This document shows, in pieces, positions 1-64,000 of a stretch of 64,000 bases of DNA (its first letter is position 1; every line of letters begins with the position of its first letter). This stretch comes from a virus. Location of the stretch: positions 1 to 64,000 of IMG/VR virus record IMGVR_UViG_3300045970_000065. One strand, written 5' to 3'. The translations under genes were made by a program, and so were the position numbers. The notes under the pieces are model-generated. The model worked only from the letters and a program-made list of their open reading frames with translations, was not told the origin of the DNA and did not search any database.

Positions 1-134
1 ATGCGTATAGACATCGTTATATTTCTTTTGATGAAATTGTGTCCATAGACTACGTTGGTATGGAGCGTGTGTACGATCTTACAATGGAAGGGCCAAATCA
101 CAATTTTATAGCAAACGGTTTTATATCTCATAAT
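1..134 (+). mobile_element. Intein, C-terminal end (rest lies left of the window), inside the ribonucleotide reductase gene
   Basis: Frame of ORF 39..1430 stays open back to the window edge (codons from nt 3: AYRHRYISFDEIVSIDYVGMERVYDLTMEGPNHNFIANGFISHN). Ends in the canonical intein terminal His-Asn (129..134) followed by +1 Ser (135..137). Confidence 0.8.
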
Positions 135-1430
135 TCAGGTCCTGAAGACCTTGCCTGGGGTATTAACGAAATAGCTAAATTACTTGAGAAAAAACGTGGC
201 AAAAAGATCAAATCCATCGACGCTTTAGATATTATGAATATTATAGGGTTTGTTGTAGTTGCGGGAAATGTAAGACGATCAGCACAAATCGCCATAGGTG
301 ATCCAGATGATGTCGAATTTTTACTAGCAAAACGATGGAGTATGGGAACGTTAATCCCGAAATGGCGTGCAATGAGTAACAACAGCGTTGTGTGTGACGA
401 TATAAACGATTTACATGATTATTTTTGGGATGGTTACTTAGGTAATGGAGAACCGTATGGACTTATTAACTTGCGATTGTCGAGAATGTGTGGAAGACTC
501 GGAGACTTCCAGTATCATGACTTCGGAATTGAAGGCTATAATCCTTGCGGAGAACAAGGACTTGAACCGTATGAAACCTGCTGTCTCGCCGAAGTATTCC
601 TACCTAATATCGACTCCTACGAGGAGCTATTGGATATTCTCGAACTTTACTACAGAATCTGCAAACACTCACTCCTTCTTCCCAGTCATCACCCAGAGAC
701 CCAAGCAGTGGTCCATAAAAATATGCGAATGGGAATCGGAATGACTGGAGTTCTCCAGGCTTCTGAAGAGCAACGAGATTGGTTAGAAGAGGCTTATGAA
801 TATCTACGCGCATTCGATGTGGACTATTCAAAAGCAAATGGTTTCCCAATCTCAATAAAGTTAACTACAGTGAAACCTTCAGGAACGCTCTCATTACTTC
901 CTGGAGTAACGCCTGGAATTCATCCTGGCATCGCTCAGTACATGATACGAAGGATTACCATTGCAGCTGAGCATCCTCTTGTTGAAGTGTGTCGTGAGCA
1001 CGGCTATGACATCGAGTATAAGCTGAATCTGGATGGCACGTATGACAGAGGCTCGGTAATTGTGTCATTTCCATATGCATATCCTGATGGTACAAAACTT
1101 CAGAATGAGATGACAGCCATCGATCAGCTTAATGAAGTACGAAGGATGCAGAAGGAATGGTCAGATAACTCCGTATCTTGTAGTATCTACTATTCGAAGG
1201 AAGAATTGCCACAAATTCGCGAGTATCTAGGTAAGTACTATAAGATGCACCATAAATCACTATCATTTCTCTTAAGAGAGGATAGTGGATTTAAACAAGC
1301 ACCTTACGAACCTATCTGCAAAAGCGACTATCTTGCATTGGTCGCGAGAACGAAACTTATAACAGCAATATCACATGCAGAGTATGAATCTAATGACGAG
1401 TGCGCTAGCGGCGCATGTCCTGTGAGGTAA
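135..1430 (+). CDS. Ribonucleotide reductase catalytic subunit, C-extein part (class II / B12-type likely)
   Basis: GNVRRSAQIAIGDPDDVEFLLAKRW; active-site loop GYNPCGEQGLEPYETCCLAEVFLPNI (NPCGE...C.L); C-terminal Cys pair ECASGACPV; stop 1428..1430. Confidence 0.8.
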   Translation, partial: SGPEDLAWGINEIAKLLEKKRGKKIKSIDALDIMNIIGFVVVAGNVRRSAQIAIGDPDDVEFLLAKRWSMGTLIPKWRAMSNNSVVCDDINDLHDYFWDGYLGNGEPYGLINLRLSRMCGRLGDFQYHDFGIEGYNPCGEQGLEPYETCCLAEVFLPNIDSYEELLDILELYYRICKHSLLLPSHHPETQAVVHKNMRMGIGMTGVLQASEEQRDWLEEAYEYLRAFDVDYSKANGFPISIKLTTVKPSGTLSLLPGVTPGIHPGIAQYMIRRITIAAEHPLVEVCREHGYDIEYKLNLDGTYDRGSVIVSFPYAYPDGTKLQNEMTAIDQLNEVRRMQKEWSDNSVSCSIYYSKEELPQIREYLGKYYKMHHKSLSFLLREDSGFKQAPYEPICKSDYLALVARTKLITAISHAEYESNDECASGACPVR

Positions 1431-1431
1431 T

Positions 1432-1719
1432 ATGAAACATCAATTAATCACTGAGGCTAATTGTGATTGTATAGATGGTACATGCATAGCCTGTTTCTTT
1501 GTGAAAGAAGGCGGCATGAAAATTTGTGGAGTCTGTAGCGGTTACGAAGAGACCCTTACAACTGATTGTCCTGGACAATTAATACTACCAGCTCAACACG
1601 ATTTAGTTGTTGAAGGAAAGATCGATTTCAAAGACGGAATATGGATAAGGAGAGAAGAATATGGCAGTTTGTTATCGACCAATATGTTCAGTGTGCGCGA
1701 TAACTCGCGAAGTGATTAG
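1432..1719 (+). CDS. Cys-rich hypothetical protein
   Basis: ORF track; ATG two nt after RNR stop; CDCIDGTCIAC, CGVCSG, DCPG clusters. 3' end overlaps next small ORF. Confidence 0.5.
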   Translation: MKHQLITEANCDCIDGTCIACFFVKEGGMKICGVCSGYEETLTTDCPGQLILPAQHDLVVEGKIDFKDGIWIRREEYGSLLSTNMFSVRDNSRSD

Positions 1720-1834
1720 AGTTGACAAAGAAACTGGACCTGAGAAATGCATTCTCTGTGGTGGACTTGCGGGATTCAATCTTCTAATAAAGGTGGACAG
1801 CAATGACATACCAAGAATTTCTAAAGAAAGTTAA
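1661..1834 (+). CDS. Small zinc-ribbon-like protein (57 aa, below ORF-track cutoff)
   Basis: ATG 1661 preceded by AAGGAGAGAAGAAT; two CxxC pairs (CYRPICSVC ... CILCGG); overlaps both neighbours, so uncertain. Confidence 0.35.
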   Translation: MAVCYRPICSVCAITREVIRVDKETGPEKCILCGGLAGFNLLIKVDSNDIPRISKES

Positions 1835-2153
1835 CATGTCTGAAGGTGAGGCACTCATTGCTCAGAACAAAGGGTTTATAATTGATCTAACAAAAGTTCA
1901 TCCTAGATTTGATTTAGGTATTGGAACCTTTGCAATCAAGCCTATAGTCGAACATGAATATTTAGGTATAGTGGGTACAGGACAGATTAAGTATCTTCTA
2001 GGAAGATTTGTTAATCACAGTGCCTTTCCTAACATTCGCTTTTCATATGTTAAAGGCGTTTGTAGTGCTTTTGCAATTGCAGATATAGGTGTAGGTGAAG
2101 AATTGGTAGTCGATTATAATGACAATTATGTGAGGAGATTAAATGGCCTTTAA
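1803..2153 (+). CDS. Minimal SET-domain (lysine) methyltransferase, vSET-like
   Basis: 116 aa; GIGTFAIKPI, GRFVNHSAFPN (NHSxxPN signature, Asn codon 2013..2015), GEELVVDYNDNY (ELxxDY). Colinear, as far as I recall, with the 119-aa chlorovirus vSET. Confidence 0.75.
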   Translation: MTYQEFLKKVNMSEGEALIAQNKGFIIDLTKVHPRFDLGIGTFAIKPIVEHEYLGIVGTGQIKYLLGRFVNHSAFPNIRFSYVKGVCSAFAIADIGVGEELVVDYNDNYVRRLNGL

Positions 2154-3048
2154 ACCAATGCTTGCACCAAGCAACGATCCTCTTAATTATCCTAACTATT
2201 TTAAGGAACTCAGATATCCTTTGTTGGGTTCACCTAAGTATGATGGAATCAGAGGTGTCGTAAAAGATGCGTGGGTGAAATCAAGAACTCTCAAACCTTT
2301 ACCGTCTTATCAAGTACAAGATTTATTTGCTGGATTTGCAGATTTAGATGGAGAAATAATCGAAGGCAATCCTACAGATTACGGAGTATATAACAGAACA
2401 CAATCCTTTGTAATGTCTGAAGAAAAAGAAAGTGATAATCTAACGTTTAACGTATTTGACCATACATCTTTGACTTATGCTAGAAGGCCGTTCATGGAAA
2501 GACTCGAACGTGCCAGAGAAGCTGTAGACCACTATGACAGTCCTAACCTTGTGCTTATTGAACATGAACTAATAGAGAATGAAACAGATCTCTTAATATA
2601 TGAAGATAAAATACTAGAACTAGGCTTTGAAGGAATTATGCTTAGGGATCCTTTCGGTGACTATAAATTCGGTAGAGGGACTTGGCGAGAAGGTCTCATC
2701 TATAAACTCAAACGCTTCCAAGATAGTGAAGGTATAGTAATCGGTATTGAAGAAGCGGAAGAAAATACAAATGAAAGAACAGTCGATGAACGAGGTTACG
2801 CAAAACGTTCTGCACATCAAGCGGGTAAAATTCCGAAAGGTATGGTAGGGACTTTTATTGTAGATTTTGATGGTATGAAAATCAGAGTAGCACCAGGAGT
2901 CTATACACATGATGAGCGGAAAGAGATTTGGGAGAATCCTTATTTAATTCTGGGTGGAATAATGAAATTCAGACATTTCGCTCATGGTATTAAGACTGCA
3001 CCCCGTCATGCACGAGCCCTAGGCTTGCGCAATCCCATGGATATGTGA
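2143..3048 (+). CDS. ATP-dependent DNA ligase (minimal T7-type)
   Basis: Motif I SPKYDGIRG (KxDG), III FNVFD, IV EGIMLRD, V LIYKLKRF; 301 aa. Confidence 0.9.
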   Translation: MAFKPMLAPSNDPLNYPNYFKELRYPLLGSPKYDGIRGVVKDAWVKSRTLKPLPSYQVQDLFAGFADLDGEIIEGNPTDYGVYNRTQSFVMSEEKESDNLTFNVFDHTSLTYARRPFMERLERAREAVDHYDSPNLVLIEHELIENETDLLIYEDKILELGFEGIMLRDPFGDYKFGRGTWREGLIYKLKRFQDSEGIVIGIEEAEENTNERTVDERGYAKRSAHQAGKIPKGMVGTFIVDFDGMKIRVAPGVYTHDERKEIWENPYLILGGIMKFRHFAHGIKTAPRHARALGLRNPMDM

Positions 3049-3054
3049 GGTCTT

Positions 3055-3234
3055 ATGTTTGAACAATACTTGCAGTATATCACTAATGTAGGAGGTGAAG
3101 TTGATATCAGAGCCTTTGATGTTGATTGGTCACCAATTGGGCCACAGTTAAGAAAAGCAATGCATGAAGCAGGTCTTATTGAGTATGTTCATTATCTAGG
3201 TGGAAGGACAACAATAATCCGAACGGAGATCTAA
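3055..3234 (+). CDS. Hypothetical protein (59 aa)
   Basis: ATG 3055 shortly after ligase stop; open 60 codons; stop TAA overlaps next ATG (TAATG). Below ORF-track cutoff. Confidence 0.4.
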   Translation: MFEQYLQYITNVGGEVDIRAFDVDWSPIGPQLRKAMHEAGLIEYVHYLGGRTTIIRTEI

Positions 3235-3407
3235 TGAGACTAGAGCTTACAGTAAATTTAACGATTAAATCAGAAAAGACCCTTCCAGAGATTCGAGCGG
3301 TTATCCTAAGACGGTTTCAGAATGCTGTCGATAATGGATTACTCGAACTTGGTAAAGACATTGAGATTGTCGAGTGGGAGTCTTGGGTCGCTCCACAACA
3401 CTATTAA
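3234..3407 (+). CDS. Hypothetical protein (57 aa)
   Basis: ATG 3234 overlapping previous stop; open to TAA 3405..3407; fills an otherwise empty gap in a tightly packed operon. Confidence 0.4.
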   Translation: MRLELTVNLTIKSEKTLPEIRAVILRRFQNAVDNGLLELGKDIEIVEWESWVAPQHY

Positions 3408-3418
3408 GGAGGTCGCAA

Positions 3419-3583
3419 ATGAAAAGTCTAATGTTGTGTCTACTGGTGTGTCTGTTGGCAGGGTGTGGTGATGGTTCAAGTACAGCTAATGTTGATACGA
3501 GTCAAGCACCGACTCAAATCAACACAACGAAAGACTCGGTAGTATACTATTGGGGTGATAAATCAATAGTCTACCCGAAATAA
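3419..3583 (+). CDS. Small lipoprotein
   Basis: ATG 3419 after AAGGAGG; MKSLMLCLLVCLLAGC = signal peptide plus lipobox L-A-G-C. Confidence 0.6.
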   Translation: MKSLMLCLLVCLLAGCGDGSSTANVDTSQAPTQINTTKDSVVYYWGDKSIVYPK

Positions 3584-3598
3584 CCAAGGAGGTATTAA

Positions 3599-3964
3599 GT
3601 GAGTGATCAGTTGAAAGGTGTGTTTGGACTAGGATTCATTCTGTTTCTTATTGTCATGTTCTTCTTCGGTATGCCACAGTATGGTGTCTATCGACAAAGA
3701 CTGAAAGGTGAAGCAGAATTGGCGCATGCAGATGCAGCCAGACGAATCCTTGTAACACAAGCATCTGCAGAAAGAGAGGCAGCTGTAAAGAGAGCTGAAG
3801 CAATTGTCATTGTTGGTCAAGCAGCAAAAGACTTTCCTGAGTATAGGCAACAGGAATTTATTGGTGCTTTTGCTGAGGCTCTCAAAGAAGGAAAGATTCA
3901 ACAAATTATGTATGTGCCTACAGAAGCGAATATCCCGATTACGGAAGCACATCGTCTGAAATGA
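3599..3964 (+). CDS. Membrane-anchored protein, SPFH/band-7-like helical region
   Basis: GTG start after AAGGAGGTATTAA; N-terminal TM FGLGFILFLIVMFFFG, then Ala/Glu/Arg-rich helix (AELAHADAARRILVTQASAEREAAVKRAEA). Confidence 0.55.
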   Translation: MSDQLKGVFGLGFILFLIVMFFFGMPQYGVYRQRLKGEAELAHADAARRILVTQASAEREAAVKRAEAIVIVGQAAKDFPEYRQQEFIGAFAEALKEGKIQQIMYVPTEANIPITEAHRLK

Positions 3965-4006
3965 TATGACTGGTGGAGGGAGTCACTTCTAATTCCGGAG
4001 CTCCAA

Positions 4007-4204
4007 ATGACCAACACGACAGATGAAAAATTGGGGAAGTTGAACTTTGAAGCGTTCTGTAAAACAACAGGATTTACTTCGGGATGTAAATTCTATGAAC
4101 TTCCCCGAGACAAACAGAAGGGTTGGATTACTGCAGCAAAGGCTGTAGAACTTGAAATAAGAAGGGAGGTAAATGATGTATCCGTAACTATTAATGTAGT
4201 ATAG
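4007..4204 (+). CDS. Hypothetical protein
   Basis: ORF track, 65 aa; weak GGAG upstream. Confidence 0.45.
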   Translation: MTNTTDEKLGKLNFEAFCKTTGFTSGCKFYELPRDKQKGWITAAKAVELEIRREVNDVSVTINVV

Positions 4205-4443
4205 CAGTTTAGAGAGCAGCTGAACCAAGCAGAGGGCACTTCCACGCGCCCATCTCTGCACGCCCCGTCCGCCAGTCTGACTCTCCCCTGCGCAAACCAA
4301 AAAAGTGGCAGAGATGCCAACCTCGGACAAACCTTGGGGTATTCTGTGCAATACTTCAGCAAGTGGCGAGGAAATCTATCAACCATTATCGGTAAAAGTT
4401 TGATAAGAAAAAGATTATAAAAGAAGTAAGATAAGCTTGGTAT

Positions 4444-4461
4444 AACCCGTTGAATTAACCC
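4444..4461 (+). promoter_or_regulatory. Phage-RNAP promoter candidate (one-mismatch copy of the conserved motif)
   Basis: AACCCGTTGAATTAACCC; intergenic; immediately followed by hairpin CCCTC-TTTC-GAGGG (4459..4472); about 120 nt upstream of gene 4583. Confidence 0.55.
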
Positions 4462-4582
4462 TCTTTCGAGGGCAAGTTTAACTAACAGACGTGCCTATCC
4501 CAAGTGGGAACGAGAGTTGTACTCTCAAACGGAGGTGAGTCTGTGACTCCCACGTAAATCCCAAAGTAGCAAGGAGTAGAGC

Positions 4583-5245
4583 ATGTCATCCGTAGACCAG
4601 ATCAAGCAAATCTTTGAAGCTCCCGATGGAACCCGTTTTGACAACAAAGCAGATGCAGCTGATTATCTGCGCAAACCGAAGGTGATGACCGCCCTCAACG
4701 CGATCACCAATTCCAGCGAAGAGCTGAACAACTGGATCTATGAGCATCAGGAGTTTTTGGAGGAGGTGTTTGCCTCCGGAACAATTCAGCGTGTAACAAA
4801 GAGCGAAAAGAAATCGATCGAGAAGGCTTTCGAACTGCTGGCCACTGTGGAAAATCTGCCAAAACCTTGTGCGTTCCTTCTGGAAAACGCTGGAGCATTC
4901 AAGGATTCCTTCCGCTGGCCTGCCGTCAAGAGAATGGATCCGGAAGAGAAGAATACCCTGATCTTCAAATCTCTCATGGGCGCCACCGAGAACCGGAAAG
5001 ACCTAGCAGAATGGCTGATCGAGAAGAAAGACGCGATCTTCGAAGCCTTCGAGTCGGGCAAGATCAAACGGGAAGTCTCCGAGAAAGCTCTTAACGGACT
5101 TCAGCTGTACCGCGACAAGAAAGCTGCTGAGAAACTCGAAAAAGAGGAAGCTGCCGCCGCTGAAGCAGGTCTGACTCTCGAGGCTTATCGTGCAAAGTTG
5201 GAAGCGGATAAGGTAGCAAAAGAAGCAGCTAAGCACGCTGCTTGA
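4583..5245 (+). CDS. Hypothetical protein, probably highly expressed; internal duplication
   Basis: ATG after AAGGAG; visibly G+C-richer third positions than neighbours; repeat ELNNWIYEHQEFLEEVFASGTIQRVTKSEKK / DLAEWLIEKKDAIFEAFESGKIKREVSEKA; Ala/Lys/Glu-rich tail. Confidence 0.75.
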   Translation: MSSVDQIKQIFEAPDGTRFDNKADAADYLRKPKVMTALNAITNSSEELNNWIYEHQEFLEEVFASGTIQRVTKSEKKSIEKAFELLATVENLPKPCAFLLENAGAFKDSFRWPAVKRMDPEEKNTLIFKSLMGATENRKDLAEWLIEKKDAIFEAFESGKIKREVSEKALNGLQLYRDKKAAEKLEKEEAAAAEAGLTLEAYRAKLEADKVAKEAAKHAA

Positions 5246-5497
5246 AGTCAAATGGATTTGTGGGTTCCTTCTGAAGCCTCCGGCTCTTAAGAGACGTAAG
5301 TGAAAGCATGGGCCAGTCACACAGGGTCAAAGCTACGCAGCCCACAAATAACGGTGCAATCCTGGCTACAGGCGCTCATAGAGATTAAAGAGACGAACTA
5401 TTCGGCTCACCTGTAGCAGGATTGTGGCCATACCTCAAGAGAGGAGTGATGCGATGGACAGTAAGACACGTTAAACTCACTTTCGCAAGAAGTGGCG

Positions 5498-5528
5498 CCC
5501 CCAGCTTTCATAGTGGGGGGCTTTATTT
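5498..5528 (+). terminator. Hairpin plus T-rich tail (terminator candidate)
   Basis: CCCCCA (5498..5503) pairs with TGGGGG (5514..5519), followed by GCTTTATTT. Confidence 0.5.
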
Positions 5529-5538
5529 AAGGAGACTT

Positions 5539-5859
5539 ATGAAAAGGAAAGTTAGTAGAAAAACGATGGATGCGATGATTGCACTTAAACTTCATTACCG
5601 CGGTATTATCTACCTTGAGGATTGTCCATTATGTACAGAACACCGATTTAATTTACCGGCATGTGGTGGATGTCCTTGGATACTGTTTGGCTATCCTGAC
5701 GATGAACCACCTTGTTCAATGTGGTCAAAAACTTTTTCATCATTTAAAAGGGCAATTATAGGCGATATTCGTGAGTTTCCGGAGAATTACCCTGAAGCCG
5801 CTAAGATGAGAGTTCGTATGCTCGTACAATGGATTCGTAATTGCGAGGTGGTAGAATGA
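5539..5859 (+). CDS. Cys-rich hypothetical protein
   Basis: ATG 5539 after TAAGGAGAC; the track ORF from 5422 would run through the terminator hairpin; CPLC ... CGGCPW ... C. Confidence 0.6.
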   Translation: MKRKVSRKTMDAMIALKLHYRGIIYLEDCPLCTEHRFNLPACGGCPWILFGYPDDEPPCSMWSKTFSSFKRAIIGDIREFPENYPEAAKMRVRMLVQWIRNCEVVE

Positions 5860-6203
5860 GCTTTTGGACAGAGAAAGGAGTAGTTATAGCTCAATGGTTG
5901 GGTTATAAGTGGACTATGCCTACTGGTCAACATGCCAAGTTTTGTGATCCTTATTGGGCCCGTAATGGTAAGGGAGAAAACCCACCTAAGTACGACTGTG
6001 ATGCAGGTGCAGGCGTATTACTAGGTGAACTCAAGAAGAAGGGAGTTAGTTTTTTACTAGATTCTAATACACCTAATAATATGTGGCTTATCACCCTTTT
6101 TGACAATGTCGGTGCGGGTCTAACAGATACAGTAGAACGGACTACATTGCATGAGACAGTAGTAGATGCCATTTTATTGCTTATCAAGGTGAGCCATGAA
6201 TAA
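5856..6203 (+). CDS. Hypothetical protein
   Basis: ATG 5856 overlapping previous stop (ATGA) after GAGGTGG; 115 aa. Confidence 0.6.
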   Translation: MSFWTEKGVVIAQWLGYKWTMPTGQHAKFCDPYWARNGKGENPPKYDCDAGAGVLLGELKKKGVSFLLDSNTPNNMWLITLFDNVGAGLTDTVERTTLHETVVDAILLLIKVSHE

Positions 6204-6390
6204 ATGTCGACACGCAATTCGGTATGGTGATTGCGTGGCTTGTAGACAAGAGCAGAAGAAACGCCATACTCACCTGATTTGTCCACGTTGCTATGTATGC
6301 AACAGCATTGAAAAAGAATGTATCTGTAAGGCGAGTCCAAAGATACAAGGAGACCGAAATGCTATACCAATCTATGAAGATTATTGTTGA
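6196..6390 (+). CDS. Cys-rich zinc-finger-like small protein
   Basis: ORF track; CRHAIRYGDCVAC ... CPRCYVC ... CIC. Confidence 0.5.
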   Translation: MNKCRHAIRYGDCVACRQEQKKRHTHLICPRCYVCNSIEKECICKASPKIQGDRNAIPIYEDYC

Positions 6391-7069
6391 TGGCACAGTA
6401 TACGGATTCAGAGTTCCTAAAGGTAGTAGTCTGGATGCGAATGATGTCATTAAGACTGGGAGAGTTGCGTACATTCGCGAATCTATAAGACCAGCCACTG
6501 ACGTATTCGGCAAGTTAATCGGAAGAACAGGTTGGAATGTAGTAAAGAACAGTTATACTGTTCCCAAAGCGGCTATAACACCTGTTCTACTTACTGCAAT
6601 TAAGACGGCTATCGAGCGCACAAAAACTCAAATCGCAGCTGAAGAAGAAACCGGTGAAAGTCTTCTACCGCGTCTTATCTCCTCAACTTACAAAGGTGAA
6701 CTTATCCAGAGAGATTCTAAATGCTATTTTATCAATTCCATAGCATGGTGTCCTGTTTGTCGTGAGAGAGTTCATGGGACACAAGAATTAACAGTTAATC
6801 CTGCAGGTAAGGTTACAGCAGTAGGTGCATTCAAAGGTGATGATAAGGCCACAAATGTGAAAGGTCGTAAATGGCTCCATATCAAATGTCTGCCACAAAC
6901 TGTGCCTATTCCTGAATCTCAATTTGTGGAAGTGACAGAGGAGGTCACTGTTGAATATGGACTAACAAGAGCACAGGTATTGGACATTCTCAACAATCCA
7001 CAATATACTGACGGCTTCGCCAGAGGAGTAGCATGGGCTTTTCTTATGGGGGACATTCATGGAGCGTAA
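6359..7069 (+). CDS. Hypothetical protein
   Basis: ATG 6359 preceded by the recurrent AAGGAGACCGAA leader; contains CPVC ... HIKC. Confidence 0.6.
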   Translation: MLYQSMKIIVDGTVYGFRVPKGSSLDANDVIKTGRVAYIRESIRPATDVFGKLIGRTGWNVVKNSYTVPKAAITPVLLTAIKTAIERTKTQIAAEEETGESLLPRLISSTYKGELIQRDSKCYFINSIAWCPVCRERVHGTQELTVNPAGKVTAVGAFKGDDKATNVKGRKWLHIKCLPQTVPIPESQFVEVTEEVTVEYGLTRAQVLDILNNPQYTDGFARGVAWAFLMGDIHGA

Positions 7070-7220
7070 TTATCTCTGGTGTGCCAAGCACGATTTCAGT
7101 TCCACCATACACCATTACTGTCCTTTTTGCAAAATAGAAAGGTTGGAAGCTTTACTAGCAGACGTTAAGGAGGATATAGATAAATGTTTGAATTTATTCG
7201 TGCGGTATGGCAATTCGTAA
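7059..7220 (+). CDS. Small Cys-containing ORF (53 aa)
   Basis: ATG 7059, open to TAA 7218..7220; WCAKHD ... HHYCPFC; overlaps both neighbours; below track cutoff. Confidence 0.3.
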   Translation: MERNYLWCAKHDFSSTIHHYCPFCKIERLEALLADVKEDIDKCLNLFVRYGNS

Positions 7221-7390
7221 AGAAAGGCTGTCTAGTTGTATCTGATGAAATTGTCAAGGAACGTTTCGGAATATGTAAAGGCTGTGCATATAACAGTGAT
7301 ACTGTCATTGAGAAATGTACGATATGCGGATGTTATATTCAGTTAAAGATTCGATGTGCTACTGAAAAATGTCCTAAGTTTTTCTGGTGA
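7184..7390 (+). CDS. Cys-rich small protein
   Basis: ORF track; ATG after AAGGAGG; CKGC ... CTICGC ... C ... C. Confidence 0.55.
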   Translation: MFEFIRAVWQFVKKGCLVVSDEIVKERFGICKGCAYNSDTVIEKCTICGCYIQLKIRCATEKCPKFFW

Positions 7391-7511
7391 GTTGTTCGGC
7401 AAAAGGTCTACAAAGTCCCACCTTCCTTTCTCCGGGCGAGGTGTAGTCCTCCTGTAGTGATCTCTGGCAAGATTGCTGGTAACGGGACTCTCTAATTAAA
7501 AGGAGAATAGT

Positions 7512-7718
7512 ATGAAAATACAAGACTTAAAGGTCGGAGACCGTGTTTGCTATCGATCTTCGTATGCCCAGAATGAAAATGGTATAGTTAAAGAAATTCG
7601 TGAAGATAACATAGTAGGTGTATGGGTGGTATACAATTGCGCAGGTAATTGGGACCGCTATATGGATTATACAGGAGCTCTTACATATATACAAGATCTT
7701 GTGAAAGGATGGAAATAA
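7512..7718 (+). CDS. Hypothetical small protein
   Basis: ORF track; ATG after AAAAGGAGAATAGT. Confidence 0.6.
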   Translation: MKIQDLKVGDRVCYRSSYAQNENGIVKEIREDNIVGVWVVYNCAGNWDRYMDYTGALTYIQDLVKGWK

Positions 7719-7719
7719 T

Positions 7720-7977
7720 ATGAGTAATATTCAGAAACAAGGCGAGCCTTTAGTGTTCCGTATGAATTTTCTTACTTGCAATATCTGCGTGCCTAAAGAC
7801 TGGACAGAAGAACAAATACTTAAAGTTGCTGAAGAGCAAAACCCAGCTGGCACAAGTAATGGATGGTTTGTATACACCCAAGAGATGCTGGATGAAAACG
7901 AGTATAGCAAGGGAACACAGGCTATAGTTCCTTGTGATGAACTTGAAGGTCACGTACATTATATTCTAGGAGTATAG
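7720..7977 (+). CDS. Hypothetical protein
   Basis: ORF track; start two nt after previous stop. Confidence 0.55.
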   Translation: MSNIQKQGEPLVFRMNFLTCNICVPKDWTEEQILKVAEEQNPAGTSNGWFVYTQEMLDENEYSKGTQAIVPCDELEGHVHYILGV

Positions 7978-7978
7978 C

Positions 7979-8158
7979 ATGACAGTAGATGAAGCTTTAG
8001 ATGTAGATTGTCCATGTCCTGGATGTCCTGGATGGCCTAGAGTTTCAGGATGGTGTGAAGATTGTGCTGCTATTTCAAGAGAGGTATTGGTTGCTGAAGT
8101 TAAACGACTTAGGGAAGAATATTGGTTAGTAGAGGAGTCAAGGACCTCTATTAAATAA
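7979..8158 (+). CDS. Cys-rich small protein (59 aa)
   Basis: ATG 7979 two nt after previous stop; DCPCPGCPGW ... CEDC; stop 8156..8158; below track cutoff. Confidence 0.45.
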   Translation: MTVDEALDVDCPCPGCPGWPRVSGWCEDCAAISREVLVAEVKRLREEYWLVEESRTSIK

Positions 8159-8375
8159 GCAGAGCAGGAATAGGCCTGCCGGAACCCCGATGTAAAACTA
8201 CTTCCAACCTGTCTGTGGGCCTTTCATCTGTTAACACGAAACACTTCCAAGCATCTTGGGCGACATCGGGGTCCACTTATCAAAGGAGATAGAATGTTTA
8301 ATAAGCAATGCACTGTTTGCAAACAAGGCGCAGGTAGAAGAGCTGCGAAACATGAATCTCTAAAAGGAGAAGAGC

Positions 8376-8756
8376 ATGGCAAATGAAGTAACGGTGTTGG
8401 AACCTGGAGCCAGCGGAGTTCCAGTTCTGAGCGATCTGCACGGATCGTTCGTGGAGTCCCTGATTCGCAACAACAAGAAAATCAGGGAAGATAGGGCCTT
8501 AGCTATCGTTGAACAAGCTGAGGTTATTTACAAAAGGGAGATTGAGGACACGGAGCTGAAGATCAAACAACTTCGTCGTGATCGGGAGAATATGTTGGAC
8601 CTTTCTCCTGATAATGCTCTCTCCCTCATTGTAGCTAGTGATTTCGATGCCAAAGCTTTTGTCGGCAAAGACATCCGGTTTGGCATTGACATCAGGAACT
8701 TGGAAATTACCCTGGACATAGCCAAGTCCAGGTACAACTGGCTGTTCGGTAAGTAA
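8376..8756 (+). CDS. Hypothetical protein, G+C-rich codon usage
   Basis: ORF track; ATG after AAAAGGAGAAGAGC; flanked on both sides by structured non-coding RNA-like segments. Confidence 0.7.
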   Translation: MANEVTVLEPGASGVPVLSDLHGSFVESLIRNNKKIREDRALAIVEQAEVIYKREIEDTELKIKQLRRDRENMLDLSPDNALSLIVASDFDAKAFVGKDIRFGIDIRNLEITLDIAKSRYNWLFGK

Positions 8757-8901
8757 TATCAGTTTCGGGTTGTTCTAGCTCACTGTCCGGGCACGGAAGT
8801 ATTGAGTAGAGATGATGGCGTGATGGCTACTCAGCAAACTAGAACGTAAAACTCCATAGCCTGGTAATCTAGACACTGCCATAAAAAGAGTTTCCTGAAT
8901 A

Positions 8902-9123
8902 ATGAATTTTAAAGATGAGTACGAAGATTTCCTCAACCAACAAGACCTTAAAAGGAGTTTAACCATGGGAATGCCCGCTTATTCGGAAGCACAGAAGATG
9001 TCTGAAAAAGAGATAGCTGATATTAATGCTATCGAGGAAAAATACCATCGCGGTGAAGTGCTTACTGAGGAAGAGTTGGAGATCTACCTCGATGCACACG
9101 CTGTAAAAGTGGAGGTGGTGTAA
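8902..9123 (+). CDS. Hypothetical acidic protein
   Basis: ORF track, 73 aa. Confidence 0.5.
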   Translation: MNFKDEYEDFLNQQDLKRSLTMGMPAYSEAQKMSEKEIADINAIEEKYHRGEVLTEEELEIYLDAHAVKVEVV

Positions 9124-9124
9124 C

Positions 9125-10015
9125 ATGGGTGGTTCAACTTACTCCTCAACCGATCGTTCTACTCGTGCTGCTACTTTAGCATATCACAGTGCCCCTGTCA
9201 ACGAAATCTTTAAACAGAACAAAGAGCGTAAATGTCACGCAGAGATGGACCCAAAGAATGTGACGTTTCGTGAAGCTCGTGATTCTACTGTTCATCCATA
9301 TACTGTCCCAATTCAGCTGTATCTAGATGTCACAGGTAGTATGGGGCAAATTCCTCACGACTTTATTAAAGATGGTCTGCCTACACTTATTGGGAGGTTG
9401 ATTCAGAATGGTGTTCCGGACGTCGCCCTGATGTTTGGCGCCATTGGTGATCATGAGTGTGATAGGGTTCCTCTTCAGGTAGGTCAATTCGAATCAGGTG
9501 ATGCTGAACTTGATATGTGGCTTACAAGAACATATCTTGAGGGCAATGGAGGCGGCAATAGAGGTGAGTCCTATCTTCTTGCTTGGTATTTCGCTTCTCA
9601 TTATGTACGAACAGATGCATTCGATAAGCGTAAGAAGAAAGGCTTTATCTTCACAATCGGCGATGAGCCTTGTTTGCGCACATTGCCTACCAGTGCTGTT
9701 CTTCAGATTTTCGGCACTAAGCAGCAACATCCCAATGATTGCAGTGCTACCGATTTATTGGAAACGGCGAAGATTGAAAATCATGTGTATCATATTTGTA
9801 CACATAATTACCGTCCTGATGATTGGTGGAAAGAATCATTTGGTGATCATTTGCTCATCGTGAATGACTTCAGGAAGATACCAGAAGCAATCTCTGAGGT
9901 TGTTCTCAATACGCTTAAATGGGAACAGGATGAATGGTTAAAGGCTTCATCTCAAAATTCTAATCCCATTCTGGTAGATAAGTCTCACACGATAATTCCG
10001 CCAACTTTCCTCTAG
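9125..10015 (+). CDS. von Willebrand factor A (VWA)-like domain protein
   Basis: ATG after GGAGGTGG; MIDAS-like LYLDVTGSMG (DxSGS-type) followed by an alternating beta/alpha pattern; 296 aa. Confidence 0.6.
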   Translation: MGGSTYSSTDRSTRAATLAYHSAPVNEIFKQNKERKCHAEMDPKNVTFREARDSTVHPYTVPIQLYLDVTGSMGQIPHDFIKDGLPTLIGRLIQNGVPDVALMFGAIGDHECDRVPLQVGQFESGDAELDMWLTRTYLEGNGGGNRGESYLLAWYFASHYVRTDAFDKRKKKGFIFTIGDEPCLRTLPTSAVLQIFGTKQQHPNDCSATDLLETAKIENHVYHICTHNYRPDDWWKESFGDHLLIVNDFRKIPEAISEVVLNTLKWEQDEWLKASSQNSNPILVDKSHTIIPPTFL

Positions 10016-10023
10016 GAGCTCTA

Positions 10024-11082
10024 ATGAGCAAGATAGTCCTCGGGACTGGATTTGGGGATGAGGGGAAGGGCGCTACGGTGTCCTTCCTCGTTTCTCAATC
10101 TGTCAGACCATTAGTAATAAGATTTAATGGAGGACATCAGGCAGGCCATACTGTTGTCCATGGTGATGTTAGGCATGTTCATTCGAACTTCGGTTCAGGG
10201 ACTCTTCACGGGGTTCCTACATACTGGAGTAAACATTGCACTATTCATCCGAAAGGTATTTTGAATGAATACAAGGCACTGAAGGAAAAAGGTGTAATTC
10301 CGAGACTATTCATTGATCCTCTTTGTCCAGTTACGTTGCCATTAGATATTAAGTATAATCAAACAATGGAGGGTTTGAATAATCACGGTTCAGTAGGTGT
10401 GGGTTTTGGAGCTACTATAGAAAGGCATGAAGAGAATCGTCGTATCTATGCAATGGATCTTCTTGATCCTTATATCCTATTGTACAAACTTAAACTATTA
10501 GGCGTAAGCATGTTTGATGACGATACTCTTGATTTCAAATCTGAATGTGCAAGACTTCAGAAAATAGTAAGCATCGGCAGACCGGTATTTGGTAATTGTG
10601 ATATAATCTTTGAGGGTGCTCAAGGAATTCTCCTTGATCAAGAGTTTGGATTCTTTCCTCATGTTACACGTTCATATTGCACAGCAAAGAATGCTCTACA
10701 GGTTATTGACGAGTTCAAGCTAACACCTCCAGAGATGTTCTATGTTACTCGTACTTACGCTACAAGGCACGGCAACGGCCCAATGCACAATGAGGAGGTG
10801 ATAAAACTCAGGAACAATGAACAAGAGACTAATGTAAAACAAACTTGGCAAGGAGCATTTAGAACAGGTAATCTGTCTATGGACTGGTTACAATATGCCA
10901 TCAATTGTAATCGATTAGTGGCGCCTGGCATGCGTGGTACCTTGGTGGTTACCTGTGTTGATCAACGTAATCCAATCTTCCCAGTATATGTGAAGAATCG
11001 TAAGCAATCCATGCGAGCTAATGATTTCGTTAATTTCATGGAATCAGATGTTCCGAGTATTATACTAAGGAGTGAGCCTTGA
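10024..11082 (+). CDS. Adenylosuccinate-synthetase homologue, short phage type (PurZ-like candidate)
   Basis: GTGFGDEGKGATV (P-loop GDEGKG), NGGHQAGHTV, GSVGVGFGATIE, IFEGAQGILLDQEFGFFPHVTRS, TRHGNGP; 352 aa, shorter than the E. coli PurA I recall (about 430 aa). Confidence 0.75.
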   Translation: MSKIVLGTGFGDEGKGATVSFLVSQSVRPLVIRFNGGHQAGHTVVHGDVRHVHSNFGSGTLHGVPTYWSKHCTIHPKGILNEYKALKEKGVIPRLFIDPLCPVTLPLDIKYNQTMEGLNNHGSVGVGFGATIERHEENRRIYAMDLLDPYILLYKLKLLGVSMFDDDTLDFKSECARLQKIVSIGRPVFGNCDIIFEGAQGILLDQEFGFFPHVTRSYCTAKNALQVIDEFKLTPPEMFYVTRTYATRHGNGPMHNEEVIKLRNNEQETNVKQTWQGAFRTGNLSMDWLQYAINCNRLVAPGMRGTLVVTCVDQRNPIFPVYVKNRKQSMRANDFVNFMESDVPSIILRSEP

Positions 11083-11252
11083 GCTTATTGGAAACATTAG
11101 CAGAGATTAATTGTGGTCTCTTTTCTGAGGCGGCAGTCTATATGCATCAGTTGATAGAATCAATTGATCCTGATGCCAGGCCTGCCATGTATACCGGTTT
11201 TTATGTATTCCTCAATACACTTGGCGAATTGGCCAGACAGGAGCTGAAATAA
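11079..11252 (+). CDS. Hypothetical protein (57 aa, TTG start)
   Basis: TTG 11079 six nt after AAGGAG (11067..11072), overlaps upstream stop; stop overlaps next ATG (TAATG). Confidence 0.4.
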   Translation: MSLLETLAEINCGLFSEAAVYMHQLIESIDPDARPAMYTGFYVFLNTLGELARQELK

Positions 11253-11635
11253 TGGAATGGTGGCAAGTATATCTCTTCACGCGGCTAGATGGTATTAATA
11301 TCTTCTTCATGATTACGGCAGTGGCTGGTGTAATCCTATCAATTATTGCTATTGTCGTATATTACTCTACCCTGGATAGCGAGTATTCGAAAGATGAACA
11401 CCTATTCGTGGATAAATACCTGAAACCTATTATTGCGATTACAGCTATAAGTATAGGTGTTAGTATAGCGCTGCCTACCCAGAAAGATATGGCAGCTATT
11501 ATACTGTTGCCAAAAGTAGTTAACAATCAAGACATCCAGAAAATGCCGGCAGACGCAGCTAAATTACTTCGGGTGAAACTCGAACAATGGATTGATGCAC
11601 AAATAGCTCTACCTACCAAGGAGGAAAAGAAGTAA
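11252..11635 (+). CDS. Membrane protein (2-3 TM)
   Basis: ORF track; hydrophobic spans INIFFMITAVAGVILSIIAIVVYY and IIAITAISIGVSIAL. Confidence 0.65.
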   Translation: MEWWQVYLFTRLDGINIFFMITAVAGVILSIIAIVVYYSTLDSEYSKDEHLFVDKYLKPIIAITAISIGVSIALPTQKDMAAIILLPKVVNNQDIQKMPADAAKLLRVKLEQWIDAQIALPTKEEKK

Positions 11636-11796
11636 TGGGACAACTCGGCCTCAGGAAACACTTGGAGAAGGATTACGTTGACGTCCCTGAATGCGGTAAG
11701 GGTGCGGCAAAGAAGGATAGCGAGGCTTGTCCTTCTAATTGCAGTTGCATACACATCCACAAGAAAGGTAACAAGATGGGGAGGTTTAATAAGTGA
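11635..11796 (+). CDS. Small basic Cys-containing ORF (53 aa)
   Basis: ATG 11635 overlapping previous stop; open to TGA 11794..11796, which overlaps the next GTG start. Confidence 0.4.
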   Translation: MGQLGLRKHLEKDYVDVPECGKGAAKKDSEACPSNCSCIHIHKKGNKMGRFNK

Positions 11797-11984
11797 AATC
11801 TCATTTGGTATATGTTCTCGTAGATGCCACTTTAGAGCCCAGAGAATACGCAACCTCTGAAGAAGATGTTTGGAAGAAAGCTTGTGGAGATTCTTTGTCG
11901 CTATATTTTCTATTAAAACGGAGTGGTAACACAGCAAAACCAGTAAGAATTTATCTCTCGGAGGAAGCATGCGAGGAACAGTAG
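11793..11984 (+). CDS. Hypothetical protein
   Basis: ORF track (GTG start, GTGA overlap). Confidence 0.45.
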   Translation: MKSHLVYVLVDATLEPREYATSEEDVWKKACGDSLSLYFLLKRSGNTAKPVRIYLSEEACEEQ

Positions 11985-12205
11985 CGAAAAGGCTGAGGAG
12001 ACAAGTTTATGGCAGCGACTTTAGTTCTCGAGAAAGACATTACAAGGACATCAACGGCCCAACTCAAGGAAGAAAACAAGACGGACTCACACCTGCTGGT
12101 AATCCCAACTGGGTTGATATCCTTGTGCCCGGTACCTTGGTCAACACAGGACGTCGTCAATCCTACCTGAAATTGAAGAAGGAGCATATACATGGAAGAG
12201 GATGA
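11969..12205 (+). CDS. Hypothetical basic protein
   Basis: ORF track; Arg/Lys-rich. Confidence 0.45.
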   Translation: MRGTVAKRLRRQVYGSDFSSRERHYKDINGPTQGRKQDGLTPAGNPNWVDILVPGTLVNTGRRQSYLKLKKEHIHGRG

Positions 12206-12353
12206 GATATGTAAACTAATGCTTCTTGTTCTCGATTACCAATATAATGGTGTGCCGTGGTGTGACCTCAACTCGTCTGTTCAACGCGTGTTTGGTAGTG
12301 TAGAACGCTACCATCACCTGAAGAAATACATAAGGGAGAAGAGATATGAATGA
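12192..12353 (+). CDS. Small ORF (53 aa), paralogue of the next ORF
   Basis: ATG 12192; LVLDYQYNGVPWCDLNSSVQRVFGSVERYHHLKKYI resembles FAYFYDDLSWYYLTVHEQAMFGHEETFKELVEWV in 12346..12501. Confidence 0.4.
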   Translation: MEEDEICKLMLLVLDYQYNGVPWCDLNSSVQRVFGSVERYHHLKKYIREKRYE

Positions 12354-12501
12354 TGAGGAACGTTTAGCAATCCTTAAGAGAGCATTCGCATATTTTTATG
12401 ATGATCTGTCTTGGTATTATTTGACAGTTCATGAACAGGCGATGTTCGGTCATGAAGAAACATTTAAAGAACTCGTGGAGTGGGTAAAATGGCAAGTATA
12501 G
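12346..12501 (+). CDS. Small ORF (51 aa), paralogue of the previous ORF
   Basis: ATG 12346 overlapping the previous ORF end; stop TAG 12499..12501. Confidence 0.4.
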   Translation: MNDEERLAILKRAFAYFYDDLSWYYLTVHEQAMFGHEETFKELVEWVKWQV

Positions 12502-12680
12502 GTCTTATCGGCAAGAGTGGAAGAATACGTCTTCAAAAGAAACGAGAAGAGTTGTCACCAGGTAAGGCTAAATTATTCTCTGGTGATCACAGTCGTAAAC
12601 AGAATCTTAAGCTCAAAGAGTGGTATCTCCGCTGGAAATACTGTGTGGACAACAAGAACTATCTACTAATGAACTATTAA
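12489..12680 (+). CDS. Hypothetical basic protein
   Basis: In frame with track ORF 12480..12680; first ATG at 12489. Confidence 0.4.
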   Translation: MASIGLIGKSGRIRLQKKREELSPGKAKLFSGDHSRKQNLKLKEWYLRWKYCVDNKNYLLMNY

Positions 12681-12690
12681 GGAGACTGAA

Positions 12691-12828
12691 ATGAAAGAGA
12701 GAATTAAGCTTAATGACTCAATGATGGACATACTTATGAATATGTCTGAAGATAACTATGGTATGGGCGTTGAGCTGGATGAGATGATGGAGAAGGTCAG
12801 GGAAGCCTTGCCTAATTTCGTACGATGA
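12691..12828 (+). CDS. Small acidic ORF (45 aa)
   Basis: ATG 12691 after TAAGGAGACTGAA; stop overlaps next ATG. Confidence 0.4.
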   Translation: MKERIKLNDSMMDILMNMSEDNYGMGVELDEMMEKVREALPNFVR

Positions 12829-13061
12829 TGAGAGTAGAATTAACCTACTTTAAAGCCGGTGGGAAGTATTATTCAGAAGGTACATTCGAGGTACCTGATG
12901 ATGCCTCCATGAGTGCTAAGATAGCTATGAACACATTGCCAGGACTAATCAAAGGATGTTCTGAGTTCATTGTCCTTATAAACGTCCCTGAGCATGAAAG
13001 CGATCATCCACGTTTAATGAATATAGCGCCTTCACTGTTACAAGAATGGAACAAGATATGA
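12825..13061 (+). CDS. Hypothetical protein
   Basis: ORF track, 78 aa. Confidence 0.5.
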   Translation: MMRVELTYFKAGGKYYSEGTFEVPDDASMSAKIAMNTLPGLIKGCSEFIVLINVPEHESDHPRLMNIAPSLLQEWNKI

Positions 13062-13111
13062 TGGGCTGGTATTGCGAGCATCCATTTTTGTCTCGAATGA
13101 TAGGAGTCTAA

Positions 13112-13642
13112 ATGATAGATCTGATGATCGATCTAGAAACAATGTCAATGGACCCTAATGCTGCCATTGTATCACTTGGGGCAGTATTCTTTGATAAAGA
13201 AGAACTGGGGCCTAAATTCTACAACACAATTAATTTAGCATCGTCAGTTAAAGCTGGTGGTAAAATTGATTCTAACACTATTATGTGGTGGATGAAACAA
13301 GGTGATTCAGCACGATTAGCCTTTGTGGATGCTGATAAGCCTATAGCACTTGTTCTAACAGGCTTTCAAGAGTTCTTAAGAGCCGTCTGCAGCTCAGAAG
13401 ATGTTAGAATATGGGGCAATGGAGCAGCATTTGATAACGTTCTTCTTAGGCAGGCTTATATGAGATTAGGATGGCGAGCACCTTGGTTATACAAGCATGA
13501 CTGTTGTTACAGGACATTGAAAGTGTTATATCCTGATATCGTTGCAGACGAACCTGAAGGCAATGTACATCATAATGCCCTTTCTGACGCCATTTATCAA
13601 GCGACACATTTACAGAAGATTCTTAGGAGGCTTAATGTCTAA
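13112..13642 (+). CDS. DEDDh 3'-5' exonuclease (DnaQ-like fold)
   Basis: Exo I MIDLETMS, Exo II IWGNGAAFDNV, Exo III HHNALSDAIY; 176 aa. Confidence 0.85.
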   Translation: MIDLMIDLETMSMDPNAAIVSLGAVFFDKEELGPKFYNTINLASSVKAGGKIDSNTIMWWMKQGDSARLAFVDADKPIALVLTGFQEFLRAVCSSEDVRIWGNGAAFDNVLLRQAYMRLGWRAPWLYKHDCCYRTLKVLYPDIVADEPEGNVHHNALSDAIYQATHLQKILRRLNV

Positions 13643-13829
13643 GAAAATAGAATATTGCTTTTGTAATTTTCCATTTTATGGAAACTGGATATGGTTCGCT
13701 AGAGCTAATGAGGATAACTCACCACATGAATACACGGCGAAGCGTTGTGATAACTGTAAGGCTCCTACATTTACTTTTAAGAACAGTAGAAAGTACGGTT
13801 TCAAACGTGCAATAACAGATTATAAATAA
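13635..13829 (+). CDS. Small Cys-containing protein
   Basis: ATG 13635 (in frame with track ORF 13542..13829) just before the exonuclease stop; CFC ... CDNC. Confidence 0.5.
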   Translation: MSKKIEYCFCNFPFYGNWIWFARANEDNSPHEYTAKRCDNCKAPTFTFKNSRKYGFKRAITDYK

Positions 13830-13832
13830 TTA

Positions 13833-13899
13833 TACCCTCCAATACATTGCCCTTAGGGGTGGTGTATTGGAGGGTACCGACCTATTTTTTTTTTCTTTT
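13833..13899 (+). terminator. Strong hairpin plus T10 tract
   Basis: TACCCTCCAATACA (13833..13846) pairs perfectly with TGTATTGGAGGGTA (13863..13876); then CCGACCTA and T10-C-TTTT (13885..13899). Ends the metabolism block. Confidence 0.8.
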
Positions 13900-13950
13900 G
13901 GACATGCCTTCGAAACACTGATAAACACTAGTGTATTTTGGCATTAGTCG

Positions 13951-13997
13951 AAACCGTTAAATTAACCCTATAATGATGTCCCGTTGAATGAGTATAA
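13951..13997 (+). promoter_or_regulatory. Tandem promoter-like motifs (full motif plus related second site)
   Basis: AAACCGTTAAATTAACCC (13951..13968), then CCCGTTGAATGAGTATAAG (13980..13998) 27 nt downstream. Same two-part arrangement at 56526..56572. Confidence 0.55.
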
Positions 13998-14293
13998 GAT
14001 GATATACTAATGACATATAACCCTTAAAGATATCCCTTCCTAAGGGTCTCCCTAGGGGGAGTATAAGAGTACAGATAGTAATTGTAGTTATAATAAACAT
14101 ATTATAAGAGTAACTATTATAGTATGTAATTATAAGATGATCATTTATTATTTGTAGTTATAAATACTTCTGGTAATGAAATAATTTTAAAATTACAAAT
14201 GATAAGAGGTTAGTTTAAGACTAGCCCAAGGACGTCATTAGGGCGGTGTTAGGCAGTCGGCTTAAATATCCAAAGGGTCTCCAAAGGGTTCCC
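13991..14293 (+). repeat. AT-rich non-coding region with short dispersed repeats and CCC/GGG palindromes
   Basis: TATAAGA(G/T) words at 13993, 14062, 14103, 14131; TTGTAGTTATAA at 14082 and 14152; AAGGGTCTCC at 14042 and 14273; palindrome CCCTAGGG near 14050. Confidence 0.6.
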
Positions 14294-14356
14294 ACAAACT
14301 ATCTAAATAGATGCAATTTGTACTGTTGTCATAATTTTATAGTGTAAGGAGCCCTT

Positions 14357-14560
14357 ATGAAACATCTAATCGAGTCATTAAGCAACATGTGTAAACGATT
14401 TGGCGTAACGGCAAGGCGCCCCTCAAGAACTTGCCCCACAAAGAATAAAAGACGCTGGCGTAAAGCAATAGCGTTTTATAACAAACTTAAGGGAGATAAA
14501 TATGGCAATATTGAAACACGATCATCCAAGCGCAGCAAAAATGAGGATGCTAAATTATGA
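14357..14560 (+). CDS. Small basic hypothetical protein
   Basis: ORF track; ATG after AAGGAGCCCTT; overlaps next gene by 59 nt. Confidence 0.35.
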   Translation: MKHLIESLSNMCKRFGVTARRPSRTCPTKNKRRWRKAIAFYNKLKGDKYGNIETRSSKRSKNEDAKL

Positions 14561-14882
14561 TCCTATTATGGCAGTTGTTGAAACAAGAGGAAAGATTGCT
14601 GAAATGATAAGAGATCAAGAGAAGCTTAGAGACGGCAAATTAGTGCGTATGAGAGCTGATGGTAGACCTCAGAATTTTTCAGCTACAGTGTTTCTAGATA
14701 TGCATCTAGGATTAGCAAAAGTAGATGAATCGCTATTGCGCTATAAATACGGACGTGTCCCTGAAACGATTAATATTAATGAAGAACGCACACAACCACT
14801 AATTATTAATCTGACATCTAAAGGTGAAACATATTGTATTAATCCTCAACCTGAGCTCGAAGGAGACAATGATGCTGAGTGA
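14502..14882 (+). CDS. Hypothetical protein (positional candidate for small terminase subunit)
   Basis: ORF track; first sizeable gene of the late block, upstream of TerL; no motif recognised. Confidence 0.3.
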   Translation: MAILKHDHPSAAKMRMLNYDPIMAVVETRGKIAEMIRDQEKLRDGKLVRMRADGRPQNFSATVFLDMHLGLAKVDESLLRYKYGRVPETININEERTQPLIINLTSKGETYCINPQPELEGDNDAE

Positions 14883-15204
14883 TATGGTAATACATCAACA
14901 ACAATTTGCAAGGATGCTAGGTAAGATGTTAGGGTATATAACTGACTCTACACCTTATGCTATGACTTTAGGTGAACTAATGCGCACACCTGAGCAGGCA
15001 GCATTAAATGCTTCTAAAGGTGTTGGCATTAAGAACTCATTGCATTGTGATAAGATGGCTATCGAAATTTATTTTTGGCATAGCGATCATATGGTGCCTG
15101 TACCCCAAGAAGCATTTAATATGTGGCGAGAATTGGGTGGTAATTGTGGAGCTGATTTTGGTGACATGAATCATTTTAGTCTTGTTTATGGAGGTAGAAA
15201 GTAA
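14869..15204 (+). CDS. Peptidase M15-like cell-wall hydrolase (endolysin candidate)
   Basis: ATG 14869 after AAGGAGACA; QQQFARMLGKML ... TLGELMRTPEQ ... NSLHCDKMAIEI ... GDMNHFS resembles the H-x6-D and D-x2-H zinc sites of VanY/L-Ala-D-Glu peptidases, but with Glu for the usual Asp. Confidence 0.45.
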   Translation: MMLSDMVIHQQQFARMLGKMLGYITDSTPYAMTLGELMRTPEQAALNASKGVGIKNSLHCDKMAIEIYFWHSDHMVPVPQEAFNMWRELGGNCGADFGDMNHFSLVYGGRK

Positions 15205-15449
15205 TGACGGAATCGCAGAAGGAATATGAAGCGTTTATTGAGTATCGTAAGCGATGTAGAGCAATTGACACTATTATTAAGTGTGCTAAAAATATTAACG
15301 AAATAATGCCCGAAGAAGTTACTATTTTTATTAAAAAGGATAATCTTGATTGGTTAAATAGTTTGCATAAAGATGCCATAGCGCATGGTGGTTACATTAA
15401 CATGGATGCATTTAAGGAGTATTGTAGCGATGGCAATAACCCTACATGA
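15204..15449 (+). CDS. Hypothetical protein
   Basis: ORF track; ATG after GGAGGTAGAAAGTA. Confidence 0.55.
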   Translation: MTESQKEYEAFIEYRKRCRAIDTIIKCAKNINEIMPEEVTIFIKKDNLDWLNSLHKDAIAHGGYINMDAFKEYCSDGNNPT

Positions 15450-16278
15450 AGGACAGTCAGAAGTATATAAAGATCTGTTCATCGATAAGGAACATAGATT
15501 TGCTACTGTATGCTGTTCTCGAGGATGGGGAAAGTCATATATGGGAGCTACAAGTGCTGTAACAGCTGTATTCGAGTTATTAGAGTTAGATGAGAGTGTG
15601 CCTAATAAGAACGTGTTTATAATTGCGCCTACATATGACCAGGTAACTGATATTTACTTTCCCATTATCAATTATGATTTAGGAATCGAGAATTATTGCA
15701 TTAAAGCATACAGAGAGCAAGGTCGTTTTAAGTTTCCTAAAGGTGTAGAACTAAGGCTGCTCTCTTATGAAGCAGTAGAACGTGTTCGTGGTAAAGGTGC
15801 ATACTTTGCTGTATGGGATGAAGTATCATCTTGTAAGCGAGGCATTACACCTAGGGAAGCATGGGAAGATGTATTGCAACCTGCTATCATTACACGATGG
15901 TCACCTCGTAATGCTAAGTTTCTTGGTGCTAAATCGCCAGGTAGAATGTTAGCTATTGGTACACCTAAAGGCTACAATTACTTTCATGATCTATATGTTA
16001 AGGAAGAGGTTGATGCTAGATGGAAGTCCTATCACTTTGATTATAAGCAATCGCCCTTCTTGGACATTGATGAAATAGAAGCCTTAAGACATACACTCGA
16101 TCCTATTACATTTGCTTCTGAATACTTAGCGTCATTTGAAGAGTCAGGCAATAATGTATTCTATTGCTTTAAGCGTAAGATACACGTTAAAGCTGACATC
16201 GAATACTTTATTCCACCTGTGCCTGATAAGCGTGAGAAAGGTGAAGATGTACATGTATGCATAGACTTCAACGTCGGT
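15430..16278 (+). CDS. terL: Terminase large subunit, exon 1 (ATPase domain and start of nuclease domain)
   Basis: ATG 15430 after AAGGAG; Walker A-like CCSRGWGKSYMG, Walker B AYFAVWDEVSS, nuclease Asp motif VCIDFNVG at the exon end. The rest of track ORF (16279..16443) reads into intron sequence. Confidence 0.85.
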
Positions 16279-16993
16279 TATTTTTGGCTGACGATAAATC
16301 TGGTGAACTCGGGGGACATCCTTATAGGACAATCCCGAACCAAGCCCGTAAGGGAAGGCGTAACGACTATCCGAAAGGAGTACACTGGAAGTCCAGTGGA
16401 AGCGCCAGACAGATCAGGGAAAATCTCACATTCCACTAAATGATCTGAAGATATAGTCTGCTCTATATGGTAACATATAGCAGAGAGGAGTAATTATGAT
16501 AGATCCGTCAAAGTTAATTGTACCTAAATTTACAAGAGGCCAATTGAATTGTGATAATAAACGCAATCACAAACGATGTTATGTATGCCAAGAGTTGAAA
16601 CATGAATCAGAATACAGTGGTAATCGCACTAGATCTGATGGTCTACAAACATACTGTAAAGAATGCGGTAAAGCAAAACAATCACAATGGTATTATCAAA
16701 GAGTGCATAAAATTACCATAGAAGAAAGAGATTCGTATCTCGCTAAACAAGATTTTAAATGTGGTATATGTGGACAAACTATTGCATTTAGATTAAAAAA
16801 TGGTGCGGGAACGAATATTGGGAATGAAGCTGTATTGGATCATTGCCATACTTCTAAAAAGATACGTGGAGTTTTATGTGGTTTTTGTAATACAGGTTTA
16901 GGTGCTTTTAAGGATAATTCTTTCTCTTTAGAAAATGCTATCCAATACTTACTCAACTCGGTTGAGGATTAACGAACCTCAGCGAACACAATG
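16279..16993 (+). mobile_element. Group I intron in terL (715 nt) carrying a homing-endonuclease ORF
   Basis: Exon end CGTCGGT (16272..16278) pairs with intron GCTGACG (16287..16293), giving a U-G wobble at the splice site. Intron ends in G (16993). Core blocks are shared with the RNAP intron. Splicing restores the frame (VCIDFNVG|RMHASSF). Confidence 0.75.
16496..16972 (+). CDS. Intron-encoded HNH / endonuclease VII-family homing endonuclease
   Basis: ATG after GAGGAGTAATT; CGICGQ ... AVLDHCHTSKKIRGVLCGFCNTGLGAF (Endo VII / HNH beta-beta-alpha-metal motif); N-terminal CYVC ... CKEC zinc finger. Confidence 0.85.
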   Translation: MIDPSKLIVPKFTRGQLNCDNKRNHKRCYVCQELKHESEYSGNRTRSDGLQTYCKECGKAKQSQWYYQRVHKITIEERDSYLAKQDFKCGICGQTIAFRLKNGAGTNIGNEAVLDHCHTSKKIRGVLCGFCNTGLGAFKDNSFSLENAIQYLLNSVED

Positions 16994-17497
16994 CGAATGC
17001 ATGCTAGTTCTTTTGCCTTAAGAGGTCATCAAATGCAATTCCAAGATGAATTCTCAGGTCATCCTGATACTGAAATGCTTGGCATAGCACTTAAGACTAA
17101 ATATGAAGGTCATGATATCTATGCTTATCCTGACCCTACAGGGCGTTCTAGGAAGTCATCAGCATCAACAGGTATTACTGACTTTAAAATACTAGAGAAT
17201 ATGGGTATCACTTGTCTAGCACGTTCAGGATCGCCACCTATTATTGACTCAGTAGCAGCCGTCAATAAGAAACTTATGACAGCAGCTGGTGATGTAGCTA
17301 TGTACATACATCCTCGATGTACTAAGCTTATTCAATCAATGGAACGTACTAAGTGGCTCGATAATAACATGGATACAGCAACAATCGACAAAACAGAAAA
17401 TATGGAACATCCCTCTGATGGTGTCCGTTATGCCACAGAATATCTGTACCCAATTCAAAATACATTCAGTAGAGGTAAACGTGGATTCGCCTTCTAA
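16994..17497 (+). CDS. terL: Terminase large subunit, exon 2 (nuclease domain)
   Basis: In frame with track ORF 16991..17497; YAYPDPTGRSR, IHPRCTKLIQS, HPSDGVRYATEY typical of the terminase C-terminal RNase-H-like nuclease. Confidence 0.8.
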   Translation, partial: RMHASSFALRGHQMQFQDEFSGHPDTEMLGIALKTKYEGHDIYAYPDPTGRSRKSSASTGITDFKILENMGITCLARSGSPPIIDSVAAVNKKLMTAAGDVAMYIHPRCTKLIQSMERTKWLDNNMDTATIDKTENMEHPSDGVRYATEYLYPIQNTFSRGKRGFAF

Positions 17498-17506
17498 GGA
17501 GTAACT

Positions 17507-19591
17507 ATGCATATTTTTATTCACAATACTGGGGATCCTATACAAGGTCCTTCAGGACTACCTGCTGCTGATTGTGTTATTGTTGCTACATTAACTGATA
17601 CAGCCACAGGTTTAGAAACTAGTGTATGGGACACTATAGATAATGACCTAATTGCATCAACAGAAGTAATTGCCTCATGTGATTCTAATGGGGAAATCAT
17701 TTTAGAAAATGGATTATCTACTCTAAAATTATGGCCTAATGATCGTGGTGATAAACCTACGCATTATATTATAAAGGCACCCTTAGGTGAGTTTAATACT
17801 TTTAATGCAATAGTTTTATCAAGTCCTGCTACACAAACACTCATTCAGATTGCAGCACAAGTAACACCACTCACTACTCAAGAATTATCTGCCTTAGCTA
17901 CCCATGCATCTAGTCCTGTGCATAATCTCAATACAACTGTACTTAATAAAATTACTGAAGTTAATTCTTTACCTATATGGAATGGTGATCTATGGCCTGG
18001 TGGTGGTGGTGGTGGTGGAGGTGTAACTGATCATAACTATCTTACTAATAAAGGTACTAATACTCATTCTCAAATAGATACTGCTTTAACTAGATTAGCT
18101 ACTACTAGTGGCACTAATACAGGTGACCAAGTAATACCTATAACGCTTCCAGCTTCAGATGTAAGTGCATGGGCTAAGGCTTCAACAAAGCCTGTATATA
18201 CTGCCTCTGAAGTAGGTGCAGAAGTATCTGGTGCAGCGGCAGCGATAACGCTTTCAGGACTTGGAGGGGTTTCTACTAGTGATTCTCGTTTACACGCTAT
18301 AGGGAGCGATAATCAAGATTTATCTGGTCTAATGCCTAAGAATCTTGCAACCGCAGTAGATATGTCTTTAGTATCATCTGGTATTGGAACATGGATAGCT
18401 AAAACTCTTTCAGAATTTAAAACATGGCTCGGCCTTGGTAGCGCTGCGTATACAGCATCAGCAGATTATGCTACGGCAGACCAGGGCACTGATGCAAGAC
18501 CAGCTTCTGATGTTTCAGCATGGGCGAAGGCAGGCACAAAACCTACTTATAATTATACTGAGGTAGGAGCAGACGCAGCAGGAGCAGCAGCAGCTATAAC
18601 GCTCTCCGGTCTTGGGGGCATTACTTCTTCCTCTGCCGTAGCCCCCAACACAGCAATCACCCCCGGCACCAAGACCAAGATCACCTACGACGCCAAGGGT
18701 CTCGTCACGGCAGGCGCAGACGCAACGGCGGCGGATGTAGGAGCAGCAGCAACAGGGGCAATCGGTTCCTCTGGCCTGACGATGACAACCGAGAAAATCT
18801 TGGGGCGCAGTACGGCATCAACGGGAGCGGTGGAAGAACTTGATTTCTCTTTTGTGGCTGGTATTAACTGGCGAGCAGGGGAAATAAGTATCACTTCGAC
18901 CGCCACCGCTACCCTTGGCAGGATGCACGTATGCAGCGGTACGACCTCCGACTATACCATTACCCTGCCTGCTGTCAGTGGCAACGCTGGTAAGTTCGCT
19001 GCATTTCGGATCGCCACAGCCTGTACCAAACTCATTACACTGGACGGCAACAGCACAGAACTGATTGACGGACTCGCAACCCGTATTATGTGGGCTGGTG
19101 AAAACTGTCTCTTGTATTGCGACGGGACGCAGTGGACTAAGTTGGCAGGGCGCAGTATTCCTATGTCTTGTAAAATGCATATCGCAGGAGCGCAGAATTT
19201 TTCATCTGGAGTATCAACAAAAATAAAATTAGACACTATTGACTATGCTTATCCTGCTATATTCGCAAATAATTCAACGAACAACTGGAAAGCAATAGCG
19301 CCACGTGCTAGTAATTATTTTGTACTTTTTATTGCTTCAACAAACGGAAATAATGCAAGTAACTGCACATGGGCCAATATTGTCGGGTTTAATGCCTCAG
19401 TATACCTAAGCCAAAATACAGATATTTCAGCAAATAAGATAGCAACAGCTAGTTTTAGTATTATATATTCAGTAGGAACAAACGAATCAATAGAAGGTTA
19501 TATTAATTACAGTGCTGGTTCGTTTACTACTTCAGTTATATATGCTACAAACGGAGCTATTCTTTCCATCACGGAGATACCAGCATGGTAA
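17507..19591 (+). CDS. Tail fibre protein (mosaic)
   Basis: Gly8 linker (17999..18022). Two 42-aa repeats PASDVSAWAKA.TKP.Y...EVGA....GAAAAITLSGLGG (18149.. and 18500..). KITYDAKGLVTAG fibre-type motif. AT-rich C-terminal jelly-roll-like domain. Confidence 0.75.
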   Translation: MHIFIHNTGDPIQGPSGLPAADCVIVATLTDTATGLETSVWDTIDNDLIASTEVIASCDSNGEIILENGLSTLKLWPNDRGDKPTHYIIKAPLGEFNTFNAIVLSSPATQTLIQIAAQVTPLTTQELSALATHASSPVHNLNTTVLNKITEVNSLPIWNGDLWPGGGGGGGGVTDHNYLTNKGTNTHSQIDTALTRLATTSGTNTGDQVIPITLPASDVSAWAKASTKPVYTASEVGAEVSGAAAAITLSGLGGVSTSDSRLHAIGSDNQDLSGLMPKNLATAVDMSLVSSGIGTWIAKTLSEFKTWLGLGSAAYTASADYATADQGTDARPASDVSAWAKAGTKPTYNYTEVGADAAGAAAAITLSGLGGITSSSAVAPNTAITPGTKTKITYDAKGLVTAGADATAADVGAAATGAIGSSGLTMTTEKILGRSTASTGAVEELDFSFVAGINWRAGEISITSTATATLGRMHVCSGTTSDYTITLPAVSGNAGKFAAFRIATACTKLITLDGNSTELIDGLATRIMWAGENCLLYCDGTQWTKLAGRSIPMSCKMHIAGAQNFSSGVSTKIKLDTIDYAYPAIFANNSTNNWKAIAPRASNYFVLFIASTNGNNASNCTWANIVGFNASVYLSQNTDISANKIATASFSIIYSVGTNESIEGYINYSAGSFTTSVIYATNGAILSITEIPAW

Positions 19592-19911
19592 TGTCTAAAT
19601 ATCGAGACGATTCAGATGGAAGGGGAGTGTATTGGGACGGTACGCCGGAAGAGGAAGCGGCTTATTTGGCGCAAACTCCTGATGTACCAACCTCCCTCAC
19701 CCGCAGACAGGCGAAGTTAATTCTCTTGCAATACGGGTTATTGGATGGAGTTGAAGGAATCGTCACCACCTTGCCCCGCGCGGCACAAATTGAGTATGCC
19801 GACGCGCTCTATTTTGAACGGAGCAACCCACTGATTCAGATGGTAGCACAAGCAGCCAGTATGACCGACGCGCAGTTGAATGAGATGTTTATCGCAGGTA
19901 ACCTTCTCTAA
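19585..19911 (+). CDS. Fibre-associated small protein (possible assembly factor)
   Basis: ORF track; overlaps fibre stop; G+C-richer codon usage like the central part of the fibre gene. Confidence 0.5.
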   Translation: MVMSKYRDDSDGRGVYWDGTPEEEAAYLAQTPDVPTSLTRRQAKLILLQYGLLDGVEGIVTTLPRAAQIEYADALYFERSNPLIQMVAQAASMTDAQLNEMFIAGNLL

Positions 19912-19921
19912 AGGAGTAATT

Positions 19922-20425
19922 ATGCAAGTACCGCAGTTTCAAGATGGATCTATTAGCGGTTGGAACATGACTCTTAACGTGTGCAGTTTGAACGGCACAC
20001 AATACCCGGCAAAGCCGGTAGCTGACCATCCGAGATTTGAATTTGCCACAATGCCAAGTGGAAAACCAGGATTGAAGTTGCATCCTGGTAAATACTTGAT
20101 GTTGGCAAATGGACCTACAAGTCCTGAGCACAATGAAACAAATAAATATTGGATAGATAAAACTGTCTATAGCAAAGGTGGTGAGGTTACTCTTTCAGTT
20201 CTCTGTCAAAGCCAAAATAATGGTTTCATGACAATCTACTTGAAGACAGATAAGTTTGACGAGATAGGCTGTGGAAATAAAGTAGCTACAGGTTATGGTA
20301 CAGCTTGGATGCCTTTGAGATTCATGATACCTACTGGTCGATGTGTTATCAGTCTGTTCTTCTCAGGCGACGCCATGCAAACAGGCGCTGATATGAGCAT
20401 TGATAGATTCTTTATTCCAGAATGA
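19922..20425 (+). CDS. Hypothetical beta-sandwich-like protein (possible carbohydrate-binding)
   Basis: ATG 19922 after AAAGGAGTAATT; composition suggests a jelly-roll; no firm motif. Confidence 0.5.
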   Translation: MQVPQFQDGSISGWNMTLNVCSLNGTQYPAKPVADHPRFEFATMPSGKPGLKLHPGKYLMLANGPTSPEHNETNKYWIDKTVYSKGGEVTLSVLCQSQNNGFMTIYLKTDKFDEIGCGNKVATGYGTAWMPLRFMIPTGRCVISLFFSGDAMQTGADMSIDRFFIPE

Positions 20426-20751
20426 CCGATCAAGCATTAATCCTGGAAATGTTTTTAAGCATTCACACAAGGCTAGATAAAATGCACTTTAGCCTTACGG
20501 CTCTGCACGCAGCAGTGAATAGTATAAACCAAAAGGAAAAGATCATGACAGCACAATTGGCAGCACTTCAGGCTCAGGTCGCGGAAAACACTGCTGTAGA
20601 AACTAGCGCAGTTACCCTCATTCAGGGTATTGCTGCACAACTCGCTGCTGCTCAGGATGATCCTGCTGCAGTTGCAGCCTTGGTGGATCAGTTGAATGCT
20701 TCAGCCGATGCATTGGCGGCTGCTGTTTCAGCTAACACCACAGCTGTTTAA
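20422..20751 (+). CDS. Ala-rich coiled-coil protein
   Basis: ORF track; AQLAALQAQVAENTAVE ... LAAAQDDPAAVAALVDQLNASADALAAAVSANT. Confidence 0.55.
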   Translation: MTDQALILEMFLSIHTRLDKMHFSLTALHAAVNSINQKEKIMTAQLAALQAQVAENTAVETSAVTLIQGIAAQLAAAQDDPAAVAALVDQLNASADALAAAVSANTTAV

Positions 20752-20762
20752 CAATTCTACAA

Positions 20763-20788
20763 AGCGGCTATCCTTAAGGGTAGCCGCT
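20763..20788 (+). terminator. Hairpin (weak terminator or RNA-stability element)
   Basis: AGCGGCTA (20763..20770) pairs with TAGCCGCT (20781..20788), then TATT. Confidence 0.45.
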
Positions 20789-20801
20789 TATTGAGGTTAC
20801 T

Positions 20802-21188
20802 ATGGAACTTAGTCCAATGTATCGTGGCGATAGTCGTATTATACGTATGACTACAACCACTAATTTATATGGCGGTAAACTTTACTTCATCGTTAAGGAA
20901 TTGGAAACAGATGAGGATAATAAGGCGTTACTTAATAAAGAATGGGATCTAGATACGCCTGTAAGTAATCAGGTCTTCGGTGCTACCATTGAACTGTTCC
21001 CTCAGGAGACCGACTTATTTACGTTAGGAAGTGTTTTTGTAGGTATCGAATATGTGGCTGCACCAGTCTTAGTGCCACCTATCACAGGTGTAGAAGTATA
21101 TAGGACATATACAATCTATGCAGGAACAATGAAAGTAAATAGAGATCTACGTCGTAGAGTAGGTTTCGGGATAACACCCCATGCTTGA
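20802..21188 (+). CDS. Hypothetical protein
   Basis: ORF track, 128 aa. Confidence 0.55.
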   Translation: MELSPMYRGDSRIIRMTTTTNLYGGKLYFIVKELETDEDNKALLNKEWDLDTPVSNQVFGATIELFPQETDLFTLGSVFVGIEYVAAPVLVPPITGVEVYRTYTIYAGTMKVNRDLRRRVGFGITPHA

Positions 21189-21546
21189 TATTTCAGATGT
21201 AACACCTAGTATGGCATTTACATTAGCAGAAACAGGTGGTGTTGCAACTACATTTACAGATATAGTTCCCGATGTCCTTGTTTCAGTCATTAACCCTATA
21301 CAAACCGTCAATGTACAAATTGGTGAAGGTGGTTTTGCCTTGGATAGAAGTACTATATTTTACGAATTAGGAATATATGTTGGTGACCAAATACCATCAT
21401 TAATAACTTATTCGGAATGGTTAAATGGAGGTGTAGGTTATTGGACATATTGGGGTGCTAATCAAACAGTAATACCACCAGTAACACAGACAACTACGCA
21501 TTATTTTCGACCTTGGTATCCAGCAAACATAACAGGTTTCTTTTAA
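21181..21546 (+). CDS. Hypothetical protein
   Basis: ORF track, overlaps previous stop. Confidence 0.55.
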   Translation: MLDISDVTPSMAFTLAETGGVATTFTDIVPDVLVSVINPIQTVNVQIGEGGFALDRSTIFYELGIYVGDQIPSLITYSEWLNGGVGYWTYWGANQTVIPPVTQTTTHYFRPWYPANITGFF

Positions 21547-21557
21547 TGGAGGTAATA

Positions 21558-23771
21558 ATGAAACAATTTTTTCTGTTGATACTAATTAGTATTTTAAGTG
21601 TGAATACGGTGCAAGCTGCAAAATGTACCAGTACTGCTACAGGTAATTGGTCAGCTCCTTCGACCTGGAGTGGTTGCGGAGGTACAGGCGTTCCTGGTAC
21701 AGGTGCTTTTGCTAATTATTCAGCAGTAGTGCATGGAGGTCATACCGTAACTCTAGATGACACACGCACTATTTATGCCACGAATGTTGGAGATACCACA
21801 GCAAATCCAGCTATTTTAACTATTGGAAATAACACAACACCTATAACAATAACCATGCAAGGTGATATGAAGTGGTTTGTTAATAACGCTGCTAGTACTG
21901 TCAATATGAATTCTGGAGCAGGCTTGACTATTAACATGTCAACAGCACTTATTCCAGATGTGTATTTTATACCAGGAGACTGGAATGCTGGTCTTGCAAC
22001 CTGGAATATAACAGGTACCCCAACCCAGAGAGTTTATATAAATGGTGTAACAGGTCATTCTGGATTTCATACGCTTTATTCTGGGTTTTCTACAAATACA
22101 GATGTGTATTGGGATTACGTCTCAATGATTGACTTGGTACCTAATCAAACTCCATATAGGTATTCAAACTTAATTCAATCCGGTCAGACAGCCAATAGAA
22201 CAGTATCAATAAATCACTCATTGTTTAAGAATTGTGGTTATATTGTAATTGGTATTAATCAGGGTCAATCAGCTAGTTTGAATATAAAAGTTAAAAATTC
22301 TGATTTTAGAGAGATGACCGCTGCGGGTGCTACTAACGCGGGTACTATAATGATTCCTGGTTTTGGTCTTCAATTCGCTAAATTATCCACAAACGTTACA
22401 GGGGAAGTTTCTCTTGAGAATAACACATTCTATGGTTCTGCTGCGGCTGTCTTTGCTACTGGAGCAACAACTACCATAAGCGGTAATGTTTATTATGATG
22501 GAGTTACTTGGATGACTTCACCTATAACAGAAACTAATGCCACATATTACTTAAGCTCTAACATTGCTTCCGGTTCAGCAGCTTTCTTTGCCAGACTTGG
22601 TAGCAAAATGATAAATTCTTTATTCTTTTCTGACTCTCCGAATACACATTGGATGGCCACTTCTGCTGCTACTGGTGCACCTTTTGAATTTGCTTATAAT
22701 GTTGTTGACTCATTAGATGCTATGGATAATTTTGACATGACATTTAATTCATTCGATATACATCATAATTATTTTATTGGACCTATTCAAGCAATAGAAA
22801 TTCACGGCACCCTTGGAGCAACAACTGAAGCAGGAGTTGTTAGCAGGTGGTGGAATAATACATATATACCACATACACCCAGTTGTGGATTGTCTTACCT
22901 TGGTCTATTTTCAAGGCATGAACTTGCTGGAACGTATAGTAATTATCAGATATGGAATAATTTGTTCATTGATGAGAGTTCAGATTCATGTACTCAATAC
23001 ATGATTTCTGGAACAATGCTTGGTACTGGAGAAATGTTTAGTTACAAATATCTTGACTACAACGCTTTCTATACTTCAAAGACAGATAAGACAACGGCTA
23101 AGTTTGTTGATTATACTGTAAGTAGAGTTCCAACAGTCAGTACTCCAGTTCCTACAAATGTAGGCGTAAATGATATTTCCATCGGTCAGAATTACAACCA
23201 AGCAGCTACTATAGTTTACGATATAAAAATAATTGACGGTTCTTCAACGCCAAATACTTATGCTTGGCGAAAAGATGGCGGCACATGGTCTACGACTACA
23301 CCAGTAAGTACAGCTTACGTTACCATTGATAATCAAATTGCTGTTAAGTGGGGCGCTACGACTGGGCATACCACTAATGGGACATGGACTTTTACTGCTA
23401 GTTATCTCACGAGAGGTCAAGACGGTTTTGCAGCTCATGATATACCAGCTACTGCATTAAATAATCCAGGTTTTGCTAGTGGTGGAACAAATCGTATTTT
23501 TAATTACAATGGACTCAGTACACGCCTAGCATTAATTCAAGAAATGATGAAGAAAAATGGTCATGATTATTCAGGTAATCCAACAACATTTAACAGTCTT
23601 TATGAGGCATCTCTTATAAAAGCATGGATAGTTTCACAGAATATACCAACTAATGCTCAATTAATAGGAACAGGACGCGACGGATCGTTTATTGGTGCGT
23701 ATCAACCAATTCCACCAATTCCTAGTCAGAGTATATTTCAACGAATCTTCAAGTCACGTATTTTTAAATAA
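21558..23771 (+). CDS. Right-handed beta-helix protein with N-terminal signal peptide (depolymerase-like)
   Basis: ATG 21558 after GGAGGTAATA; MKQFFLLILISILSVNTVQA|AKC signal peptide; GNWSAPSTWSGCGG ... HGGHTVTLDD entry motif; many N/T/G-rich repeats typical of pectate-lyase-fold proteins. Confidence 0.6.
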   Translation: MKQFFLLILISILSVNTVQAAKCTSTATGNWSAPSTWSGCGGTGVPGTGAFANYSAVVHGGHTVTLDDTRTIYATNVGDTTANPAILTIGNNTTPITITMQGDMKWFVNNAASTVNMNSGAGLTINMSTALIPDVYFIPGDWNAGLATWNITGTPTQRVYINGVTGHSGFHTLYSGFSTNTDVYWDYVSMIDLVPNQTPYRYSNLIQSGQTANRTVSINHSLFKNCGYIVIGINQGQSASLNIKVKNSDFREMTAAGATNAGTIMIPGFGLQFAKLSTNVTGEVSLENNTFYGSAAAVFATGATTTISGNVYYDGVTWMTSPITETNATYYLSSNIASGSAAFFARLGSKMINSLFFSDSPNTHWMATSAATGAPFEFAYNVVDSLDAMDNFDMTFNSFDIHHNYFIGPIQAIEIHGTLGATTEAGVVSRWWNNTYIPHTPSCGLSYLGLFSRHELAGTYSNYQIWNNLFIDESSDSCTQYMISGTMLGTGEMFSYKYLDYNAFYTSKTDKTTAKFVDYTVSRVPTVSTPVPTNVGVNDISIGQNYNQAATIVYDIKIIDGSSTPNTYAWRKDGGTWSTTTPVSTAYVTIDNQIAVKWGATTGHTTNGTWTFTASYLTRGQDGFAAHDIPATALNNPGFASGGTNRIFNYNGLSTRLALIQEMMKKNGHDYSGNPTTFNSLYEASLIKAWIVSQNIPTNAQLIGTGRDGSFIGAYQPIPPIPSQSIFQRIFKSRIFK

Positions 23772-23781
23772 GGAGCTAACT

Positions 23782-24291
23782 ATGCTTGGTAAACCTGGGG
23801 CGACTATACCCCTTTTAAGTACTACCGCAGATCCCGCCACAGGTGGAGGATTGGATCCTTCTACATTAACTTGGATTATACGAAGGAATGGAATTGATAT
23901 TACTTTAAGTAGTTTTGTAAGTACTAATACAGATATTGGTGCAGGAATCACTTCTGCGTCATTTGTAATCCCTTCCAATTCTGTGGAAGGTGATCAAATC
24001 CAAGTAATTGAAACTGCTACTGTAAGCAGTATTACAGCTTCTAGTGTGAATTGTCGATTGACAGTTGTAACAGCATTTCCTGGCGAAATCTATGCTAGAC
24101 TTGGTGCACCTGCAGGAGCAAGTATTGCAGCAGATGTAGTCTTACGAAAACCATTCGATTATCCTTTAACTTCATCTCCAATTACTTACAACGCAAATGG
24201 AGATATTCAGACAGTTCACTTTGCCAGTGGAAAGATTCATACTTATTCCTATAATGGTTCTTTCAAACTGTTGGGAATAACAGAATCATAG
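23782..24291 (+). CDS. Hypothetical protein
   Basis: ATG 23782 after TAAGGAGCTAAC (in frame with track ORF 23692..24291). Confidence 0.55.
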   Translation: MLGKPGATIPLLSTTADPATGGGLDPSTLTWIIRRNGIDITLSSFVSTNTDIGAGITSASFVIPSNSVEGDQIQVIETATVSSITASSVNCRLTVVTAFPGEIYARLGAPAGASIAADVVLRKPFDYPLTSSPITYNANGDIQTVHFASGKIHTYSYNGSFKLLGITES

Positions 24292-24299
24292 GAGTTGTG

Positions 24300-24671
24300 A
24301 TGTCCTCCACCGATGATATGAAGATGTATGAGCACAATGAAAAATTTCCGGGGGAGAATCATAATCGAAGATCAACAGATATCGTCGATCCGGCTACAGG
24401 TCACAATCAAGATAGTATGATGATTGCTCTTGAAGGCCTTACAAAAGATGTAGGCTGGATAAAATCAGGACTACTTTGGGCAGGAGGTGTAGTGGGAGGA
24501 GCTACTGTTATTATAATCGGTGTGGTTATTACATACACAGTATCTGTTCACAGCGATATAGATCTCTTACAAACTAAGGTAGCACATTACGAAGAAATAG
24601 CAAAACAACATCATAGTTCAGCAGGTTGTCATTTGGTAATTCCACACTCCACTCCGGAGGTGCCACATTGA
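24300..24671 (+). CDS. Membrane protein, single central TM (lysis-cassette member)
   Basis: ATG 24300 after AGGAG; TM LLWAGGVVGGATVIIIGVVITY. Confidence 0.5.
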   Translation: MSSTDDMKMYEHNEKFPGENHNRRSTDIVDPATGHNQDSMMIALEGLTKDVGWIKSGLLWAGGVVGGATVIIIGVVITYTVSVHSDIDLLQTKVAHYEEIAKQHHSSAGCHLVIPHSTPEVPH

Positions 24672-24877
24672 TAAAAATACTCGGAATCGTGTTATTTCTC
24701 TCCATTCTGTGGTTATTGTTGTTCACGTGGTATTCAGATCATAAATTAAGGCACTTGGAGGATACATTGACTAATACCATTTGTCCATATGGACATCTCG
24801 CAGAGTATTGTCCTCAGGTTCAGAAACATGGCATCGCATGGCACTTGTATAACTGTCCCTTACGTGCTTCAAAATGA
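24668..24877 (+). CDS. Small membrane protein (TTG start; lysis-cassette member)
   Basis: TTG 24668 seven nt after GGAGG, overlapping upstream stop; N-terminal TM ILGIVLFLSILWLLLF. Confidence 0.4.
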   Translation: MIKILGIVLFLSILWLLLFTWYSDHKLRHLEDTLTNTICPYGHLAEYCPQVQKHGIAWHLYNCPLRASK

Positions 24878-25104
24878 TGGAGTACTTCAAGAGGCTAACT
24901 AACGCAGATTGCCCCGAAAGTCCTACTGATTTTATATTCATAATTGGTAGCCTTTCACTATTAAGCCTTCAAGTATATGCCACAATATGCTCTAAAAATA
25001 TACCTTTCTTCGATGCGATGTTAATTGCATTAGGAGGCTATAAGAGTATAAAGATAGGAGCTGATTGGCAGAAGGCGAAAGCTAAGGAGAAAGAAAGTGT
25101 ATGA
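24874..25104 (+). CDS. Holin candidate (two TM, charged C-terminus)
   Basis: FIFIIGSLSLLSLQVYATI and FFDAMLIALGGY hydrophobic spans, then KAKAKEKESV; directly upstream of the spanins. Confidence 0.45.
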   Translation: MMEYFKRLTNADCPESPTDFIFIIGSLSLLSLQVYATICSKNIPFFDAMLIALGGYKSIKIGADWQKAKAKEKESV

Positions 25105-25439
25105 TAGCTTATCTCCAGCAGTATGTCCTTTACATTCTTGGAGGGGTAATTGTGCTTCTCCTCATATTTGGCGGTGTTCAGACTGTACGTCTAAAGCTTG
25201 CCGTAGCGACGTCGACTGCTGCCCAAGCAGAGAACAAAGCTCTTACTTCCCAAATGTATACCCAGAACCAATCTGTAAAATTGCTGGTATCTAAAGGTGA
25301 AGAACAGAATATGAAAATAGAAGAGATATGGGCAAAGTTGAAAATCAAACCAAAAGTAATTTACAAAGACGCGCCTAAAGATTGTGAGGGTGCGGCTCAA
25401 TGGGCTCTCGATATGATCCCAAAACTAGGTGTACAATGA
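25101..25439 (+). CDS. i-spanin (Rz-like)
   Basis: N-terminal TM YVLYILGGVIVLLLIFGG followed by a coiled-coil-prone periplasmic domain; stop overlaps the o-spanin start. Confidence 0.7.
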   Translation: MIAYLQQYVLYILGGVIVLLLIFGGVQTVRLKLAVATSTAAQAENKALTSQMYTQNQSVKLLVSKGEEQNMKIEEIWAKLKIKPKVIYKDAPKDCEGAAQWALDMIPKLGVQ

Positions 25440-25693
25440 AATATCTCGTTATTATACTTTTGTTGTCGGGCTGTTGCAAGGTTTGCGATCCAGTTATTAT
25501 CCCAACACCGATTGCCTGCCCTCCACCTCCAGTCATTATTCCCCCCGAATTGAGTATTTACTCTCTAAAGAAGCCTGCCACAGGTTCTGAAATAATTACA
25601 GCATTTGTGAATGATTTAGATGCTATGATTATCTACTCCAAACTCCTGGAAGGTGTTATTTTGGGATACAAAAAAGGAAGTGAGGTTAAATAA
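25436..25693 (+). CDS. o-spanin (Rz1-like outer-membrane lipoprotein)
   Basis: ATG 25436 (ATGA overlap); MKYLVIILLLSGC lipobox; Pro-rich PVIIPTPIACPPPPVIIPPE. Confidence 0.75.
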   Translation: MKYLVIILLLSGCCKVCDPVIIPTPIACPPPPVIIPPELSIYSLKKPATGSEIITAFVNDLDAMIIYSKLLEGVILGYKKGSEVK

Positions 25694-25897
25694 ATGAACA
25701 ATCTATTAAATCCGCCCGTTGCACCACCAGTCGAGGAATCTCTTGACAAGTCCGTCAGAACAGTGAGCGATAGAAATCCTTCAAATTGGGATATCGCCCT
25801 GGATAAAAATACTGGGGATGTAACCGCCACTAATTTCTATACGAAAGAAATCTTCAAAGGCCACATGGATGAATTCAATGCTGCAATGAGAGGTTAA
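25694..25897 (+). CDS. Hypothetical protein
   Basis: ORF track, 67 aa. Confidence 0.5.
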   Translation: MNNLLNPPVAPPVEESLDKSVRTVSDRNPSNWDIALDKNTGDVTATNFYTKEIFKGHMDEFNAAMRG

Positions 25898-25899
25898 TC

Positions 25900-27528
25900 A
25901 TGGCCATCGTTAATGCCGCACAGGCTGTTGTTAAAACAGTAGCTGATCCTAATGCTGCATACGAGACATTAAAGCCTGTATGGAAACGATGCAGAGCAGT
26001 CTGTAGCGGTGAAAAGTATGTAAAAGACTTGGATTCCGTAATCGATGTATTCGAGTTTAAAAATCTACTTATTCCTTTTTCACCTACTATGTCTCAGAAT
26101 CAGTACGAGTTTTACAAGGCCGAAGCTGAATTGCCAGGTATTACTGCGCAATTTTCAAAAATGCTTATCGGTGGTCTGTTGCGAAAACAACCTATTCTCA
26201 AATTTCCAGAAGAGGTTCCTGAAGAAGTAAATAATTGGATAGTTAATGAATTTGGTGCTGATGATTCTTCCTTGTTAGCTTTCCTAGATGAAGCCCTTTG
26301 GGAAGAGATTCAGACTTCACGTGCATGGGTCTTTGTTGACTTTCCAGCTATTAGTGATCCTGATACACTGGACCCTGAAGAAGCTGATAAACTAAAACCT
26401 TATCCTATTTTGTATAAGGCCGAAGAGATTATTAACTGGAGAACAAATACTTCCGATCACGGTAAGAGTCAACTAACACAGGTTATCGTAAAAGGTTTTG
26501 AAGAATCTTATGAACAGAATGAATTCCATCCAACTTTCAAAGAGACCGTATGGGTTCATGAGCTTGACCCAGCAGGCAAGTATCAAATTCGAAAGTTTCA
26601 AGTCTCAGCTCCAGCTACTTCAGTAGGTGTATTAATAGGTACAGTACAACAGACCAATACTAAAGCCAGATTTGAGGAAGTAGAGTTAATTAATAACATT
26701 CATGTTCTTGGGGAACGGCTTACATTCATTCCTGCTTGGCCTCTGAATGGCCGTATCGAACTATGTGAACCATTCATGAGTAATATTGTTGATAAAGAAG
26801 TTGGATTGTATAATAAAATCAGTCGGCGAAATCATTTACTTTATGGCGCTGCAACATATACACCATACATAGCATCGGATATGGGACAGGCTGCATTCGA
26901 ACAGATTGTGGATGGCGGTCTAGGAAGTTGGTTTCATCTAGCTAAAGGTGAAACAGCAGATATTCTTAAGACGCCTACTGAAGCATTGGCAGATTACGCA
27001 GTATCTATTGCCGCTAGCATTGAGGAGATGGCTAAATTAGGTATCAGAATGCTGACACCTGAGACAGCGCAATCTGGTGTAGCTTTGGAAATCAGGAATG
27101 CCTCTCAGACTGCGCAGTTAGGCACTTTGAATACTCGCGTATGTAACACTATGCGCCAAGTAATAGCCTTTATGGTCGGTTGGAAATTCGGTATTGCTGT
27201 AGATCCTTCGACTATAACACTGATTCTCTCTGAAGATTTCAATCCTGCACCTCTTGGTGACACTTGGCTGCGCCTTGCTACTGAATGGTATCAGGCATCA
27301 CTTATTCCACGTTCTGCTTGGCTTCGTTTACTTAAACAGAATGAGATGCTTGCTTCTGATTATGATGATGAAGCAGCTCAGGAAGAGTTGAATAATGATG
27401 AATCTATTATGGCTCAGAAACAGAACGAGCAGTATACGCTTGATATAGAACAACAGAAAGTAGCTTTGCAGCAGCAAAAAGATAATCCTCCGCAGAATAA
27501 TAAACCACCTGCAAAGAAGGAGAAGTAG
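25900..27528 (+). CDS. Portal protein (positional and size-based)
   Basis: 542 aa; immediately upstream of a MuF/gp7-domain gene (canonical portal-MuF order as in SPP1 and Mu); acidic/Gln-rich C-terminus. Confidence 0.65.
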   Translation: MAIVNAAQAVVKTVADPNAAYETLKPVWKRCRAVCSGEKYVKDLDSVIDVFEFKNLLIPFSPTMSQNQYEFYKAEAELPGITAQFSKMLIGGLLRKQPILKFPEEVPEEVNNWIVNEFGADDSSLLAFLDEALWEEIQTSRAWVFVDFPAISDPDTLDPEEADKLKPYPILYKAEEIINWRTNTSDHGKSQLTQVIVKGFEESYEQNEFHPTFKETVWVHELDPAGKYQIRKFQVSAPATSVGVLIGTVQQTNTKARFEEVELINNIHVLGERLTFIPAWPLNGRIELCEPFMSNIVDKEVGLYNKISRRNHLLYGAATYTPYIASDMGQAAFEQIVDGGLGSWFHLAKGETADILKTPTEALADYAVSIAASIEEMAKLGIRMLTPETAQSGVALEIRNASQTAQLGTLNTRVCNTMRQVIAFMVGWKFGIAVDPSTITLILSEDFNPAPLGDTWLRLATEWYQASLIPRSAWLRLLKQNEMLASDYDDEAAQEELNNDESIMAQKQNEQYTLDIEQQKVALQQQKDNPPQNNKPPAKKEK

Positions 27529-27567
27529 TCATGGCGAAGTGTAAGCGAAAGAAGAAGTGAGGAATAA

Positions 27568-30500
27568 ATGGATATCAATACCAACACTCAGTTATATGAC
27601 AAAGCGGTCGATAGGACTGCAATGGTGAGATTGTATGAGAGACGTGTAAACGGCAAAATCGAATTGGTTATAGATGATCACGTAGTTAGAGTTGATCAAT
27701 TGATAAGAGAAGCTAAAGCGTCCCCTCAAGGTTTCGAAAGACTGAGAGAGGCTATTGATATTGACTTAAGGAAAACGTTTGGGGAGTCATTTCAGATCTC
27801 CAAACGTTCCTTACTCGATTTAGCAAGTGATCAGTTATCGTATGGTGTTCAAAATATAGAAGCCGCGGCTTCACATGTTTGGAGACCTAAAAGCCCACAA
27901 CGAAAAATTCTTGAGACAATTGTTCTTGAGAAACCATTATATAAAGATGTAGCATTAGAACAGGGTTGGAGTAATATCGCCGTATCTGAGAAAAAGAGAT
28001 TAGAAGGTGTAATGCGAAAAGGGATGGCAGAAGGTAAGACGTTAGAGGATATAGCGTTAGCTGTACGTACGGGTAATGTACATGCTATAACACGATTACA
28101 AGCACGAGGATTAGTAATTACAGCTATTACTAGTGTTACTAATCAAGTTGATCAAGCCACTTATATGGCTAATGAGCAGTTATTGAGTGGTTGGCAATAT
28201 GTTGCAGTATTAGACTCTAGAACCACTGCATTATGTGCACATCGTGATGGTACAATATATCCTGTCAATGATACACTACACTTACCACCTGCTCATTTTC
28301 ATTGTCGTTCAACTACGGTTCCTATTGTAAAATCATGGAACGATCTTTCCAAACTCGAAAGTGTAGCTGAGATTCGTAAACGCAATCTTACTAAACTGAG
28401 TCCGAAGCAAATAGCTGCTTTAGACGGTCAAACACCATTACGAGAGACATACGACACATGGTTACGAAGACAACCTCAAGATGTTCAATTAAAACATATC
28501 GGTGATTATAAGAAATTACAATTGTTTCAAGATAATCAATTGACATTAGACAAGTTTACCAATGATGCTGGTAATTCTGTGGGCATAAAAGAGTTGCGAA
28601 CATTAACAGGATTTACGGCACCAAGTGATACTGCTCGTTTTGCAATGGCACGTGAAAAATTGGATGCCATGAAATTATGGGCTACGACACCTGATGACTT
28701 TATTAATGATATAGCGCTTCGTAATACATTGCAAGAATATTACTATTTACAATCTACTGATTTAAATGGTACGTTGTCTCTAACCAACTATAGAGGTGCA
28801 CTAATAAGCACTAAGAAGATGACTAAGAATCGTGTATTTGCAATGCCACCTCGTGAAGATCAGCTAGTCTTCAATCCAATAACAGGACATTACGACGATG
28901 TGCGTCTTTATCAACCAAACTTTGCTGTTCATTCCAATAATATGCGCTTGGTAGAAGAGAGTAAAATTTTGTTAGATAGAGATAAAGCTTTCATAAAGAG
29001 TATGGATGAAAGTCTTAAAGACCGTATGAGTGTAAATGAACGTGCAGTAATACTCGACAATCTTCGTATAACATTTGGACGAGCACGCGAGAATAATGAT
29101 ATATGGACCAATTTCAAAGCCGTATCACAAGGTCAGATTAAGTTTGATGTAATGAACGTATCTGACTCAATCGAGACACAACTTCGAAAGGATAAAGATC
29201 TATTAAAAAGATTACAGAATAATAATTATCTAGATCCTGTTCTTGGTCCAGTCCAACTAGATGAAATGCATGACCAATTCTTGGATAATATTCGAGAGAA
29301 GAATCTTTGGGAAGATAGAACTGCCCCTCAGATAGCTAAAGAACTTCATGGGATTTTTAATGGTTATTTTAATACTGATGCACCATTAATAATTCGAAAG
29401 AGGATAACTAATAGTGATCTTCAACAATTTTATCTTCGTTTTGCACAACGTTTAAGTCTTGCTGATATGCCTGATAGAGATCAGTTTGCTGTAGCACTAG
29501 GACGTGATTTGTATAATGCTGCAAATATTAACGGCGATAGAAAGTCTTGGTTTAAACTTGGAACAGAATTGTTAGAGAATCCAAAATCTAAAAAGTTCTT
29601 TGAGATTGAGACTTATGGTGTACAAAAACGTAGAATGAAGAGTAGATTGAGTAATAATTACTTTGGTCCTTATTATGATACGCTCTCATATAATATCAGA
29701 GTAACAGATCCACGCATTGTTAAATATGCCCAACTAACGCGTAAGGTAGAACTAGGACTACGTGTAGCTGTTGTTGATGATGCCAATCGTTTAGTGATCA
29801 GAGAGGGTTATAAAACGTATTGGATAAAGAATAAATTAACATACACAGATACTCGAATACCAATTACATCTACAAGCTCATTCTCTGATTTTCCAGAGGA
29901 ACTTATTGATGCTAATATGGTCAAAGCATTGAATTGGGCAGCAAATACCAAGTATCGCGTTGATGATGATTTCTATAACTTTACTAAAAAGCTCTTATAC
30001 TTTACTGATGATAAAGGTAAGGCAGATTACTATAACGGTTTAAATACTTATCGTAAATACATTGTATCGCGTGGTGATGCTTATGAACGTTTTAAAGCTA
30101 TGGAGTGGTTACAGAAAGATGGTAAATCTTTTAGCAATCATCCTTTTGTGGATCATCGTGCACGAATTTATGATAGAGGATTAATCAGTCCACAATCAGG
30201 AGAAACCTTCAGACCTTTTCTGAATACAGAAGCAGAGAAAAATCTCGGTGTAAATGGATATCACAATCTGCAAGATCAAATAGGAGCATTCCTAGGAGGC
30301 TTAAGTGATACTTTCGAATCGCGGTATAATGGGTTATCAGTTACTGGAAGGCAGAAGATCGCTGAGAAATGGCGTCCAGAGCTGGTTAAAATCGGTAATC
30401 AAATGTTGCGAGCGAAACCTGCTGATATTCGAAATATACTGGAAAACGAAATTGTGGCCCAAGTGGACGGGGAGGATTTGGGGAAGTTCTTAAGGTTTGC

Positions 30501-32271
30501 TATAGAGCAAGCTAAGATAGACAACTATTTAGTTGGTGATTATAAAAATCTAAAAGCCCTAAATAACTATAAAACAGCCCTTGCAATGGAACAAGATGCG
30601 TCCTCTTCTGGTGCACAGATAATTGCTCTTACTACAAAGAATAAGCAACTTGCTGAAATGAGTAACGTATTACAAACCACTCAAAAACGAAGACTATATG
30701 ATGAGATAGCTGCAGCTACCTTCAATGATCCTCGTTTTAAGATATTGAACGAGAAATTAGGTTTGAATGAAAAAGATCTACGGAAGGCAGCTAAGGCTCA
30801 GAATATGGTTACATTCTATGGTGCAGGTGAAAGGACAGGTACTCTCAATGTTGAAGGAAAATTGGCAAAAGTTCTTAACAAAGATACGAACACTTTGGTC
30901 GTCACTGCGTCTGAGCGTGAAACTGTACTTAATGAGATAAGTGCTAGAATTGCACGTTATGAAAAGTTCGACACTGAGACAGCAGACGAGCTTAGAGTGT
31001 TACGTAATAACGTTAAAGATATATTCAATAAAGGTCTTGATCCTGGTGATGATATAATGGATCAGCTTTATTTTCTAGATCCTAAGACACGTGATCTGGT
31101 TAATAAGATGACGATGTCTTATGATAAGATTGTTACACCTCAAGACTTCAAGGATATAGCTAGTATAATGAGTGAACACTTGGCTGAGGAAGTACCTATC
31201 CTAAAAGATTTTACAAAATTCTTTGGAAGACTAGCTGAGGACTTTCTAAAGAACGCGAAGCCTTCTACTGCTGCTTTTGATTGGAAAGCTGTCGCGAAGA
31301 CAGCTGTGTTAGGTACTAAGCGAACTAAAGATACCAAGAAAATGGCGAGTGTACGGGATAAGCGTTATACATTGCCTGATTGGGCCAGTAGAATACTCGG
31401 TTTGAAAGCTAAAGAGCCTGTCAGAGAAAAGATACTTAAAAGTTTTGGTTTCTGGAACCCTAAAGGTACACTTGCTTCATTGATTAATGGTGTCGAAGCT
31501 CCAGAAGCAAGGCGAATGGGTGCTAAGTACCTAAAGGCTGGTTATTTAAAACCTACATTCGAAATGAAGGACGGCAAGATAACGCTTATCAAGGAAGTCA
31601 AACCTGCTCAAATACAGTTACTTTATGCTAATAAATTGCCTAAGAGTTGGACAAATGTGCCATGGGTTAATTTTGACGGCAAGATACTAGAGCAAAATTT
31701 TACTCAAGTCTTTGAAGAACGCTTAGCGTATAAAGATGCTAATGGTAATTGGATCAATAACATTCTACAAGTGCCTCAGAAGACAGAAGCTTCTTGGTGG
31801 GAACAGGTGATCAATGACGATGGTAAGATTAATGACATAGCTGATTCTGGAAAAGCAAGAACAGCTTTTGCCGTTAATGGTAATCATTCGAATGATGCCG
31901 TAATTGTAAAGAGATTTCATATGTGGGGTGCCGATAACAATATTCCCACTTCAACAATTCATGATGCTTTCTTCACAAATATTGCAGATATGTTGCAAGG
32001 CAGAGAAGCTCTTAGAGACATCTATGCCGAGACGCTTAAACAGAATGTGGTATTAAATGTACTTAATGAAATGAAAGCCAGAGGATTACCAGAAGAACTA
32101 TATCAGAAATATCTTGAAGAAGCAATTGATAAGGGTCTTATGCCCATTGCAGGTAAATCAAAGATAGGTGGCAAGATAGTTACCGAAGATGATATCTTAA
32201 AACCGAAAGACCTGCTGAAAGCAATTCCTCAAGACTTCAAACAAGATCTTTACTGGTATGGTGTTGGCTAG
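27568..32271 (+). CDS. MuF / SPP1 gp7-like head-morphogenesis domain fused to a T7-like single-subunit RNA polymerase domain (virion RNAP candidate)
   Basis: MuF signature WQYVAVLDSRTTALCAHRDGTIYPVNDTLHLPPAHFHCRSTTVPIV (28192..28329). RNAP motifs in order: FVDHRARIYDRGLISPQSGE (30145..), motif A EQDASSSGAQ (Asp 30595..30597), motif B RKAAKAQNMVTFYG (30781..), NGNHSNDA (His 31885..), motif C TIHDAFF (31960..31965). Confidence 0.8.
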   Translation: MDINTNTQLYDKAVDRTAMVRLYERRVNGKIELVIDDHVVRVDQLIREAKASPQGFERLREAIDIDLRKTFGESFQISKRSLLDLASDQLSYGVQNIEAAASHVWRPKSPQRKILETIVLEKPLYKDVALEQGWSNIAVSEKKRLEGVMRKGMAEGKTLEDIALAVRTGNVHAITRLQARGLVITAITSVTNQVDQATYMANEQLLSGWQYVAVLDSRTTALCAHRDGTIYPVNDTLHLPPAHFHCRSTTVPIVKSWNDLSKLESVAEIRKRNLTKLSPKQIAALDGQTPLRETYDTWLRRQPQDVQLKHIGDYKKLQLFQDNQLTLDKFTNDAGNSVGIKELRTLTGFTAPSDTARFAMAREKLDAMKLWATTPDDFINDIALRNTLQEYYYLQSTDLNGTLSLTNYRGALISTKKMTKNRVFAMPPREDQLVFNPITGHYDDVRLYQPNFAVHSNNMRLVEESKILLDRDKAFIKSMDESLKDRMSVNERAVILDNLRITFGRARENNDIWTNFKAVSQGQIKFDVMNVSDSIETQLRKDKDLLKRLQNNNYLDPVLGPVQLDEMHDQFLDNIREKNLWEDRTAPQIAKELHGIFNGYFNTDAPLIIRKRITNSDLQQFYLRFAQRLSLADMPDRDQFAVALGRDLYNAANINGDRKSWFKLGTELLENPKSKKFFEIETYGVQKRRMKSRLSNNYFGPYYDTLSYNIRVTDPRIVKYAQLTRKVELGLRVAVVDDANRLVIREGYKTYWIKNKLTYTDTRIPITSTSSFSDFPEELIDANMVKALNWAANTKYRVDDDFYNFTKKLLYFTDDKGKADYYNGLNTYRKYIVSRGDAYERFKAMEWLQKDGKSFSNHPFVDHRARIYDRGLISPQSGETFRPFLNTEAEKNLGVNGYHNLQDQIGAFLGGLSDTFESRYNGLSVTGRQKIAEKWRPELVKIGNQMLRAKPADIRNILENEIVAQVDGEDLGKFLRFAIEQAKIDNYLVGDYKNLKALNNYKTALAMEQDASSSGAQIIALTTKNKQLAEMSNVLQTTQKRRLYDEIAAATFNDPRFKILNEKLGLNEKDLRKAAKAQNMVTFYGAGERTGTLNVEGKLAKVLNKDTNTLVVTASERETVLNEISARIARYEKFDTETADELRVLRNNVKDIFNKGLDPGDDIMDQLYFLDPKTRDLVNKMTMSYDKIVTPQDFKDIASIMSEHLAEEVPILKDFTKFFGRLAEDFLKNAKPSTAAFDWKAVAKTAVLGTKRTKDTKKMASVRDKRYTLPDWASRILGLKAKEPVREKILKSFGFWNPKGTLASLINGVEAPEARRMGAKYLKAGYLKPTFEMKDGKITLIKEVKPAQIQLLYANKLPKSWTNVPWVNFDGKILEQNFTQVFEERLAYKDANGNWINNILQVPQKTEASWWEQVINDDGKINDIADSGKARTAFAVNGNHSNDAVIVKRFHMWGADNNIPTSTIHDAFFTNIADMLQGREALRDIYAETLKQNVVLNVLNEMKARGLPEELYQKYLEEAIDKGLMPIAGKSKIGGKIVTEDDILKPKDLLKAIPQDFKQDLYWYGVG

Positions 32272-32276
32272 GACTG

Positions 32277-32294
32277 AAACCGTTAAATTAACCC
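32277..32294 (+). promoter_or_regulatory. Phage-RNAP promoter candidate upstream of scaffold and capsid genes
   Basis: AAACCGTTAAATTAACCC, 6 nt after the upstream stop; followed at once by hairpin CCACGG-TATAAACG-CCGTGG (32293..32312). Confidence 0.6.
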
Positions 32295-32373
32295 ACGGTA
32301 TAAACGCCGTGGAATCATTCTCAGGTAAGATTGTATCTATACCTGTACGGGTTGTACCCGAAAGGATATTAAA

Positions 32374-33093
32374 ATGGCATTAACTGCAGAAGAAATTGCG
32401 GCGAAAGAGTTGGAGATTACGCAGAAGGAACAGGAACTTCTTGAAAAAGAGAAGGCATTCTTAGAGCGCACTGCGGGCACTGAGGATGAGAAAGTAAAGA
32501 AGGCAGCGCAAGCTCTTGTTGACGAGCAATTGAAGGATGTCAAAACGAAGCTTGATGAAGCCTATGCCAAACGTGATGCTGCTCAGAAGGCTCTTGCTGA
32601 GAAAGAGGAGAAAGATCGTGAGGCGGCCATTCAGCGAATGAAGGATGAGGGCAAGCATAAGGAAGCCCATGAAGCTGAACTTGCTGATGAAAAGGCCAAG
32701 AGAGTGGCATTAGAGCGACGCAATGTTGAACTCACGAGAGACATTGAGGTCCGTAGTGCTTTGAGCAATCCTACAGGTGATTCTACACCTAAAGTCTTCA
32801 GAAGTGAAAATGCACTCGAGATGGCGTTTAAGGAAATTGTAGGTGATCTTGTAAAAGATGAGACAGGCATATGGCGACATAAGTCTGGTGTGTCAATTAG
32901 GGATTATGTTAAAGTTTTCAGTGAAAACGAGGCGAATTCCTTCTTGTTTAAAAGTAACACATCGTCTGGAGCTGGTAATACAGGTGGTAAAAGTACTGGT
33001 GGTACTAGCAGTGGTGCAGTTAAATCCCTGTTCGATCTACCACAATCTGAAGTGTTGAAAATGGCAGCTGCAGGTAAATTTAATAGAAAATAA
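32374..33093 (+). CDS. Scaffolding protein
   Basis: 239 aa, Glu/Lys/Ala-rich coiled coil; directly upstream of the capsid gene; G+C-rich codon usage. Confidence 0.7.
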   Translation: MALTAEEIAAKELEITQKEQELLEKEKAFLERTAGTEDEKVKKAAQALVDEQLKDVKTKLDEAYAKRDAAQKALAEKEEKDREAAIQRMKDEGKHKEAHEAELADEKAKRVALERRNVELTRDIEVRSALSNPTGDSTPKVFRSENALEMAFKEIVGDLVKDETGIWRHKSGVSIRDYVKVFSENEANSFLFKSNTSSGAGNTGGKSTGGTSSGAVKSLFDLPQSEVLKMAAAGKFNRK

Positions 33094-33105
33094 GGATAAT
33101 ATACA

Positions 33106-34338
33106 ATGGGAATGACATCCGCAAACAATCTCTCTACATGGACCGGAACTCAAGACGCTCCTCCTAATGTCGATGTTCTCCAGAATGCCATCACCGGTTA
33201 CTCTGATGAGGCATATACGACTGCGAAGAAACTCTCGAGCACTGCAATCGTCGGTGGAAATCCGAATATCGATACCAATACCGAAACCTTCATTGGTCAG
33301 GTTCGTTGGTATAAACCTCTTAATCCTTACGTCAATGTGGCTTCACTCACAGACAAAACTCCTGGAACGAAAACCAACTACTCCAGCGATTTTCTGAATT
33401 ACATCAAAACCGTTCGTACGCATGGCGCCGAGAAAGTCAATATGACCGAGGTTGTAACTCGGGTTGATGGTCTTGCTAAGGTTGGTCGTGACTTTGGTCA
33501 GACTCGTGCAATGGATGAGCACAATGCTATCCTTTCCGTTCTCAAAGGTGTTGCAATCTCTGAAGCAATCGTTGGTGCGGTAACTGGCGGAGCTGGTGGA
33601 CAGACCTGGAGCAATCTCCCGGAAAGTACCACGAATGGTTTCTATGTTGATCTTGGATCCAGCAAGATTATCTCTGGTCCTGGTCTGAATCCTGCAGGCG
33701 CAGCCAATCTTGCGTATCTTGGTGCAGCTCGTGCTGAAGGTTTTCTGGAAGCCTTTGGAAAAGCATACAAGGATTATGAGCCTGAGTATGCGTACCTGAT
33801 TACCTCTCCGTCTACCCTGATGTCTCTTCGTTCGGCAAATCTTGTTGACGAACAGGGTGTTGTCGATGGTAATATCAATTTCAGTACTATCTTTGGCGGA
33901 AAATTCCGTCTGCTTCAGACGCGTGAATCCATGGGTCTTTCTTCTGCTCAGTTCACTGCAATCAATGCAGCCGGAACTGGAACAGATATCGCCACCACTC
34001 AGAACACCACGTTCATTGTTCTTCCGGGCGCCCTTGCTCTTGAACAACTCGCTGTTCCTGATCAGACTGAAATTACCCGCGATGGTAATGCTTTCAAAGG
34101 CGGCGGGATTACGTCCATCTGGTATCGTTGGGGTTACGTTCTTGCTCCTGCAGGATACAACTGGGCCGGTTCTCAGACCGACTTCCCTGATAACGCAGGT
34201 TATATGGCTGTTTGGGATACTACTGCAACGGCTGGTTGGGAAGCTCTCACGGCGGCTACTACTCCGAGCAAAGGTGTATGGGAACGTAAGGCTTCCTCTG
34301 TTCTCAGTCTTGGCATCCTTCCGGTGTTTCACGCCTAA
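33106..34338 (+). CDS. Major capsid protein
   Basis: 410 aa; follows scaffold; strongest codon bias in the window (also creates a spurious 329-aa antisense ORF). Confidence 0.75.
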   Translation: MGMTSANNLSTWTGTQDAPPNVDVLQNAITGYSDEAYTTAKKLSSTAIVGGNPNIDTNTETFIGQVRWYKPLNPYVNVASLTDKTPGTKTNYSSDFLNYIKTVRTHGAEKVNMTEVVTRVDGLAKVGRDFGQTRAMDEHNAILSVLKGVAISEAIVGAVTGGAGGQTWSNLPESTTNGFYVDLGSSKIISGPGLNPAGAANLAYLGAARAEGFLEAFGKAYKDYEPEYAYLITSPSTLMSLRSANLVDEQGVVDGNINFSTIFGGKFRLLQTRESMGLSSAQFTAINAAGTGTDIATTQNTTFIVLPGALALEQLAVPDQTEITRDGNAFKGGGITSIWYRWGYVLAPAGYNWAGSQTDFPDNAGYMAVWDTTATAGWEALTAATTPSKGVWERKASSVLSLGILPVFHA

Positions 34339-34349
34339 GGAGAATTGTC

Positions 34350-34826
34350 ATGGCAATCACAAAAGGTGTAAATACCTATGCTACATTAGCCGAGGCTTAT
34401 GAATATCTCAAATATAGGCTGGATACTACACAATGGGATTCAGCAGATGAGCTGCGAAGAGAATCTGCACTTGTCACTGCGACTGATATCATCGATACTC
34501 GGAGATGGGTAGGAACCTTGGTAAGTGAGAGCCAATCATTGGCATTTCCTCGAATTGGCGAGTATTATGATCCGTTCTCTGGATACATAGTCAAATTATC
34601 AACAACTATTCCCACCAGGATCTTCGAGGCTACATGCGAATTAGCGTATCATCTATTACTTAATGAGGATGTAAGTAATGATGTAGGCACTGTTGAGAAT
34701 GTACAAATAGGTTCCGTAACCTTGAGTAATGTCAAAAATGCGGATATTATGCCATCACTAGTGGTTCAAAAATTACGGCCACTTATGGCTAATGGTGGAG
34801 CATATTCATGGTGGAGGGCTAACTAG
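34350..34826 (+). CDS. Head-tail adaptor / connector protein
   Basis: N-terminal TLAEAYEYLKYRL ... W ... ALVTATDIID ... WVG ... QSLAFPR pattern typical of gp6/DnaT-like head-tail connectors as I recall; position after MCP. Confidence 0.55.
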   Translation: MAITKGVNTYATLAEAYEYLKYRLDTTQWDSADELRRESALVTATDIIDTRRWVGTLVSESQSLAFPRIGEYYDPFSGYIVKLSTTIPTRIFEATCELAYHLLLNEDVSNDVGTVENVQIGSVTLSNVKNADIMPSLVVQKLRPLMANGGAYSWWRAN

Positions 34827-35176
34827 TGAATTATCCGAAATTAGCTCAGAAAAGTGTTCGCAGAGCGTTTACCATTCTAAAAAGTTTGGCTGTAGATGTA
34901 ACTCTTTCTCTGAAGACGAACACTACATTCAGTTTCGATACAGGTGATACAACATCGAACATTACGATAATCTCTACAAAGGCTATCGTAGTCGACACTG
35001 AAAAACGCTCTAAGGATCGAAACACAATCACACAACAATTGATTCTAAATACAGAACTCGTTGGTGAACTTTCCCTATACGACACTTTGCTTCTTAAAGG
35101 TGTTACCTGGACAATAGGTTCACCAATCGCTACAGATGGCTTCGTAACATTGATTGATATTTATCGGGAGGCATGA
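34826..35176 (+). CDS. Head-tail joining protein (positional)
   Basis: ORF track (GTG start overlapping previous stop). Confidence 0.45.
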   Translation: MNYPKLAQKSVRRAFTILKSLAVDVTLSLKTNTTFSFDTGDTTSNITIISTKAIVVDTEKRSKDRNTITQQLILNTELVGELSLYDTLLLKGVTWTIGSPIATDGFVTLIDIYREA

Positions 35177-35177
35177 T

Positions 35178-35576
35178 ATGGGAAAATATGTTAATCTGCA
35201 GGATGATATTTTCTCGGTATTCAGTAAGCCTCAATGGATAGCGGAAGGTATTAAGACAATACCTGTTAATTTCGCTATCACCACTAATGAATACATTCGA
35301 ATAAATTGCGTAGCTAGTGATAGTTCAGTTAATAAGACATCAGTCCGCGGATTACTGATGATTGATATTTTTACTGAAGCTGGTAAAGGTCCGAAGAGAA
35401 GTAATGTTATTTCAGACAAATTGGATACATATCTTCAATTCAAATCAATATCTACAGTACAGGGAAATGTAACACAATTTCAAAACAGTACGCTAAATGT
35501 AGGAAAAATAGATAGTGACAATCCGTCATTATTTAGAGTAACATATCAAATCACTTTCAACTTCTACGGGGTATAA
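35178..35576 (+). CDS. Tail completion / terminator-like protein (positional)
   Basis: ATG 35178 (in frame with track ORF 35154..35576), two nt after previous stop. Confidence 0.45.
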   Translation: MGKYVNLQDDIFSVFSKPQWIAEGIKTIPVNFAITTNEYIRINCVASDSSVNKTSVRGLLMIDIFTEAGKGPKRSNVISDKLDTYLQFKSISTVQGNVTQFQNSTLNVGKIDSDNPSLFRVTYQITFNFYGV

Positions 35577-35581
35577 TAAAA

Positions 35582-36193
35582 ATGGCACATATTAACTCAA
35601 TCGGCGCAGGTATGTACTCTCGGTTGGACATCGCTTTCGGCGTAGTCGCTTCCGGAAAACCTGGAACCATCAGTCTTCCTGCAACTCCTGACGCTATCAC
35701 CAACTGGCAAACACTGTTTGCGAATTCAGCTACTTTTCCGTCTGGTGGAATTGCCGGTTCTTTCTGTCAGGTAAAAGACGTTCGTGAATTTCCTGCAATG
35801 GGTGTTCCTCCGAATATCGTCAACGTTCCTGTTTTTGGTCAGCCTACTTCGCAGCAGGTTCAGGGTCAGGCCGATGCGCCGTCCATGGAACTCACCGTCA
35901 ACTATGTTGCAACCGACTTCGCGAAGGATACTACTGATACCACCGTCACTCTTGGCGAACTGGTAGGTTGTGGTATTACCATGGCTTTCCGGTTTACTCT
36001 GCTCAATACTGATCCGGGTTCCGTAAAGGTTTGTTCTACTGGAACTGATAAGTTCGTTGAGAATAACTCTTCTTACTACTGGATTGGTAAGATTGAGGCT
36101 CTCGTCGTCAATCCTCAGCTTACCGATGCGAATACCGCAACGTTGACTATCTCCCTCCAGTCCAAACTGTATGGGGCCTTCACTACGATTTAA
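35582..36193 (+). CDS. Major tail tube protein
   Basis: 203 aa, G+C-rich codon usage; immediately upstream of hairpin and G/GT chaperone genes. Confidence 0.6.
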   Translation: MAHINSIGAGMYSRLDIAFGVVASGKPGTISLPATPDAITNWQTLFANSATFPSGGIAGSFCQVKDVREFPAMGVPPNIVNVPVFGQPTSQQVQGQADAPSMELTVNYVATDFAKDTTDTTVTLGELVGCGITMAFRFTLLNTDPGSVKVCSTGTDKFVENNSSYYWIGKIEALVVNPQLTDANTATLTISLQSKLYGAFTTI

Positions 36194-36204
36194 TCCATCA
36201 TACA

Positions 36205-36234
36205 GGCTGCAATAGTGTAAAAGCTATTGTAGCC
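36205..36234 (+). terminator. Hairpin after tube gene (attenuator or stability element; no U tract)
   Basis: GGCTGCAATAG (36205..36215) pairs with CTATTGTAGCC (36224..36234), including one G-U. Confidence 0.35.
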
Positions 36235-36250
36235 AACTGAGGTTTCGTAA

Positions 36251-36502
36251 ATGCCAAAAAATCCATTTGATATGGATTATGTATTGAAGATAACTTCCGA
36301 TCACATGCGAAAGAGTATTGACATCTCGATAAAGAAAACCTTTGCGAGATTTCCTGAATTTCTTAGCAATCCCGAGAAGTCAATAGAACTTTTCAATACA
36401 CTATCTGTACTACACAGAATGAGGAAGAATATCGATGCCTTCCAAGTCACAAACATTAGGGACTTTAAAGGTCCCGTCACTGAGGAGTGTCAAAATGGCT
36501 GA
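36251..36502 (+). CDS. Hypothetical protein
   Basis: ORF track, 83 aa. Confidence 0.45.
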   Translation: MPKNPFDMDYVLKITSDHMRKSIDISIKKTFARFPEFLSNPEKSIELFNTLSVLHRMRKNIDAFQVTNIRDFKGPVTEECQNG

Positions 36503-36803
36503 TGCAGGAATCAGAGGGCTTGTCGGAAAACGCATGGAAAAGAAAGTTCGTTTCATGGATGCCGACGTGAAGATTACGAAGTTGAGTGTAGCCGAAGTTC
36601 TTGAGATTCAAGAAAAGGCGAAGACTATCAACGAAGACACCGAGGGTTTTGCAATCCTCAAGACAGTTATTCGATCAGCTGTTGAGGGAGCTGACGAGAT
36701 TACTGATGAGGAATTCAACAAATTTCCTCTGGACGAATTGTCCAAACTCTCCGATGAGATAATGAAATACTCTGGTATCGGCGGTGAGAAGGCGGGAAAG
36801 TAA
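36495..36803 (+). CDS. Tail assembly chaperone G
   Basis: ATG 36495 (in frame with track ORF 36435..36803); acidic 102-aa protein; ends ...GGEKAGK with slippery GGGAAAG just before the stop. Confidence 0.75.
   Translation: MADAGIRGLVGKRMEKKVRFMDADVKITKLSVAEVLEIQEKAKTINEDTEGFAILKTVIRSAVEGADEITDEEFNKFPLDELSKLSDEIMKYSGIGGEKAGK
36794..36800 (+). promoter_or_regulatory. Programmed -1 ribosomal frameshift site (G GGA AAG)
   Basis: Heptamer GGGAAAG in X XXY YYZ phase relative to the G frame. The -1 frame is open from 36788 and continues into ORF 36806..37147. Same heptamer as the lambda G/GT site. Confidence 0.75.
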
Positions 36804-37147
36804 TATTGTCAGATGAAGAGATGTCTATTTTTGAGATAGCTTTTCATCTGAAAATGTCTGTTGCTCAATTGAAACTAATGCCTTATGATGAGTTATTGGG
36901 CTGGATGAATTATTTTGAGAGACGGCCAATAGGTTGGCGTGATGATGATCGTACGTTCAAATTGTTACAAGTACAAGGTTGTAAAGAGAAACCTGAAAGG
37001 GTCTTTAGCAGTCTAGGTGCAATTAAACATGCTGAACAAGAAGCTCGCAAAATGCCAAACGGAATGATCAGTATGAGTAATCTCAAGAATTCAGCTTTAT
37101 TCCAGAAGATAATGCAAGCTGAAGGTGGAGAGAGAATTCCTCTATGA
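36800..37147 (+). CDS. T-domain extension of tail assembly chaperone GT (made by -1 frameshift from 36495..36800)
   Basis: Track ORF 36806..37147 has only a TTG start, no SD, and is in the -1 frame. YDELLGWMNYFERRPIGWRDDDRTFKLL resembles the lambda gpT-type domain. Confidence 0.7.
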   Translation, partial: VILSDEEMSIFEIAFHLKMSVAQLKLMPYDELLGWMNYFERRPIGWRDDDRTFKLLQVQGCKEKPERVFSSLGAIKHAEQEARKMPNGMISMSNLKNSALFQKIMQAEGGERIPL

Positions 37148-37452
37148 TTAAAATAACAGGCGTAAAAAGCACTATGCAACAGTTGAAAGAGAGTGTTTCT
37201 AAGCACGAAGCTTTTATTTTTAAAACTGAATTGCATAAAGTGTTACGTGATTTACAAGAAGCAACTCCTGTAGATACAGGTAAGGCAAGAGACGGATGGC
37301 ATATCCATCGTAGTTCTATTGAGAACGATGTACCTTATGTACAACAACTGAACGAAGGATCATCCAAACAAGCTCCTGCTCACTTTATCGAAGGCGTCAT
37401 TATTAGCAATCCGAATCTAATAGTGAAAGGTACAATCGTTCGGGACAAATAA
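37144..37452 (+). CDS. HK97 gp10-family tail/neck component
   Basis: ATPVDTGKARDGWHI matches the PVDTG..R..W signature of the gp10 family. Confidence 0.6.
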   Translation: MIKITGVKSTMQQLKESVSKHEAFIFKTELHKVLRDLQEATPVDTGKARDGWHIHRSSIENDVPYVQQLNEGSSKQAPAHFIEGVIISNPNLIVKGTIVRDK

Positions 37453-37456
37453 AATC

Positions 37457-37493
37457 GCCCGCTATTTCAGAGTTATTCTCTGTAGTAGCGGGC
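37457..37493 (+). terminator. Long hairpin (terminator/attenuator candidate)
   Basis: GCCCGCTA (37457..37464) pairs with TAGCGGGC (37486..37493); inner CAGAG/CTCTG; followed by TTTAAAC. Confidence 0.5.
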
Positions 37494-37509
37494 TTTAAAC
37501 GAGGTCAAC

Positions 37510-40500
37510 ATGTCGATCGGAATAGAGTTTGAAACCAGATCAGACAAGGCCCAAAAAGACCTAAATGCTATTAATAATTCTTTGAAAAATATAGAGAATA
37601 CGACAGGAAAAGCTTCTGCAGCATTAGGGAACGCCTTTAGAGCCTTAGGAGCGATGGCTACAATAGGCGGTACGGCCTTGTATCTGAAGAATGTGTCGAC
37701 GCAATTTTCAGAACTATCGAATAAGATAGCCGTGGTAACAGGTAGAACAAATGCGCTTGTAAAGACGCAAAAAGAGTTGTACGCAATAGCTACAAAGACA
37801 GGTTCTTCATTAAGTAGTGTAGCTGAGACATTTGGCTCCTTTGGGCGATCTACAAAGAATATGGATATACCTTTACGGAAGTTGTTAACCGTAACTGAAA
37901 CTATCCAAAAGGCTTTGACACTTACAGGTTCTAATAATGAATCTGGAGCGCAAGCACTATTTCAGCTAGGTCAGGGTTTAGCTTCAGGTACATTGAGAGG
38001 ACAAGAATTAAACTCTGTCCTCGAACAAGCACCTCGTATTGCACAAGCTATATCTGATGAACTTGGTGTAACATTAGGTCAATTGCGTTCAATGGGCGAG
38101 GCTGGTAAGATAACATCTAAAGTTGTCTTTAGTGCAATGCTCAATCAGACTAAGAAAATTAATGAAGAGTTTAAAGATATCAACTTCACTATATCTCAAA
38201 CGATGGGAAGCTTAAGTGATGCTGTTAAAATCTTTGTAAGTGAACTTGACAAGGGTTTGGGAATATCTTCCGGTCTAGGTAATACTTTCTTTAAAATGGC
38301 AAATCACATTAGGCTTGCAAGTGATGGTGCAGCTGAGATGGGATATAATTTCAAAGAAAGTTTTAAGACAATGAAAGCTAATGTTGCGCTTATAGCTGGT
38401 CCTATGTTGAGTATTATTCGAAAATTAGGCTCTCAATTACTTACTGCAATGCCTACACATATATTTCATAGAACATTGATAAAGGACTGGAATGCAGGAT
38501 TAGCGGCACTTGATCGTTCTACAGGCGGTTGGCTTCAAAAGTGGAAACTGTTTAAGTTCTCAGATATCATTCGAATAGAATCCCCGATTGAAGTTGCTTT
38601 AAGAAAATTAAGGAGGCTAAGCAATCCTAACAAGCAAGTCGGCGGTTTCTTGAATGTGAAATTTGATTCGAAGAGACTACATGATTATAGCAGATTGTTA
38701 GGTGATTTAGCAGATGCTACTGGTAAGAACTCAAGCACTCTTGGTGTAACATTAACTACAATGATGTTAAAAGTAGACCATGCGTTTAGAAATGTATTCC
38801 ATTATTTCTCTCGTAATAAATTTACTTTTACATTTAATAAGGGTAATATTGAAGGTTTCTTGATGTCTCTTTCTGAGATGACAAGAGGTATTACTGGCGT
38901 TCATAGAGGCTGGTTAGACTTTAAAACGCACATTGTTACTATATTCGCACCTGCGATATATTCATTAGGTATTGCCTTCAAAGATGTCTCTAAAGCCATT
39001 CCTACGTACCTCGATTATCTAAAGAAAAGTGCTATTGAGTTTTATGATATCTTTATCAGAAACTTCAAAGGTATTGCAGCTGAGTTGATTCGAGTATCAA
39101 CTGTCTGGCGTTCAGCGTTTGTATCAATGCTGATGGCATTCTATGAGTTTGAAAAATCTATCTGGGATAAAACAGGGCTTTCAGATTATCTTAAATGGGA
39201 ATTGAAACTTACCAAAGAACTACTCTCTAAAATTACAAATGCTTTTGTAACTTCTGATTTTGGTTCAGCAGCTATACGCGTCTTTAAAAATACTGTAAAG
39301 GCTATTGAGAAACTTTACACTGATCTGCATAAAGTTTTTGATAAGAAAATGCACAGAGTCAACTTTTCTAGTGTGGCCGATTCATTTGATGACTTCTTTA
39401 ATAATTTAAAACATGTTAATGATAAGACCAAAGGTATCTCTAAAATATTCAGAGTACTAGAAGAACGTTTAGTACTTGCGAGACACAGAATCGTAGATGC
39501 TTTCAGTTCGCTATATAGTGATCTTCAAAAGGCTTTGAATAAACCATTTCGTGCAATCGATTTTGGAGATGTATTGGCAAGTCTTACGATGTTTCTGAAT
39601 AGGATTTATCATGCATTCGATAAGAATAAACCTTTCACCGATAGTTTAAGCAGTATTAAGAAATTTGCAAAAGGTGTTATAAATGAATTCTATACAATAT
39701 GGGATAAAGTAATAGGACACTCATATTGGACGGATACCATTGAATCAATAAAGAAAACATCACGCGATTTGGCTTCGAGTGTCGGCCCCGTTCTTGCAAG
39801 TTTCGGTGACAAGGTAATAGGTGTCTTTCGAAAGGTACATGCACAGGTTGATAGTATTCTAACGCGAGTTAAGAATAAACTAGCTGATGTGTTTGATAAG
39901 AATAATATCGTTCTGCCAACTTTCAAGATAGATAAGAAACTTGACTTTAAAACCAATTTTAATAATATCATAAAAGACTTCAAGAACAGTTTTGTTATTA
40001 TATCGCATGAATTACCTGAGATCTTTAAAGTAGCTTTGGCAAGTATGGCGGCCATGGTTGTAATGATGCTCGTACCGCCTGGTAAATTAAAAATAGCGTT
40101 ACTTTCTGAGTTTCTTAGTACTGTGGCCGTTAGTGGGACTATAGTTGCTGAAGCTTTTGGTAAGGCTTTAACTGGTGGAAGTCTTGTTTATACAGTAGGA
40201 CGAGCCTTCGGTAGATTAGTAGGTATTATTGTTGGATCAGTTATTTACGATATACCTTTCATCTTAAATTCAGTATTGGGACTTATTGCCGGTTTCGGAC
40301 GAGGTCTAGCTGAAGAGCTTACAATGCAATGGGGTTCCTTTGGTAAGATGATTCAGAAAGTTATTAAAGCTGCTTTTAGTGTAAGCGATGTTGTTGGCGG
40401 TATGGCAACTGGTACACTAGGTCTTTTAGGTGCTTATCTATTCGGGACATCCGTACTAAAAGTATTATCAGCGCTTGGTATCTACAAGAAAGAGATCAAA

Positions 40501-43500
40501 GGTATTGGTGGAATATTTACTAGTCTTGCTAGTGTTATTATGGGTACTAGTAAGAATCCTGGTTTTGTTGAACGTATGCTGTTTGGCAGAATGGGTGTAA
40601 TGAAATCACTATCTTTGATAGGTCTTGTAGCGCAATATGCAGGTGTCTTTGATTCTGTCGTTGGTGAAGCAACTACTATGAACGGTGCGGCGCTAACTAC
40701 AGCATTATTTGCTGGTCTATGGAAAGGCGATAAGATAGTAGAAGGCTTTAAGACTAAGATAATTAATCCTATTATTCTTGCAGTAAAGGGATTACTTAGC
40801 AAGATGAATGCACTACTTGGTGGCCAGAGTCTTCCTGTAGCTTTGTTCAGTCCAACTGGACCTAATATGAGTACGTTTGCTGCTTTAAGTGCGATATACA
40901 ATACAGGTCTTACGTTAGTAGCGGATAAAATACGACCGTATGCCGCTAAAGTTTCAGCATCTATTATGGGTGCATTATTTGGTAGCAATGCGCAATTAAA
41001 TCGGCAAATGATGTGGTGGGAGATTAAAGACGCTTTCACAGAAGTGTGGGCATCTATAAAAGGAATGTTCGCAGGTAGTGGTGGAGGAGGTTTATTTAGT
41101 AGTGTACGAACACAATTGACAACCTTTTTCACTTGGGCAGGTGGATTGTTTACAAAATTTACATCGTTTATAGGTAACCTCTTTGGCACTCAAGGATTAC
41201 TTCCTAGAATCTTTATGGGGATAGGTGGTAAGACTGCTGTTAAAGCTGCTATTTATGCAGGTATTGCAGCAGCGGTATTAGCAGTAGGTAGTGTTGCTTT
41301 CGGTGCTGAAGATAAGCCTGTTAAGACACATGCAGATACAGTCAACGAACGTCTAGATAAAGCAAAAGAGAAGAAGAACTATTGGAGACCTTATCCTATA
41401 AATCAGGATGTAGAAACATGGGTTAGTAACAATCCTATTAAGACTGCACTTGCATTTGCAACAGCTGCTCTTGGTGCGTTCGTTGCATTATCTTCAAAGG
41501 CCAGAGCTGCTATTACTAACGCTTTTGCCAATGGCTTACCTTCCGCTAATATGCAAAATTTTGCTAAAGGTTTCGCTGTCGTTGGATCAATGGCTGCCGC
41601 TTTCTTCTTAGGAAATTTCCTTGCCAAATTTACAGGTAATGAAGATATGGCAATGGAATTTGGTCTGATGGCTACAATGCTTGTTGGTTCCATGGCTAGC
41701 TCAATATCGAAAGCCGTTCCAGGTCTTCTCAAAAGTGTTGGAGGATTTCTTGCGACTGAACTTCTAATCGGAACTCTCAGTATTCCTGTATGGATCGCTG
41801 GTACATTAGCCGCGATAGCTGCAGCAGGTGTCGGTGCTCTTGGAATATTCTTGTTCGGGAAAGAAGGTGACTTTGGTAAGGATTTCAAGAATTTAACTAA
41901 GCGTGTAAAGAACTGGGTTACACAAACAAATGAAAAGGATATTAAGTCTAGTATTACTGGACTCACACAAGGTCAGAATAAATCTGCTAGAGAGTTAGGG
42001 ATTGATTTAGAGTTCGATGTGAGTACCATAGATACTAAAAAATTGTCTAAAGTTGAAAAAGAAAAACTTACGACTCTTGAGACCGAATTCGGAAAAGTGA
42101 TTGACTCGGCTAAATTTGAGAAGATAATTAAAGGGCGATTAGAAGGTGCAACACTTATCGCTATTGAATCAAAATATGATGAACTTAAGAAGTATGTTGA
42201 TTTCTTAGGTAAGTCTGATTTCAATTTTATAGATAGTCTTAAATCTACTGATACTATGAATCCTACTTCTAAAGCGGATAGATTCAGTTATTGGCTTAAA
42301 GAAATACGTCTTAAACGATCTTATAATCTTCAAATGGATGAGTTGGAATTACAACGGTCAGGTATCGAGCGTTATCATCAGCTGAACAGTCTTGAGAGTT
42401 CAGAGAAGTATGCTGAAAAGATGGCTAGAATAAACATGAAGATTTCCGATCTAATGAAACAAAAAGACACCGACTATAGCGCATACAAGAGAGGTACTAC
42501 TCCGCAAGAACAACGTGTAGCATATAAAGCTTTTAGCTTAAAAGATGCTACTATGCCTTCGAGTATGGCTGATAATTATGATAAACAGTCAAGACGTGTA
42601 GCTACTCTTCGTTATGAACGTAATCAATCTGAGCAATTAGGCAACAACTTCGCCGAACTTCCTCAACGTAATCTTAAAGAAATAGATAAAGATCTTACTG
42701 AAGCAATGGATAGCTGGGAACGTCTAGCAGATCGTGTAAATACATATCAACTACATCTAAATGACGTAGATATATTTACAAAGAGTGTTGCTAATATGGC
42801 TTCTACTTTCAAAGAAGCTGGTGTAGCGTTTGAAGAAAACGCTGTATTTGCCAAAGATGGTGCAGCATATGAGCGTATTAAAATGCTACAAGGTGAAGCC
42901 ACAGTTCTTGCTAGTGATCTTAAAAATGCTAAATCTATAGCTGATAAACAAACCATTTTCTGGAGACAGGAAGTAATAACAAATGAAATTGTGAGAATTA
43001 AATTAGAAGCGGATACAACTAGTCCGTTTAGAAAACAATTTTTACTTGCAGATATTACTGGTGCAGCAGATATGCTTGAAGGTATTTCAAAGAAGACTTT
43101 TGAGACTCTTTCAGATGATGCATCCAAGGCACTCTTTGATCAGGTAACAAAAATCAGAGTTGCTCAGAAAGCGTTAGAAATTCTTCCTGAGCAAGATCCT
43201 AATAAGATTCTTACAGCGCAAGCGGATATTCTTGAAAAGGTTGTTAAACTTGAGAAAGAATTAACGGGGCTTCGTAAGAAACGTTTGGAATCTGCAGCAG
43301 GAAGTGGTTATTTTGATTCTAGACAAGCAACTCCTGAAGATGTTTATAATGGACGTTTAGGGAGTCTCTTTGGTAGTCAACCTGAAGCTACGGATAAACA
43401 ACGTGCTGATGCTATTGCCCAAAAAGAAATCGAAAGAAAAATATGGGTGGAAGCTGGTAGAAAACAATTTGTTTATAATGAAGGCAAACCTGAGACGATT

Positions 43501-46500
43501 CAAGCCGACTACAAAGCTGCTGTGGATAAGATTCAGCAAGATAAATGGACTGCAAATAATCTACTATATTCTGGATTACGAGATCAGAAAAATGGTTATG
43601 GCCTTAAAGAACTAGCAGCAAATGTTGGCACTGATTTGCCTGCAATGATTCGTACATATGGTACACAGATTGATGTGCTTACAGAGAAACTAATTGAGAT
43701 GAATAAGAAGAAGAATGATATAGACTTCTTCTTGAGTCAGAATATGTTTACTGAGGCAAATACTAATGCTAAATATCTCGAGCAATTTGCGAAAGATGCT
43801 AATAGACAAGCTGATACATTATCGAACGTGGTTAGTACGGCCACATCTTTTAATGGTAACTCCATAAGTGAAGCTAATATAGAGAATATGGATCCTAAAA
43901 TACTCTCAGGGCTTTATGAGCAAGTACACAATTTTAATATTGCGTTTGATAGAGAATTAGGATCTGGTGGAGCTGCTATTGCAGATTATCTAAAGAAACG
44001 AAAGGCAATAAGTAAAAAGATATCTGATGCTGATTATGCAGCTACGAATACAGAGGACCCTAATACTAGATACCGCCTATTAACCGACATGGGATTGGCA
44101 CCTAATCAAATAGCTCGAATGGAACCACTTGTAAGAACTAATATAGCTCAATTACAAAAGGTTGCAAAGAAGGCTATCGATGATAGAGCTAAAGGCCACT
44201 GGAGAGGTGGCGATAAGAAATATGACGATGTTGTAAGAGCGCCTGGCGATGCGATGCGTGCGTATAGTATTGAAGAGAAAGCTACTATACCTTCTCTCCA
44301 GCAACAAAATCTTGTCGATGCCGGTTTAACAATGAGGGAAACTCTTAGAGTTTCTGATAATCTAAAAGAACAATTCATTGAGGTTACTTCAGCTAAGCAA
44401 CGAATGGATGATGCCTTTGCAGAAAATCCTACGAATGTTGATCCGACTGAAAAGGCAAACGTATATCTTCGTTATGAACAAGTATTTAATCGTGTCAAGG
44501 ACAGTGTAAAGACATTCATGGATAAGTTGGCAGACTTGAATGATACACTTGGAATAAATATCTCTGATAAGAATTTCATGGGATTAGGAGCGATTGGAGA
44601 TAAACTTGTCGATATTGTATACACTGTCAAATCACGTATGGCAGAACTTCTTAAAGATAAGCCTAAAGAACTCTTTGAGACTATGACTAAGTTCAAAGTA
44701 TTAGGCACACGTTTTCAATTCATTGAAGACCTATCTACACTGCTGGCTGATGCTATGACTCAAAGTGTTGCTAAAGGGTTTGATAATGCTGGCAAATATA
44801 TGGCAGATTTTGATTTTACAGAATTCTCTAAACTTGATTCTGGTTTCCAAAAGGAATTGAAAGGCAGATCAACCAATTCAGAGATTGTGGATAAAGTAAA
44901 GAATTTGAATATGGGTGAAGCAGATAAGCAGAATCCTGTATGGCAACAGATATTGGAAGCTTATAAGCATCCTATGGATTACGCTAATGAAAAATATATA
45001 GCAGGTCTTGCACAGTCTTCTGAGTTTCTTCAGAAATATCTTGCAGATGCTGTACCAATGCAAGAGCAATTGGTGAATAGTAATAACCTCCTACGAGGAG
45101 CTATTGACTGGTTGACTCAGACTATTACTAAATCGTTCCCAACACTATTTGATCAATCTGATACGCTGACTGATGGTCAGGGTTACGCTACAGGTGGTCG
45201 TGTAAGTGGTAGAGGTACAGGTACTTCAGATTCTATTAATGCTAAGTTGTCTAATGGTGAGTTTGTAGTCAATGCTGATTCTACTAAGAAGTATCGACCA
45301 CTTATAGATGCCATTAATAGTGGGAATATCACTGGATTTGCAGGAGGTCGCAATCCATATTCCTTGGATAAACCTGTAGGGAGCATGAGCTCTAAATACA
45401 ATCGTTGGGATAATAGTACGTCTAGAAAACTCTTAGAACAGAATATATTTGAAGAGGCGCGTACAACTTTAGCTGAATTGAAAGGTTTGGATATCAGTAA
45501 ACTTAAGGGTGCGGCTTTTGATAATTATGCAACTAAGATATCGACCTTCCAACAGGATCTGGTAACAGCACTTAATGGTAATTTTCATGAAATAGCTGGT
45601 TTTAATGATTATGGTTTTGATCCGAGTACTAAATCAATTTACGGTGCATCGTTAAAAGATTCAATAAATGCCAAGAATACATTGATGTCTAATTTTCATG
45701 AAATAGGTCATTTTATAGACCAAACAGCTAAGCAGACTACTTTCATAGAGAAGAATCCTAATCCGAGTAGTTGGACAACTAAACAGAAATCTAATTTTGA
45801 TAAATTAACCAATCTGAATAGTAGAAATACATTCGATGGAATATTTAAGAGTGAGAGTACAGCTAATCGATTTGCAGAAGATCTTTATTCAGCTATACAT
45901 CCTGAAATACCTCTTGATAAATCTTTCCTGGGTAATTCCTTCGATACCTACGAGGCTGTATTTAGACAGCAATCTCCGAATGCCACTGCAGCAGATATTC
46001 TAGCTGGCGAACAGTTGCAGCGAAAGAGTCTTTATCGTGTAGCTGAATTATCTCGTATACCTGATGCTAATATCGTAAGTCGCATGAGTATGGATAAAGT
46101 TAGTGAGCATTATAAAGATATTTTCAGTGGTGAACGTATGCAACACTCTGATACAATATTCGGCCAAGGTAAATTGGCGGATGATGTGTTAGATAATTAT
46201 ATTAAGACAGGCACTTTGAATGATGCTAACGTAATGTCCTTAGATCTTAGACCTAAGAATTTAACTGAAGACTTCTCTAAGTTGTTGAGACAAGAAGTTG
46301 CGCCTAATGCTTATGACTATCTCACAGAAGGCAGCGTTGGTAAGTTACCGCGCGCAATAAGAAATGCAATGGTGGATGTATCAAATAGTGATATTGTAAA
46401 TAAACTGTACGATGCAAAGGGTAAACTCACAGCTTCTTCTGTGTTCTCTAGTATGGATGATGGTAATCTTTTTGAATTAGGAAAAGGTTATCCGTTTGGA

Positions 46501-49029
46501 ACTTCATCTATAGATACAAGAGATCTTGGAATACGTTTCAATAAAGATAATTATTATAGAGTATTGGGCGATGAAGGCCTTTTCGATTATTTTAAGAATA
46601 AAGGAAGTTTATTACCAGGGCCTTATTTCGATGGAACAAACTCTGTACACTATAGCAAAGGTCGTCCGTTAGGTTATTATGATCAGTCCAAATTTCCGGC
46701 GTATGCTGATGTTGGAAGTGGTTACGGTAAAATATTAGAACTTGATGATATTAAGGAAAAGTGGCAGGGCGTTACTAAAGAAGGTACAGGATATCAAGGA
46801 CATATAAATAGAGCTAGTAGTAAATCTGTTAATATTCCTTTAATTGGTGGCGGAAAGCACGAATTGATTCAAATGCCTAGAGATTTTGCTAAAGTAGAAG
46901 AAATAGGAAATTTAATCAAATCGGGTGACTTGAATAATCTACCAGATATTCTGGAATTTTTAGGTGGCGATCCTAACGCTGGTAGAGATATATACAAGCA
47001 ATTTGATGTATTTAAAGGAAAGGCTAGAGATATACTTAAGCAAATAAGTGTTAAAGGCGTGCTATCTGGTGCTAAAAATATTGCAACAGGTGTCGCCGGT
47101 GGATTAGGTGCAGATACCTTTGTTCGTAATAACCTAAATCTTACAGGCACAGGTAACGCTGCTGAAGAAATAGTTGCTTCCACAGATAATCCGTATTCTG
47201 TTTTAAATTCGGCCTTTGTAGCCTTTAGCAAGACTGTCGATATCATTAATAAAGAATTGATAGCTGCAGTGGCTGGAGGAGGATCAGCTACTCTTATCTC
47301 TAAAATTCCCAACCCGTACGTAAAGATAGCCGCCATTCTGGGGTCGCTGAGCGTTGCGGCATGGCAGGGGTTCCAACCGCAGAAAAAGGCCACAGGTGGG
47401 GTACTTAGTGGCCCAGGAACGGGCACTTCTGACTCAATACCTGCAATGCTCTCGAATGGTGAATTCGTTGTCAATGCTAAGTCTACATCACGTTATCGTG
47501 ATCTTTTGCATGCTATTAACAAAGGAGAAATAGCAGGATTCGCTACTGGTGGACTTAATAGTAATATTCAGAACTTCCAGAATCTTGGAACTACATTTTC
47601 TGACATTGACAGACGTGGTGCATCTTCGCGTAAAGCAGTACAGCTTAAAGTTCAAGCTTTAGGGCTGTCCATAGATATGTCTCAATTAAACGAGATGAAT
47701 GACAAGTATCTGAAGATGTTTAATAATTATTTAGAACAGATTAAAGAATATGAAATAGCTGCTGCATCTGCTTCAGCTGAAAATAAAGCGATCATGAATG
47801 TTAAACTTAGAGAATTCTATGATACGATCGATAAGATGAAGGATGCATCTTTTGCAAATAAAGCCGGTGAAGCTTTCAGTTCTAATTTTCATAGTAATTT
47901 TAAGACAGGTATGTTAAACGCTATGAAGACAGGCGATTGGTCTGGTTTTGCAAAAGGTGTTAGCAACAATTTTATGGATCAAATGAATTCTACGTTTATA
48001 GATGGTCTTATGGAACCAATAACAGGTCCAAATGGATTTATGGGCAAGATGATGAAAGGTCTAGGTGAGAGTGTAAGTAAGACTGGTGCAGGTTTAGGTG
48101 GTATATTAGCTACTCCTGGTAATGCAGCAGTAGACATGACAATGATGCCTAGTACAACCTTCTTTGGAACATGCGTAGATCGCTTTAGTCTTGCGGTAAG
48201 TAATTTCGGAATGAAGTTTGATTTAAGTAAACCAGGAGAACGAGGTACAGGGTTATCAGGTACAAGCGCACCTTTACCTGGATCTGATGGTACTTTTGCA
48301 CCTCAATTAGATACTTTATCGAGTGGTGGAATTACACTTGGTAATGCTACTAATTCAGATCCTTTTGGAACTCCTGCTCCCATTGTTGATAAATCAAATC
48401 TACAAGCCACTATTAATCAAACCTCTACAATGGGTGATTTGTTTAATAAATCTAATTTAACATATTTAGCTGGTGCAGGAATGATTGTTGCAGCTCTTGC
48501 TGGCGGTATGAGTGGTGGTAAAATGGATTGGATTGCAGCTGGGCTAGCTATTGCGGGGGCTGTAGTTAGTGTTGTAGGGGCTGGAGTTAACGCTGCTAAT
48601 AGTAGTAGTGCGAGTAGTGGTAGTAGTAAAGTTGGACAAGGTTTTATGGGTCCAACAACTTCAGCTAGAGTTGGTGCAGCTGAAGGTGGTCTTCTTTCGG
48701 GACCAGGTACAGGCACCTCTGACTCAATTCTTGCCAGATTATCTAATGGTGAATTTGTAGTGAATGCTGGAGCTACAGCGAAAAATATTGGATTATTAAC
48801 TCGGATTAATTCGGGTACTAAATTCGCCGCAGGTGGTCTTGCAGGAACACTAGATATGCCTTTAAATAATTCTTCATTAACTAAAGGCGCTACTACTGCT
48901 TCTAATCAGTCTACGATTAATATCAATGTTACTGGTGATATCAGCCGTCAAACTCGTTCTGAAATAATGAAGATGATTCCTAATATATCTTCAGGCGTCA
49001 ATATGTATAACAAGGAACACGCATACTAA
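37510..49029 (+). CDS. Tape measure protein, 3839 aa, multidomain
   Basis: N-terminal TMP core (GAQALFQLGQGLASGTLRGQELNSVLEQAPRIAQAISDELGVTLGQLRSMGEAGKITS). Cluster of hydrophobic helices in the second quarter, long coiled coils, HEIGH (45697..45711), three GTGTSDSI..LSNGEFVVNA modules. Confidence 0.9.
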   Translation: MSIGIEFETRSDKAQKDLNAINNSLKNIENTTGKASAALGNAFRALGAMATIGGTALYLKNVSTQFSELSNKIAVVTGRTNALVKTQKELYAIATKTGSSLSSVAETFGSFGRSTKNMDIPLRKLLTVTETIQKALTLTGSNNESGAQALFQLGQGLASGTLRGQELNSVLEQAPRIAQAISDELGVTLGQLRSMGEAGKITSKVVFSAMLNQTKKINEEFKDINFTISQTMGSLSDAVKIFVSELDKGLGISSGLGNTFFKMANHIRLASDGAAEMGYNFKESFKTMKANVALIAGPMLSIIRKLGSQLLTAMPTHIFHRTLIKDWNAGLAALDRSTGGWLQKWKLFKFSDIIRIESPIEVALRKLRRLSNPNKQVGGFLNVKFDSKRLHDYSRLLGDLADATGKNSSTLGVTLTTMMLKVDHAFRNVFHYFSRNKFTFTFNKGNIEGFLMSLSEMTRGITGVHRGWLDFKTHIVTIFAPAIYSLGIAFKDVSKAIPTYLDYLKKSAIEFYDIFIRNFKGIAAELIRVSTVWRSAFVSMLMAFYEFEKSIWDKTGLSDYLKWELKLTKELLSKITNAFVTSDFGSAAIRVFKNTVKAIEKLYTDLHKVFDKKMHRVNFSSVADSFDDFFNNLKHVNDKTKGISKIFRVLEERLVLARHRIVDAFSSLYSDLQKALNKPFRAIDFGDVLASLTMFLNRIYHAFDKNKPFTDSLSSIKKFAKGVINEFYTIWDKVIGHSYWTDTIESIKKTSRDLASSVGPVLASFGDKVIGVFRKVHAQVDSILTRVKNKLADVFDKNNIVLPTFKIDKKLDFKTNFNNIIKDFKNSFVIISHELPEIFKVALASMAAMVVMMLVPPGKLKIALLSEFLSTVAVSGTIVAEAFGKALTGGSLVYTVGRAFGRLVGIIVGSVIYDIPFILNSVLGLIAGFGRGLAEELTMQWGSFGKMIQKVIKAAFSVSDVVGGMATGTLGLLGAYLFGTSVLKVLSALGIYKKEIKGIGGIFTSLASVIMGTSKNPGFVERMLFGRMGVMKSLSLIGLVAQYAGVFDSVVGEATTMNGAALTTALFAGLWKGDKIVEGFKTKIINPIILAVKGLLSKMNALLGGQSLPVALFSPTGPNMSTFAALSAIYNTGLTLVADKIRPYAAKVSASIMGALFGSNAQLNRQMMWWEIKDAFTEVWASIKGMFAGSGGGGLFSSVRTQLTTFFTWAGGLFTKFTSFIGNLFGTQGLLPRIFMGIGGKTAVKAAIYAGIAAAVLAVGSVAFGAEDKPVKTHADTVNERLDKAKEKKNYWRPYPINQDVETWVSNNPIKTALAFATAALGAFVALSSKARAAITNAFANGLPSANMQNFAKGFAVVGSMAAAFFLGNFLAKFTGNEDMAMEFGLMATMLVGSMASSISKAVPGLLKSVGGFLATELLIGTLSIPVWIAGTLAAIAAAGVGALGIFLFGKEGDFGKDFKNLTKRVKNWVTQTNEKDIKSSITGLTQGQNKSARELGIDLEFDVSTIDTKKLSKVEKEKLTTLETEFGKVIDSAKFEKIIKGRLEGATLIAIESKYDELKKYVDFLGKSDFNFIDSLKSTDTMNPTSKADRFSYWLKEIRLKRSYNLQMDELELQRSGIERYHQLNSLESSEKYAEKMARINMKISDLMKQKDTDYSAYKRGTTPQEQRVAYKAFSLKDATMPSSMADNYDKQSRRVATLRYERNQSEQLGNNFAELPQRNLKEIDKDLTEAMDSWERLADRVNTYQLHLNDVDIFTKSVANMASTFKEAGVAFEENAVFAKDGAAYERIKMLQGEATVLASDLKNAKSIADKQTIFWRQEVITNEIVRIKLEADTTSPFRKQFLLADITGAADMLEGISKKTFETLSDDASKALFDQVTKIRVAQKALEILPEQDPNKILTAQADILEKVVKLEKELTGLRKKRLESAAGSGYFDSRQATPEDVYNGRLGSLFGSQPEATDKQRADAIAQKEIERKIWVEAGRKQFVYNEGKPETIQADYKAAVDKIQQDKWTANNLLYSGLRDQKNGYGLKELAANVGTDLPAMIRTYGTQIDVLTEKLIEMNKKKNDIDFFLSQNMFTEANTNAKYLEQFAKDANRQADTLSNVVSTATSFNGNSISEANIENMDPKILSGLYEQVHNFNIAFDRELGSGGAAIADYLKKRKAISKKISDADYAATNTEDPNTRYRLLTDMGLAPNQIARMEPLVRTNIAQLQKVAKKAIDDRAKGHWRGGDKKYDDVVRAPGDAMRAYSIEEKATIPSLQQQNLVDAGLTMRETLRVSDNLKEQFIEVTSAKQRMDDAFAENPTNVDPTEKANVYLRYEQVFNRVKDSVKTFMDKLADLNDTLGINISDKNFMGLGAIGDKLVDIVYTVKSRMAELLKDKPKELFETMTKFKVLGTRFQFIEDLSTLLADAMTQSVAKGFDNAGKYMADFDFTEFSKLDSGFQKELKGRSTNSEIVDKVKNLNMGEADKQNPVWQQILEAYKHPMDYANEKYIAGLAQSSEFLQKYLADAVPMQEQLVNSNNLLRGAIDWLTQTITKSFPTLFDQSDTLTDGQGYATGGRVSGRGTGTSDSINAKLSNGEFVVNADSTKKYRPLIDAINSGNITGFAGGRNPYSLDKPVGSMSSKYNRWDNSTSRKLLEQNIFEEARTTLAELKGLDISKLKGAAFDNYATKISTFQQDLVTALNGNFHEIAGFNDYGFDPSTKSIYGASLKDSINAKNTLMSNFHEIGHFIDQTAKQTTFIEKNPNPSSWTTKQKSNFDKLTNLNSRNTFDGIFKSESTANRFAEDLYSAIHPEIPLDKSFLGNSFDTYEAVFRQQSPNATAADILAGEQLQRKSLYRVAELSRIPDANIVSRMSMDKVSEHYKDIFSGERMQHSDTIFGQGKLADDVLDNYIKTGTLNDANVMSLDLRPKNLTEDFSKLLRQEVAPNAYDYLTEGSVGKLPRAIRNAMVDVSNSDIVNKLYDAKGKLTASSVFSSMDDGNLFELGKGYPFGTSSIDTRDLGIRFNKDNYYRVLGDEGLFDYFKNKGSLLPGPYFDGTNSVHYSKGRPLGYYDQSKFPAYADVGSGYGKILELDDIKEKWQGVTKEGTGYQGHINRASSKSVNIPLIGGGKHELIQMPRDFAKVEEIGNLIKSGDLNNLPDILEFLGGDPNAGRDIYKQFDVFKGKARDILKQISVKGVLSGAKNIATGVAGGLGADTFVRNNLNLTGTGNAAEEIVASTDNPYSVLNSAFVAFSKTVDIINKELIAAVAGGGSATLISKIPNPYVKIAAILGSLSVAAWQGFQPQKKATGGVLSGPGTGTSDSIPAMLSNGEFVVNAKSTSRYRDLLHAINKGEIAGFATGGLNSNIQNFQNLGTTFSDIDRRGASSRKAVQLKVQALGLSIDMSQLNEMNDKYLKMFNNYLEQIKEYEIAAASASAENKAIMNVKLREFYDTIDKMKDASFANKAGEAFSSNFHSNFKTGMLNAMKTGDWSGFAKGVSNNFMDQMNSTFIDGLMEPITGPNGFMGKMMKGLGESVSKTGAGLGGILATPGNAAVDMTMMPSTTFFGTCVDRFSLAVSNFGMKFDLSKPGERGTGLSGTSAPLPGSDGTFAPQLDTLSSGGITLGNATNSDPFGTPAPIVDKSNLQATINQTSTMGDLFNKSNLTYLAGAGMIVAALAGGMSGGKMDWIAAGLAIAGAVVSVVGAGVNAANSSSASSGSSKVGQGFMGPTTSARVGAAEGGLLSGPGTGTSDSILARLSNGEFVVNAGATAKNIGLLTRINSGTKFAAGGLAGTLDMPLNNSSLTKGATTASNQSTININVTGDISRQTRSEIMKMIPNISSGVNMYNKEHAY

Positions 49030-49086
49030 CCCTCAACAGCCCCGTATATGGTAATCTATAATCCCTAGGGGCATAAGGAGCTAAAA

Positions 49087-49692
49087 ATGGCTTTATATGG
49101 AGTATTGAAAAATAGCATCACTAATAGTGGCGCTGACAGTGATTTGCAGTATACTTTCTCAGCACCACTAAGTGTAACAAGTAACCAACCGGTGTTCTAT
49201 ACAGATACTGTAAATCTTAAACGGAGGACGTATCGATCTATTCCACAACGTTGGGAGATAGAAGCATCTGTATCACGATTAGATCCATCTATGCAGTATC
49301 TTGTACATAGCGTTGTAAATGGAAATGCTAATGTGATTTATATCAGAATGCCGCAACCTCCTGAACTTGCATTTCCTGTAATATTATCAGCAGCTGTAAC
49401 TGGAATTGCGGCTATCTCCAGTACATCAATAAGTACGTTAGCAAGTATTCCAGTAGGATCATTTATAAACTTTTCAAATCATTCTAAAGTCTATATGGTA
49501 AAAGAAATTGCGACAGGTTTAATTAAAATCCATCCAGGGCTAGTAAGCGCTATCGATACAACAGTTACAATTAAATTAGGTTCGGCAGTTACGATGGCAG
49601 CATATTATGATACAGGTACTAGAATAGGTATCAATTATGAAGACGGTATTCTTTCAAATATATCTGGTGTAAAATTCATAGAGGCATTATGA
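49087..49692 (+). CDS. Distal tail protein candidate (positional)
   Basis: First gene after TMP; ATG after TAAGGAGCTAAAA. Confidence 0.4.
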   Translation: MALYGVLKNSITNSGADSDLQYTFSAPLSVTSNQPVFYTDTVNLKRRTYRSIPQRWEIEASVSRLDPSMQYLVHSVVNGNANVIYIRMPQPPELAFPVILSAAVTGIAAISSTSISTLASIPVGSFINFSNHSKVYMVKEIATGLIKIHPGLVSAIDTTVTIKLGSAVTMAAYYDTGTRIGINYEDGILSNISGVKFIEAL

Positions 49693-50171
49693 AATTACAA
49701 ACTATAAAATCAAGTGAAATGGTAGATTCGGATTTCTACTCTTGTATGGAAAAAATGATTGATCAAACAAAAGGGTTTCCTATATCTGAGCCTAAATACA
49801 CGCATACCTTTTCTAACGGTCTTTATATACGTGAAGCAAGAGTTAAGAAGGGTGCTCTAGTAATTGGTGCGATCCATAAGAAAGAAACAGTTGCTATCCT
49901 AGCTGAAGGTAAGATGCAAAACTTAACAAAAAATGGTGTAATACTAGTAGAAGCTTACAAGATGTTAATAACACCACCAGGTATGCAAAGAGCATCTTTA
50001 ACATTGACGGATGTTACATTTATGACGTTACATAGAACAGATGCCATGAGTGTGGAAGAGTTTGAGGATGAGTGGATAATAGGAGGACATCGATTCCTCT
50101 TGGGTGGTGATTCAAATCCACAGACAATCAAAAATGGGAGCATATATGAGAGTAATAAGCAACTTAGTTAG
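49689..50171 (+). CDS. Hypothetical protein, cupin-like beta-barrel pattern
   Basis: HTFSNGLYIREARVKKGALVIGAIHKKETVAILAEGKM suggests a double-stranded beta-helix; weak. Confidence 0.4.
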   Translation: MKLQTIKSSEMVDSDFYSCMEKMIDQTKGFPISEPKYTHTFSNGLYIREARVKKGALVIGAIHKKETVAILAEGKMQNLTKNGVILVEAYKMLITPPGMQRASLTLTDVTFMTLHRTDAMSVEEFEDEWIIGGHRFLLGGDSNPQTIKNGSIYESNKQLS

Positions 50172-50844
50172 TTATATAATGGCGAGTGATTTTTATAATC
50201 CATTTCTCATTGTAGAATTAGCTTTCAACGGTCATCCTGTAGCACCTAATAGTGTCGCGTTAAATCCAAATACTTATCGTTGGACAACACTGCCCGGAAA
50301 TATCTTTGTTTTTGGAAATACTTATGTACCGGATCACGGTTTAGTAACATTGGAACCGCCTAAATTAGGCAATTCATTAACGAAAGATACATATACTTTG
50401 AAGATTTCTGATCCATTGTATGAAATTAGACCGTATATAACTAACGCGTGTGGATCAGCCAGAGCCAAGATTTCACTAGGTTTTATAGCGCCCTTTGATA
50501 TTACACCTGTCACTTCTATAAATGGCCAAACAGGAAATGTAACTACAACTGTGCTTAAAGATTATCCTATAGCTGAGGACAGACATGTAATCAACATATA
50601 CTCAGGTATAGTAGATAGTGCACAATATATTGTATCTGAAGAGACTGGTATCATTCTAGAAATACGTTTAACATCACCATTGGGTGTTCTAGACGCTTCT
50701 AATAACTTCTATGCTACTGCAGATATGCTGCAACGGAGGGTTCCAAATACTAATGGCGTTCCAAACTATTATGACACATCTTTTGATAATGTGTCTCTGG
50801 CAGGAAAGATTCAAGAAATAAGATGGGGAAGATCCCTAGTATAG
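50146..50844 (+). CDS. Minor tail protein (positional)
   Basis: In frame with track ORF 50104..50844; ATG 50146 follows GGGAG (alternatives 50134, 50179). Confidence 0.5.
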   Translation: MRVISNLVSYIMASDFYNPFLIVELAFNGHPVAPNSVALNPNTYRWTTLPGNIFVFGNTYVPDHGLVTLEPPKLGNSLTKDTYTLKISDPLYEIRPYITNACGSARAKISLGFIAPFDITPVTSINGQTGNVTTTVLKDYPIAEDRHVINIYSGIVDSAQYIVSEETGIILEIRLTSPLGVLDASNNFYATADMLQRRVPNTNGVPNYYDTSFDNVSLAGKIQEIRWGRSLV

Positions 50845-50853
50845 GAGAAATTT

Positions 50854-53800
50854 ATGTCAAGTTTGGCAATGTTTGCAATTATAATCTCGATAGCCTCAAC
50901 AGCATATTCAATAGCATCTAGTATGGATGCCGCGCGTAAAGCCAAGAATGCGAAAGCAGATGCCGACGCTAATGCAGATAGAGCAAAAGGTTTTCAATTT
51001 GTTGTAGAAGGTAGTTCTGAACCAGTACCAATAGTATTCGGTAGAAACAAAATAGGAGGCATACGAGTTCATAATGCTGTTGTGAGTAATTATTACAGTG
51101 TACCTAAAACGCCAGTATTGCCAGAATTAGTGGTAATGATACCTAAAGAAACTGGGAGTTGTTGGAGATTAAGACATTCTGATCCAACTTGGCTTAGTGG
51201 TGCTTGGGAACCTATAACTACAACAATTCCACCTAAGAGACCTTGTTGGAAATACAATTCTGCGACAAATACTTGGAGCGGTCCAGCTGTTCAATCAGGT
51301 ATAAATTTTCTTTATTGTTTTCCACAAGTAGATAGTAATGGAAACGATACAGCTCTTGCTCCACCAAATTTGCCTGAATTGAAAATGGAATATCCGGCAG
51401 CTTATGACACAAGCCTTAATAACGCTTATTATGGAGACCATTGGGGTTGGAAAAAGGCTTATTTGTTTACTCAAACAATACTAACGCAAGGCACACTTAA
51501 TGATGTAATCACGGCTGACGTCAATGATCAGAACTACAATTCGGATCTTTATAATGTAGGCGGAGGAGTATGGCCTAATCCGATGTCTTTCAGTGGTCTG
51601 ATGCTACAAGTACATAAGAAAGGCGGTAATGCTAATGCCTTAATGACTAAAAACGATGCTACAAGAAGTGATTCAAGATTCTCAGGTTGTGCATATGCTA
51701 CTCAATTCTTCGGTCTTAATAGAGAAGATCCACAATTTAGCGGTATACCTGAGGTTAAGTATTATGTTGAAGGAAATAATCTGAGTAATATAACGAATGG
51801 AAGGCTCATTCGAGCAACTGATGGAATGTATTCAAATAATGCTATAAGAGTACTTTTAGAGTATCTGATTAATACTACTTTCGGTGTATCCATTTCACCT
51901 AACGATTTAGATCTTGTTTCCTTTGAAGAAGCAATAAGCATAGCAGAGAGAATAATACAAACAACTAACATATCTTCAGGTTCTTTCTGGTCTTATAAGT
52001 CTGTGGATAGAGTGATTCATTTATTCGAAACCAATCTTGTGCTATCATCGAAAGACACGCATAGATCTAATATTAATAAAATACTCTCTTGTATGGGATC
52101 ATGCGTAGATTTGATATGGTCTAACGGACAATATAAAATTAAGTTAGTATGTCCTGAGATATATGATACAACTAAGAATCACACTTTTAAGAAATATTCT
52201 CTAGTACAAATAAAAGGTGATATTGGTGGTGTTGTCTATAAATCTCTTTTTGATAACGAGACTTCTTTGCCTTCGCTAACATCTAGCCGATGGACTAAAG
52301 CTGCTGTTGCTCTGATAACAGATTCAGATCTGCTTCTAGATACTCAAGTAACAACTACTTGGCCAAATATAGATAACAAGCTAAATTACGCTACCGTACG
52401 TTTTCTTAATGAAGATATGAACTTCATGGAAGATACAGCTTTTTGGCCAGATAGAGAAGGTAATGCAACTGTCTATAAAGCTTATTTAGCACAAGATTGT
52501 GATATTCTTCTAGAAGATGATTTCTTCGCTGATGGTGTAACTTTAAAGCAGCATGCTAGAGCTTTGGCTGAGCAGAAGGTTAGATTCTCAAGAAACTTAT
52601 TGTCATATACTTTTAGTACTGCTGGTAAATATTACTTCCTAGAACCAGGCGATCTTATCGAGTTCTCCAGTGAGACATTTAAAATAGGTTGGCCGACACC
52701 TATTACAATGAAGATAACAAAAGTAGATGGAGAAACAGGCGGTAAACTTAATTTTACGACTAGTATATTCAGACCCGATCTCTTCGCATGGAATATAGAT
52801 GATCACGTACTTGAAGATATGATGTATGAGACTACAGGTCTTATGAACCGTGAAGTTCGAAATTTGAAGTTTATTGCTAATCCTATAAACGATACTCTAA
52901 ATTCAGATTATTCACTCGTATGGAATCCTCCTAGTGACGACGGAGATGATAATAAATCGGAAGTATGCATTGATCGTTATGAAATATTCTATACGAAACT
53001 AATACGTGAAAAGGTAGATGCCAACACGCCTCTGACGTTTCTAGGTTCGTCTCCAGGAGGTTCCTATTCTGGAGATATGAGCACGTCTTGTTCTTTTAAG
53101 ATAATAGGATTAACTGATGAATATACTTATTTTGTTTCCACAGTAACACCTGATGGTCGTAGAACACCTATGCTTAATTGGGCTTGGGTTCGAGGAAGTA
53201 CGGTTGTACGAATAGCTGCTCCAACAGATCTTGTTGTCGTTGAAATTGGAATTACAGGTATATTGAGAGCAACTTGGAACTATATTGGCCCTGGAACCAT
53301 AACTTATAATCTGAGTTGTGACGGAGCAATAGTAGGTACCACTACCGCGAAAACATATGATTTTACAGGTCTTACTAAAGGCAATCATTCAATAGCCATA
53401 CAAGCTGAAAATATAAATAATGAAACTTCAGAATGGCTTATTAGTGAAAGAAATCTCGTAACCTTAGGTGATTTGCACCCTGCGACTGTAACTGGCTTTC
53501 ATGTACACAGAGACGCCATAAGTGGAAAGGGTGTGTCTTTAGGTTGGACTGCTAACAATGTAAATGATCATGTGTCACATTATCATATCAAGATCTGTGC
53601 AGCAAAAGACTGGGATTTCACTGCAGACGAGTTTATCGCTAATGGTATAACAAAAATAATGCCTGATATAACAAGTACAGGTCAATGGACTTATAGCATT
53701 AAAGCATCTACGGCAGAAGGTATAGAGAGCGTTATTGCTGCTGAGGCAGGTTTTTATTTGGCGCCTGTAAGTAAACCTTATAATATTTTTATGACAGCGA

Positions 53801-56094
53801 AAACACGAGCAATAAGTTCTAAAGTTTCGTTGAACCCATTTGATGAAGTTTTCTTTTCAGTACGGCTTCGTGTTTCGAGTACACCTAAATTTGAAGATGG
53901 ACTTACAGTTTCAGTTACTGGTGATACTTATGAAACAGCAAATCTTAATGTCGTGGATGTTCGTTATTATTGGGCAAGAACTGTAGATATCTTTGGCGGC
54001 TTTTCAGAGTGGGTACCTTCTGAAAGCAGCATAGGTTTAGCAGGTATAACTAAGAATGACCCGAAAGCAGTTCTTGAAGCGATGATAATTAATCAAACTG
54101 ATTCACAAATAGTCCAAGATTACCTAGATGGTAAGAAATCTTTTGCTGAGGCTTTTGATAAGACATTTACAGATAAATTAATAGGCTTAGGTCTGTCTAA
54201 TACTAATGGTGAGAAGGTAGGTCTAACCATATCTTGGGATAATCCTGATGTTAAAGATTCAGGCAGTGTTGTAGTACAAGCTAATAAATTTAAAATTCAA
54301 GATGGTATTAATCAAAAGCCTATCTTTCTATCCGGTCCTATTGGTCCTGAGATTCTTGTAAACGGTAAGAAGGTACAGCCTATGGGAATAGGGATAAATG
54401 GTGATCTATTTGTCAATGGTTCCATTTCTGCCTTAGCCTTAGGTGTTCAAACTTTAACAGTAGGACTACAACTTGTACTGGCTGGTGGTGCACAAATATC
54501 TTGGGAAAATATTGATACAGGTACGGTCGTAGGTGATATAACGATAGCTAGAGGTAGTTGGGATGGTGGTCATATATATTACAATAAGGGAAATATTGTA
54601 ACATATAATGGGCAGACCCTTATTTGTCTTATCGCGCATCAATCACATACCGAACAACCACCTACAAGCGTTGGTGTATTAAATGTATATTGGTCTATAA
54701 TGGGTTCTCAAACTGGTGACTATACTTCATTTATCTTCGCTACTGGTAATTCTCCTCCTGATTATACAGCTACGACAACTGCAGCTTTACCCTCATTGTG
54801 GTATGATGTTCCAAGTGCAAGTTGGACACTCCCTGTATGGATGAGTAAAGGTATTGCTAATGGAATGACTAACATTGTAACAACTTGGGGCCAACCTGTC
54901 AAAATTACAGGACCTACAGGTTACGGTTCTCCGGGTACTAGTCAGACAGCTTATTATGCATTAGGTGCATTATGGCGTTCAACTGAAGGCTTTGGTACCG
55001 GTGTGCCTGCTGTGCCACAAGGCTACTATTTATGGATGAAATTCAAAAGTTCCGATGGCTCATGGGGCGATGAATTTAGAGTATCAGGCGAAAAAGGTGA
55101 AAGAGGAATACCTGGTTCTTCAGATTTAGTAGGACCTTATAAAGATATTCTAACGACGTTAATTAATGATAAAGAGATAGCTACATGTAACTTCTATGGT
55201 AACTCTTATCAGACTGGCGCCAAAGGTACTACTGGTGATAATATGATCATTGGTGAATCAACAGGCGGCGTTAGGGAAAATAGGATGCGTTTTAAAGAGG
55301 GTACAGTTACTAAAGCATTTATAGGTACACCCTTAAATGGTGTATATGGCGGTGATATTCAAGCGTTATCGACAATCTTTGCTAAAGCCGCGACTTCGGG
55401 TGTGGGAATAGCTATCGGTGGTTTTGCAGACTATTATAATTCAGGTTCAGTAGGTGTTTATGGCGAGAGTTTATACGGTATTGGTGTTAGAGGATGCGGT
55501 CAAAACTATTATGACTTTTATGCGGTAAGTTCAATTATAACAGGAAGAAGTTGGGTAGGTAGTAATAGTTCATTAAATTTTGGAATGACGGGAGGTGTTC
55601 GTAGCGGTACTTACGGACCTTTTACTGGATCGCATGATGGCTTGGTATTACATGAATTTGAAGCTCAGCCAGGAGATATTATAGTAGATATTATGACATT
55701 AAGCTACACAGATATAAGCAATACATTAAGCTTGGTGGAATTAAGTTGTAATATAAAGCAGAAAAGTGTAGTAGGTGTATTTCTAACTAAAAGAGATTTA
55801 AGTCCAGAGATGCCAATTGCAGGTCTCTGTTATCCATGGACAGAGGATTACAGTCTTACATACGCCCATGTATGCTTTAATGCAGTAGGTGAAGGAATGG
55901 TAGCTGTTTGCAAAGACGGCGGTAATATCGAAGCCGGTGATTATATATGTTCTTCAGCGCGTCCTGGTAAGGGTATGAAACAAGATGACGATATTCTCCA
56001 TAACTATACCGTAGCAAAAGCACGTACAGCAATAATTTGGGAAGAAAACGATGATGACGTCTATTTATTACCCTGTACATATCACTGTGGTTAA
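50854..56094 (+). CDS. Tail tip / host-specificity protein (J-like), 1746 aa
   Basis: EPVPIVFGRNKIGGIRV block near the N-terminus. Several about 90-aa Ig/FN3-like segments (LVWNPPSDDG, TWNYIGPG, LGWTANN). Short collagen-like GEKGERGIPG. Last large gene of the tail module. Confidence 0.7.
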   Translation: MSSLAMFAIIISIASTAYSIASSMDAARKAKNAKADADANADRAKGFQFVVEGSSEPVPIVFGRNKIGGIRVHNAVVSNYYSVPKTPVLPELVVMIPKETGSCWRLRHSDPTWLSGAWEPITTTIPPKRPCWKYNSATNTWSGPAVQSGINFLYCFPQVDSNGNDTALAPPNLPELKMEYPAAYDTSLNNAYYGDHWGWKKAYLFTQTILTQGTLNDVITADVNDQNYNSDLYNVGGGVWPNPMSFSGLMLQVHKKGGNANALMTKNDATRSDSRFSGCAYATQFFGLNREDPQFSGIPEVKYYVEGNNLSNITNGRLIRATDGMYSNNAIRVLLEYLINTTFGVSISPNDLDLVSFEEAISIAERIIQTTNISSGSFWSYKSVDRVIHLFETNLVLSSKDTHRSNINKILSCMGSCVDLIWSNGQYKIKLVCPEIYDTTKNHTFKKYSLVQIKGDIGGVVYKSLFDNETSLPSLTSSRWTKAAVALITDSDLLLDTQVTTTWPNIDNKLNYATVRFLNEDMNFMEDTAFWPDREGNATVYKAYLAQDCDILLEDDFFADGVTLKQHARALAEQKVRFSRNLLSYTFSTAGKYYFLEPGDLIEFSSETFKIGWPTPITMKITKVDGETGGKLNFTTSIFRPDLFAWNIDDHVLEDMMYETTGLMNREVRNLKFIANPINDTLNSDYSLVWNPPSDDGDDNKSEVCIDRYEIFYTKLIREKVDANTPLTFLGSSPGGSYSGDMSTSCSFKIIGLTDEYTYFVSTVTPDGRRTPMLNWAWVRGSTVVRIAAPTDLVVVEIGITGILRATWNYIGPGTITYNLSCDGAIVGTTTAKTYDFTGLTKGNHSIAIQAENINNETSEWLISERNLVTLGDLHPATVTGFHVHRDAISGKGVSLGWTANNVNDHVSHYHIKICAAKDWDFTADEFIANGITKIMPDITSTGQWTYSIKASTAEGIESVIAAEAGFYLAPVSKPYNIFMTAKTRAISSKVSLNPFDEVFFSVRLRVSSTPKFEDGLTVSVTGDTYETANLNVVDVRYYWARTVDIFGGFSEWVPSESSIGLAGITKNDPKAVLEAMIINQTDSQIVQDYLDGKKSFAEAFDKTFTDKLIGLGLSNTNGEKVGLTISWDNPDVKDSGSVVVQANKFKIQDGINQKPIFLSGPIGPEILVNGKKVQPMGIGINGDLFVNGSISALALGVQTLTVGLQLVLAGGAQISWENIDTGTVVGDITIARGSWDGGHIYYNKGNIVTYNGQTLICLIAHQSHTEQPPTSVGVLNVYWSIMGSQTGDYTSFIFATGNSPPDYTATTTAALPSLWYDVPSASWTLPVWMSKGIANGMTNIVTTWGQPVKITGPTGYGSPGTSQTAYYALGALWRSTEGFGTGVPAVPQGYYLWMKFKSSDGSWGDEFRVSGEKGERGIPGSSDLVGPYKDILTTLINDKEIATCNFYGNSYQTGAKGTTGDNMIIGESTGGVRENRMRFKEGTVTKAFIGTPLNGVYGGDIQALSTIFAKAATSGVGIAIGGFADYYNSGSVGVYGESLYGIGVRGCGQNYYDFYAVSSIITGRSWVGSNSSLNFGMTGGVRSGTYGPFTGSHDGLVLHEFEAQPGDIIVDIMTLSYTDISNTLSLVELSCNIKQKSVVGVFLTKRDLSPEMPIAGLCYPWTEDYSLTYAHVCFNAVGEGMVAVCKDGGNIEAGDYICSSARPGKGMKQDDDILHNYTVAKARTAIIWEENDDDVYLLPCTYHCG

Positions 56095-56103
56095 GGAGAC
56101 AAT

Positions 56104-56397
56104 ATGGACAAGTATAACAGCAGAACAGCTAAGCTTTTAGCTAAAATAAATAAGTATTCTGACTATGCAATAACAATCTCTTCTACATGTACACTTTATT
56201 CCACACCAATAGTGTCCGACGATTGGCGTGCGCATGAGGAAGAACATAAGAGACAGTTCAAAGAAGAAGGTTGGATTAAGTTCGTTGTTAAATATTTTTA
56301 TTACAATTTGACTAAAGGATATCAAAACAATCCGTACGAGATATCTGCCAGGAAAGCAGCAGAAAGGCCCAACCTGCAGCCGTCTGTGCAGACCTAA
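56104..56397 (+). CDS. Small HExxH-motif protein
   Basis: 97 aa; WRAHEEEHKRQF (H-E-x-x-H followed by Q); last gene before the late-operon end. Confidence 0.5.
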   Translation: MDKYNSRTAKLLAKINKYSDYAITISSTCTLYSTPIVSDDWRAHEEEHKRQFKEEGWIKFVVKYFYYNLTKGYQNNPYEISARKAAERPNLQPSVQT

Positions 56398-56423
56398 GGG
56401 CCAACTGCGGCCACCCCATGACT

Positions 56424-56461
56424 GCCCCCTCAGTCGGTTTCCCCCGACGGCTGAGCGGGGC
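56424..56461 (+). terminator. GC-rich bulged hairpin at the end of the late block
   Basis: GCCCCCTCAGTCGG ... CCGACGGCTGAGCGGGGC; a T5 run lies about 25 nt further on (56486..56491). Confidence 0.4.
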
Positions 56462-56525
56462 GCCTGGAGTTGCGTTCTCGTTACTCTTTTTGATTAGCCT
56501 AAAGTACACAATTTGGCATCGTGAC

Positions 56526-56572
56526 AACCCGTTAAATTAACCCTTAAACTGTCCCCGTTGAATGTATATAAT
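56526..56572 (+). promoter_or_regulatory. Tandem promoter-like motifs upstream of the early gene block
   Basis: AACCCGTTAAATTAACCC (56526..56543), then CCCGTTGAATGTATATAAT (56554..56572) 26 nt downstream. Same architecture as 13951..13998. Confidence 0.55.
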
Positions 56573-56650
56573 ACTAATACCTACTACTGTAGTATCTTAG
56601 TACTATCCCTACCTAATACTAAGAGTATAAGAGTATCATCTAATCCCTCC

Positions 56651-56679
56651 TTAATAGGAGGGATAAAAATGCGTATATT
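56651..56679 (+). promoter_or_regulatory. Possible sigma70-type promoter (weak)
   Basis: TTAATA (56651..56656), 17-nt spacer, TATATT (56674..56679), about 60 nt upstream of the first early ATG. Confidence 0.25.
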
Positions 56680-56739
56680 TTGGTATCTTATATGAAAGAG
56701 AGAATAGGCTCTCTGTCATACTATTGAAAGGAGACCGTC

Positions 56740-56889
56740 ATGGAAAACGTCGAAAAAGCAATTGGTTACAAACGTGCTGAATGGCTCTTCACGCAGTATG
56801 GTTACGAGCAAGTTTGGAAGGATTCGTGGAATATTCCGCATTATACGATTATGATTTACACACAGCAGCGTCTTGACCAACTTAAATAA
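56740..56889 (+). CDS. First early ORF (49 aa)
   Basis: ATG 56740 in the conserved leader AAAGGAGACCGTCATGGAAAAC; open to TAA 56887..56889; below track cutoff. Confidence 0.55.
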   Translation: MENVEKAIGYKRAEWLFTQYGYEQVWKDSWNIPHYTIMIYTQQRLDQLK

Positions 56890-56899
56890 GGAGACCATC

Positions 56900-57220
56900 A
56901 TGAAAATGTTTATCATTGTTTTTAGTATCACTGTACTGAGTTTTGCAGGTGTAATGCTCATAAAGCAGTTTAACTCTCCAACGAAAATTATTAAACAGAC
57001 AGTGTTATCAACCTTACGAGATCCTGAATCTGCCAAATTTGGTCCCATTGCAATACAAGGTCAAGATGCCTGTATTACAGTAAATGCTAAAAATGGTTAT
57101 GGAGGTTACACAGGTGAACAGGGTGTTTGGTTGCATCAGAATAATCAAGGTGTTTGGTTCGTAAGAAATACAACAGCTATAAATTACGAAGTGTGTAAAG
57201 CACTAATACTCGCTGATTAA
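56900..57220 (+). CDS. Secreted/periplasmic early protein
   Basis: ATG 56900 after TAAGGAGACCATC; MKMFIIVFSITVLSFAGVML signal/anchor; LRDPESAKF ... C.TVNAKNGYGGYTG pattern. Confidence 0.6.
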   Translation: MKMFIIVFSITVLSFAGVMLIKQFNSPTKIIKQTVLSTLRDPESAKFGPIAIQGQDACITVNAKNGYGGYTGEQGVWLHQNNQGVWFVRNTTAINYEVCKALILAD

Positions 57221-57232
57221 AGGAGCCTAATC

Positions 57233-57424
57233 GTGGCCAGAAAGTTTAATGTTAACAGCTTAGACTTGGATGAAGAATTCTATGTTATTGTTAAACCTAA
57301 CTTTTCGGATAGCTACAAGAAGTATCCCTGCACAAGACGTGAGATGTATAGTATCGATTCATTTCAGAAGTACTTTCAAGGTACCGTAATTTGCTACGAA
57401 CCTATCTATGAAAGGAGATCGTAA
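57233..57424 (+). CDS. Hypothetical protein (GTG start)
   Basis: ORF track; GTG after AAGGAGCCTAATC. Confidence 0.5.
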   Translation: MARKFNVNSLDLDEEFYVIVKPNFSDSYKKYPCTRREMYSIDSFQKYFQGTVICYEPIYERRS

Positions 57425-58014
57425 TGCTTAACGAAATTCACAGACAACTTGTAACTGGAGAGAAAACTATCAATAATCTGCCATTGGCTGAAATGCTGCA
57501 GGTGCTTAACTATCGGTTTGAGTACAACAACAGAAGCCGTTTTATTCAAGAATTTGGTTTCAGTTTTTTAGACTACAAGCTGGTTCAGCAAATCAAGTCT
57601 TTGAATAAGCAGTGGGTATCAGTTGGTGCAGGCACTGGTTGGCAAGAGAAAGTCCTCCGGGATAATGGAGTTGATATCATTGCTACTGATGCTCGCCCAA
57701 ATGCCAGCAACACTTACGGTTTCACTCATGTTTATGATGTAGAAGAACTCGATGCTTTTGAGGCATTGAAGAAGTACAAAGGTAGATCAGTCAGAATGGT
57801 GTGGCCTTGTTACGGTGGTCAGTGGGCAGAAGAAGTGCTTAAGCAACAGGCACACGGTAGTGTTCTTGCGTACTCTGGAGAGATGTATGGCTGTTGTACT
57901 ACGGACAAATTTTTCCAGATATTGTATAAAGATTACACTATTATCTATGATGTCCCTAATCCACTCAATTGGGACGGTACACACGATTATCACATTATAG
58001 CAATCAAAAAGTAA
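57424..58014 (+). CDS. Class I SAM-dependent methyltransferase-like protein
   Basis: Motif I WVSVGAGTGW, acidic end of beta-2 DIIATDARP; no DPPY/NPPY DNA-MTase motif seen. Confidence 0.55.
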   Translation: MLNEIHRQLVTGEKTINNLPLAEMLQVLNYRFEYNNRSRFIQEFGFSFLDYKLVQQIKSLNKQWVSVGAGTGWQEKVLRDNGVDIIATDARPNASNTYGFTHVYDVEELDAFEALKKYKGRSVRMVWPCYGGQWAEEVLKQQAHGSVLAYSGEMYGCCTTDKFFQILYKDYTIIYDVPNPLNWDGTHDYHIIAIKK

Positions 58015-58027
58015 AGGAGGTGATATA

Positions 58028-58129
58028 ATGTACACAGGTTTAGTCATCCTAACAACAGTATTTGTAGTGCTAATGGTCCTCGCATACTTCGGGGAATACA
58101 TCGAACAGTGGATAAGGAGATCGAAATGA
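58028..58129 (+). CDS. Tiny membrane peptide (33 aa)
   Basis: ATG 58028 after AAAGGAGGTGATATA; MYTGLVILTTVFVVLMVLAYF; stop overlaps next ATG. Confidence 0.4.
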   Translation: MYTGLVILTTVFVVLMVLAYFGEYIEQWIRRSK

Positions 58130-58395
58130 AAATCGCCAAAGCACGAGTGGTGGAACTGATGGCCTTTAATTTATTAATTATTGGTCTTCAAAAGGATTTT
58201 GATATTGGAATACTGGCTATGCAGAGTAGTTTGATTGCAACATTGCCTGAAGAAGATGCAAATGGTAAGATTGAGCTTTCCGAAAAGACGGAAGAACTTT
58301 TAGTTGCCACGGCAGAAGCGTGGGAGAATTATATTATGAATAGTGCAAAGGAAATCATGCTTGCTAAGTGTTCAACCTCAACCGTAATGCAGTAG
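58126..58395 (+). CDS. Hypothetical protein
   Basis: ATG 58126 after TAAGGAGATCGAA (in frame with track ORF 58108..58395). Confidence 0.55.
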   Translation: MKIAKARVVELMAFNLLIIGLQKDFDIGILAMQSSLIATLPEEDANGKIELSEKTEELLVATAEAWENYIMNSAKEIMLAKCSTSTVMQ

Positions 58396-58403
58396 GGGCT
58401 GTC

Positions 58404-58568
58404 ATGGAAGACCTCAAGAAACGTCGAAGACAGATTCAAGATATGATGTGCAAAGACCCCTCGATAGTAATTGCTATTGCGGCTTTTCTGAAACTTCCAC
58501 CGATTAAAGTTTGCGCAGAATCAGGTATCTTATATGATAAAAGGAATATTCCTTTATCTAACGAGTAA
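58404..58568 (+). CDS. Hypothetical protein
   Basis: ATG 58404, in frame with track ORF 58368..58568. Confidence 0.4.
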   Translation: MEDLKKRRRQIQDMMCKDPSIVIAIAAFLKLPPIKVCAESGILYDKRNIPLSNE

Positions 58569-58581
58569 AAAGGAGACCGTC

Positions 58582-58809
58582 ATGAAAACGCTCAAGACTT
58601 TGGCTGGACTTTTCTTCTTCACCTGGTTGGCAACGGTTATGGTTTGTGCGGCCTTCGCACTGGGATTGATAACTGGTTTATTTAAAGCATTAGTTGATTG
58701 TGTTAAGTTCCTCGTAGCTTTGGTAGAAGCCCTTGTTTTCCAGGGTGCTGCATACGTGATTCGATCGATGCGAAGACTCTACAGATTTATCGATCGTTGT
58801 TTCGCGTAG
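58582..58809 (+). CDS. Small membrane protein
   Basis: ATG 58582 in leader AAAGGAGACCGTCATGAAAAC; two hydrophobic helices. Confidence 0.6.
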   Translation: MKTLKTLAGLFFFTWLATVMVCAAFALGLITGLFKALVDCVKFLVALVEALVFQGAAYVIRSMRRLYRFIDRCFA

Positions 58810-59240
58810 TTACCAAGTCTAGCTCTCGACTTTAAACTGAGCAATCGTGTCAAGGCTAGAGACATAAAACAAGCCGCAGTGCAACCAGACCCAAGTGGGT
58901 CATTAGTCCGCTATTGTGTAAGCAATGGTTGTTGGTAATATGTGAGGAAGTATATAGCATCCTTTGAGCTTACACTCAAAGCGCAAGAGTCCGCGTAAGC
59001 GACTACCGGGTGCATTTCCGGGATTAAATGCCTAACTAATTGGGGAAGTGACCTATCCAATTAGATAGTAGGGTCCTAGCTGAGGGACTTATAATCCTAT
59101 AGCGGTCTAGTCCTAGCTGGGGGACTTTAAAACTCGAGTATATGTGTACGTGATTCCCGGATGGGCGTGGGCAAGCTGCGTCAAGACTGCTGTGTATTGT
59201 TAATCGATGGGGTACCTCTTATGAAGGTACCCCATCATAA
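58810..59240 (+). other. About 430-nt GC-rich, hairpin-dense non-coding spacer (candidate structured RNA / processing region)
   Basis: No ORF with an RBS. Hairpins include CTTTGAG/CTCAAAG (58962..58981), CTAATTGG/CCAATTAG (about 59034..59064) and GATGGGGTACC/GGTACCCCATC (59206..59236). 18-mer GTCCTAGCTG(A/G)GGGACTT at 59073 and 59110. Confidence 0.4.
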
Positions 59241-59258
59241 CCTTTAAAGGAGACCGTT

Positions 59259-59453
59259 ATGAAAACCTGGACACTGATCCTTCTTTCCCTCGCGATTCTT
59301 GCGATAGCTATGGCAGCTAATGTATCGGCAGCGACCTATCTGATTTTCTACGTTAGTGTCAAGCTGGTTATCTGTGCCATCGCCGGAACCTTCCTGTTCT
59401 ACAGCTATCGCATCCAGATGGCTGAACCTGAACTCGTTCCTATCGTTTCTTAA
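59259..59453 (+). CDS. Small membrane protein
   Basis: ATG in leader AAAGGAGACCGTTATGAAAAC; two TM helices. Confidence 0.6.
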   Translation: MKTWTLILLSLAILAIAMAANVSAATYLIFYVSVKLVICAIAGTFLFYSYRIQMAEPELVPIVS

Positions 59454-59485
59454 CGCAACTAACTACTACTAAGGAGACCTAAGTC

Positions 59486-59881
59486 ATGACAACTCTTATT
59501 TCCGCCATCATAGCAGTACTCGGCAGCTTGTGGGCACATTTGATCTCTCTCACCGCTAACGCTCTTGGTCTTATCGGCAAGATGCTGTTGGTTCCCTACA
59601 TGATCCCCGTTCTTCTCTTCTCCAAAGTGTTCGCAGTCGTAGCTCTGCTGGCACTATTTGTGTACTCGCCCGTCGGGTTGTTGGTTCTGGCTGTTCTCGT
59701 GGCAATCGCTATGGGGACCATTCTCTACGGTTCGTTCAAAGCAATGAACGCATCCATTCGGAAGAGTAAAGAAGCCATTGCTGCCGGTAAGGAAAAGTGG
59801 GCTGAGTACAATGCAAGCCGACCGACCGTTCCTGTAGGTAACAACTGGCTCAGTCGGTTCTGGCACAAGGCGACAGCATAA
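59486..59881 (+). CDS. Membrane protein (3-4 TM)
   Basis: ORF track; ATG after TAAGGAGACCTAAGTC; hydrophobic throughout, basic C-terminus. Confidence 0.6.
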   Translation: MTTLISAIIAVLGSLWAHLISLTANALGLIGKMLLVPYMIPVLLFSKVFAVVALLALFVYSPVGLLVLAVLVAIAMGTILYGSFKAMNASIRKSKEAIAAGKEKWAEYNASRPTVPVGNNWLSRFWHKATA

Positions 59882-60080
59882 CATGGGCTACAGATGGGCG
59901 ATAGAATCAAGGTCCCCGGCCAAGTTCCGGGACAGTAGGCTTGCTAGCTAAGGCAAGTAAAATAATTAAGCAAAACTCTGCCTGGGAGTATAAATCATGG
60001 GACAAGAGATATCCGAACCTCTTGTAAGTATCCGGGGCCTTGGGACGAGGTACTTAGATAACAGTCCTTCTGTACATATC

Positions 60081-60211
60081 GCCGCTAACCTCTTGGAGGC
60101 TCAGCAAGGATATGGTTTTAGACTATCAGAGATATTTCTCTGGTAACCTAAGACTATATTCTTGCTGAGCTTCCGAGGGGTTAGCGGCAAAATCTTATTT
60201 TTTTTTTCTTT
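60081..60211 (+). terminator. 28-bp RNA helix with three G-U pairs, plus T10 tract
   Basis: GCCGCTAACCTCTTGGAGGCTCAGCAAG (60081..60108) pairs at all 28 positions with CTTGCTGAGCTTCCGAGGGGTTAGCGGC (60161..60188). 3 pairs are G-U, valid only in the + strand RNA. Then AAAATCTTA-T10-CTTT. Confidence 0.6.
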
Positions 60212-60236
60212 AACTAACAATCTAAAGGAGATCGTC

Positions 60237-60455
60237 ATGAATGAGAAAGTAGAGATAATTTTAAAGAAGCCAGTTAAAATCGAAACTCCAGCAGAAATTA
60301 TTGCAAAGACTAACAGAGTATTTGAAAGTTGTCAGAATATCGATCAATTTGAGACTGCTCAGCAATTTGCAAGACTTGCTGATAGACGTCTGGAACAGAT
60401 GAATTATGAAGGTTATACTACAACCGAAAGAATAATAGGAGGCTTTGTAAAATGA
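60237..60455 (+). CDS. Hypothetical protein
   Basis: ATG 60237 after AAAGGAGATCGTC; the track ORF from 60162 would start inside the helix. Confidence 0.55.
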   Translation: MNEKVEIILKKPVKIETPAEIIAKTNRVFESCQNIDQFETAQQFARLADRRLEQMNYEGYTTTERIIGGFVK

Positions 60456-60634
60456 TTGCATCAGGTGAATATGGACAACCTATTTTTCAACTTAAACTAG
60501 AAGGTAAACGAGAGATCGAAATGTTTCAAGAGATTATCGCTCGTTTTGGAAGAGTGATAGTTGGTTCAGAAACCAGACAATTGCTTATTGATATTGATAA
60601 CAAAGTTTGTGAGTTTCTGGGAGGTATTAAATGA
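60452..60634 (+). CDS. Hypothetical protein
   Basis: ORF track; ATGA overlap with previous gene. Confidence 0.5.
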   Translation: MIASGEYGQPIFQLKLEGKREIEMFQEIIARFGRVIVGSETRQLLIDIDNKVCEFLGGIK

Positions 60635-60855
60635 ATGCCCTCGAGAAGGCCCTCAGAAAGCAAGACCAGTATTGCATTCAATTCTTAGAAGCATGGATGA
60701 CAAGACTGGAACAACAAATCAAAATGCAAGAGGAGGTGATGGATGCGGCAGTGAGATGGTATGCAGCAGGCTCGGATCAAACGACTACTGGAAAGGAACT
60801 TCGAAAGGTGCTTAGAAAATGGGCAGATATTAATGGTGACTTTAAACTTGGCTAG
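60631..60855 (+). CDS. Hypothetical protein
   Basis: ORF track; ATGA overlap with previous gene. Confidence 0.5.
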   Translation: MNALEKALRKQDQYCIQFLEAWMTRLEQQIKMQEEVMDAAVRWYAAGSDQTTTGKELRKVLRKWADINGDFKLG

Positions 60856-61129
60856 GGACGACGGTTAACTCTCAACCAGTCACTGACAAAAAGAGTGTAA
60901 ACTAAAACGACGTAGCAAACACACATGAAAATTCATTATAAAGGAGGTGAATTGGATTTGAGGCTATTTCATGTGTGTGGTATATTTGTAGTACTTTCTT
61001 TATCACCCTTTCCACTCATAAATGTAATTGTTTTAACAGCTGTCGTTTATACCTTTCAGAGGCGCTTATGATCTGTATAATGATTATATTAGCGCTTTTA
61101 AAAGTAGTAGGCGACTTGGGGAAGAAATT

Positions 61130-62705
61130 ATGATCAACCGCTTGAAGAGAAATGTAATTCGGAGATTAAGTGATGAAGTCTCAGCACATAATCCCATAAA
61201 ATTTCTTAACAAGCTGAATATCGACGAGTACTTTCCCGTAGTAATCGCAACTCTCTACTTATACACACGTATGAAAAGAGGGACTAATAAAAGTGTTTAT
61301 CTAACCGAGGTAGCTTCAGCAATCGGTCATAGTATCCGTAATAAATATAAACTCAAAAGAGATTCAGCTTTAGCTATTAAAGCGGGTGCTTTCTTATTGT
61401 ACACTTTTGAACAGGCAGGTATGGTTCAGATAGTGCTAGGAAAAGGATCCAATGGACACGGTTCGTATATCCTTAAGATTAATGATGATCCTGCAATATG
61501 CCTATTATGGAATTCACTACCAGTACGATTAATTGAAAAGTTGCCTTCCGAGAAACCGTATGCTCCATGGGTATCGACACGTCATAAGGAAACAGGATTA
61601 TCGCTTGTAAAGACAGGTAATAAGGATGTGTTAGATAAAATAACACCTGCTACACATCCTATCTTGTTTAATGTAATTAATCGAAAGCTCGAGGTTGGTT
61701 GGACGGTTAATGCAGAGTTATATCATGTACATGTATGGGCACTTAAAGAAAAGACTGAAGCATTCGCTGAAATCTGGGAACAACAGAACCCAGAAGCGAA
61801 AGTGACTAAACTCAGGGAGGCTAAAGCAATTGGAGACATTGCTAAAAGATTTATTGACAAAACGTTCTTCCACCTTTATTATTTCGACTTTAGGGGACGA
61901 ATCTATCCTGCCACGGCCTACCTTCATGAGCAAGGAAGTGATCTTGCAAGGGGACTCTTGCTACGTAGTGACAGTAAAGCCATTGGTAGAGAAGGTTTCT
62001 TTTGGCTTTGTGTGTCAATCGCGTCAAACTGGGGAGGTTCTTGTGGAAGGCGAGATGGAGCTAAAACTGACAAAATACCGCTCAAAGACAGATTCCAATG
62101 GGTCCTAGACAATGAAGATATATTCTTGGACTATGCATCAAACCCAAAAGAGTATCAAAACTGGATGCAAGCTGACAAGCCTTGGCAATTCTTAGCTGCA
62201 TGTATTGAGCTAAGAAAGCTAAGGGAATGGCAAACAAATTTTACATTTGATGGTAGTGGTCCAGATTATAGTAACTATAATTATGAGTCGCATCTAGAAG
62301 TCTACATTGACGGTAGTAATAATGGCTCACAACACTTATCAGCATTGACTCGTGATGAAGTAACAGCCCCGCATGTAAATCTAGTACCATCAGATTTACC
62401 AGGTGATCTGTATAAGTATATTGCAGATCACGTTTGGGCGCGACTTGAAAAAGCCTATAATGACATGGCACCATTCGAAAGAGAACTTTGTGAGACATTC
62501 ATCGATAATATAATTGACCTTAAACGGCAGATATATGAAGCTGAGCCGCAGAGTGAAGAACGCAAATGTCTGATTGATAAAATCCAAAAGGAAAAGAATT
62601 TAAATATCTTCCTTCAAGACAAGGCTTGTGTTGTTTACTGGCTACGTGTAACTGATCCAAAAGAAAGAAGAAAGATTTGCAAGAGAAATGTTATGACACT
62701 TCCGT
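61130..62705 (+). CDS. T7-like single-subunit RNA polymerase, exon 1
   Basis: YYFDFRGRIYPATAYLHEQGSDLARGLL (cf T7 MDWRGRVYAVSMFNPQGNDMTKGLL); motif A VYIDGSNNGSQHLSALTRDE (Asp 62309..62311); start of motif B RRKICKRNVMTLP. The ORF then reads into the intron and stops at 62722. Confidence 0.9.
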
Positions 62706-63425
62706 TAACTAGGCGGAAGTAAAATCGGGTGAATTCAGGGAACATCCATTCACCGTGGACAATCCTGAGCCAAGCTTACGCGGAAATGCGTCTGAAGGTG
62801 CAACGACTATTATGTAGGGAGGTAGTCCTCTCGAAGCGCCCGACACCGTTAGGTGATGATATAGTCTGGTCTGCATAGTGATATGCAGCTGTCAATAATT
62901 CAAATGAGGAGTTAACATTGAATTGGTTTGAATATTTCGAATATGAAGATGGTGAATTGATTAGGTTACACAGTAATAATCAACACAAACATGTAGGTTC
63001 TGAGAATAGTTGTGGTTATGTTCAATTTGAACATCAAGGCAGAACATATATGTTGCACAGGATTATTTGGGAGATGCATTATGGTGCAATATCGAAAGAT
63101 ACTCAAATAGATCATATTGATAGAAATCCGTATAATAATCGAATAGAGAATTTGAGAATATGTACTCAAAATCAGAATCAAATAAATGCCAGAATACCTA
63201 AGAATAATACAAGCGGTTTTAAAGGTGTTCTGAAAACACCTAATGGTAAATTTCAAGCAAGACTGGGCTATAATGGCGTTAAGTTATATTTAGGGTTATT
63301 TGATACAGCTGAAGCAGCTAATGAAAAAGTCATCGCGAAAACGAGAGAATTGTACGGTGAATTTGCAATTCTCTAATTTGAATTATCGACAGAGTACACA
63401 GTAACGAAGTGTGCTGAACAACACG
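62706..63425 (+). mobile_element. Group I intron in the RNAP gene (720 nt) carrying an HNH-AP2 ORF
   Basis: Exon end CTTCCGT (62699..62705) pairs with intron GCGGAAG (62713..62719), with a U-G at the splice site. Intron ends in G (63425). Splicing gives ...VMTLP-Y-GGTAYGLGQQQ, restoring motif B. Core blocks shared with the terL intron. Confidence 0.8.
62918..63376 (+). CDS. Intron-encoded HNH homing endonuclease with AP2 DNA-binding domain
   Basis: TTG start after GAGGAGTTAACA; HNH IDHIDRNPYNNRIENLRICTQNQN; AP2-like SGFKGVLKTPNGKFQARLGYNGVKLYLGLFDTAEAA. Confidence 0.85.
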   Translation: MNWFEYFEYEDGELIRLHSNNQHKHVGSENSCGYVQFEHQGRTYMLHRIIWEMHYGAISKDTQIDHIDRNPYNNRIENLRICTQNQNQINARIPKNNTSGFKGVLKTPNGKFQARLGYNGVKLYLGLFDTAEAANEKVIAKTRELYGEFAIL

Positions 63426-64000
63426 ATGGAGGTACAGCTTATGGATTGGGGCAACAACAGATAGATGATGCTCGTAAGCACGGAATTACACTATTACTCT
63501 ACCTTGAGCACAAATGGGGTGCCTTTCTTGGTAGAGAAATCTATGAAGATTGCAGAACGTCTCTCGAACGACCTATGCGTCTGCTCAAGATTTTTGAAGA
63601 CGCCGGTAAGAAGGCCGAGGCAGAAGGTAGATTCTTATCGTGGACAGTCCCCCTCACGCATTTCCCGGTCGTTCAAAATTATACTGAAGGCACCGTCAAA
63701 AAGATTTGGGTACAATATGGACCGCCGGAAGGTTGTAGACTTCCAAATCACTATTACACCAATACACTGCAACTAGCTGTATGTTTCATTGAGGATGTAG
63801 TGCCTTCTAAGAGAAAACAATCTCAAGGAGCCAGTCCTAATGCAATACATAGTTTGGATGCCGCTCATCTCACAATAACGTGCGATCAGGCACCATTCGA
63901 TGTGACAACGATTCACGATTCATTCGGATGCCTACTGGCAGATATGCCGGTACTCTACAAACTCGTCAGAGAGACTTTTGTTCAACTGTATTCTACTGAT
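63426..64000 (+). CDS. T7-like RNA polymerase, exon 2 (3' partial, runs off the window)
   Basis: Frame 2 open from 63426 to the window end: YGGTAYGLGQQQ ... SPNAIHSLDAAHL (cf PNFVHSQDGSHL) ... TTIHDSFGC (motif C). Track ORF 63465..63776 is in the wrong frame. Confidence 0.9.

Follow-up and report, generated by a model that had tools for sequence, protein, structure and literature searches.

A MuF-type head protein fused to a T7-like RNA polymerase in a long-tailed phage, a candidate virion-carried enzyme

One gene in the window (the whole 64,000-nucleotide stretch of viral DNA analyzed here) encodes a protein in which an entire minor head protein of the MuF / SPP1-gp7 type (residues 1-351) is joined to a T7-like single-subunit RNA polymerase (RNAP; residues ~415-1567) that is complete and highly divergent. 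The fusion, first noticed in an earlier note made from the sequence, is confirmed, while that note's interpretation as a whole is partly supported. We consider it reasonably probable, though well short of certain, that the protein is an RNAP carried in the virion, targeted to the portal and used to start early transcription, similar in function to that of phage N4 but different in architecture. A literature search found no paper describing a MuF::RNAP fusion, in agreement with the note's claim of novelty, and homologues bear no annotation beyond “head morphogenesis” or “head protein”. GenBank sequences of homologues were known before; what is new is the recognition of an RNAP half in these “head morphogenesis” proteins, which hints at an undescribed route for carrying a transcription enzyme inside a virus particle.

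The fused gene and its two modules

The gene (27568..32271, + strand; 1567 aa, 179 kDa, pI 9.1) is a single open reading frame of 1567 codons with an ATG start and no interruption. It begins 40 nt after the end of the portal gene (25900..27528, +; phrog_145, E 4.9e-57; PF13264 [DUF4055]), on whose product a MuF protein would be expected to dock, and ends 103 nt before the scaffold gene (32374..33093, +), which is followed by the major capsid gene (33106..34338, +; matches to phrog_206 and phrog_247 for the scaffold and capsid pair). Gene and neighbor coordinates agree with the earlier description of one uninterrupted frame with portal on one side and scaffold/capsid on the other. An identical protein (P0001) is encoded on a JGI metagenome contig of 80,085 bp.

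The MuF module (27568..28620, +; Pfam core 28003-28317, aa 146-250) matched Phage_Mu_F (PF04233) with E 7.8e-12 (46.4 bits against a curated cutoff of 29.6), and phrog_241 “head morphogenesis” spanned aa 1-351 (E 3.3e-59). The MuF signature lies at aa 209-254, and D216, T219, C223, H243, C246, R247 and S248 are invariant. A confident AF2 model (pLDDT ~85-90) consists mostly of long helices with a small beta core. An acidic hinge or linker (28621..28809, +; aa 352-414, pI 4.7) joins the two modules; in the N-terminal model confidence drops at aa 352-354 and 401-413, and in the C-terminal model pLDDT is low over the opening ~60 residues.

The remainder of the protein (28810..32268, +; 132 kDa) matched RNA_pol (PF00940; E 1.7e-10, 40.7 bits against a curated cutoff of 22) and phrog_414 (E 1.8e-20). 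Since both Pfam matches exceed their curated cutoffs, they are far beyond chance. A single-sequence search with the RNAP module matched T7-like RNAPs weakly or not at all; a family profile aligned to T7 RNAP with E 1.9e-7 in four colinear segments, so that Pfam, PHROG and profile matches agree on the joining of a MuF domain to a T7-family RNAP. The AF2 model of the module (pLDDT 75.5, pTM 0.73) recovered only T7 or mitochondrial RNAPs among its top 50 Foldseek matches in the PDB (E 3e-17 to 6e-14), and the BFVD search agreed on a T7-like RNAP fold. The palm/fingers fold that the earlier note had expected from AlphaFold and Foldseek in the C-terminal half was therefore found, and every motif it had quoted is present at the residues given. 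All the computational checks that the note proposed gave the outcome it had predicted.

In order along the + strand, the DxRxRxY motif (30151..30171; D862, R864, R866, Y868; FVDHRARIYDRG at aa 860-871) aligns with T7 “MDWRGRVY”, its region being matched by profile to T7 residues 398-464. Motif A (30583..30618; AMEQDASSSGAQ, aa 1006-1017; catalytic Asp D1010, codon 30595) carries DASSSG, aligned by profile to T7 “FDGSCSG” (D537), and motif B (30781..30828; RKAAKAQNMVTFYGAG, aa 1072-1087) comprises R1072, K1073, K1076, Y1084 and G1085. The VNGNHSNDAV segment (31873..31902; aa 1436-1445; N1437, H1440, D1443) was aligned by profile to T7 “PNFVHSQDGS” (H784), and motif C, TSTIHDAFFT (31948..31977; aa 1461-1470; catalytic Asp D1466, codon 31963), to T7 “LIHDSFG” (D812). 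The earlier comparison of motif B with T7 R627/K631/Y639 holds in part: K1076 and Y1084 are invariant, but R1072 is kept only in its own clade, Naomviridae-clade members having A, S or Q instead. A clade-specific insertion in the fingers region (31270..31647, +; aa ~1235-1360, ~125 aa) corresponds to gaps in clade 2 (gap fraction 1.0 across aa 1251-1350), is absent from the Naomviridae clade, and was modeled with low confidence, partly as a beta-hairpin (model residues 834-959). Judged by its residues, the active site is intact, and we propose that the module is catalytically competent.

Conservation of the fusion and a second polymerase

The fusion and its gene position are kept in >200 full-length homologues that fall into two clades ~31% identical to each other. 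Carriers include hundreds of uncultured relatives, EBPR siphovirus 1 (gp47 and gp49 in GenBank) and the cultured uracil-DNA Naomviridae roseophages DSS3_VP1 (YP_010105321.1) and DSS3_PM1. The order portal, MuF::RNAP, scaffold, capsid is common to the window, clade-1 relatives and Naomviridae, with portal synteny kept in relatives L002, L004 and L006. All 229 full-length homologues have motif A and DxRxRxY; 223 have motif B and 215 have motif C. Residues D862, R864, R866, Y868 (DxRxRxY invariance being assessed on 32 sequences from both clades), D1010, K1073, K1076, Y1084, G1085, H1440, D1443, H1465 and D1466 are invariant across both clades, and such invariance at catalytic residues between clades of ~31% identity indicates selection for catalysis. 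An insert that contains HNH interrupts the EBPR siphovirus 1 gene exactly at motif B (between …AQNMV and TFYGAG…).

It is scarcely credible that the gene is an artefact, whether adjacent genes were joined through a mistaken assembly or frameshift, or the RNAP part is a decayed pseudodomain. Nothing beyond its unusual length suggests this, and it was rejected because assemblies from JGI, ENA, NCBI and Logan contribute >200 independent full-length cluster representatives with the same fused frame, two genomes of cultured phages contain it as well, and the catalytic motifs are invariant. A search of 1.84 billion cluster representatives returned only 164 matching proteins, of which the full-length ones measure 1264-2073 aa, with the RNAP part beginning at aa ~370-920. 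Almost every full-length homologue of the RNAP module also has MuF, and since the module hardly ever occurs unfused in these 1.84 billion representatives, the fusion is obligate and not accidental. Staphylococcus phage 80alpha carries a PF04233 protein (gp44) in the same genome slot, and in the related Pelagibacter siphophage Kolga the MuF slot holds a weak zincin-peptidase match, a different cargo that fits MuF as a cargo carrier.

As the earlier note had read it, this is a long-tailed phage (the tape measure protein is very long, at 3839 aa) with a second, conventional RNAP; the note's further label “early” for this RNAP is conjectural. This T7-like enzyme, RNAP2 (61130..64000, +; PF00940, E 1.7e-36; phrog_414, E 6.8e-67), has a first exon from 61130 to ~62701 and a second, containing AYG, HS.D and IHDSFG, from ~63506 that continues past the window end; between them a group I intron (Rfam Intron_gpI, 80.3 bits) contains an HNH open reading frame (62918-63376). 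RNAP2 shares only 24% identity with the MuF-fused module, over 208 aa. A promoter-like 17-mer, AACCGTTAAATTAACCC (32278..32294, +), lies 7 nt past the MuF::RNAP stop, ahead of the scaffold and capsid genes; the same element occupies the same place in relatives L004, L011 and L013 and in the EBPR relative L001. This one clear promoter-like motif precedes late and early genes alike, and no promoter class was assignable to the fused enzyme, two points that weigh against the virion role proposed below; any division of promoters between the fused RNAP and RNAP2 is conjectural. The presence of two RNAPs would fit a division of labor like that between the N4 vRNAP and RNAPII.

These data bear on an unlikely alternative, that the fused enzyme is an intracellular late polymerase acting in the producing cell on late genes or at assembly sites, with MuF needed for nothing beyond head assembly or regulation and packaged copies playing no part. 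The gene does sit in the late structural operon, the conserved promoter-like motif lies directly 3′ of it, and a MuF-fused protein at full length can show lower activity than its cargo domain alone (PMC10083569). However, a separate conventional RNAP is encoded in both clades, so intracellular transcription does not need the fused enzyme, and a late polymerase would leave unexplained both the near-absence of an unfused module and a link to a portal-binding domain maintained over deep divergence.

A proposed role in the virion

For a virion-carried polymerase, the following course can be proposed. The protein would be synthesized late, from the structural operon; its MuF part (~350 residues) would bind the portal during procapsid assembly, bringing a few copies of the polypeptide inside the head, with the T7-like RNAP, complete and presumably competent, tethered by the acidic flexible hinge. 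Held beside the portal, it would exit through the tail with the DNA or just before it, and could transcribe the first genes without host RNA polymerase or new protein synthesis. Its first targets would probably be the block of small open reading frames leading into the RNAP2 gene; its transcription may also help to draw the genome into the cell, and RNAP2 would afterward take over from conserved CCGTTRAATTAACCC-type promoters.

By analogy with SPP1 gp7, for which portal-mediated targeting into the procapsid is established (PMC6316719), we infer that the protein is packaged in the capsid and, further, that it is ejected into the cell to act in early transcription. The earlier note had taken it as established that MuF proteins both enter the capsid and leave with the DNA: capsid targeting stands for gp7, but the second part was overstated, as delivery of MuF-fused cargo is still explicitly a hypothesis (PMC5576092; PMC10083569). 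Rihtman et al. 2021 mention neither virion proteins nor an RNA polymerase. Counting against delivery is the very long tail, through which a protein of 179 kDa would need to travel unfolded.

Vinga et al. 2006 reportedly could not detect co-ejection of SPP1 gp7 in vitro and saw released DNA anchored to the particle, while 80alpha gp44 is said by Manning et al. 2018 to be an ejection protein. The gp7 behavior, together with a MuF module and gene position that match those of gp7, would suit a packaged but undelivered protein that stays with the particle at the portal, its RNAP module acting as a DNA-end clamp or exit brake. We regard this as distinctly unlikely, since a clamp has no need for Asp, Lys, Tyr and His at catalytic positions, or for rNTP-discriminating positions, that are invariant between ~31%-identical clades, and the capsid interior is without NTPs. 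Quite improbable as the main function is an injected primase-like enzyme that makes RNA primers or opens origins for replication and not mRNA. Mitochondrial RNAPs are among the best structural matches, T7-type RNAPs prime replication in T7 and mitochondria, and polyvalent injected proteins often contain primases (PMC5512222), yet no origin-like feature is tied to the enzyme, and in the N4 precedent the injected T7-fold enzyme serves transcription. A primase role is compatible with virion-carried transcription and does not exclude it.

Comparison with known systems

In its MuF module the protein resembles SPP1 gp7, Mu gpF and 80alpha gp44, which share the Pfam family and the slot between portal and scaffold genes and belong to a type of few-copy, portal-bound head proteins that aid the start of infection (PMC6316719); those proteins, however, are single modules of 300-330 aa without an enzymatic domain. 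MuF-fused toxins and polyvalent proteins (PMC5576092, PMC5512222) likewise have an N-terminal MuF followed by variable enzymatic cargo, an adjoining portal and, as here, proposed delivery with the DNA. Their cargos are ADP-ribosyltransferases, nucleases and RelA-like enzymes, in contrast to a polymerase of 1150 aa, and no RNA polymerase is among the MuF cargos of Jamet et al. 2017 (PMC5576092) or Iyer et al. 2017 (PMC5512222). MuF toxins are also usually followed by an immunity gene and occur almost only in temperate Firmicutes phages, whereas here the scaffold gene follows and among the carriers are DSS3_VP1 and DSS3_PM1, which are lytic roseophages in culture (PMC8323127).

With T7, T7-like phage and mitochondrial RNAPs (PF00940) the module shares its fold and all catalytic motifs in the same order, but T7-type enzymes stand alone, are synthesized once infection has begun and are absent from the virion, while the module is very divergent and bears the ~125-aa insertion. 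The multisubunit RNAPs of jumbo phages with uracil DNA (PBS2, AR9, phiKZ-like phiR1-37) and crAss-like gp66 are located in the virion and injected, making early transcription host-independent; their folds, of the double-psi beta-barrel type, are unrelated to that of the module, they consist of several subunits or of giant proteins, and they lack MuF. A dU-DNA genome is a trait common to PBS1/PBS2, PhiR1-37 and DSS3_VP1 (PMC12697855).

The functional parallel proposed here is N4 gp50, the Schitoviridae vRNAP, also a T7-fold single-subunit RNAP, which is carried in the capsid and used for first transcription; N4 likewise has a further T7-like RNAP gene, whose product (RNAPII) acts at the stage that follows. 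Unlike the present protein, for which carriage would rest on MuF, gp50 has ~3500 aa with its own N-terminal injection and C-terminal encapsidation regions, and N4-type enzymes belong to short-tailed phages. The N4-type vRNAP invariably comes with a linked zincin-like peptidase (PMC5512222), and a Pfam search found no peptidase domain in the 1567-aa fusion. Foldseek against BFVD matched the module to T7-like RNAPs with E 1e-19 to 1e-12 and to pieces of N4 vRNAP with E 1e-11 to 1e-8, and no N4 structure was among the top 50 PDB matches. The earlier view that this domain solution differs from that of N4 is thus borne out by a protein that lacks the metallopeptidase, has less than half the length, and is structurally nearer to T7-like RNAPs.

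A MuF head protein joined to a T7-type polymerase

As the earlier note had claimed, one 1567-codon ORF lies between the portal gene and the genes for scaffold and capsid. ORF listing and translation gave a single gene (27568..32271, + strand; MuF::RNAP) with an uninterrupted translation of 1567 aa, preceded by the portal gene (25900-27528; phrog_145, E = 5e-57; Pfam DUF4055) and followed by genes for the scaffold (32374-33093; phrog_206) and the major capsid protein (33106-34338; phrog_247). Every sequence motif quoted in that note was found in place when checked in the translation, and codons 30595 and 31963 do encode aspartates (D1010 and D1466). The N-terminal residues carry the expected Phage_Mu_F domain (PF04233, aa 146-250) above the curated Pfam cut-off (46.4 bits versus 29.6), and aa 1-351, the MuF module, correspond to a full-length phrog_241 “head morphogenesis” protein (PHROGs; E = 3.3e-59). 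An acidic hinge follows (aa 352-414, pI 4.7), and the RNAP module occupies aa ~415-1567. In an AlphaFold model of aa 1-500 (pLDDT 81), low-confidence breaks fell at aa 352-354 and 401-413. When the model of the MuF half was compared with the PDB in Foldseek, nothing meaningful came back (best E = 0.25; the PDB copy was apparently without any MuF structure), so the MuF fold is not confirmed structurally by this search.

The RNA_pol/T7 domain expected in the C-terminal residues was recovered by three routes: a Pfam RNA_pol match (PF00940) of 40.7 bits against a curated cut-off of 22, a match of aa 860-1094 to phrog_414 “RNA polymerase” (E = 1.8e-20), and a profile built from 32 family members (alignment A1), which reached T7 RNAP with E = 1.9e-7 in four colinear segments. 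A single-sequence search of the whole fused protein against PDB sequences gave no match. In the family-profile alignment, D862/R864/R866 correspond to the T7 DWRGR motif, D1010 to D537, H1440 to H784 and D1466 to D812. An AlphaFold2 model of aa 400-1567 (pLDDT 75.5, pTM 0.73) likewise bore out the RNAP fold: its top 50 PDB matches in Foldseek were exclusively single-subunit RNAPs (yeast and human mitochondrial, T7; E = 3e-17 to 6e-14), aligned over 1000-1300 columns at probability 1.00 and with target TM-scores between 0.43 and 0.57. Among predicted viral structures, the best match was A0A7S5FRK7 (1463 aa, E = 5e-59), whose length and accession series suggest that it is the homologue from a DSS3 phage; ordinary T7-like phage RNAPs came next (E = 1e-19 to 1e-12), followed by pieces of N4-like virion RNAP (vRNAP; E = 1e-11 to 1e-8). 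By sequence, and for the RNAP module also by fold, the fused protein belongs to both PF00940 and PF04233. Its MuF module and its intact T7-type RNAP are linked by a flexible hinge, and its gene is placed in the late head operon beside the portal.

Conservation of the fusion in two phage clades

Searching with aa 400-1567, the part without MuF, retrieved 407 clusters; among the best 120 of these, almost all were proteins of 1520-1580 aa that carry both PF00940 and PF04233, are 62-70% identical and lie on contigs of up to 90 kb from JGI, ENA, NCBI and Logan. The window protein itself is P0001, encoded on a JGI contig of 80,085 bp. With the C-terminal part of the DSS3_VP1 homologue as query, a further set of 194 clusters, again with both domains, was obtained. 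MuF::RNAP is common in metagenomes, where it forms hundreds of 90%-identity clusters on 60-90 kb contigs. Annotated phage genomes held full-length homologues in two places only: EBPR siphovirus 1, of the window's own clade (56% identity; gene split into gp47 and gp49 with an HNH gene between), and the Naomviridae roseophages DSS3_VP1 and DSS3_PM1 (31% identity to the window protein), both in culture on Ruegeria pomeroyi DSS-3. The homologues of these three phages are annotated as “head morphogenesis”, “minor head protein-like” or “head protein”, and the database name of the homologues is “SPP1 gp7 family putative phage head morphogenesis protein”, with “DNA-directed RNA polymerase” given to fragments only. 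When 1.84 billion cluster representatives were scanned exhaustively with HMMER, only 164 relatives emerged, and conventional RNAPs gave weak matches only (E = 1e-8 to 1e-5). In each of the full-length relatives (1264-2073 aa) the RNAP part begins at aa ~370-920, so every one of them is fused, and Pfam also placed PF04233 in the most distant and longest relatives tested.

The proteins of the two clades are colinear from end to end, apart from an insertion of ~125 aa (aa ~1235-1360) peculiar to the window's clade. The catalytic aspartates D1010 (motif A) and D1466 (motif C) are invariant in both, as are K1073, K1076, Y1084, G1085 and H1440; of the catalytic and template- or NTP-contacting residues, R1072 is the only clade-specific one. 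The claim that motif B keeps the R/K/Y spacing of T7 R627/K631/Y639 was upheld for K1076, Y1084 and the following G1085 and held only in part for the arginine: R1072 (cf. T7 R627) is kept in the window's clade and replaced by A, S or Q in Naomviridae-clade proteins, which keep the adjacent K1073 without exception. Simple motif patterns were present in 215-229 of 229 full-length homologues. Because the fusion recurs across this breadth of homologues, the clades are colinear and the catalytic residues do not vary, an artefact (assembly error or decayed domain) can be ruled out. The invariant residues also argue against a purely structural role, in which the protein would be packaged but retained at the portal. 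That outcome appears quite unlikely; the sole experimental observation on its side is the in vitro behaviour of SPP1 gp7, which Vinga et al. in 2006 reportedly found not to be co-ejected.

In the fused RNAP, an insertion hot spot that precedes motif A by ~16 residues (after window aa 988-994) is hypervariable, with unrelated inserts of 61-194 aa in the homologues P0021, P0024, P0055, P0059, P0078, P0087, P0090, P0093, P0110, P0111 and P0119; a further homologue, P0108, has a 211-aa insert after motif B (after aa 1104). Inteins were considered for relatives of ~1600-1800 aa and rejected, as Pfam identified none and the inserts (61-211 aa) carry neither intein boundary residues nor a Pfam match. 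The inserts, mostly after aa 988-994, mark a surface insertion site and not inteins. A deeply divergent single-subunit RNAP branch with new promoter specificities, as this would be, could serve as a source of orthogonal transcription tools.

Gene neighbourhood, second polymerase and promoter-like elements

All large genes of the window are on the + strand. MuF::RNAP sits directly 3' of the portal gene in the head module, a position kept in relatives and equal to the slot of 80alpha gp44, also a PF04233 protein. The order portal, MuF::RNAP, scaffold, capsid and, further on, tape measure is kept in L004 and L005 from the window's clade, the Naomviridae-like contigs L006 and L007 and DSS3_VP1 (L002), and the window and DSS3_VP1 are colinear from terminase to second RNAP (tblastx). 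The tape measure protein (37510-49029; PF20155 at its N-terminus) has 3839 aa, which marks a long-tailed phage and implies an exceptionally long tail. Tape measure proteins of the relatives range from 1655 to over 2999 aa, and the gene in the window contains three diverged internal repeats of ~98 nt (45187, 47389 and 48679).

A conventional second RNAP had also been claimed for this phage, and one is indeed encoded from 61130 onwards (RNAP2; PF00940, E = 1.7e-36; phrog_414, E = 6.8e-67). Its identity to the fused RNAP module is 24% across 208 aa only, so RNAP2 is not a recent paralogue of it. A counterpart of RNAP2 is encoded in DSS3_VP1 (32% identity), which makes the two-polymerase arrangement ancestral to both clades. 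This separate enzyme is available for intracellular transcription. If the fused protein were itself an intracellular late polymerase, a role we regard as rather improbable, the upkeep of the second RNAP would be left unexplained, as would the finding that the RNAP module is essentially never found unfused. The Pelagibacter siphophage Kolga has a related second RNAP too, together with a related MuF protein (29% identity). This protein, gp59 (L003 5001-6902; 633 aa), has a weak zincin-peptidase match where the polymerase would be, with C-terminal matches to Peptidase_Mx1 (E = 9e-5) and an anthrax lethal factor-like domain (E = 2e-3), both below cut-off; zincin-like metallopeptidases are the domain type that Iyer et al. 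describe as always linked to N4 virion RNAPs (PMC5512222).

Group I introns (Rfam RF00028) were detected in the large terminase gene (16203-16480, 74.9 bits; insert ~16210-17100) and in RNAP2 (62625-62888, 80.3 bits; insert ~62702-63505), the former with an endonuclease VII/HNH ORF (16496-16972) and the latter with an HNH ORF (62918-63376). A 36-nt element just 5' of the endonuclease ORFs is common to both introns (16446-16481 and 62854-62889), and in DSS3_VP1, too, an endonuclease VII gene stands between two parts of the terminase. The RNAP2 intron lies inside motif B, between …KRNVMTL and AYGLG… (62690-62701 and 63506 onwards), and an HNH-containing insert occupies the equivalent motif B spot of the EBPR siphovirus 1 MuF::RNAP gene, between …AKAQNMV and TFYGAGE… (L001 9190-10130), so that the same catalytic motif has been targeted in two polymerase lineages. 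Rfam at its gathering threshold identified no group I intron in the EBPR siphovirus 1 insert, which is exactly within motif B and may be a degenerate intron or the mark of a split gene.

Candidate promoter sequences singled out were AACCGTTAAATTAACCC, CCCGTTGAATG and GGYATCTWWTAWTGA. The 17-mer AACCGTTAAATTAACCC occurs in the window as three exact copies and one with one mismatch, all intergenic and on the + strand (at 4447, 13954, 32280 and 56529; 17-mers at 4445-4461, 13952-13968, 32278-32294 and 56527-56543), and the copy at 32278-32294 lies a few bases past the MuF::RNAP stop codon. An element of this type is found at the same place in relatives, exact or near-exact despite 56-67% protein identity: as CCCCGTTGAATTAACCCA at 14668 in L004, as GACCGTTATTTTAACCCA at ~11500 in EBPR siphovirus 1 (L001), and as the exact 17-mer after MuF::RNAP in two further relatives, L011 and L013. 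Elsewhere it follows the tail genes (L010) or stands just after the second RNAP gene (L012). The variant CCCGTTGAATG, followed by TATAA, is located 26 nt downstream of two AACCGTTAAATTAACCC copies (13980 and 56554). In DSS3_VP1 (L008 2237-46577), ATAGGKTRCGTTAAAGARGGGG occurs at least 10 times on the coding strand, with three copies in tandem before the portal gene, and a CGTTAAA core is common to this motif and AACCGTTAAATTAACCC. No copies of ATAGGKTRCGTTAAAGARGGGG were found at 29.4-45.9 kb of DSS3_VP1 (tape measure gene, block of small ORFs at ~36-44.6 kb and second RNAP gene), and the first ones resume right after the second RNAP gene, a layout that resembles T7, where phage RNAP promoters begin downstream of the polymerase's own gene. 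This distribution suggests that the CGTTAAA-core motifs are those of the conventional RNAP, with something else reading the promoter-free block. From the promoter-like elements found, no promoter class was definable for the fused RNAP.

A similar element, GGTATCTTATATGA in the window (56682 and 58524) and GGCATCTATAATGA in DSS3_VP1 (L008 35808 and 36255), occurs twice in each genome at the start of the small-ORF block, after the tail genes and before the second RNAP gene; it could be a second promoter class or, with two copies each, chance. For sigma-70-type promoters, the small-ORF block showed no excess (15 against 12.7 ± 3.6 expected), an uninformative outcome. In this genome of ~40% G+C, an unusually G+C-rich stretch of ~85 nt (56397-56480) separates the last tail-region ORF from the tandem promoter-like motifs. 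A terminator-like hairpin (56457-56478) and a T-run close the stretch, which may represent a terminator, a packaging site or the end of the genome.

Towards the start of the window, a ribonucleotide reductase ORF (1-1430) opens with a match, weak and below cut-off, to the C-terminal splicing part of inteins (aa 4-32, E = 7e-5), suggesting an intein cut by the window edge, and a 116-aa SET-domain protein is encoded at 1803-2153 (PF00856, 30.2 bits versus a cut-off of 22.4). A short adenylosuccinate synthetase (10024-11082; 352 aa) matched the PurZ-annotated phrog_1211 (E = 4e-60). The 2-aminoadenine genome that this match brought to mind was unsupported: the best PDB matches were cellular PurA, the best phage matches were mycobacteriophage “PurA-like” proteins, and no DatZ- or MazZ-like partner was recognised, the neighbouring ORFs being without any Pfam match. 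A homologue of the DSS3_VP1 dCTP deaminase was not found by tblastx in the window, which leaves ~16 kb of the contig outside.

Possible role and comparison with known systems

For several major groups of phages, an RNAP packaged in the virion determines how they become independent of the host. The reading we favour, and hold to be reasonably probable, is that the fusion protein would be packaged through its MuF module, leave with the DNA and carry out the first round of transcription, possibly also driving genome entry by transcription, after which the conventional RNAP would take over. N4 ejects a 380-kDa vRNAP, polymerases of this kind being injected enzymes that read early genes from hairpin promoters, and 80alpha gp44 was reportedly described by Manning et al. 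in 2018 as an ejection protein acting after injection. The MuF-type protein SPP1 gp7 supports initiation of infection (PMC6316719). The earlier note went too far in treating it as established that MuF proteins leave with the DNA, since delivery of MuF-fused cargo is handled as an open hypothesis by Jamet et al. 2017 (PMC5576092) and by a 2023 PNAS paper (PMC10083569). An injected primer-making enzyme would be compatible with our favoured reading but is, in our estimate, very unlikely.

Should the protein be delivered in this way, a MuF-carried T7-type enzyme would represent a new and much simpler architecture for a virion RNAP, in siphophages, and the first injected virion RNAP known in long-tailed phages. 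It would also be the first clear functional demonstration of the MuF domain as a general protein-cargo delivery device. To our knowledge, all virion-packaged RNAPs known so far occur in short-tailed N4-like or crAss-like phages or in jumbo myophages. MuF-tethered T7-like RNAPs might conceivably have evolved independently as a fourth class of RNAPs injected from the virion, after the N4-like, phiKZ/AR9-like and crAss-like ones, a classification offered only tentatively. In the Naomviridae, the enzyme would let a uracil-for-thymine genome be expressed without host RNAP and might even be adapted to uracil-containing promoters, in which case all three known dU-DNA phage lineages would bring their own polymerase; the fused RNAP is a lead on how uracil-DNA roseophages start transcription. 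Whether MuF-fused cargo is held in heads and injected has been an explicit question since 2017 (PMC5576092, PMC10083569), and is now testable because polymerase activity is easily assayed and two members are in culture.

No description of a MuF::RNAP fusion was found in full-text literature, a coverage outside most subscription journals, and to that extent the statement that none had been described stands. The words “RNA polymerase” are absent from the Naomviridae founding paper and from the 2025 single-particle genomics and 2025 dU-biosynthesis papers, and no polymerase is among the MuF cargos of Jamet et al. (PMC5576092).

The fused protein touches two known kinds of system, the virion-carried single-subunit RNAP and the MuF cargo fusion. 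MuF polymorphic toxins, which belong to temperate phages or prophages, end in a C-terminal toxin domain and have a small immunity gene directly after them (Jamet et al. 2017, PMC5576092). The carrier-plus-cargo layout is the same here, but the cargo is a polymerase and not a toxin, the next gene encodes a scaffold and not an immunity protein, and the cultured members DSS3_VP1 and DSS3_PM1 are described as lytic (PMC8323127), unlike the temperate context of the toxins. N4-like vRNAPs are giant proteins of ~3500 aa with a central mini-vRNAP and an always fused zincin-like metallopeptidase (PMC5512222). In contrast, the fused protein has 1567 aa, its Pfam matches are to MuF and RNA_pol only, with no metallopeptidase, and its genome context is that of a siphophage, unlike N4-like gene neighbourhoods (PMC5512222), all of which agrees with the proposal of an architecture different from that of N4; in the structure search, moreover, N4 vRNAP pieces rank below T7-like RNAPs. 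Size, metallopeptidase and neighbourhood place the fused protein outside the N4-like vRNAPs. The closest system in function would, by analogy, be that of N4 vRNAP and RNAPII.

Follow-up and report, generated by a model that had tools for sequence, protein, structure and literature searches.

Genes and features of the locus

The copy of the 15-mer CCGTTAAATTAACCC at position 32280 lies 6 nt past the stop codon of a gene encoding a fusion of a MuF domain to a single-subunit RNA polymerase (RNAP) domain, and 80 nt ahead of the start of the scaffold gene. The window, the whole stretch of DNA that was analyzed, is 64 kb long and corresponds to 5998-69997 on a Logan contig of 79,988 bp. All genes in the window are on the + strand, and its G+C content is 40%. 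The contig carries repeated copies of the 15-mer, here called the main motif, and of a second element, the early motif, and both are arranged in order with the gene blocks: a main motif precedes the early motifs with their small genes and a second polymerase gene, designated RNAP2; another heads the replication genes, and another gene 4583; a terminator is followed by a main motif with the packaging, portal and fusion genes, and last comes a main motif with the scaffold, capsid and tail genes. Coordinates are given in Table 1.

Judged by sequence, the source phage is siphovirus-like, with an 80-kb genome, and is a distant relative of roseophage DSS3_VP1. The nearest records were the metagenomic 'EBPR siphovirus 1', whose fusion protein is 56% identical, the roseophages DSS3_VP1 and DSS3_PM1 (Naomviridae, ~32%) and the Pelagibacter phages Kolga and Aegir. 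None of the isolated phages matched when 6 kb of the window was compared with them by Megablast, and no relative of the capsid protein was found in 185,579 bacterial and archaeal genomes. Gene 4583 had no match in PHROG, Pfam, NCBIfam or PDB; a search with its protein returned 57 matches, namely the protein itself and 56 homologs, nearly all without a name. The genome also encodes a PurA/PurZ-like protein, and another gene has a precomputed match to Pfam PF18909 (dGTP_diPhyd_N).

Table 1 Genes, motif copies and RNA structures in the 64-kb window.
Feature	Position	Strand	Remarks
Ribonucleotide reductase	39-1430	+	
DNA ligase	2143-3048	+	
Main motif copy AAC-CCGTTGAATTAACCC	4444..4461	+	One mismatch; 5' of conserved gene 4583-5245
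Hairpin CCCUC-UUUC-GAGGG	4459..4472	+	-8.0 kcal/mol, z = -2.9; uses the motif's CCC
Gene 4583	4583-5245	+	Conserved; has its own conserved copy of the putative promoter motif
Adenylosuccinate-synthetase-like	10024-11082	+	
Intrinsic terminator	13833..13895	+	20-bp stem, then T-run; -24.9 kcal/mol, z = -6.6; inverted repeat I6
Main motif copy	13951..13968	+	Heads packaging/late block starting at 14357
ORF 14502	14502-14882		
Large terminase, split	15385-16443 and 16991-17497	+	
Portal	25900-27528	+	
MuF-RNAP fusion, 1567 aa	27568..32271	+	MuF domain at aa 146-250; divergent single-subunit RNAP domain (PF00940)
Main motif copy AAA-CCGTTAAATTAACCC	32277..32294	+	5' of scaffold/capsid genes 32374/33106
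Hairpin starting in the motif's CCC	32293..32312	+	-12.2 kcal/mol, z = -4.1
Scaffold	32374-33093	+	
Major capsid protein	33106-34338	+	
Tape measure protein, 3839 aa	37510-49029	+	
Main motif copy	56526..56543	+	Heads early block of small genes leading to RNAP gene 61130
Early motif copy 1, aaaaaTGCGtatattttGGTATCTTATATGAaa	56665..56697	+	Followed by a hairpin and by the start (ATG 56740) of the first small early gene
Early motif copy 2, aaagttTGCGcagaatcaGGTATCTTATATGAta	58506..58539	+	5' of gene starting at 58582
RNAP2, T7/mitochondrial-type single-subunit	61130..64000, runs past window end	+	PF00940 in 61130-62722 and exon 2
RNAP2 exon 1	61130 to near 62624	+	
Group I intron in RNAP2	62625-62888	+	RF00028
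HNH ORF in RNAP2	62918-63376	+	
RNAP2 exon 2	from near 63575, past window end	+	

Two RNA polymerases encoded by the phage

A preliminary description of the window had attributed the motif to one of two phage polymerases. Both polymerases were found in the genome, as PF00940 was matched in the fusion gene and in RNAP2. Both catalytic aspartate motifs (motif A, QDASSSGAQ; motif C, IHDAF) are retained in the RNAP domain of the fusion protein, and no relative of this domain was detected in the PDB by sequence. MuF proteins are packaged components of the phage head (Iyer et al. 2017), and the fusion protein is presumably a virion-delivered polymerase. No description of a MuF-RNAP fusion was found in the literature. 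RNAP2 matched T7 RNAP and POLRMT with E values of 1e-23 to 1e-27. The RNAP domain of the fusion and RNAP2 have only a stretch of ~200 residues in common, which is 24% identical, and a shared specificity of the two polymerases is therefore unlikely.

Copies of the main motif in the window and on the contig

The exact 15-mer is present at 13954-13968, 32280-32294 and 56529-56543, and a copy with one mismatch (A6G), CCGTTGAATTAACCC, at 4447-4461; all are on the + strand and are the same four positions reported earlier. That they are not random was borne out: with one mismatch allowed, four matches were obtained in the window against 0.01 expected, and none of 100 dinucleotide shuffles gave four. 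At up to three mismatches the sole additional match in the window, on the minus strand at 5645, was at chance level, and no other credible copy was present. The open reading frame map and the gene calls of the source contig agreed that 4 of 4 window copies are intergenic and that they head, as originally described, gene 4583, the packaging block, the scaffold and capsid genes, and the early block.

A fifth copy of the main motif, CCGTTAGATTAACCC, was located on the same contig 1.66 kb past the end of the window. It lies ~1.5 kb 3' of RNAP2 exon 2 and heads a block with a family-A DNA polymerase. The contig total is five main copies, all + and intergenic, a count that covers the contig apart from positions 1-579 and 75879-79988 (~4.7 kb). 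The copy at 56529 is situated 153 nt 5' of the first early motif and upstream of the RNAP2 gene, a position that on its own does not discriminate between the two enzymes.

Conservation of the main motif in related phages

A search for the motif in related phages, which the preliminary description had proposed, was positive in two ways. When IMG/VR was scanned for the exact 15-mer, at least 120 stretches matched. Among the motif loci listed, 101 of 120 also encode homologs of window proteins, at 31-68% identity, the best matches in those loci reaching 65-68% (fusion protein), 64-65% (capsid protein) and 54-62% (RNAP2). Many relatives have several copies per contig, frequently as tandem pairs 110-156 nt apart. 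Loci ascertained by the 15-mer necessarily show it unchanged, and the bias-free evidence comes from the flanks and from a sample ascertained by the capsid protein.

For this motif-independent sample, 80 loci were gathered by capsid-protein similarity alone (61-66% identity), and 66 of these had enough upstream DNA. The exact motif was present at the junction of the fusion and scaffold genes in 48 of the 66 capsid-found loci, 750-930 nt 5' of the capsid match, and a variant with one or two mismatches in a further 11, so that 59 of 66 carried the motif with up to two mismatches. The motif was absent from this junction in the remaining 7 of 66, and it is thus dispensable there. The variants clustered at positions 6-8 (GAA, ACA, ATT, AAT, AAC, AGA) and at position 15 (a final T), leaving CCGTT-NNN-TTAACC(C) as the strict core. 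CCGTTAGATTAACCT is an example of such a variant of the putative promoter. Contigs of very different G+C content carry the main motif unchanged.

Flank conservation was assessed in 100 non-redundant copies. On the 5' side, g was found at -4 in 49%, A at -3 in 95%, C or A at -2 in 48% and 42%, and C at -1 in 92%; on the 3' side, T or A occupied +16 in 56% and 31%. Information content falls to background just outside -4 and +16, giving the element sharp edges. The whole element is asymmetric and reads gAMC-CCGTTAAATTAACCC-W over 19-20 nt, so that it exceeds the 15-mer by ~3-4 nt at the 5' end and by 1 nt at the 3' end. The repeat described earlier as 15-18 nt long stands as a repeat, and its length was revised upward, the conserved element in relatives being 19-20 nt.

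The main motif avoids coding regions, as first proposed: 5 of 5 contig copies were intergenic, and only 6 of 92 family copies were within any frame. Open frames of at least 300 nt contained 2 of 92 non-redundant copies on the same strand and 4 of 92 on the opposite strand, compared with 79% of random positions of the same loci. The 1 kb 3' of the copies was covered to 82% by same-strand frames and to 20% by opposite-strand frames. For 93 non-redundant copies the first 3' gene with a homolog in the window was recorded. This was the scaffold gene for 35 of the 93, ORF 14502 for 15, gene 4583 for 11, and ORF 14824 and ORF 36435 for 1 each, while 30 had no window homolog downstream. These tallies indicate that three of the four window sites are positionally conserved, including in loci whose flanking proteins share no more than 31-55% identity.

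RNA structure around the main motif

The two hairpins reported to open in the final CCC of the motif, at 4459-4472 and 32293-32312, were reproduced by folding (Table 1). CCCTC..GAGGG hairpins with differing loops were also present in related loci L007, L011, L021, L045 and L110. Across the family, the 45 nt from motif position 11 on folded more stably than shuffled sequence, at a mean z of -1.5 and with 53% of copies under -1.5, and the first paired base of the downstream structure was mostly at motif position 12-19. The CCC-based hairpins suggest that the RNA includes the CCC, and the hairpin at 32293-32312 is presumed to be the 5'-terminal stem-loop of the scaffold/capsid transcript. The intrinsic terminator lies ~60 nt 5' of the copy at 13954. 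No conserved -10/-35 element was found at a fixed distance 3' of the motif in the family alignment.

A second motif in the early block

The early motif surfaced, as GGTATCTTATATGA, when 11-mers were counted over 58 clusters of related loci; enumeration of 9-mers within the window's own intergenic gaps had revealed no second motif. It has the form tGCGgaAAaa-NN-gGTATCTTATATGA, which extends to aaA-tGCGgaAAaa-NN-gGTATCTTATATGA-aa in 36 non-redundant copies. Exact copies in the window are confined to 56682 and 58524, both + and intergenic. Each of these copies is 45-60 nt ahead of a small gene, and a hairpin opens at the last bases of the motif.

The position of the early motif relative to RNAP2 was strict. 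In 25 non-redundant loci with RNAP2, 28 early-motif copies were upstream of the RNAP2 gene and none were downstream. Of the main copies in RNAP2 loci, 6 lie 5' of all early motifs and 13 lie after RNAP2, and the order main motif, early motifs, RNAP2 was seen in 6 of 6 related loci with an upstream main copy. Owing to its high AT content, the exact 14-mer of the early motif is unsuited to a collection-wide scan, in which most single matches are due to chance; 14-mer loci that also had the upstream GCG element contained family genes in 12 of 19 cases, versus 4 of 93 of the others. No repeated motif was recognizable in Pelagibacter phage Kolga, which has an RNAP2 homolog, a MuF protein without the RNAP domain and 30% G+C. 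With its single polymerase of the two, this phage might have discriminated between the enzymes.

Proposed promoter functions

The main motif is probably a duplex promoter of RNAP2 for the replication (middle) and structural (late) blocks, a reading to which we assign a probability of about 0.7. The earlier proposal of a phage-RNAP promoter gained support from the sequence comparison, in the two PF00940 genes, the asymmetric 19-20 nt element, its intergenic and gene-oriented copies, the retention of their positions in a diverged family, and the hairpins at the CCC. Several features of T7-type promoter systems are present: a cognate single-subunit RNAP gene resides in the same genome, an asymmetric element of ~17-23 bp recurs in multiple intergenic, gene-oriented copies, and copies past the polymerase gene head the middle and late blocks, separate from the early region. 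The motif did not fully match any of the characterized promoters T7, T3, SP6, K11, Syn5 and KP34, with partial overlaps only, and would represent a new specificity. The sequence string of the main motif was not found in the literature searched.

Because the early motif occurs only upstream of RNAP2 and main copies resume after RNAP2, the main motif was assigned to RNAP2. We infer that both motifs are promoters and that the early motif would serve the virion polymerase and the main motif RNAP2, a pairing that follows the same logic as the schemes of phages N4 and P23-45; the start site and the packaging of the fusion protein in the virion are deduced from sequence in the same way. The MuF-fused polymerase would enter with the DNA and transcribe the early block from tGCGgaAAaa-NN-gGTATCTTATATGA, and this transcription would yield RNAP2. 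RNAP2 would then fire from the main copy after its own gene, which heads the replication block, and subsequently from those at 4447, 13954 and 32280. It may also fire from the main copy that heads the early block, comparable to the T7 phiOL promoter, which is upstream of the T7 early genes.

On the promoter itself, gAMC-CCGTTAAATTAACCC-W would span about -16 to +4, with TTAA as the melted segment -4..-1 and the start at, or no more than 2 nt from, the first C of the CCC, such that transcripts would often open with a stem-loop built from the CCC. The start 'in or just after' the CCC that was suggested earlier fits a T7-like layout (TTAA|CCC compared with TATA|GGG) and the register of the hairpins. 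For the copy at 32280 the predicted +1 is near 32292. T7 RNAP requires G at the start. A start at C is unusual for this enzyme class and counts against the main reading.

Alternative explanations

The motif could instead serve the virion MuF-fused polymerase, alone or along with RNAP2; the injected enzyme would then start at 56529 and transcribe through the early block, and fusion protein made afresh would drive the structural genes later. The copy at 56529 is indeed the first conserved element heading the early block, and pairing within the core would give a 4-bp stem and a loop of 3 nt in which most of the natural variants fall (positions 6-8), superficially like the hairpin promoters of the N4 virion RNAP. 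As single-stranded DNA, however, the motif has a folding energy of only -0.1 kcal/mol (z = -0.07), whereas the N4 promoters form a stable hairpin containing a GC-rich heptamer and occur at one genome end only (PMC4496689). Copies of the main motif also stand before the replication block and before those late genes that are expressed most strongly, and a separate conserved motif fills exactly the early domain; under this reading that motif would fall to RNAP2, whose role would then be limited to transcribing the early genes again. We know of no virion RNAP that serves late and replication blocks. Together with the low identity of the two polymerase domains (just 24% over ~200 residues), which makes a common specificity unlikely, these observations render assignment to the virion polymerase improbable.

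Two further explanations do without a phage-polymerase promoter, and both are considered very improbable. A phage DNA-binding protein might steer the host RNA polymerase from the motif as an operator or activator site, given the palindromic 11-mer core GTTAA-A-TTAAC and the TATAAT-like boxes 25-35 nt 3' of some copies, such as 56529. The variants, though, hit only the left half (A6G, A7C/G/T, A8T/C), while the right half, TTAACCC, is invariant and does not compensate for them, and the flanks are asymmetric (AMC...CCCW) with a single orientation in every copy. No -10/-35 elements follow at a fixed downstream distance, and sigma-70-like sites in the window were at chance (51 versus 52.2 expected, and 22 versus 21.1). 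The motif is also unchanged over contigs whose very different G+C contents imply different hosts, which argues against a partner of the host enzyme. At a similarly low probability, the motif could mark RNA processing or cleavage within polycistronic transcripts rather than initiation. Its intergenic location on the sense strand, its sharp edges and the adjacent hairpins recall the RNase III sites of T7, but the copy at 13954 is behind a very strong terminator and hence would receive little read-through RNA, and the copies partition the genome around the RNAP2 gene, which would be needless for a processing site. The tandem copies 110-156 nt apart that are common in relatives also speak against processing; such tandem arrangements are typical of promoters.

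Established classes of element were rejected on their defining features. For an N4-type hairpin promoter, there was no stable hairpin with a GC-rich heptamer centered at -11, the 4-bp stem being AT-rich, and the copies head replication, packaging and capsid blocks and are not confined to the early end. The two-fold symmetric conservation of a palindromic operator for a dimeric regulator was missing, as were the fixed-position -35 and -10 hexamers, 16-18 bp apart, of a sigma-70 promoter, for which the scans were at chance level. A sigma-54 promoter was suggested by an upstream TTGGCA in three copies, with unsuitable spacing to any TTGC.

Novelty and implications

As a kind of element, a promoter for a phage single-subunit RNAP is textbook; the specificity, the phage family, and the way in which two motifs and two polymerases are arranged seem not to have been described before. 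The main motif, read as an RNAP2 promoter, provides an annotation key that would mark transcription units in a widespread environmental phage family without a cultured member. It points to a two-polymerase program, of the kind seen in N4 and P23-45, in a lineage of siphoviruses. To this lineage belong the dU-containing Naomviridae, for which no account of transcription is known. In the founding Naomviridae paper RNA polymerase is not mentioned, and 'promoter' appears only in passing. The two candidate polymerase-promoter pairs may be orthogonal and of use for in vitro transcription and synthetic circuits, with one possibly initiating on C or A instead of G. The putative promoter is near-invariant while the proteins diverge to ~50-65% identity, in contrast to T7, T3 and SP6, and this makes it a useful case of polymerase-promoter co-evolution.

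In its most complete form, the proposal is of a self-contained program of two polymerases and two promoters in a large uncultured long-tailed family, in which a MuF-fused T7-type RNAP, a virion polymerase of a new kind, would act on a ~30-nt early promoter and the compact, T7-like RNAP2 on a promoter near-invariant over hosts that differ widely in G+C content and initiating on a pyrimidine (CCC), possibly with modified DNA. This combined picture is tentative, and we place it slightly below even odds. Naomviridae relatives have dU in their DNA. If the proposal is true, host-independent transcription could accompany modified DNA, represented by dU in Naomviridae and by the PurA/PurZ-like and PF18909 genes here.

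Comparison with known transcription systems

Like the T7, T3 and SP6 promoters, the main motif is an asymmetric conserved duplex element of ~20 bp in several gene-oriented copies. As in the T7 group, the series of copies begins directly behind the polymerase gene, replication and structural blocks have copies at their head, a homopolymeric start follows four AT-rich bases (TATA|GGG in T7, TTAA|CCC here), and tandem copies and 5' stem-loops of transcripts occur; the proposed cognate enzyme matches T7 RNAP (E = 1e-23). Unlike in the T7 group, the sequence is unrelated except for the 9-nt AATTAACCC, and the likely start is C or A rather than G. The T3 promoter also contains AATTAACCC, in a different register. 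The genome here is siphovirus-like and 80 kb long, not that of an Autographiviridae podovirus, and while T7, T3 and SP6 each have a promoter of their own, the motif described here is near-invariant over far more diverged phages.

The promoter of the marine single-subunit Syn5 RNAP, ATTGGGCACCCGTAA|GGG, has been mapped and is 15 bp long, and Syn5 RNAP also accepts A or C at +1, with C at 52% yield (PMC3950665). Just before its mapped start it has CCCGT(T)AA in common with the main motif. The upstream halves differ, and the Syn5 register would put the start inside TTAACCC here.

In N4, a virion RNAP transcribes the early genes and RNAPII the middle genes (PMC4496689). The present phage resembles N4 in having two phage single-subunit RNAPs, one virion-delivered (presumably so here) and one made early, and two promoter classes in separate genomic domains. 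In N4, unlike here, the virion-RNAP promoters consist of GC-rich DNA hairpins, and RNAPII works with cofactors from a minimal AT-rich element (-7..+2) (PMC4496689), while the second enzyme here appears to have a long, strict promoter. Late genes of N4 are transcribed by the host RNAP, whereas the second enzyme here appears to serve late genes too, and the virion enzyme has 3500 aa in N4 compared with the 1567-aa MuF fusion.

According to the report on Thermus phage P23-45 (PMC10770324), the first genes, among them that of the second RNAP, are transcribed by a virion RNAP that is part of a fusion with the tape measure protein. That phage is likewise long-tailed and has a virion protein with a fused RNAP and a non-virion RNAP. 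Its enzymes are akin to cellular RNAPs of the multisubunit type, one of them being fused to the tape measure protein, whereas here they are T7-type and the partner is MuF.

The nearest cultured relative, DSS3_VP1 (Naomviridae), agrees with the present phage in gene order and likewise has a MuF-RNAP fusion (31% identity), an RNAP2 (32% identity) and a group I intron in the terminase gene. The 15-mer of the window was absent from DSS3_VP1 at up to three mismatches. The phage has a repeated motif of its own, ATAGGKTRCGTTAAAGARGGGG, in 13 copies on the + strand, with CGTTAAA in common with the main motif; the run after its AT-rich segment is G, unlike the C run here. Two copies of an early-type motif, AAAAAGTGAGAAAACTAAGGCATCTATAATGA (...GGCATCTATAATGA), lie at the start of its early block.

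Polymerases and the early-class motif

A second, promoter-like motif of the early class was identified with the consensus aaA-tGCGgaAAaa-NN-gGTATCTTATATGA-aa, derived from 36 non-redundant copies in the related loci. The conserved early motif was confined to the early block, the small genes upstream of the gene for RNAP2, the T7/mitochondrial-type RNA polymerase. An analogous ...GGCATCTATAATGA motif is present in two copies in the roseophage DSS3_VP1. The early motif probably serves the virion polymerase as its promoter. In the product of the gene presumed to encode this polymerase, a MuF head-protein domain is joined to a highly divergent single-subunit RNAP domain whose catalytic motifs are intact. 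This fusion is kept across the phage family of the related loci and the Naomviridae, where its annotation reads only 'minor head protein-like', and a literature search found no description of a MuF head protein-RNAP fusion. The tape measure protein, 3839 aa in length, matched tape-measure and endolysin families over the N-terminal 300 aa and in a C-terminal region (approximately aa 3220-3370). The length of this protein implies that the phage tail is exceptionally long.

Coordinates of features in the window and in associated loci
Feature	Location	Remarks
TTGTA-loop hairpins	window 4512-4526, 32322-32345, 32348-32360; DSS3_VP1 (L121) 25680-25694	
Gene 4583	window 4583-5245	
Adenylosuccinate-synthetase-like gene	window 10024-11082	
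Paralogous modules	window 13935-14130 and 56510-56700	~150 nt each; around main-motif copies 13954 and 56529
Group I intron (Rfam RF00028)	window 16203-16480	74.9 bits; interrupts large terminase gene
Endonuclease VII-type ORF	window 16496-16972	accompanies terminase intron
MuF-RNAP fusion	window 27568-32271	
Tape measure protein	window 37510-49029	
Early motif copies	window 56665-56697 and 58506-58539	
Group I intron (Rfam RF00028)	window 62625-62888	80.3 bits; interrupts RNAP2
HNH ORF	window 62918-63376	accompanies RNAP2 intron
Gene with PF18909 (dGTP_diPhyd_N) match	L318 16826-17242 (window-equivalent 66311-66727)	precomputed Pfam hit

Surroundings of the main motif

Two copies of the main motif, the promoter-like element assigned to RNAP2, lie within paralogous modules that are identical in 77% of columns. 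Each module consists, in order, of TTTGGCAT at -19, the main motif, a second copy in decayed form (CCCGTTGAATG), TATCCCTNCCTAA and GAGTATAAGAGTA. Downstream of each lies an extended non-coding stretch that is AT-rich and contains short repeats. In relatives, the same main motif is succeeded by a C-run. The modules may represent an origin similar to that at the phi1.1A/B promoters of T7.

An inverted partial copy of the 5' half of the main motif was also observed (TTAACGGGTT, the complement of AACCCGTTAA). It lies approximately 30-40 nt upstream of the main motif in five related loci (L009, L023, L046, L073 and L097), and it precedes some of the main-motif copies located upstream of gene 4583 homologs. 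In read-through RNA, this element could pair with the 5' half of the promoter.

Gene 4583 and leader hairpins

Gene 4583 encodes a conserved, helical protein of 220 aa and has its own main-motif copy (a predicted promoter), a 5' hairpin and a TTGTA hairpin. A protein search returned 57 hits, comprising its own sequence and 56 metagenomic homologs, one of which was called a 'dsDNA-binding SOS-regulon protein' by one source; family and structure searches yielded no family match and no solved-structure match.

Both gene 4583 and the scaffold gene have 5' leaders containing hairpins that share a conserved TTGTA loop. Two such hairpins occur in the scaffold leader of relatives. The first has a stem of 4-11 bp that co-varies freely around aTTGTAt, and the second, (t)GAG-TTGTA-CTC(a), adjoins the ribosome-binding site and is retained even in relatives that lack a promoter at the scaffold junction. 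In DSS3_VP1, the second type is the only TTGTA hairpin. These hairpins might act as an operator in translation or as a signal for processing.

Possible modified DNA and selfish elements

The adenylosuccinate-synthetase-like gene was placed in the PurZ-type family by PHROGs, and its NCBIfam score fell far under the PurA and PurZ cut-offs alike. The PF18909 gene, located near it, adjoins a family-A DNA polymerase gene. The adenylosuccinate-synthetase-like and PF18909 genes may hint at 2-aminoadenine DNA.

Precomputed Pfam hits were available for source-contig stretch L317 (1-6848, equivalent to contig 580-7427), the final part of which corresponds to window 39-1430. These hits indicated that the ribonucleotide reductase gene carries an intein and that the primase (Toprim) gene, directly upstream of the window, contains a Hint/LAGLIDADG element. 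With these two elements and the two group I introns, the phage genome is rich in selfish elements.

Follow-up and report, generated by a model that had tools for sequence, protein, structure and literature searches.

A mobile group I intron very probably interrupts the Tyr526 codon of a T7-type RNA polymerase (RNAP) gene at positions 62706..63425 of the viral DNA analysed here, a stretch of 64,000 nucleotides (the window; positions 1 to 64,000 of IMG/VR record IMGVR_UViG_3300045970_000065). Judged from sequence comparison, this intron would belong to a lineage that is tied to its insertion site, and a second group I intron in the terL gene of the same genome would be separate and independently acquired, a reading that we hold with the same high confidence.

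A megablast search of 50,697 deposited phage records returned no near-identical DNA for the RNAP or terL regions, and relatives were therefore sought by protein and profile searches. The nearest cultured phages by protein are the roseophages DSS3_PM1 and DSS3_VP1 (Naomviridae), with amino acid identities of 34% for RNAP and 52–53% for terL. IMG/VR contributed 40 related RNAP loci, to which the window RNAP is 50–76% identical at the amino acid level, and 22 terL loci (L numbers below denote individual loci). The distant cultured kin and the IMG/VR relatives together place the window in an uncultured clade related to Naomviridae.

The 720-nt intron lies on the plus strand inside a T7-type single-subunit RNAP gene. 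Exon 1 (61130..62705, plus strand) encodes residues 1–525 and the first base of the Tyr526 codon. Exon 2 (63426..64000, plus strand), which runs off the window end, supplies the last two bases of that codon and continues from GGTAYGLGQQQ through IHDSFG. The Pfam family PF00940 (RNA_pol) is called on both exons (2e-36 and 5.3e-20, respectively). Joining t(62705) to at(63426-63427) forms the Tyr526 codon, and the spliced protein reads KRNVMTLP-Y-GGTAYGLGQQQ. In a phmmer search against PDB sequences, the spliced RNAP is colinear with T7 RNAP (1aro_P) on both sides of the junction, and the alignment covers T7 residues 405–578 and 609–837, the latter with exon 2. Counted along this colinear alignment, Tyr526 corresponds to T7 Tyr639 in motif B, the key tyrosine of the active site, and K518 and R519 align with K631 and R632 of T7. 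The polymerase motifs occur in order: DFRGR, IDGS (motif A), KRNVMTLPYG (motif B) and IHDSFG (motif C).

Both splice sites at this insertion position, designated site C, are fixed by uninterrupted alleles and by the same-site introns of L151, L159 and L160. In 20 uninterrupted RNAP alleles from related viral contigs, the DNA across the same junction follows the pattern A..G.AA..T.ATGAC..T.CC.T|A.GG.GG.AC. The uninterrupted allele of L124, ...ATGACACTTCCGT|ATGG..., matches the ligated exons of the window almost base for base. The predicted ligated junction is ...GACACUUCCGU|AUGGAGGUAC... (RNA ...CUUCCGU|AUGGAGG...); AGAGAAATGTTATGACACTTCCGTATGGAGGTACAGCTTATGG is the intron-less version of the insertion site, of which L124 is a natural variant. 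At the 5´ splice site, the exon sequence CUUCCGU (62699-62705) pairs with the internal guide GCGGAAG (62713-62719) to form the 7-bp P1 helix (62699..62719, plus strand), with the U62705.G62713 pair at the splice site itself. The 3´ end of the intron is the terminal G63425. Splicing at G63428 or G63429 was considered as well and was rejected, since it would create TGA or TAG.

A preliminary description of this region had already read the guide pairing with its U-G pair, the terminal G and the group I identity from the letters, and had proposed that splicing restores a Tyr codon in a split motif B. The sequence bears out the first two of these points, and the colinearity with T7 RNAP and the 20 uninterrupted alleles bear out the last. 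The group I identity is confirmed by the Rfam covariance model RF00028, which matches 62625-62888 with 80.3 bits (E 8.4e-19, model positions 1–253). A second match in the window, at 16203-16480 (74.9 bits, E 3.5e-17), corresponds to the terL intron; both exceed the curated gathering score of 50 bits.

The reading frame of exon 1 meets TAA at 62720-62722, directly after P1 and 15 nt into the insert. Owing to this position, ribosomes would not run through the ribozyme core. An in-frame stop at this place would also be found if the gene were in pieces, with the insert as a free-standing endonuclease gene and the RNAP made as two assembling polypeptides, and split single-subunit-type RNAPs reportedly exist, N4 RNAPII being a heterodimer of this type. 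Nevertheless, we regard such an arrangement as extremely unlikely. The endonuclease ORF is flanked by a complete, covariation-supported ribozyme core, and L160 carries a 256-nt intron with no ORF at the identical position. The break in the RNAP cuts through a single codon in the midst of motif B. Moreover, neither a ribosome-binding site nor a start codon in frame with exon 2 is found close to the junction: the ATG that begins at 63426 is in another frame, and not until 63575-63577, about 150 nt into the exon, does an ATG occur in frame.

The self-splicing intron is the favoured reading, and its structure was examined on alignment A2, which comprises 14 intron cores: the two of the window, that of the DSS3_VP1 terL gene and eleven from related RNAP genes. 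The ribozyme core of the RNAP intron (62725..62888, plus strand), delineated with RNAalifold and explicit pair counts on these 14 introns, is built from P3 (62725-62730/62838-62843), P4 (62735-62740/62763-62768), P5 (62745-62748/62756-62759), P6 (from 62769), P7 (62805-62810/62861-62866), P7.2 (62817-62822/62827-62832), P8 (62844-62847/62852-62855) and P9 (62871-62877/62882-62888), all on the plus strand. Immediately downstream, the plus-strand segments CUGUCAAUAAUUCAAAU (62889..62905) and AUUUGAAUUAUCGACAG (63376..63392) pair with one mismatch over 17 positions to form P9.1. The endonuclease ORF is therefore enclosed in the P9.1 loop, and the 3´ strand of the stem overlaps the last base of the endonuclease stop codon. 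P9.1 was recovered by ViennaRNA on a construct of the RNAP intron with the ORF removed, and an equivalent stem is present in the intron of L160 and in the DSS3_VP1 terL intron. The P9.2 hairpin (63394-63414, plus strand; GUACAC, loop AGUAACGAA, GUGUGC), assigned from sequence and folding, is followed on the same strand by the 3´ tail UGAACAACACG, which was read from the sequence and extends to the terminal G.

Covariation supports this structure. RNAalifold on A2 recovers P1, P3, P4, P5, P8 and P9, with compensatory change in 24 of the 40 predicted pairs. An explicit pair count, for which partners slid by 1–3 columns served as controls, adds P6 and the P7 pseudoknot. Over 42 pairs in 14 introns, 98.5% of the cells are paired compared with 31–45% in the slid controls, and the covariation score is 0.574 compared with at most 0.105. 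Both sides have changed in a compensatory manner in 23/42 pairs. P7 (GACUAU/AUAGUC) is invariant and complementary at all six of its pairs. P1, which was read from the sequence, covaries with the exon at five insertion sites, with compensatory change in six of its seven pairs. The RNAP intron thus has a complete catalytic core, composed of P1, P3–P9, the P3/P7 pseudoknot, P7.2, P9.1 and P9.2. It probably belongs to the common phage IA-type lineage.

Certain parts of the periphery vary. The intron of L160 folds into the textbook layout of P1, P3–P9, P7.1, P7.2, P9.1 and P9.2. Two hairpins occupy the P7.1/P7.2 region in L159, L160 and the terL introns of the window and DSS3_VP1. The window RNAP intron has a single hairpin (P7.2, 62817-62832) between P7 and P3´, and its P7.1 is degenerate or missing. 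The missing P7.1, the weak P10 (about 3 bp) and a TTG start codon of the endonuclease where the L161 orthologue has ATG could be signs of a decaying or non-functional intron, in which case the RNAP would be a pseudogene, or splicing would need a protein cofactor encoded elsewhere; there are phage introns for which splicing occurs in vivo and fails in vitro (PMC11878797). This is very unlikely, given that P7, the terminal G and every invariant position of the core are intact, that both RNAP exons are open and conserved including IHDSFG, that the HNH motif of the endonuclease is preserved, and that L151 has the same form lacking P7.1.

The intron encodes a predicted HNH homing endonuclease of 152 residues (62918..63376, plus strand). 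Its TTG start codon is preceded by the Shine-Dalgarno sequence GAGGAG (62906..62911, plus strand) at a distance of 6 nt. The HNH_3 domain (PF13392, 5.8e-18) occupies residues 44–88, and the N-terminal half of the protein weakly matches I-HmuI, the intron endonuclease of SPO1 (1u3e; 0.006). The ORF had earlier been labelled HNH-AP2. The HNH part of this label stands. For the AP2 part, residues 84–151 marginally match five AP2/ERF chains of the PDB in phmmer (E 0.0067–0.16), and Pfam makes no AP2 call on the isolated C-terminal 63 residues even at E ≤ 10; we regard this half of the protein as a putative AP2-like DNA-binding domain. Introns at the same site encode related proteins, with identities of 66% to the ORF of L159 and 57% to that of L151.

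Insertion sites in related IMG/VR loci were mapped with tblastn segments and by reading of the junctions. The RNAP gene of the clade is interrupted at five positions at least, all in catalytic motifs. Site A follows His248 just upstream of DFRGR (L152, L158 and L159), and site A´ splits this motif as DFR|GR (L113). Site B lies in DG|S of motif A (L157, L158 and L160). Within motif B, site C´ is located at KR|NVMT (L149, L150, L104 and L116), and site C, in the Tyr codon equivalent to T7 Tyr639, is occupied in the window, L151, L159, L160 and L161. The RNAP genes of L158, L159 and L160 each hold two introns. No ORF is found in the site-C intron of L160 or in the site-C´ intron of L104. The gene is uninterrupted in both DSS3 Naomviridae phages and in about 25 full-length IMG/VR relatives, and the occupation of site C is patchy, with at least 25 relatives empty at this position. 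This presence/absence pattern of the RNAP intron is typical of homing. The cargo differs among the sites: HNH ORFs with an AP2-like C-terminal half are found at sites C and C´, ORFs of the NUMOD4-HNH-HTH (I-HmuI-like) kind, as judged by eye from translations, at sites A, A´ and B, and Endo VII-type ORFs in the terL introns. A hairpin with a UAACGA loop, followed by a tail of the GAAC/GAAG type, recurs throughout the RNAP sites inspected (C, C´, A and B) as well as in both terL introns. The RNAP intron very probably belongs to a lineage tied to site C, which other phages of the clade carry together with an orthologous ORF and which has lost the ORF in L160.

The second intron of the genome interrupts terL. 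Exon 1 (15385..16278, plus strand; Terminase_6N, 2e-5), the true start codon of which is uncertain, ends with ...CIDFNVG. Exon 2 (16994..17497, plus strand) begins with RMHASSFALRGHQ and is colinear with uninterrupted terL homologues, and the spliced junction reads DFNVG|RMHASSFALRGHQ; ATAGACTTCAACGTCGGTCGAATGCATGCT is the intron-less sequence of the insertion site. No intron interrupts terL in DSS3_PM1 or in EBPR siphovirus 1, whose terL genes are 53–57% identical in amino acids to that of the window. In DSS3_VP1, an intron (Rfam, 93.9 bits) follows DFNVG| at exactly the same position, and across its 3´ junction, GAACACAAACG|AUC..., the protein reads DFNVG|IMASVIGAVRGNQ. Because this junction sits at the identical site, the terL intron of the window is assigned to 16279..16993 (715 nt, plus strand). 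Splicing at G16984 or G16999 was rejected, since the DSS3_VP1 junction and the conserved GAACA...G tail place it at G16993. On the plus strand, the intron forms P1 (CGUCGGU 16272-16278/GCUGACG 16287-16293, from the sequence), P7 (16365-16370/16453-16458), P9 (16463-16480), P9.2 (16964-16980) and the tail (16981-16993). It encodes a 158-residue Endo VII-type endonuclease (16496..16972, plus strand; PF02945 Endonuclease_7, 5.2e-15) that is 52% identical to the ORF of the DSS3_VP1 intron. L185 carries an intron at the same terL site, with a core 77% identical and an orthologous Endo VII ORF.

The preliminary description regarded the two introns of the window as homologous, pointing to six shared sequence blocks, common 3´ ends and ORFs of different families. 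Each of these observations is upheld. Both introns contain all six blocks, and the order of the blocks does not differ between them; both 3´ ends consist of a hairpin with the UAACGA loop followed by GAACA...G; and HNH_3 in one ORF and Endonuclease_7 in the other are distinct families. In the pairwise alignment and comparative fold proposed there, covariation is present, and the 42 pairs comprise 31 identical, 10 compensatory, no one-sided and one broken. The blocks common to both introns thus fall in helices that correspond to one another.

Homology of this kind was taken to mean that a single backbone had spread within one genome and swapped its endonuclease cargo, with acquisition on two occasions as the alternative. 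Transposition from terL to RNAP, or in the reverse direction, followed by an exchange of cargo, draws support from the shared blocks and corresponding helices, and from the occurrence of the same backbone family at five or more RNAP sites and in terL across the clade with three endonuclease architectures. This distribution implies that site moves and cargo exchange happened somewhere in the lineage. The identities of the cores argue against such an event in this genome. Computed without P1, the core of the RNAP intron is 79% identical to that of the L151 site-C intron, 75% to the site-C introns of L159 and L160, 73% to the DSS3_VP1 terL intron, 71–72% to the site-C´ introns and 67% to the terL intron of its own genome. 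This core matches 333 cultured-phage records; the best full-length matches, with 67–72% identity, come from td, psbA, DNA polymerase, primase/helicase and terL genes of unrelated phages, and shorter partial matches reach 75–79%. The 67% between the two cores of the window is the level seen against introns of unrelated phages. As cores at 65–80% identity may be partly saturated, there is room for an old intragenomic transposition followed by divergence.

Wider sampling and phylogeny point in the same direction as the identities. A scan of IMG/VR with a core signature returned at least 120 contigs, and among the matches listed, a profile derived from A2 then detected 166 related introns, distributed over 130 loci. 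Ordered by similarity to the RNAP intron, the terL intron of the window ranks 82nd of 165 among the matches listed, in a ranking that could be biased, as both window introns match the signature. In neighbour-joining bootstraps of 146 near-full-length cores (176 columns, 200 replicates), the two introns of the window are sisters in 0/200. The site A and site B clades receive 193/200 and 200/200, respectively. The tree has little resolution with 176 columns, notably for site C, where the exact four-member clade appears in 9/200 and the smallest split that holds all four has six members. No P2 helix is present between P1 and P3 in the RNAP and terL introns of the clade, and an extra P2 hairpin is found in L121, L012 and L005. 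Together with L071, which also has the extra hairpin, these three loci contain the introns nearest to the RNAP intron outside RNAP genes.

For each intron of the window, a closer relative with an orthologous endonuclease occupies the same site in another phage, L151 for RNAP and L185 for terL. Furthermore, the two introns assort independently among relatives. IMGVR_UViG_3300037541_000451 has the site-C RNAP intron (L161) and an uninterrupted terL (L167), and DSS3_VP1 has the terL intron and an uninterrupted RNAP. Spread of one backbone within this genome is consequently very unlikely, and the alternative of two acquisitions, which the preliminary description had mentioned second, is the better reading. 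The RNAP and terL introns were most likely acquired independently of each other, and in the simplest reading of the data each arrived by homing from a related phage. In this reading, both were also drawn from one very widespread family of phage introns, members of which have been re-targeted to new sites and have exchanged ORFs over time.

From what is established for group I introns and HNH homing endonucleases, a likely course of events can be outlined. The RNAP pre-mRNA would self-splice by two guanosine-initiated transesterifications, restoring an uninterrupted RNAP mRNA. In co-infecting relatives, the HNH endonuclease would cut or nick RNAP alleles that lack the intron, near ...ATGACNCTNCCNT|AYGGNGG..., and repair from the intron-bearing copy would spread the intron together with its ORF.

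It is a classical finding that group I introns encoding HNH endonucleases interrupt essential phage genes at conserved motifs, and the classical phage group IA2 introns include those of T4 td, nrdB and nrdD and of the SPO1 and SP82 DNA polymerase genes (I-HmuI). The intron described here resembles them in its Rfam family, in the insertion between P7 and P3´ and in the location of the ORF in a peripheral loop. It also shares with them the insertion in conserved motifs of essential genes, the HNH or other homing endonucleases, and the combination of similar ribozymes with unrelated ORFs; the occurrence of similar introns with divergent ORFs is said to be a long-known phage pattern. The host gene and the insertion site are different. 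Further examples of the IA2 type are the DNA polymerase introns of T7-like phages such as Pf-WMP3 (PMC3428280) and the td intron of pVa5 (PMC5746245).

The terL intron of DSS3_VP1 with its Endo VII-type ORF has been published (PMC8323127). It comes from the same phage lineage and the same intron family as the RNAP intron, and with the terL intron of the window it shares the exact site and an orthologous endonuclease. In contrast to the window, where RNAP is also interrupted, the intron of DSS3_VP1 resides in terL, and the RNAP is uninterrupted in both DSS3 phages. A further parallel is gp210 of PhiPA3, the gene of a multisubunit RNAP beta subunit. Its group I intron encodes an HNH endonuclease that nicks DNA, and this endonuclease has been shown to act against co-infecting relatives by cutting their intron-less RNAP genes (PMC11620839); co-infection competition was run with PhiPA3 and PhiKZ. 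In both cases a group I intron with an HNH ORF interrupts a phage RNAP gene at residues that are highly conserved and critical for catalysis. By analogy, this suggests a possible role of the intron described here in the competition between co-infecting relatives. The RNAP genes of AR9 and of jumbo phages of the MarsHill group contain similar introns, according to the covered part of Table S1 of a 2025 catalogue (PMC11878797). PhiPA3, AR9 and the MarsHill group have multisubunit beta/beta´ enzymes, whereas the RNAP of the window is a T7-type single-subunit enzyme. In the part of the catalogue covered, the host genes are mainly DNA polymerase, terL, RNR and td, and RNAP is represented only by the multisubunit genes of jumbo phages (PMC11878797). 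The portion of the literature covered, which includes part of this catalogue, yielded no case in which a group I intron had been reported from an RNAP of the T7 single-subunit type. The RNAP intron is an ordinary phage parasite in kind with an unusual host gene and site, and its mechanism is not new.

The T7-type single-subunit RNAP joins the phage genes in which group I introns have settled. Annotation is affected as well, since gene callers will show RNAP and terL as two fragments and an ´HNH endonuclease´, and the problem of fragmented genes extends to 14 or more related IMG/VR contigs. The same-site, different-site and ORF-less copies provide a compact natural series for the re-targeting of guide sequences and endonuclease cargo. 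The most interesting by-product is the multi-site pattern in the RNAP gene of the clade. We tentatively suggest, as a somewhat doubtful extension, that this gene is an intron hot spot with at least five sites and at most two occupied per gene, that the intron HNH enzymes may serve as weapons against the intron-less RNAP of co-infecting relatives, and that splicing may gate the timing of RNAP, downstream of a possible virion RNAP-like protein. A candidate for a virion-carried RNAP-like protein is encoded at 27568..32271; the second RNAP-like domain (30568-32268) has no match in a phmmer search of the PDB. Elsewhere in the window, a PurA-like ORF that might have a PurZ role matches ordinary adenylosuccinate synthetases only.

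The T7-type RNAP gene of this clade is interrupted at no fewer than five distinct positions, every one of which lies within the catalytic motifs. Site A, located upstream of DFRGR, is occupied in the related IMG/VR loci L152, L158 and L159, and site A' (DFR|GR) carries an intron in L113. Introns at site B, which splits motif A (DG|S), were observed in L157, L158 and L160. Further downstream, L149, L150, L104 and L116 are interrupted at site C' (KR|NVMT), and L151, L159, L160 and L161 at site C, the codon equivalent to Tyr639. Some clade members carry two introns in one RNAP gene. Judged by eye, the ORFs at sites A, A' and B have an I-HmuI-like appearance with a NUMOD4-HNH-HTH arrangement; those at sites C and C' encode an HNH with an AP2-like half. 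Natural mini-introns that contain no ORF were found at site C of L160 (1674..1929 of that locus, 256 nt) and at site C' of L104 (about 431..683, about 250 nt). Both are consistent with loss of the endonuclease during the homing cycle and provide handy minimal ribozymes.

The sequence UAACGA is present in the P9.2 loop at all RNAP sites examined and in both terL introns. In the window this loop is located at 63400..63408 in the RNAP intron and at 16968..16976 in the terL intron, where the UAA in it is the stop codon of the endonuclease; UAACGA also occurs in the terL intron of the cultured roseophage DSS3_VP1 and in the introns of L149, L150, L157, L158, L159 and L160. This loop sequence is similar to the AACGAC found in the J6/7-P7 5´ strand (62802..62807), and it may take part in a tertiary contact or pair in an alternative way. 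In the fold of an artificial construct from which the ORF body was removed, the Shine-Dalgarno GAGGAG (62906..62911) of the RNAP intron is paired with UUCUC (about 63369..63373), which extends P9.1. The UUCUC strand lies at the 3´ end of the endonuclease's own ORF. With low confidence, this modeled extension might keep the precursor's ribosome-binding site hidden. The start codon of the endonuclease is TTG in the window, compared with ATG in the L161 orthologue. The exon-1 frame of RNAP meets a stop 15 nt into the intron (62706..62722), directly after P1; that of terL remains open for 165 nt (16279..16443), traversing P3-P7 and reaching into P8 before the TGA at 16441-16443.

An additional intron of the same family is located at 541..751 of L183, about 750 nt upstream of the start of the terL match (residue 139), which suggests that terL has another insertion site or that the adjoining gene carries an intron. 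At the window start, 3..137 in the frame of ORF 39..1430 encodes an intein's C-terminal end (...VYDLTMEGPNHNFIANGFISHN|S...; Pfam Intein_splicing, 23 bits, the match being cut by the window start). This end is joined to the C-terminal barrel of a ribonucleotide reductase large subunit (Ribonuc_red_lgC, 2.8e-9). Together with the two introns, this intein end brings the predicted self-splicing elements of the genome to at least three.

In the structural module, a 1567-aa protein (27568..32271) has a Phage_Mu_F head-protein domain at residues 146-250 and an RNA_pol PF00940 match at residues 1414-1506 (1.7e-10). The protein is a candidate for a second RNAP of the single-subunit type, one associated with the virion; a phmmer search of its RNAP-like part against the PDB returned no match. 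Two very large ORFs encode 3839 aa (37510..49029) and 1746 aa (50854..56094), the latter with a CBM_5_12 carbohydrate-binding module. A short PurA-like adenylosuccinate synthetase homologue of 352 aa is encoded at 10024..11082 (Pfam 1.5e-43). Short PurA-like phage genes can be PurZ, which is linked to 2-aminoadenine DNA. The PDB matches of the 352-aa protein are ordinary PurA enzymes. In the Naomviridae, the cultured relatives, dU replaces dT in the DNA (PMC8323127).
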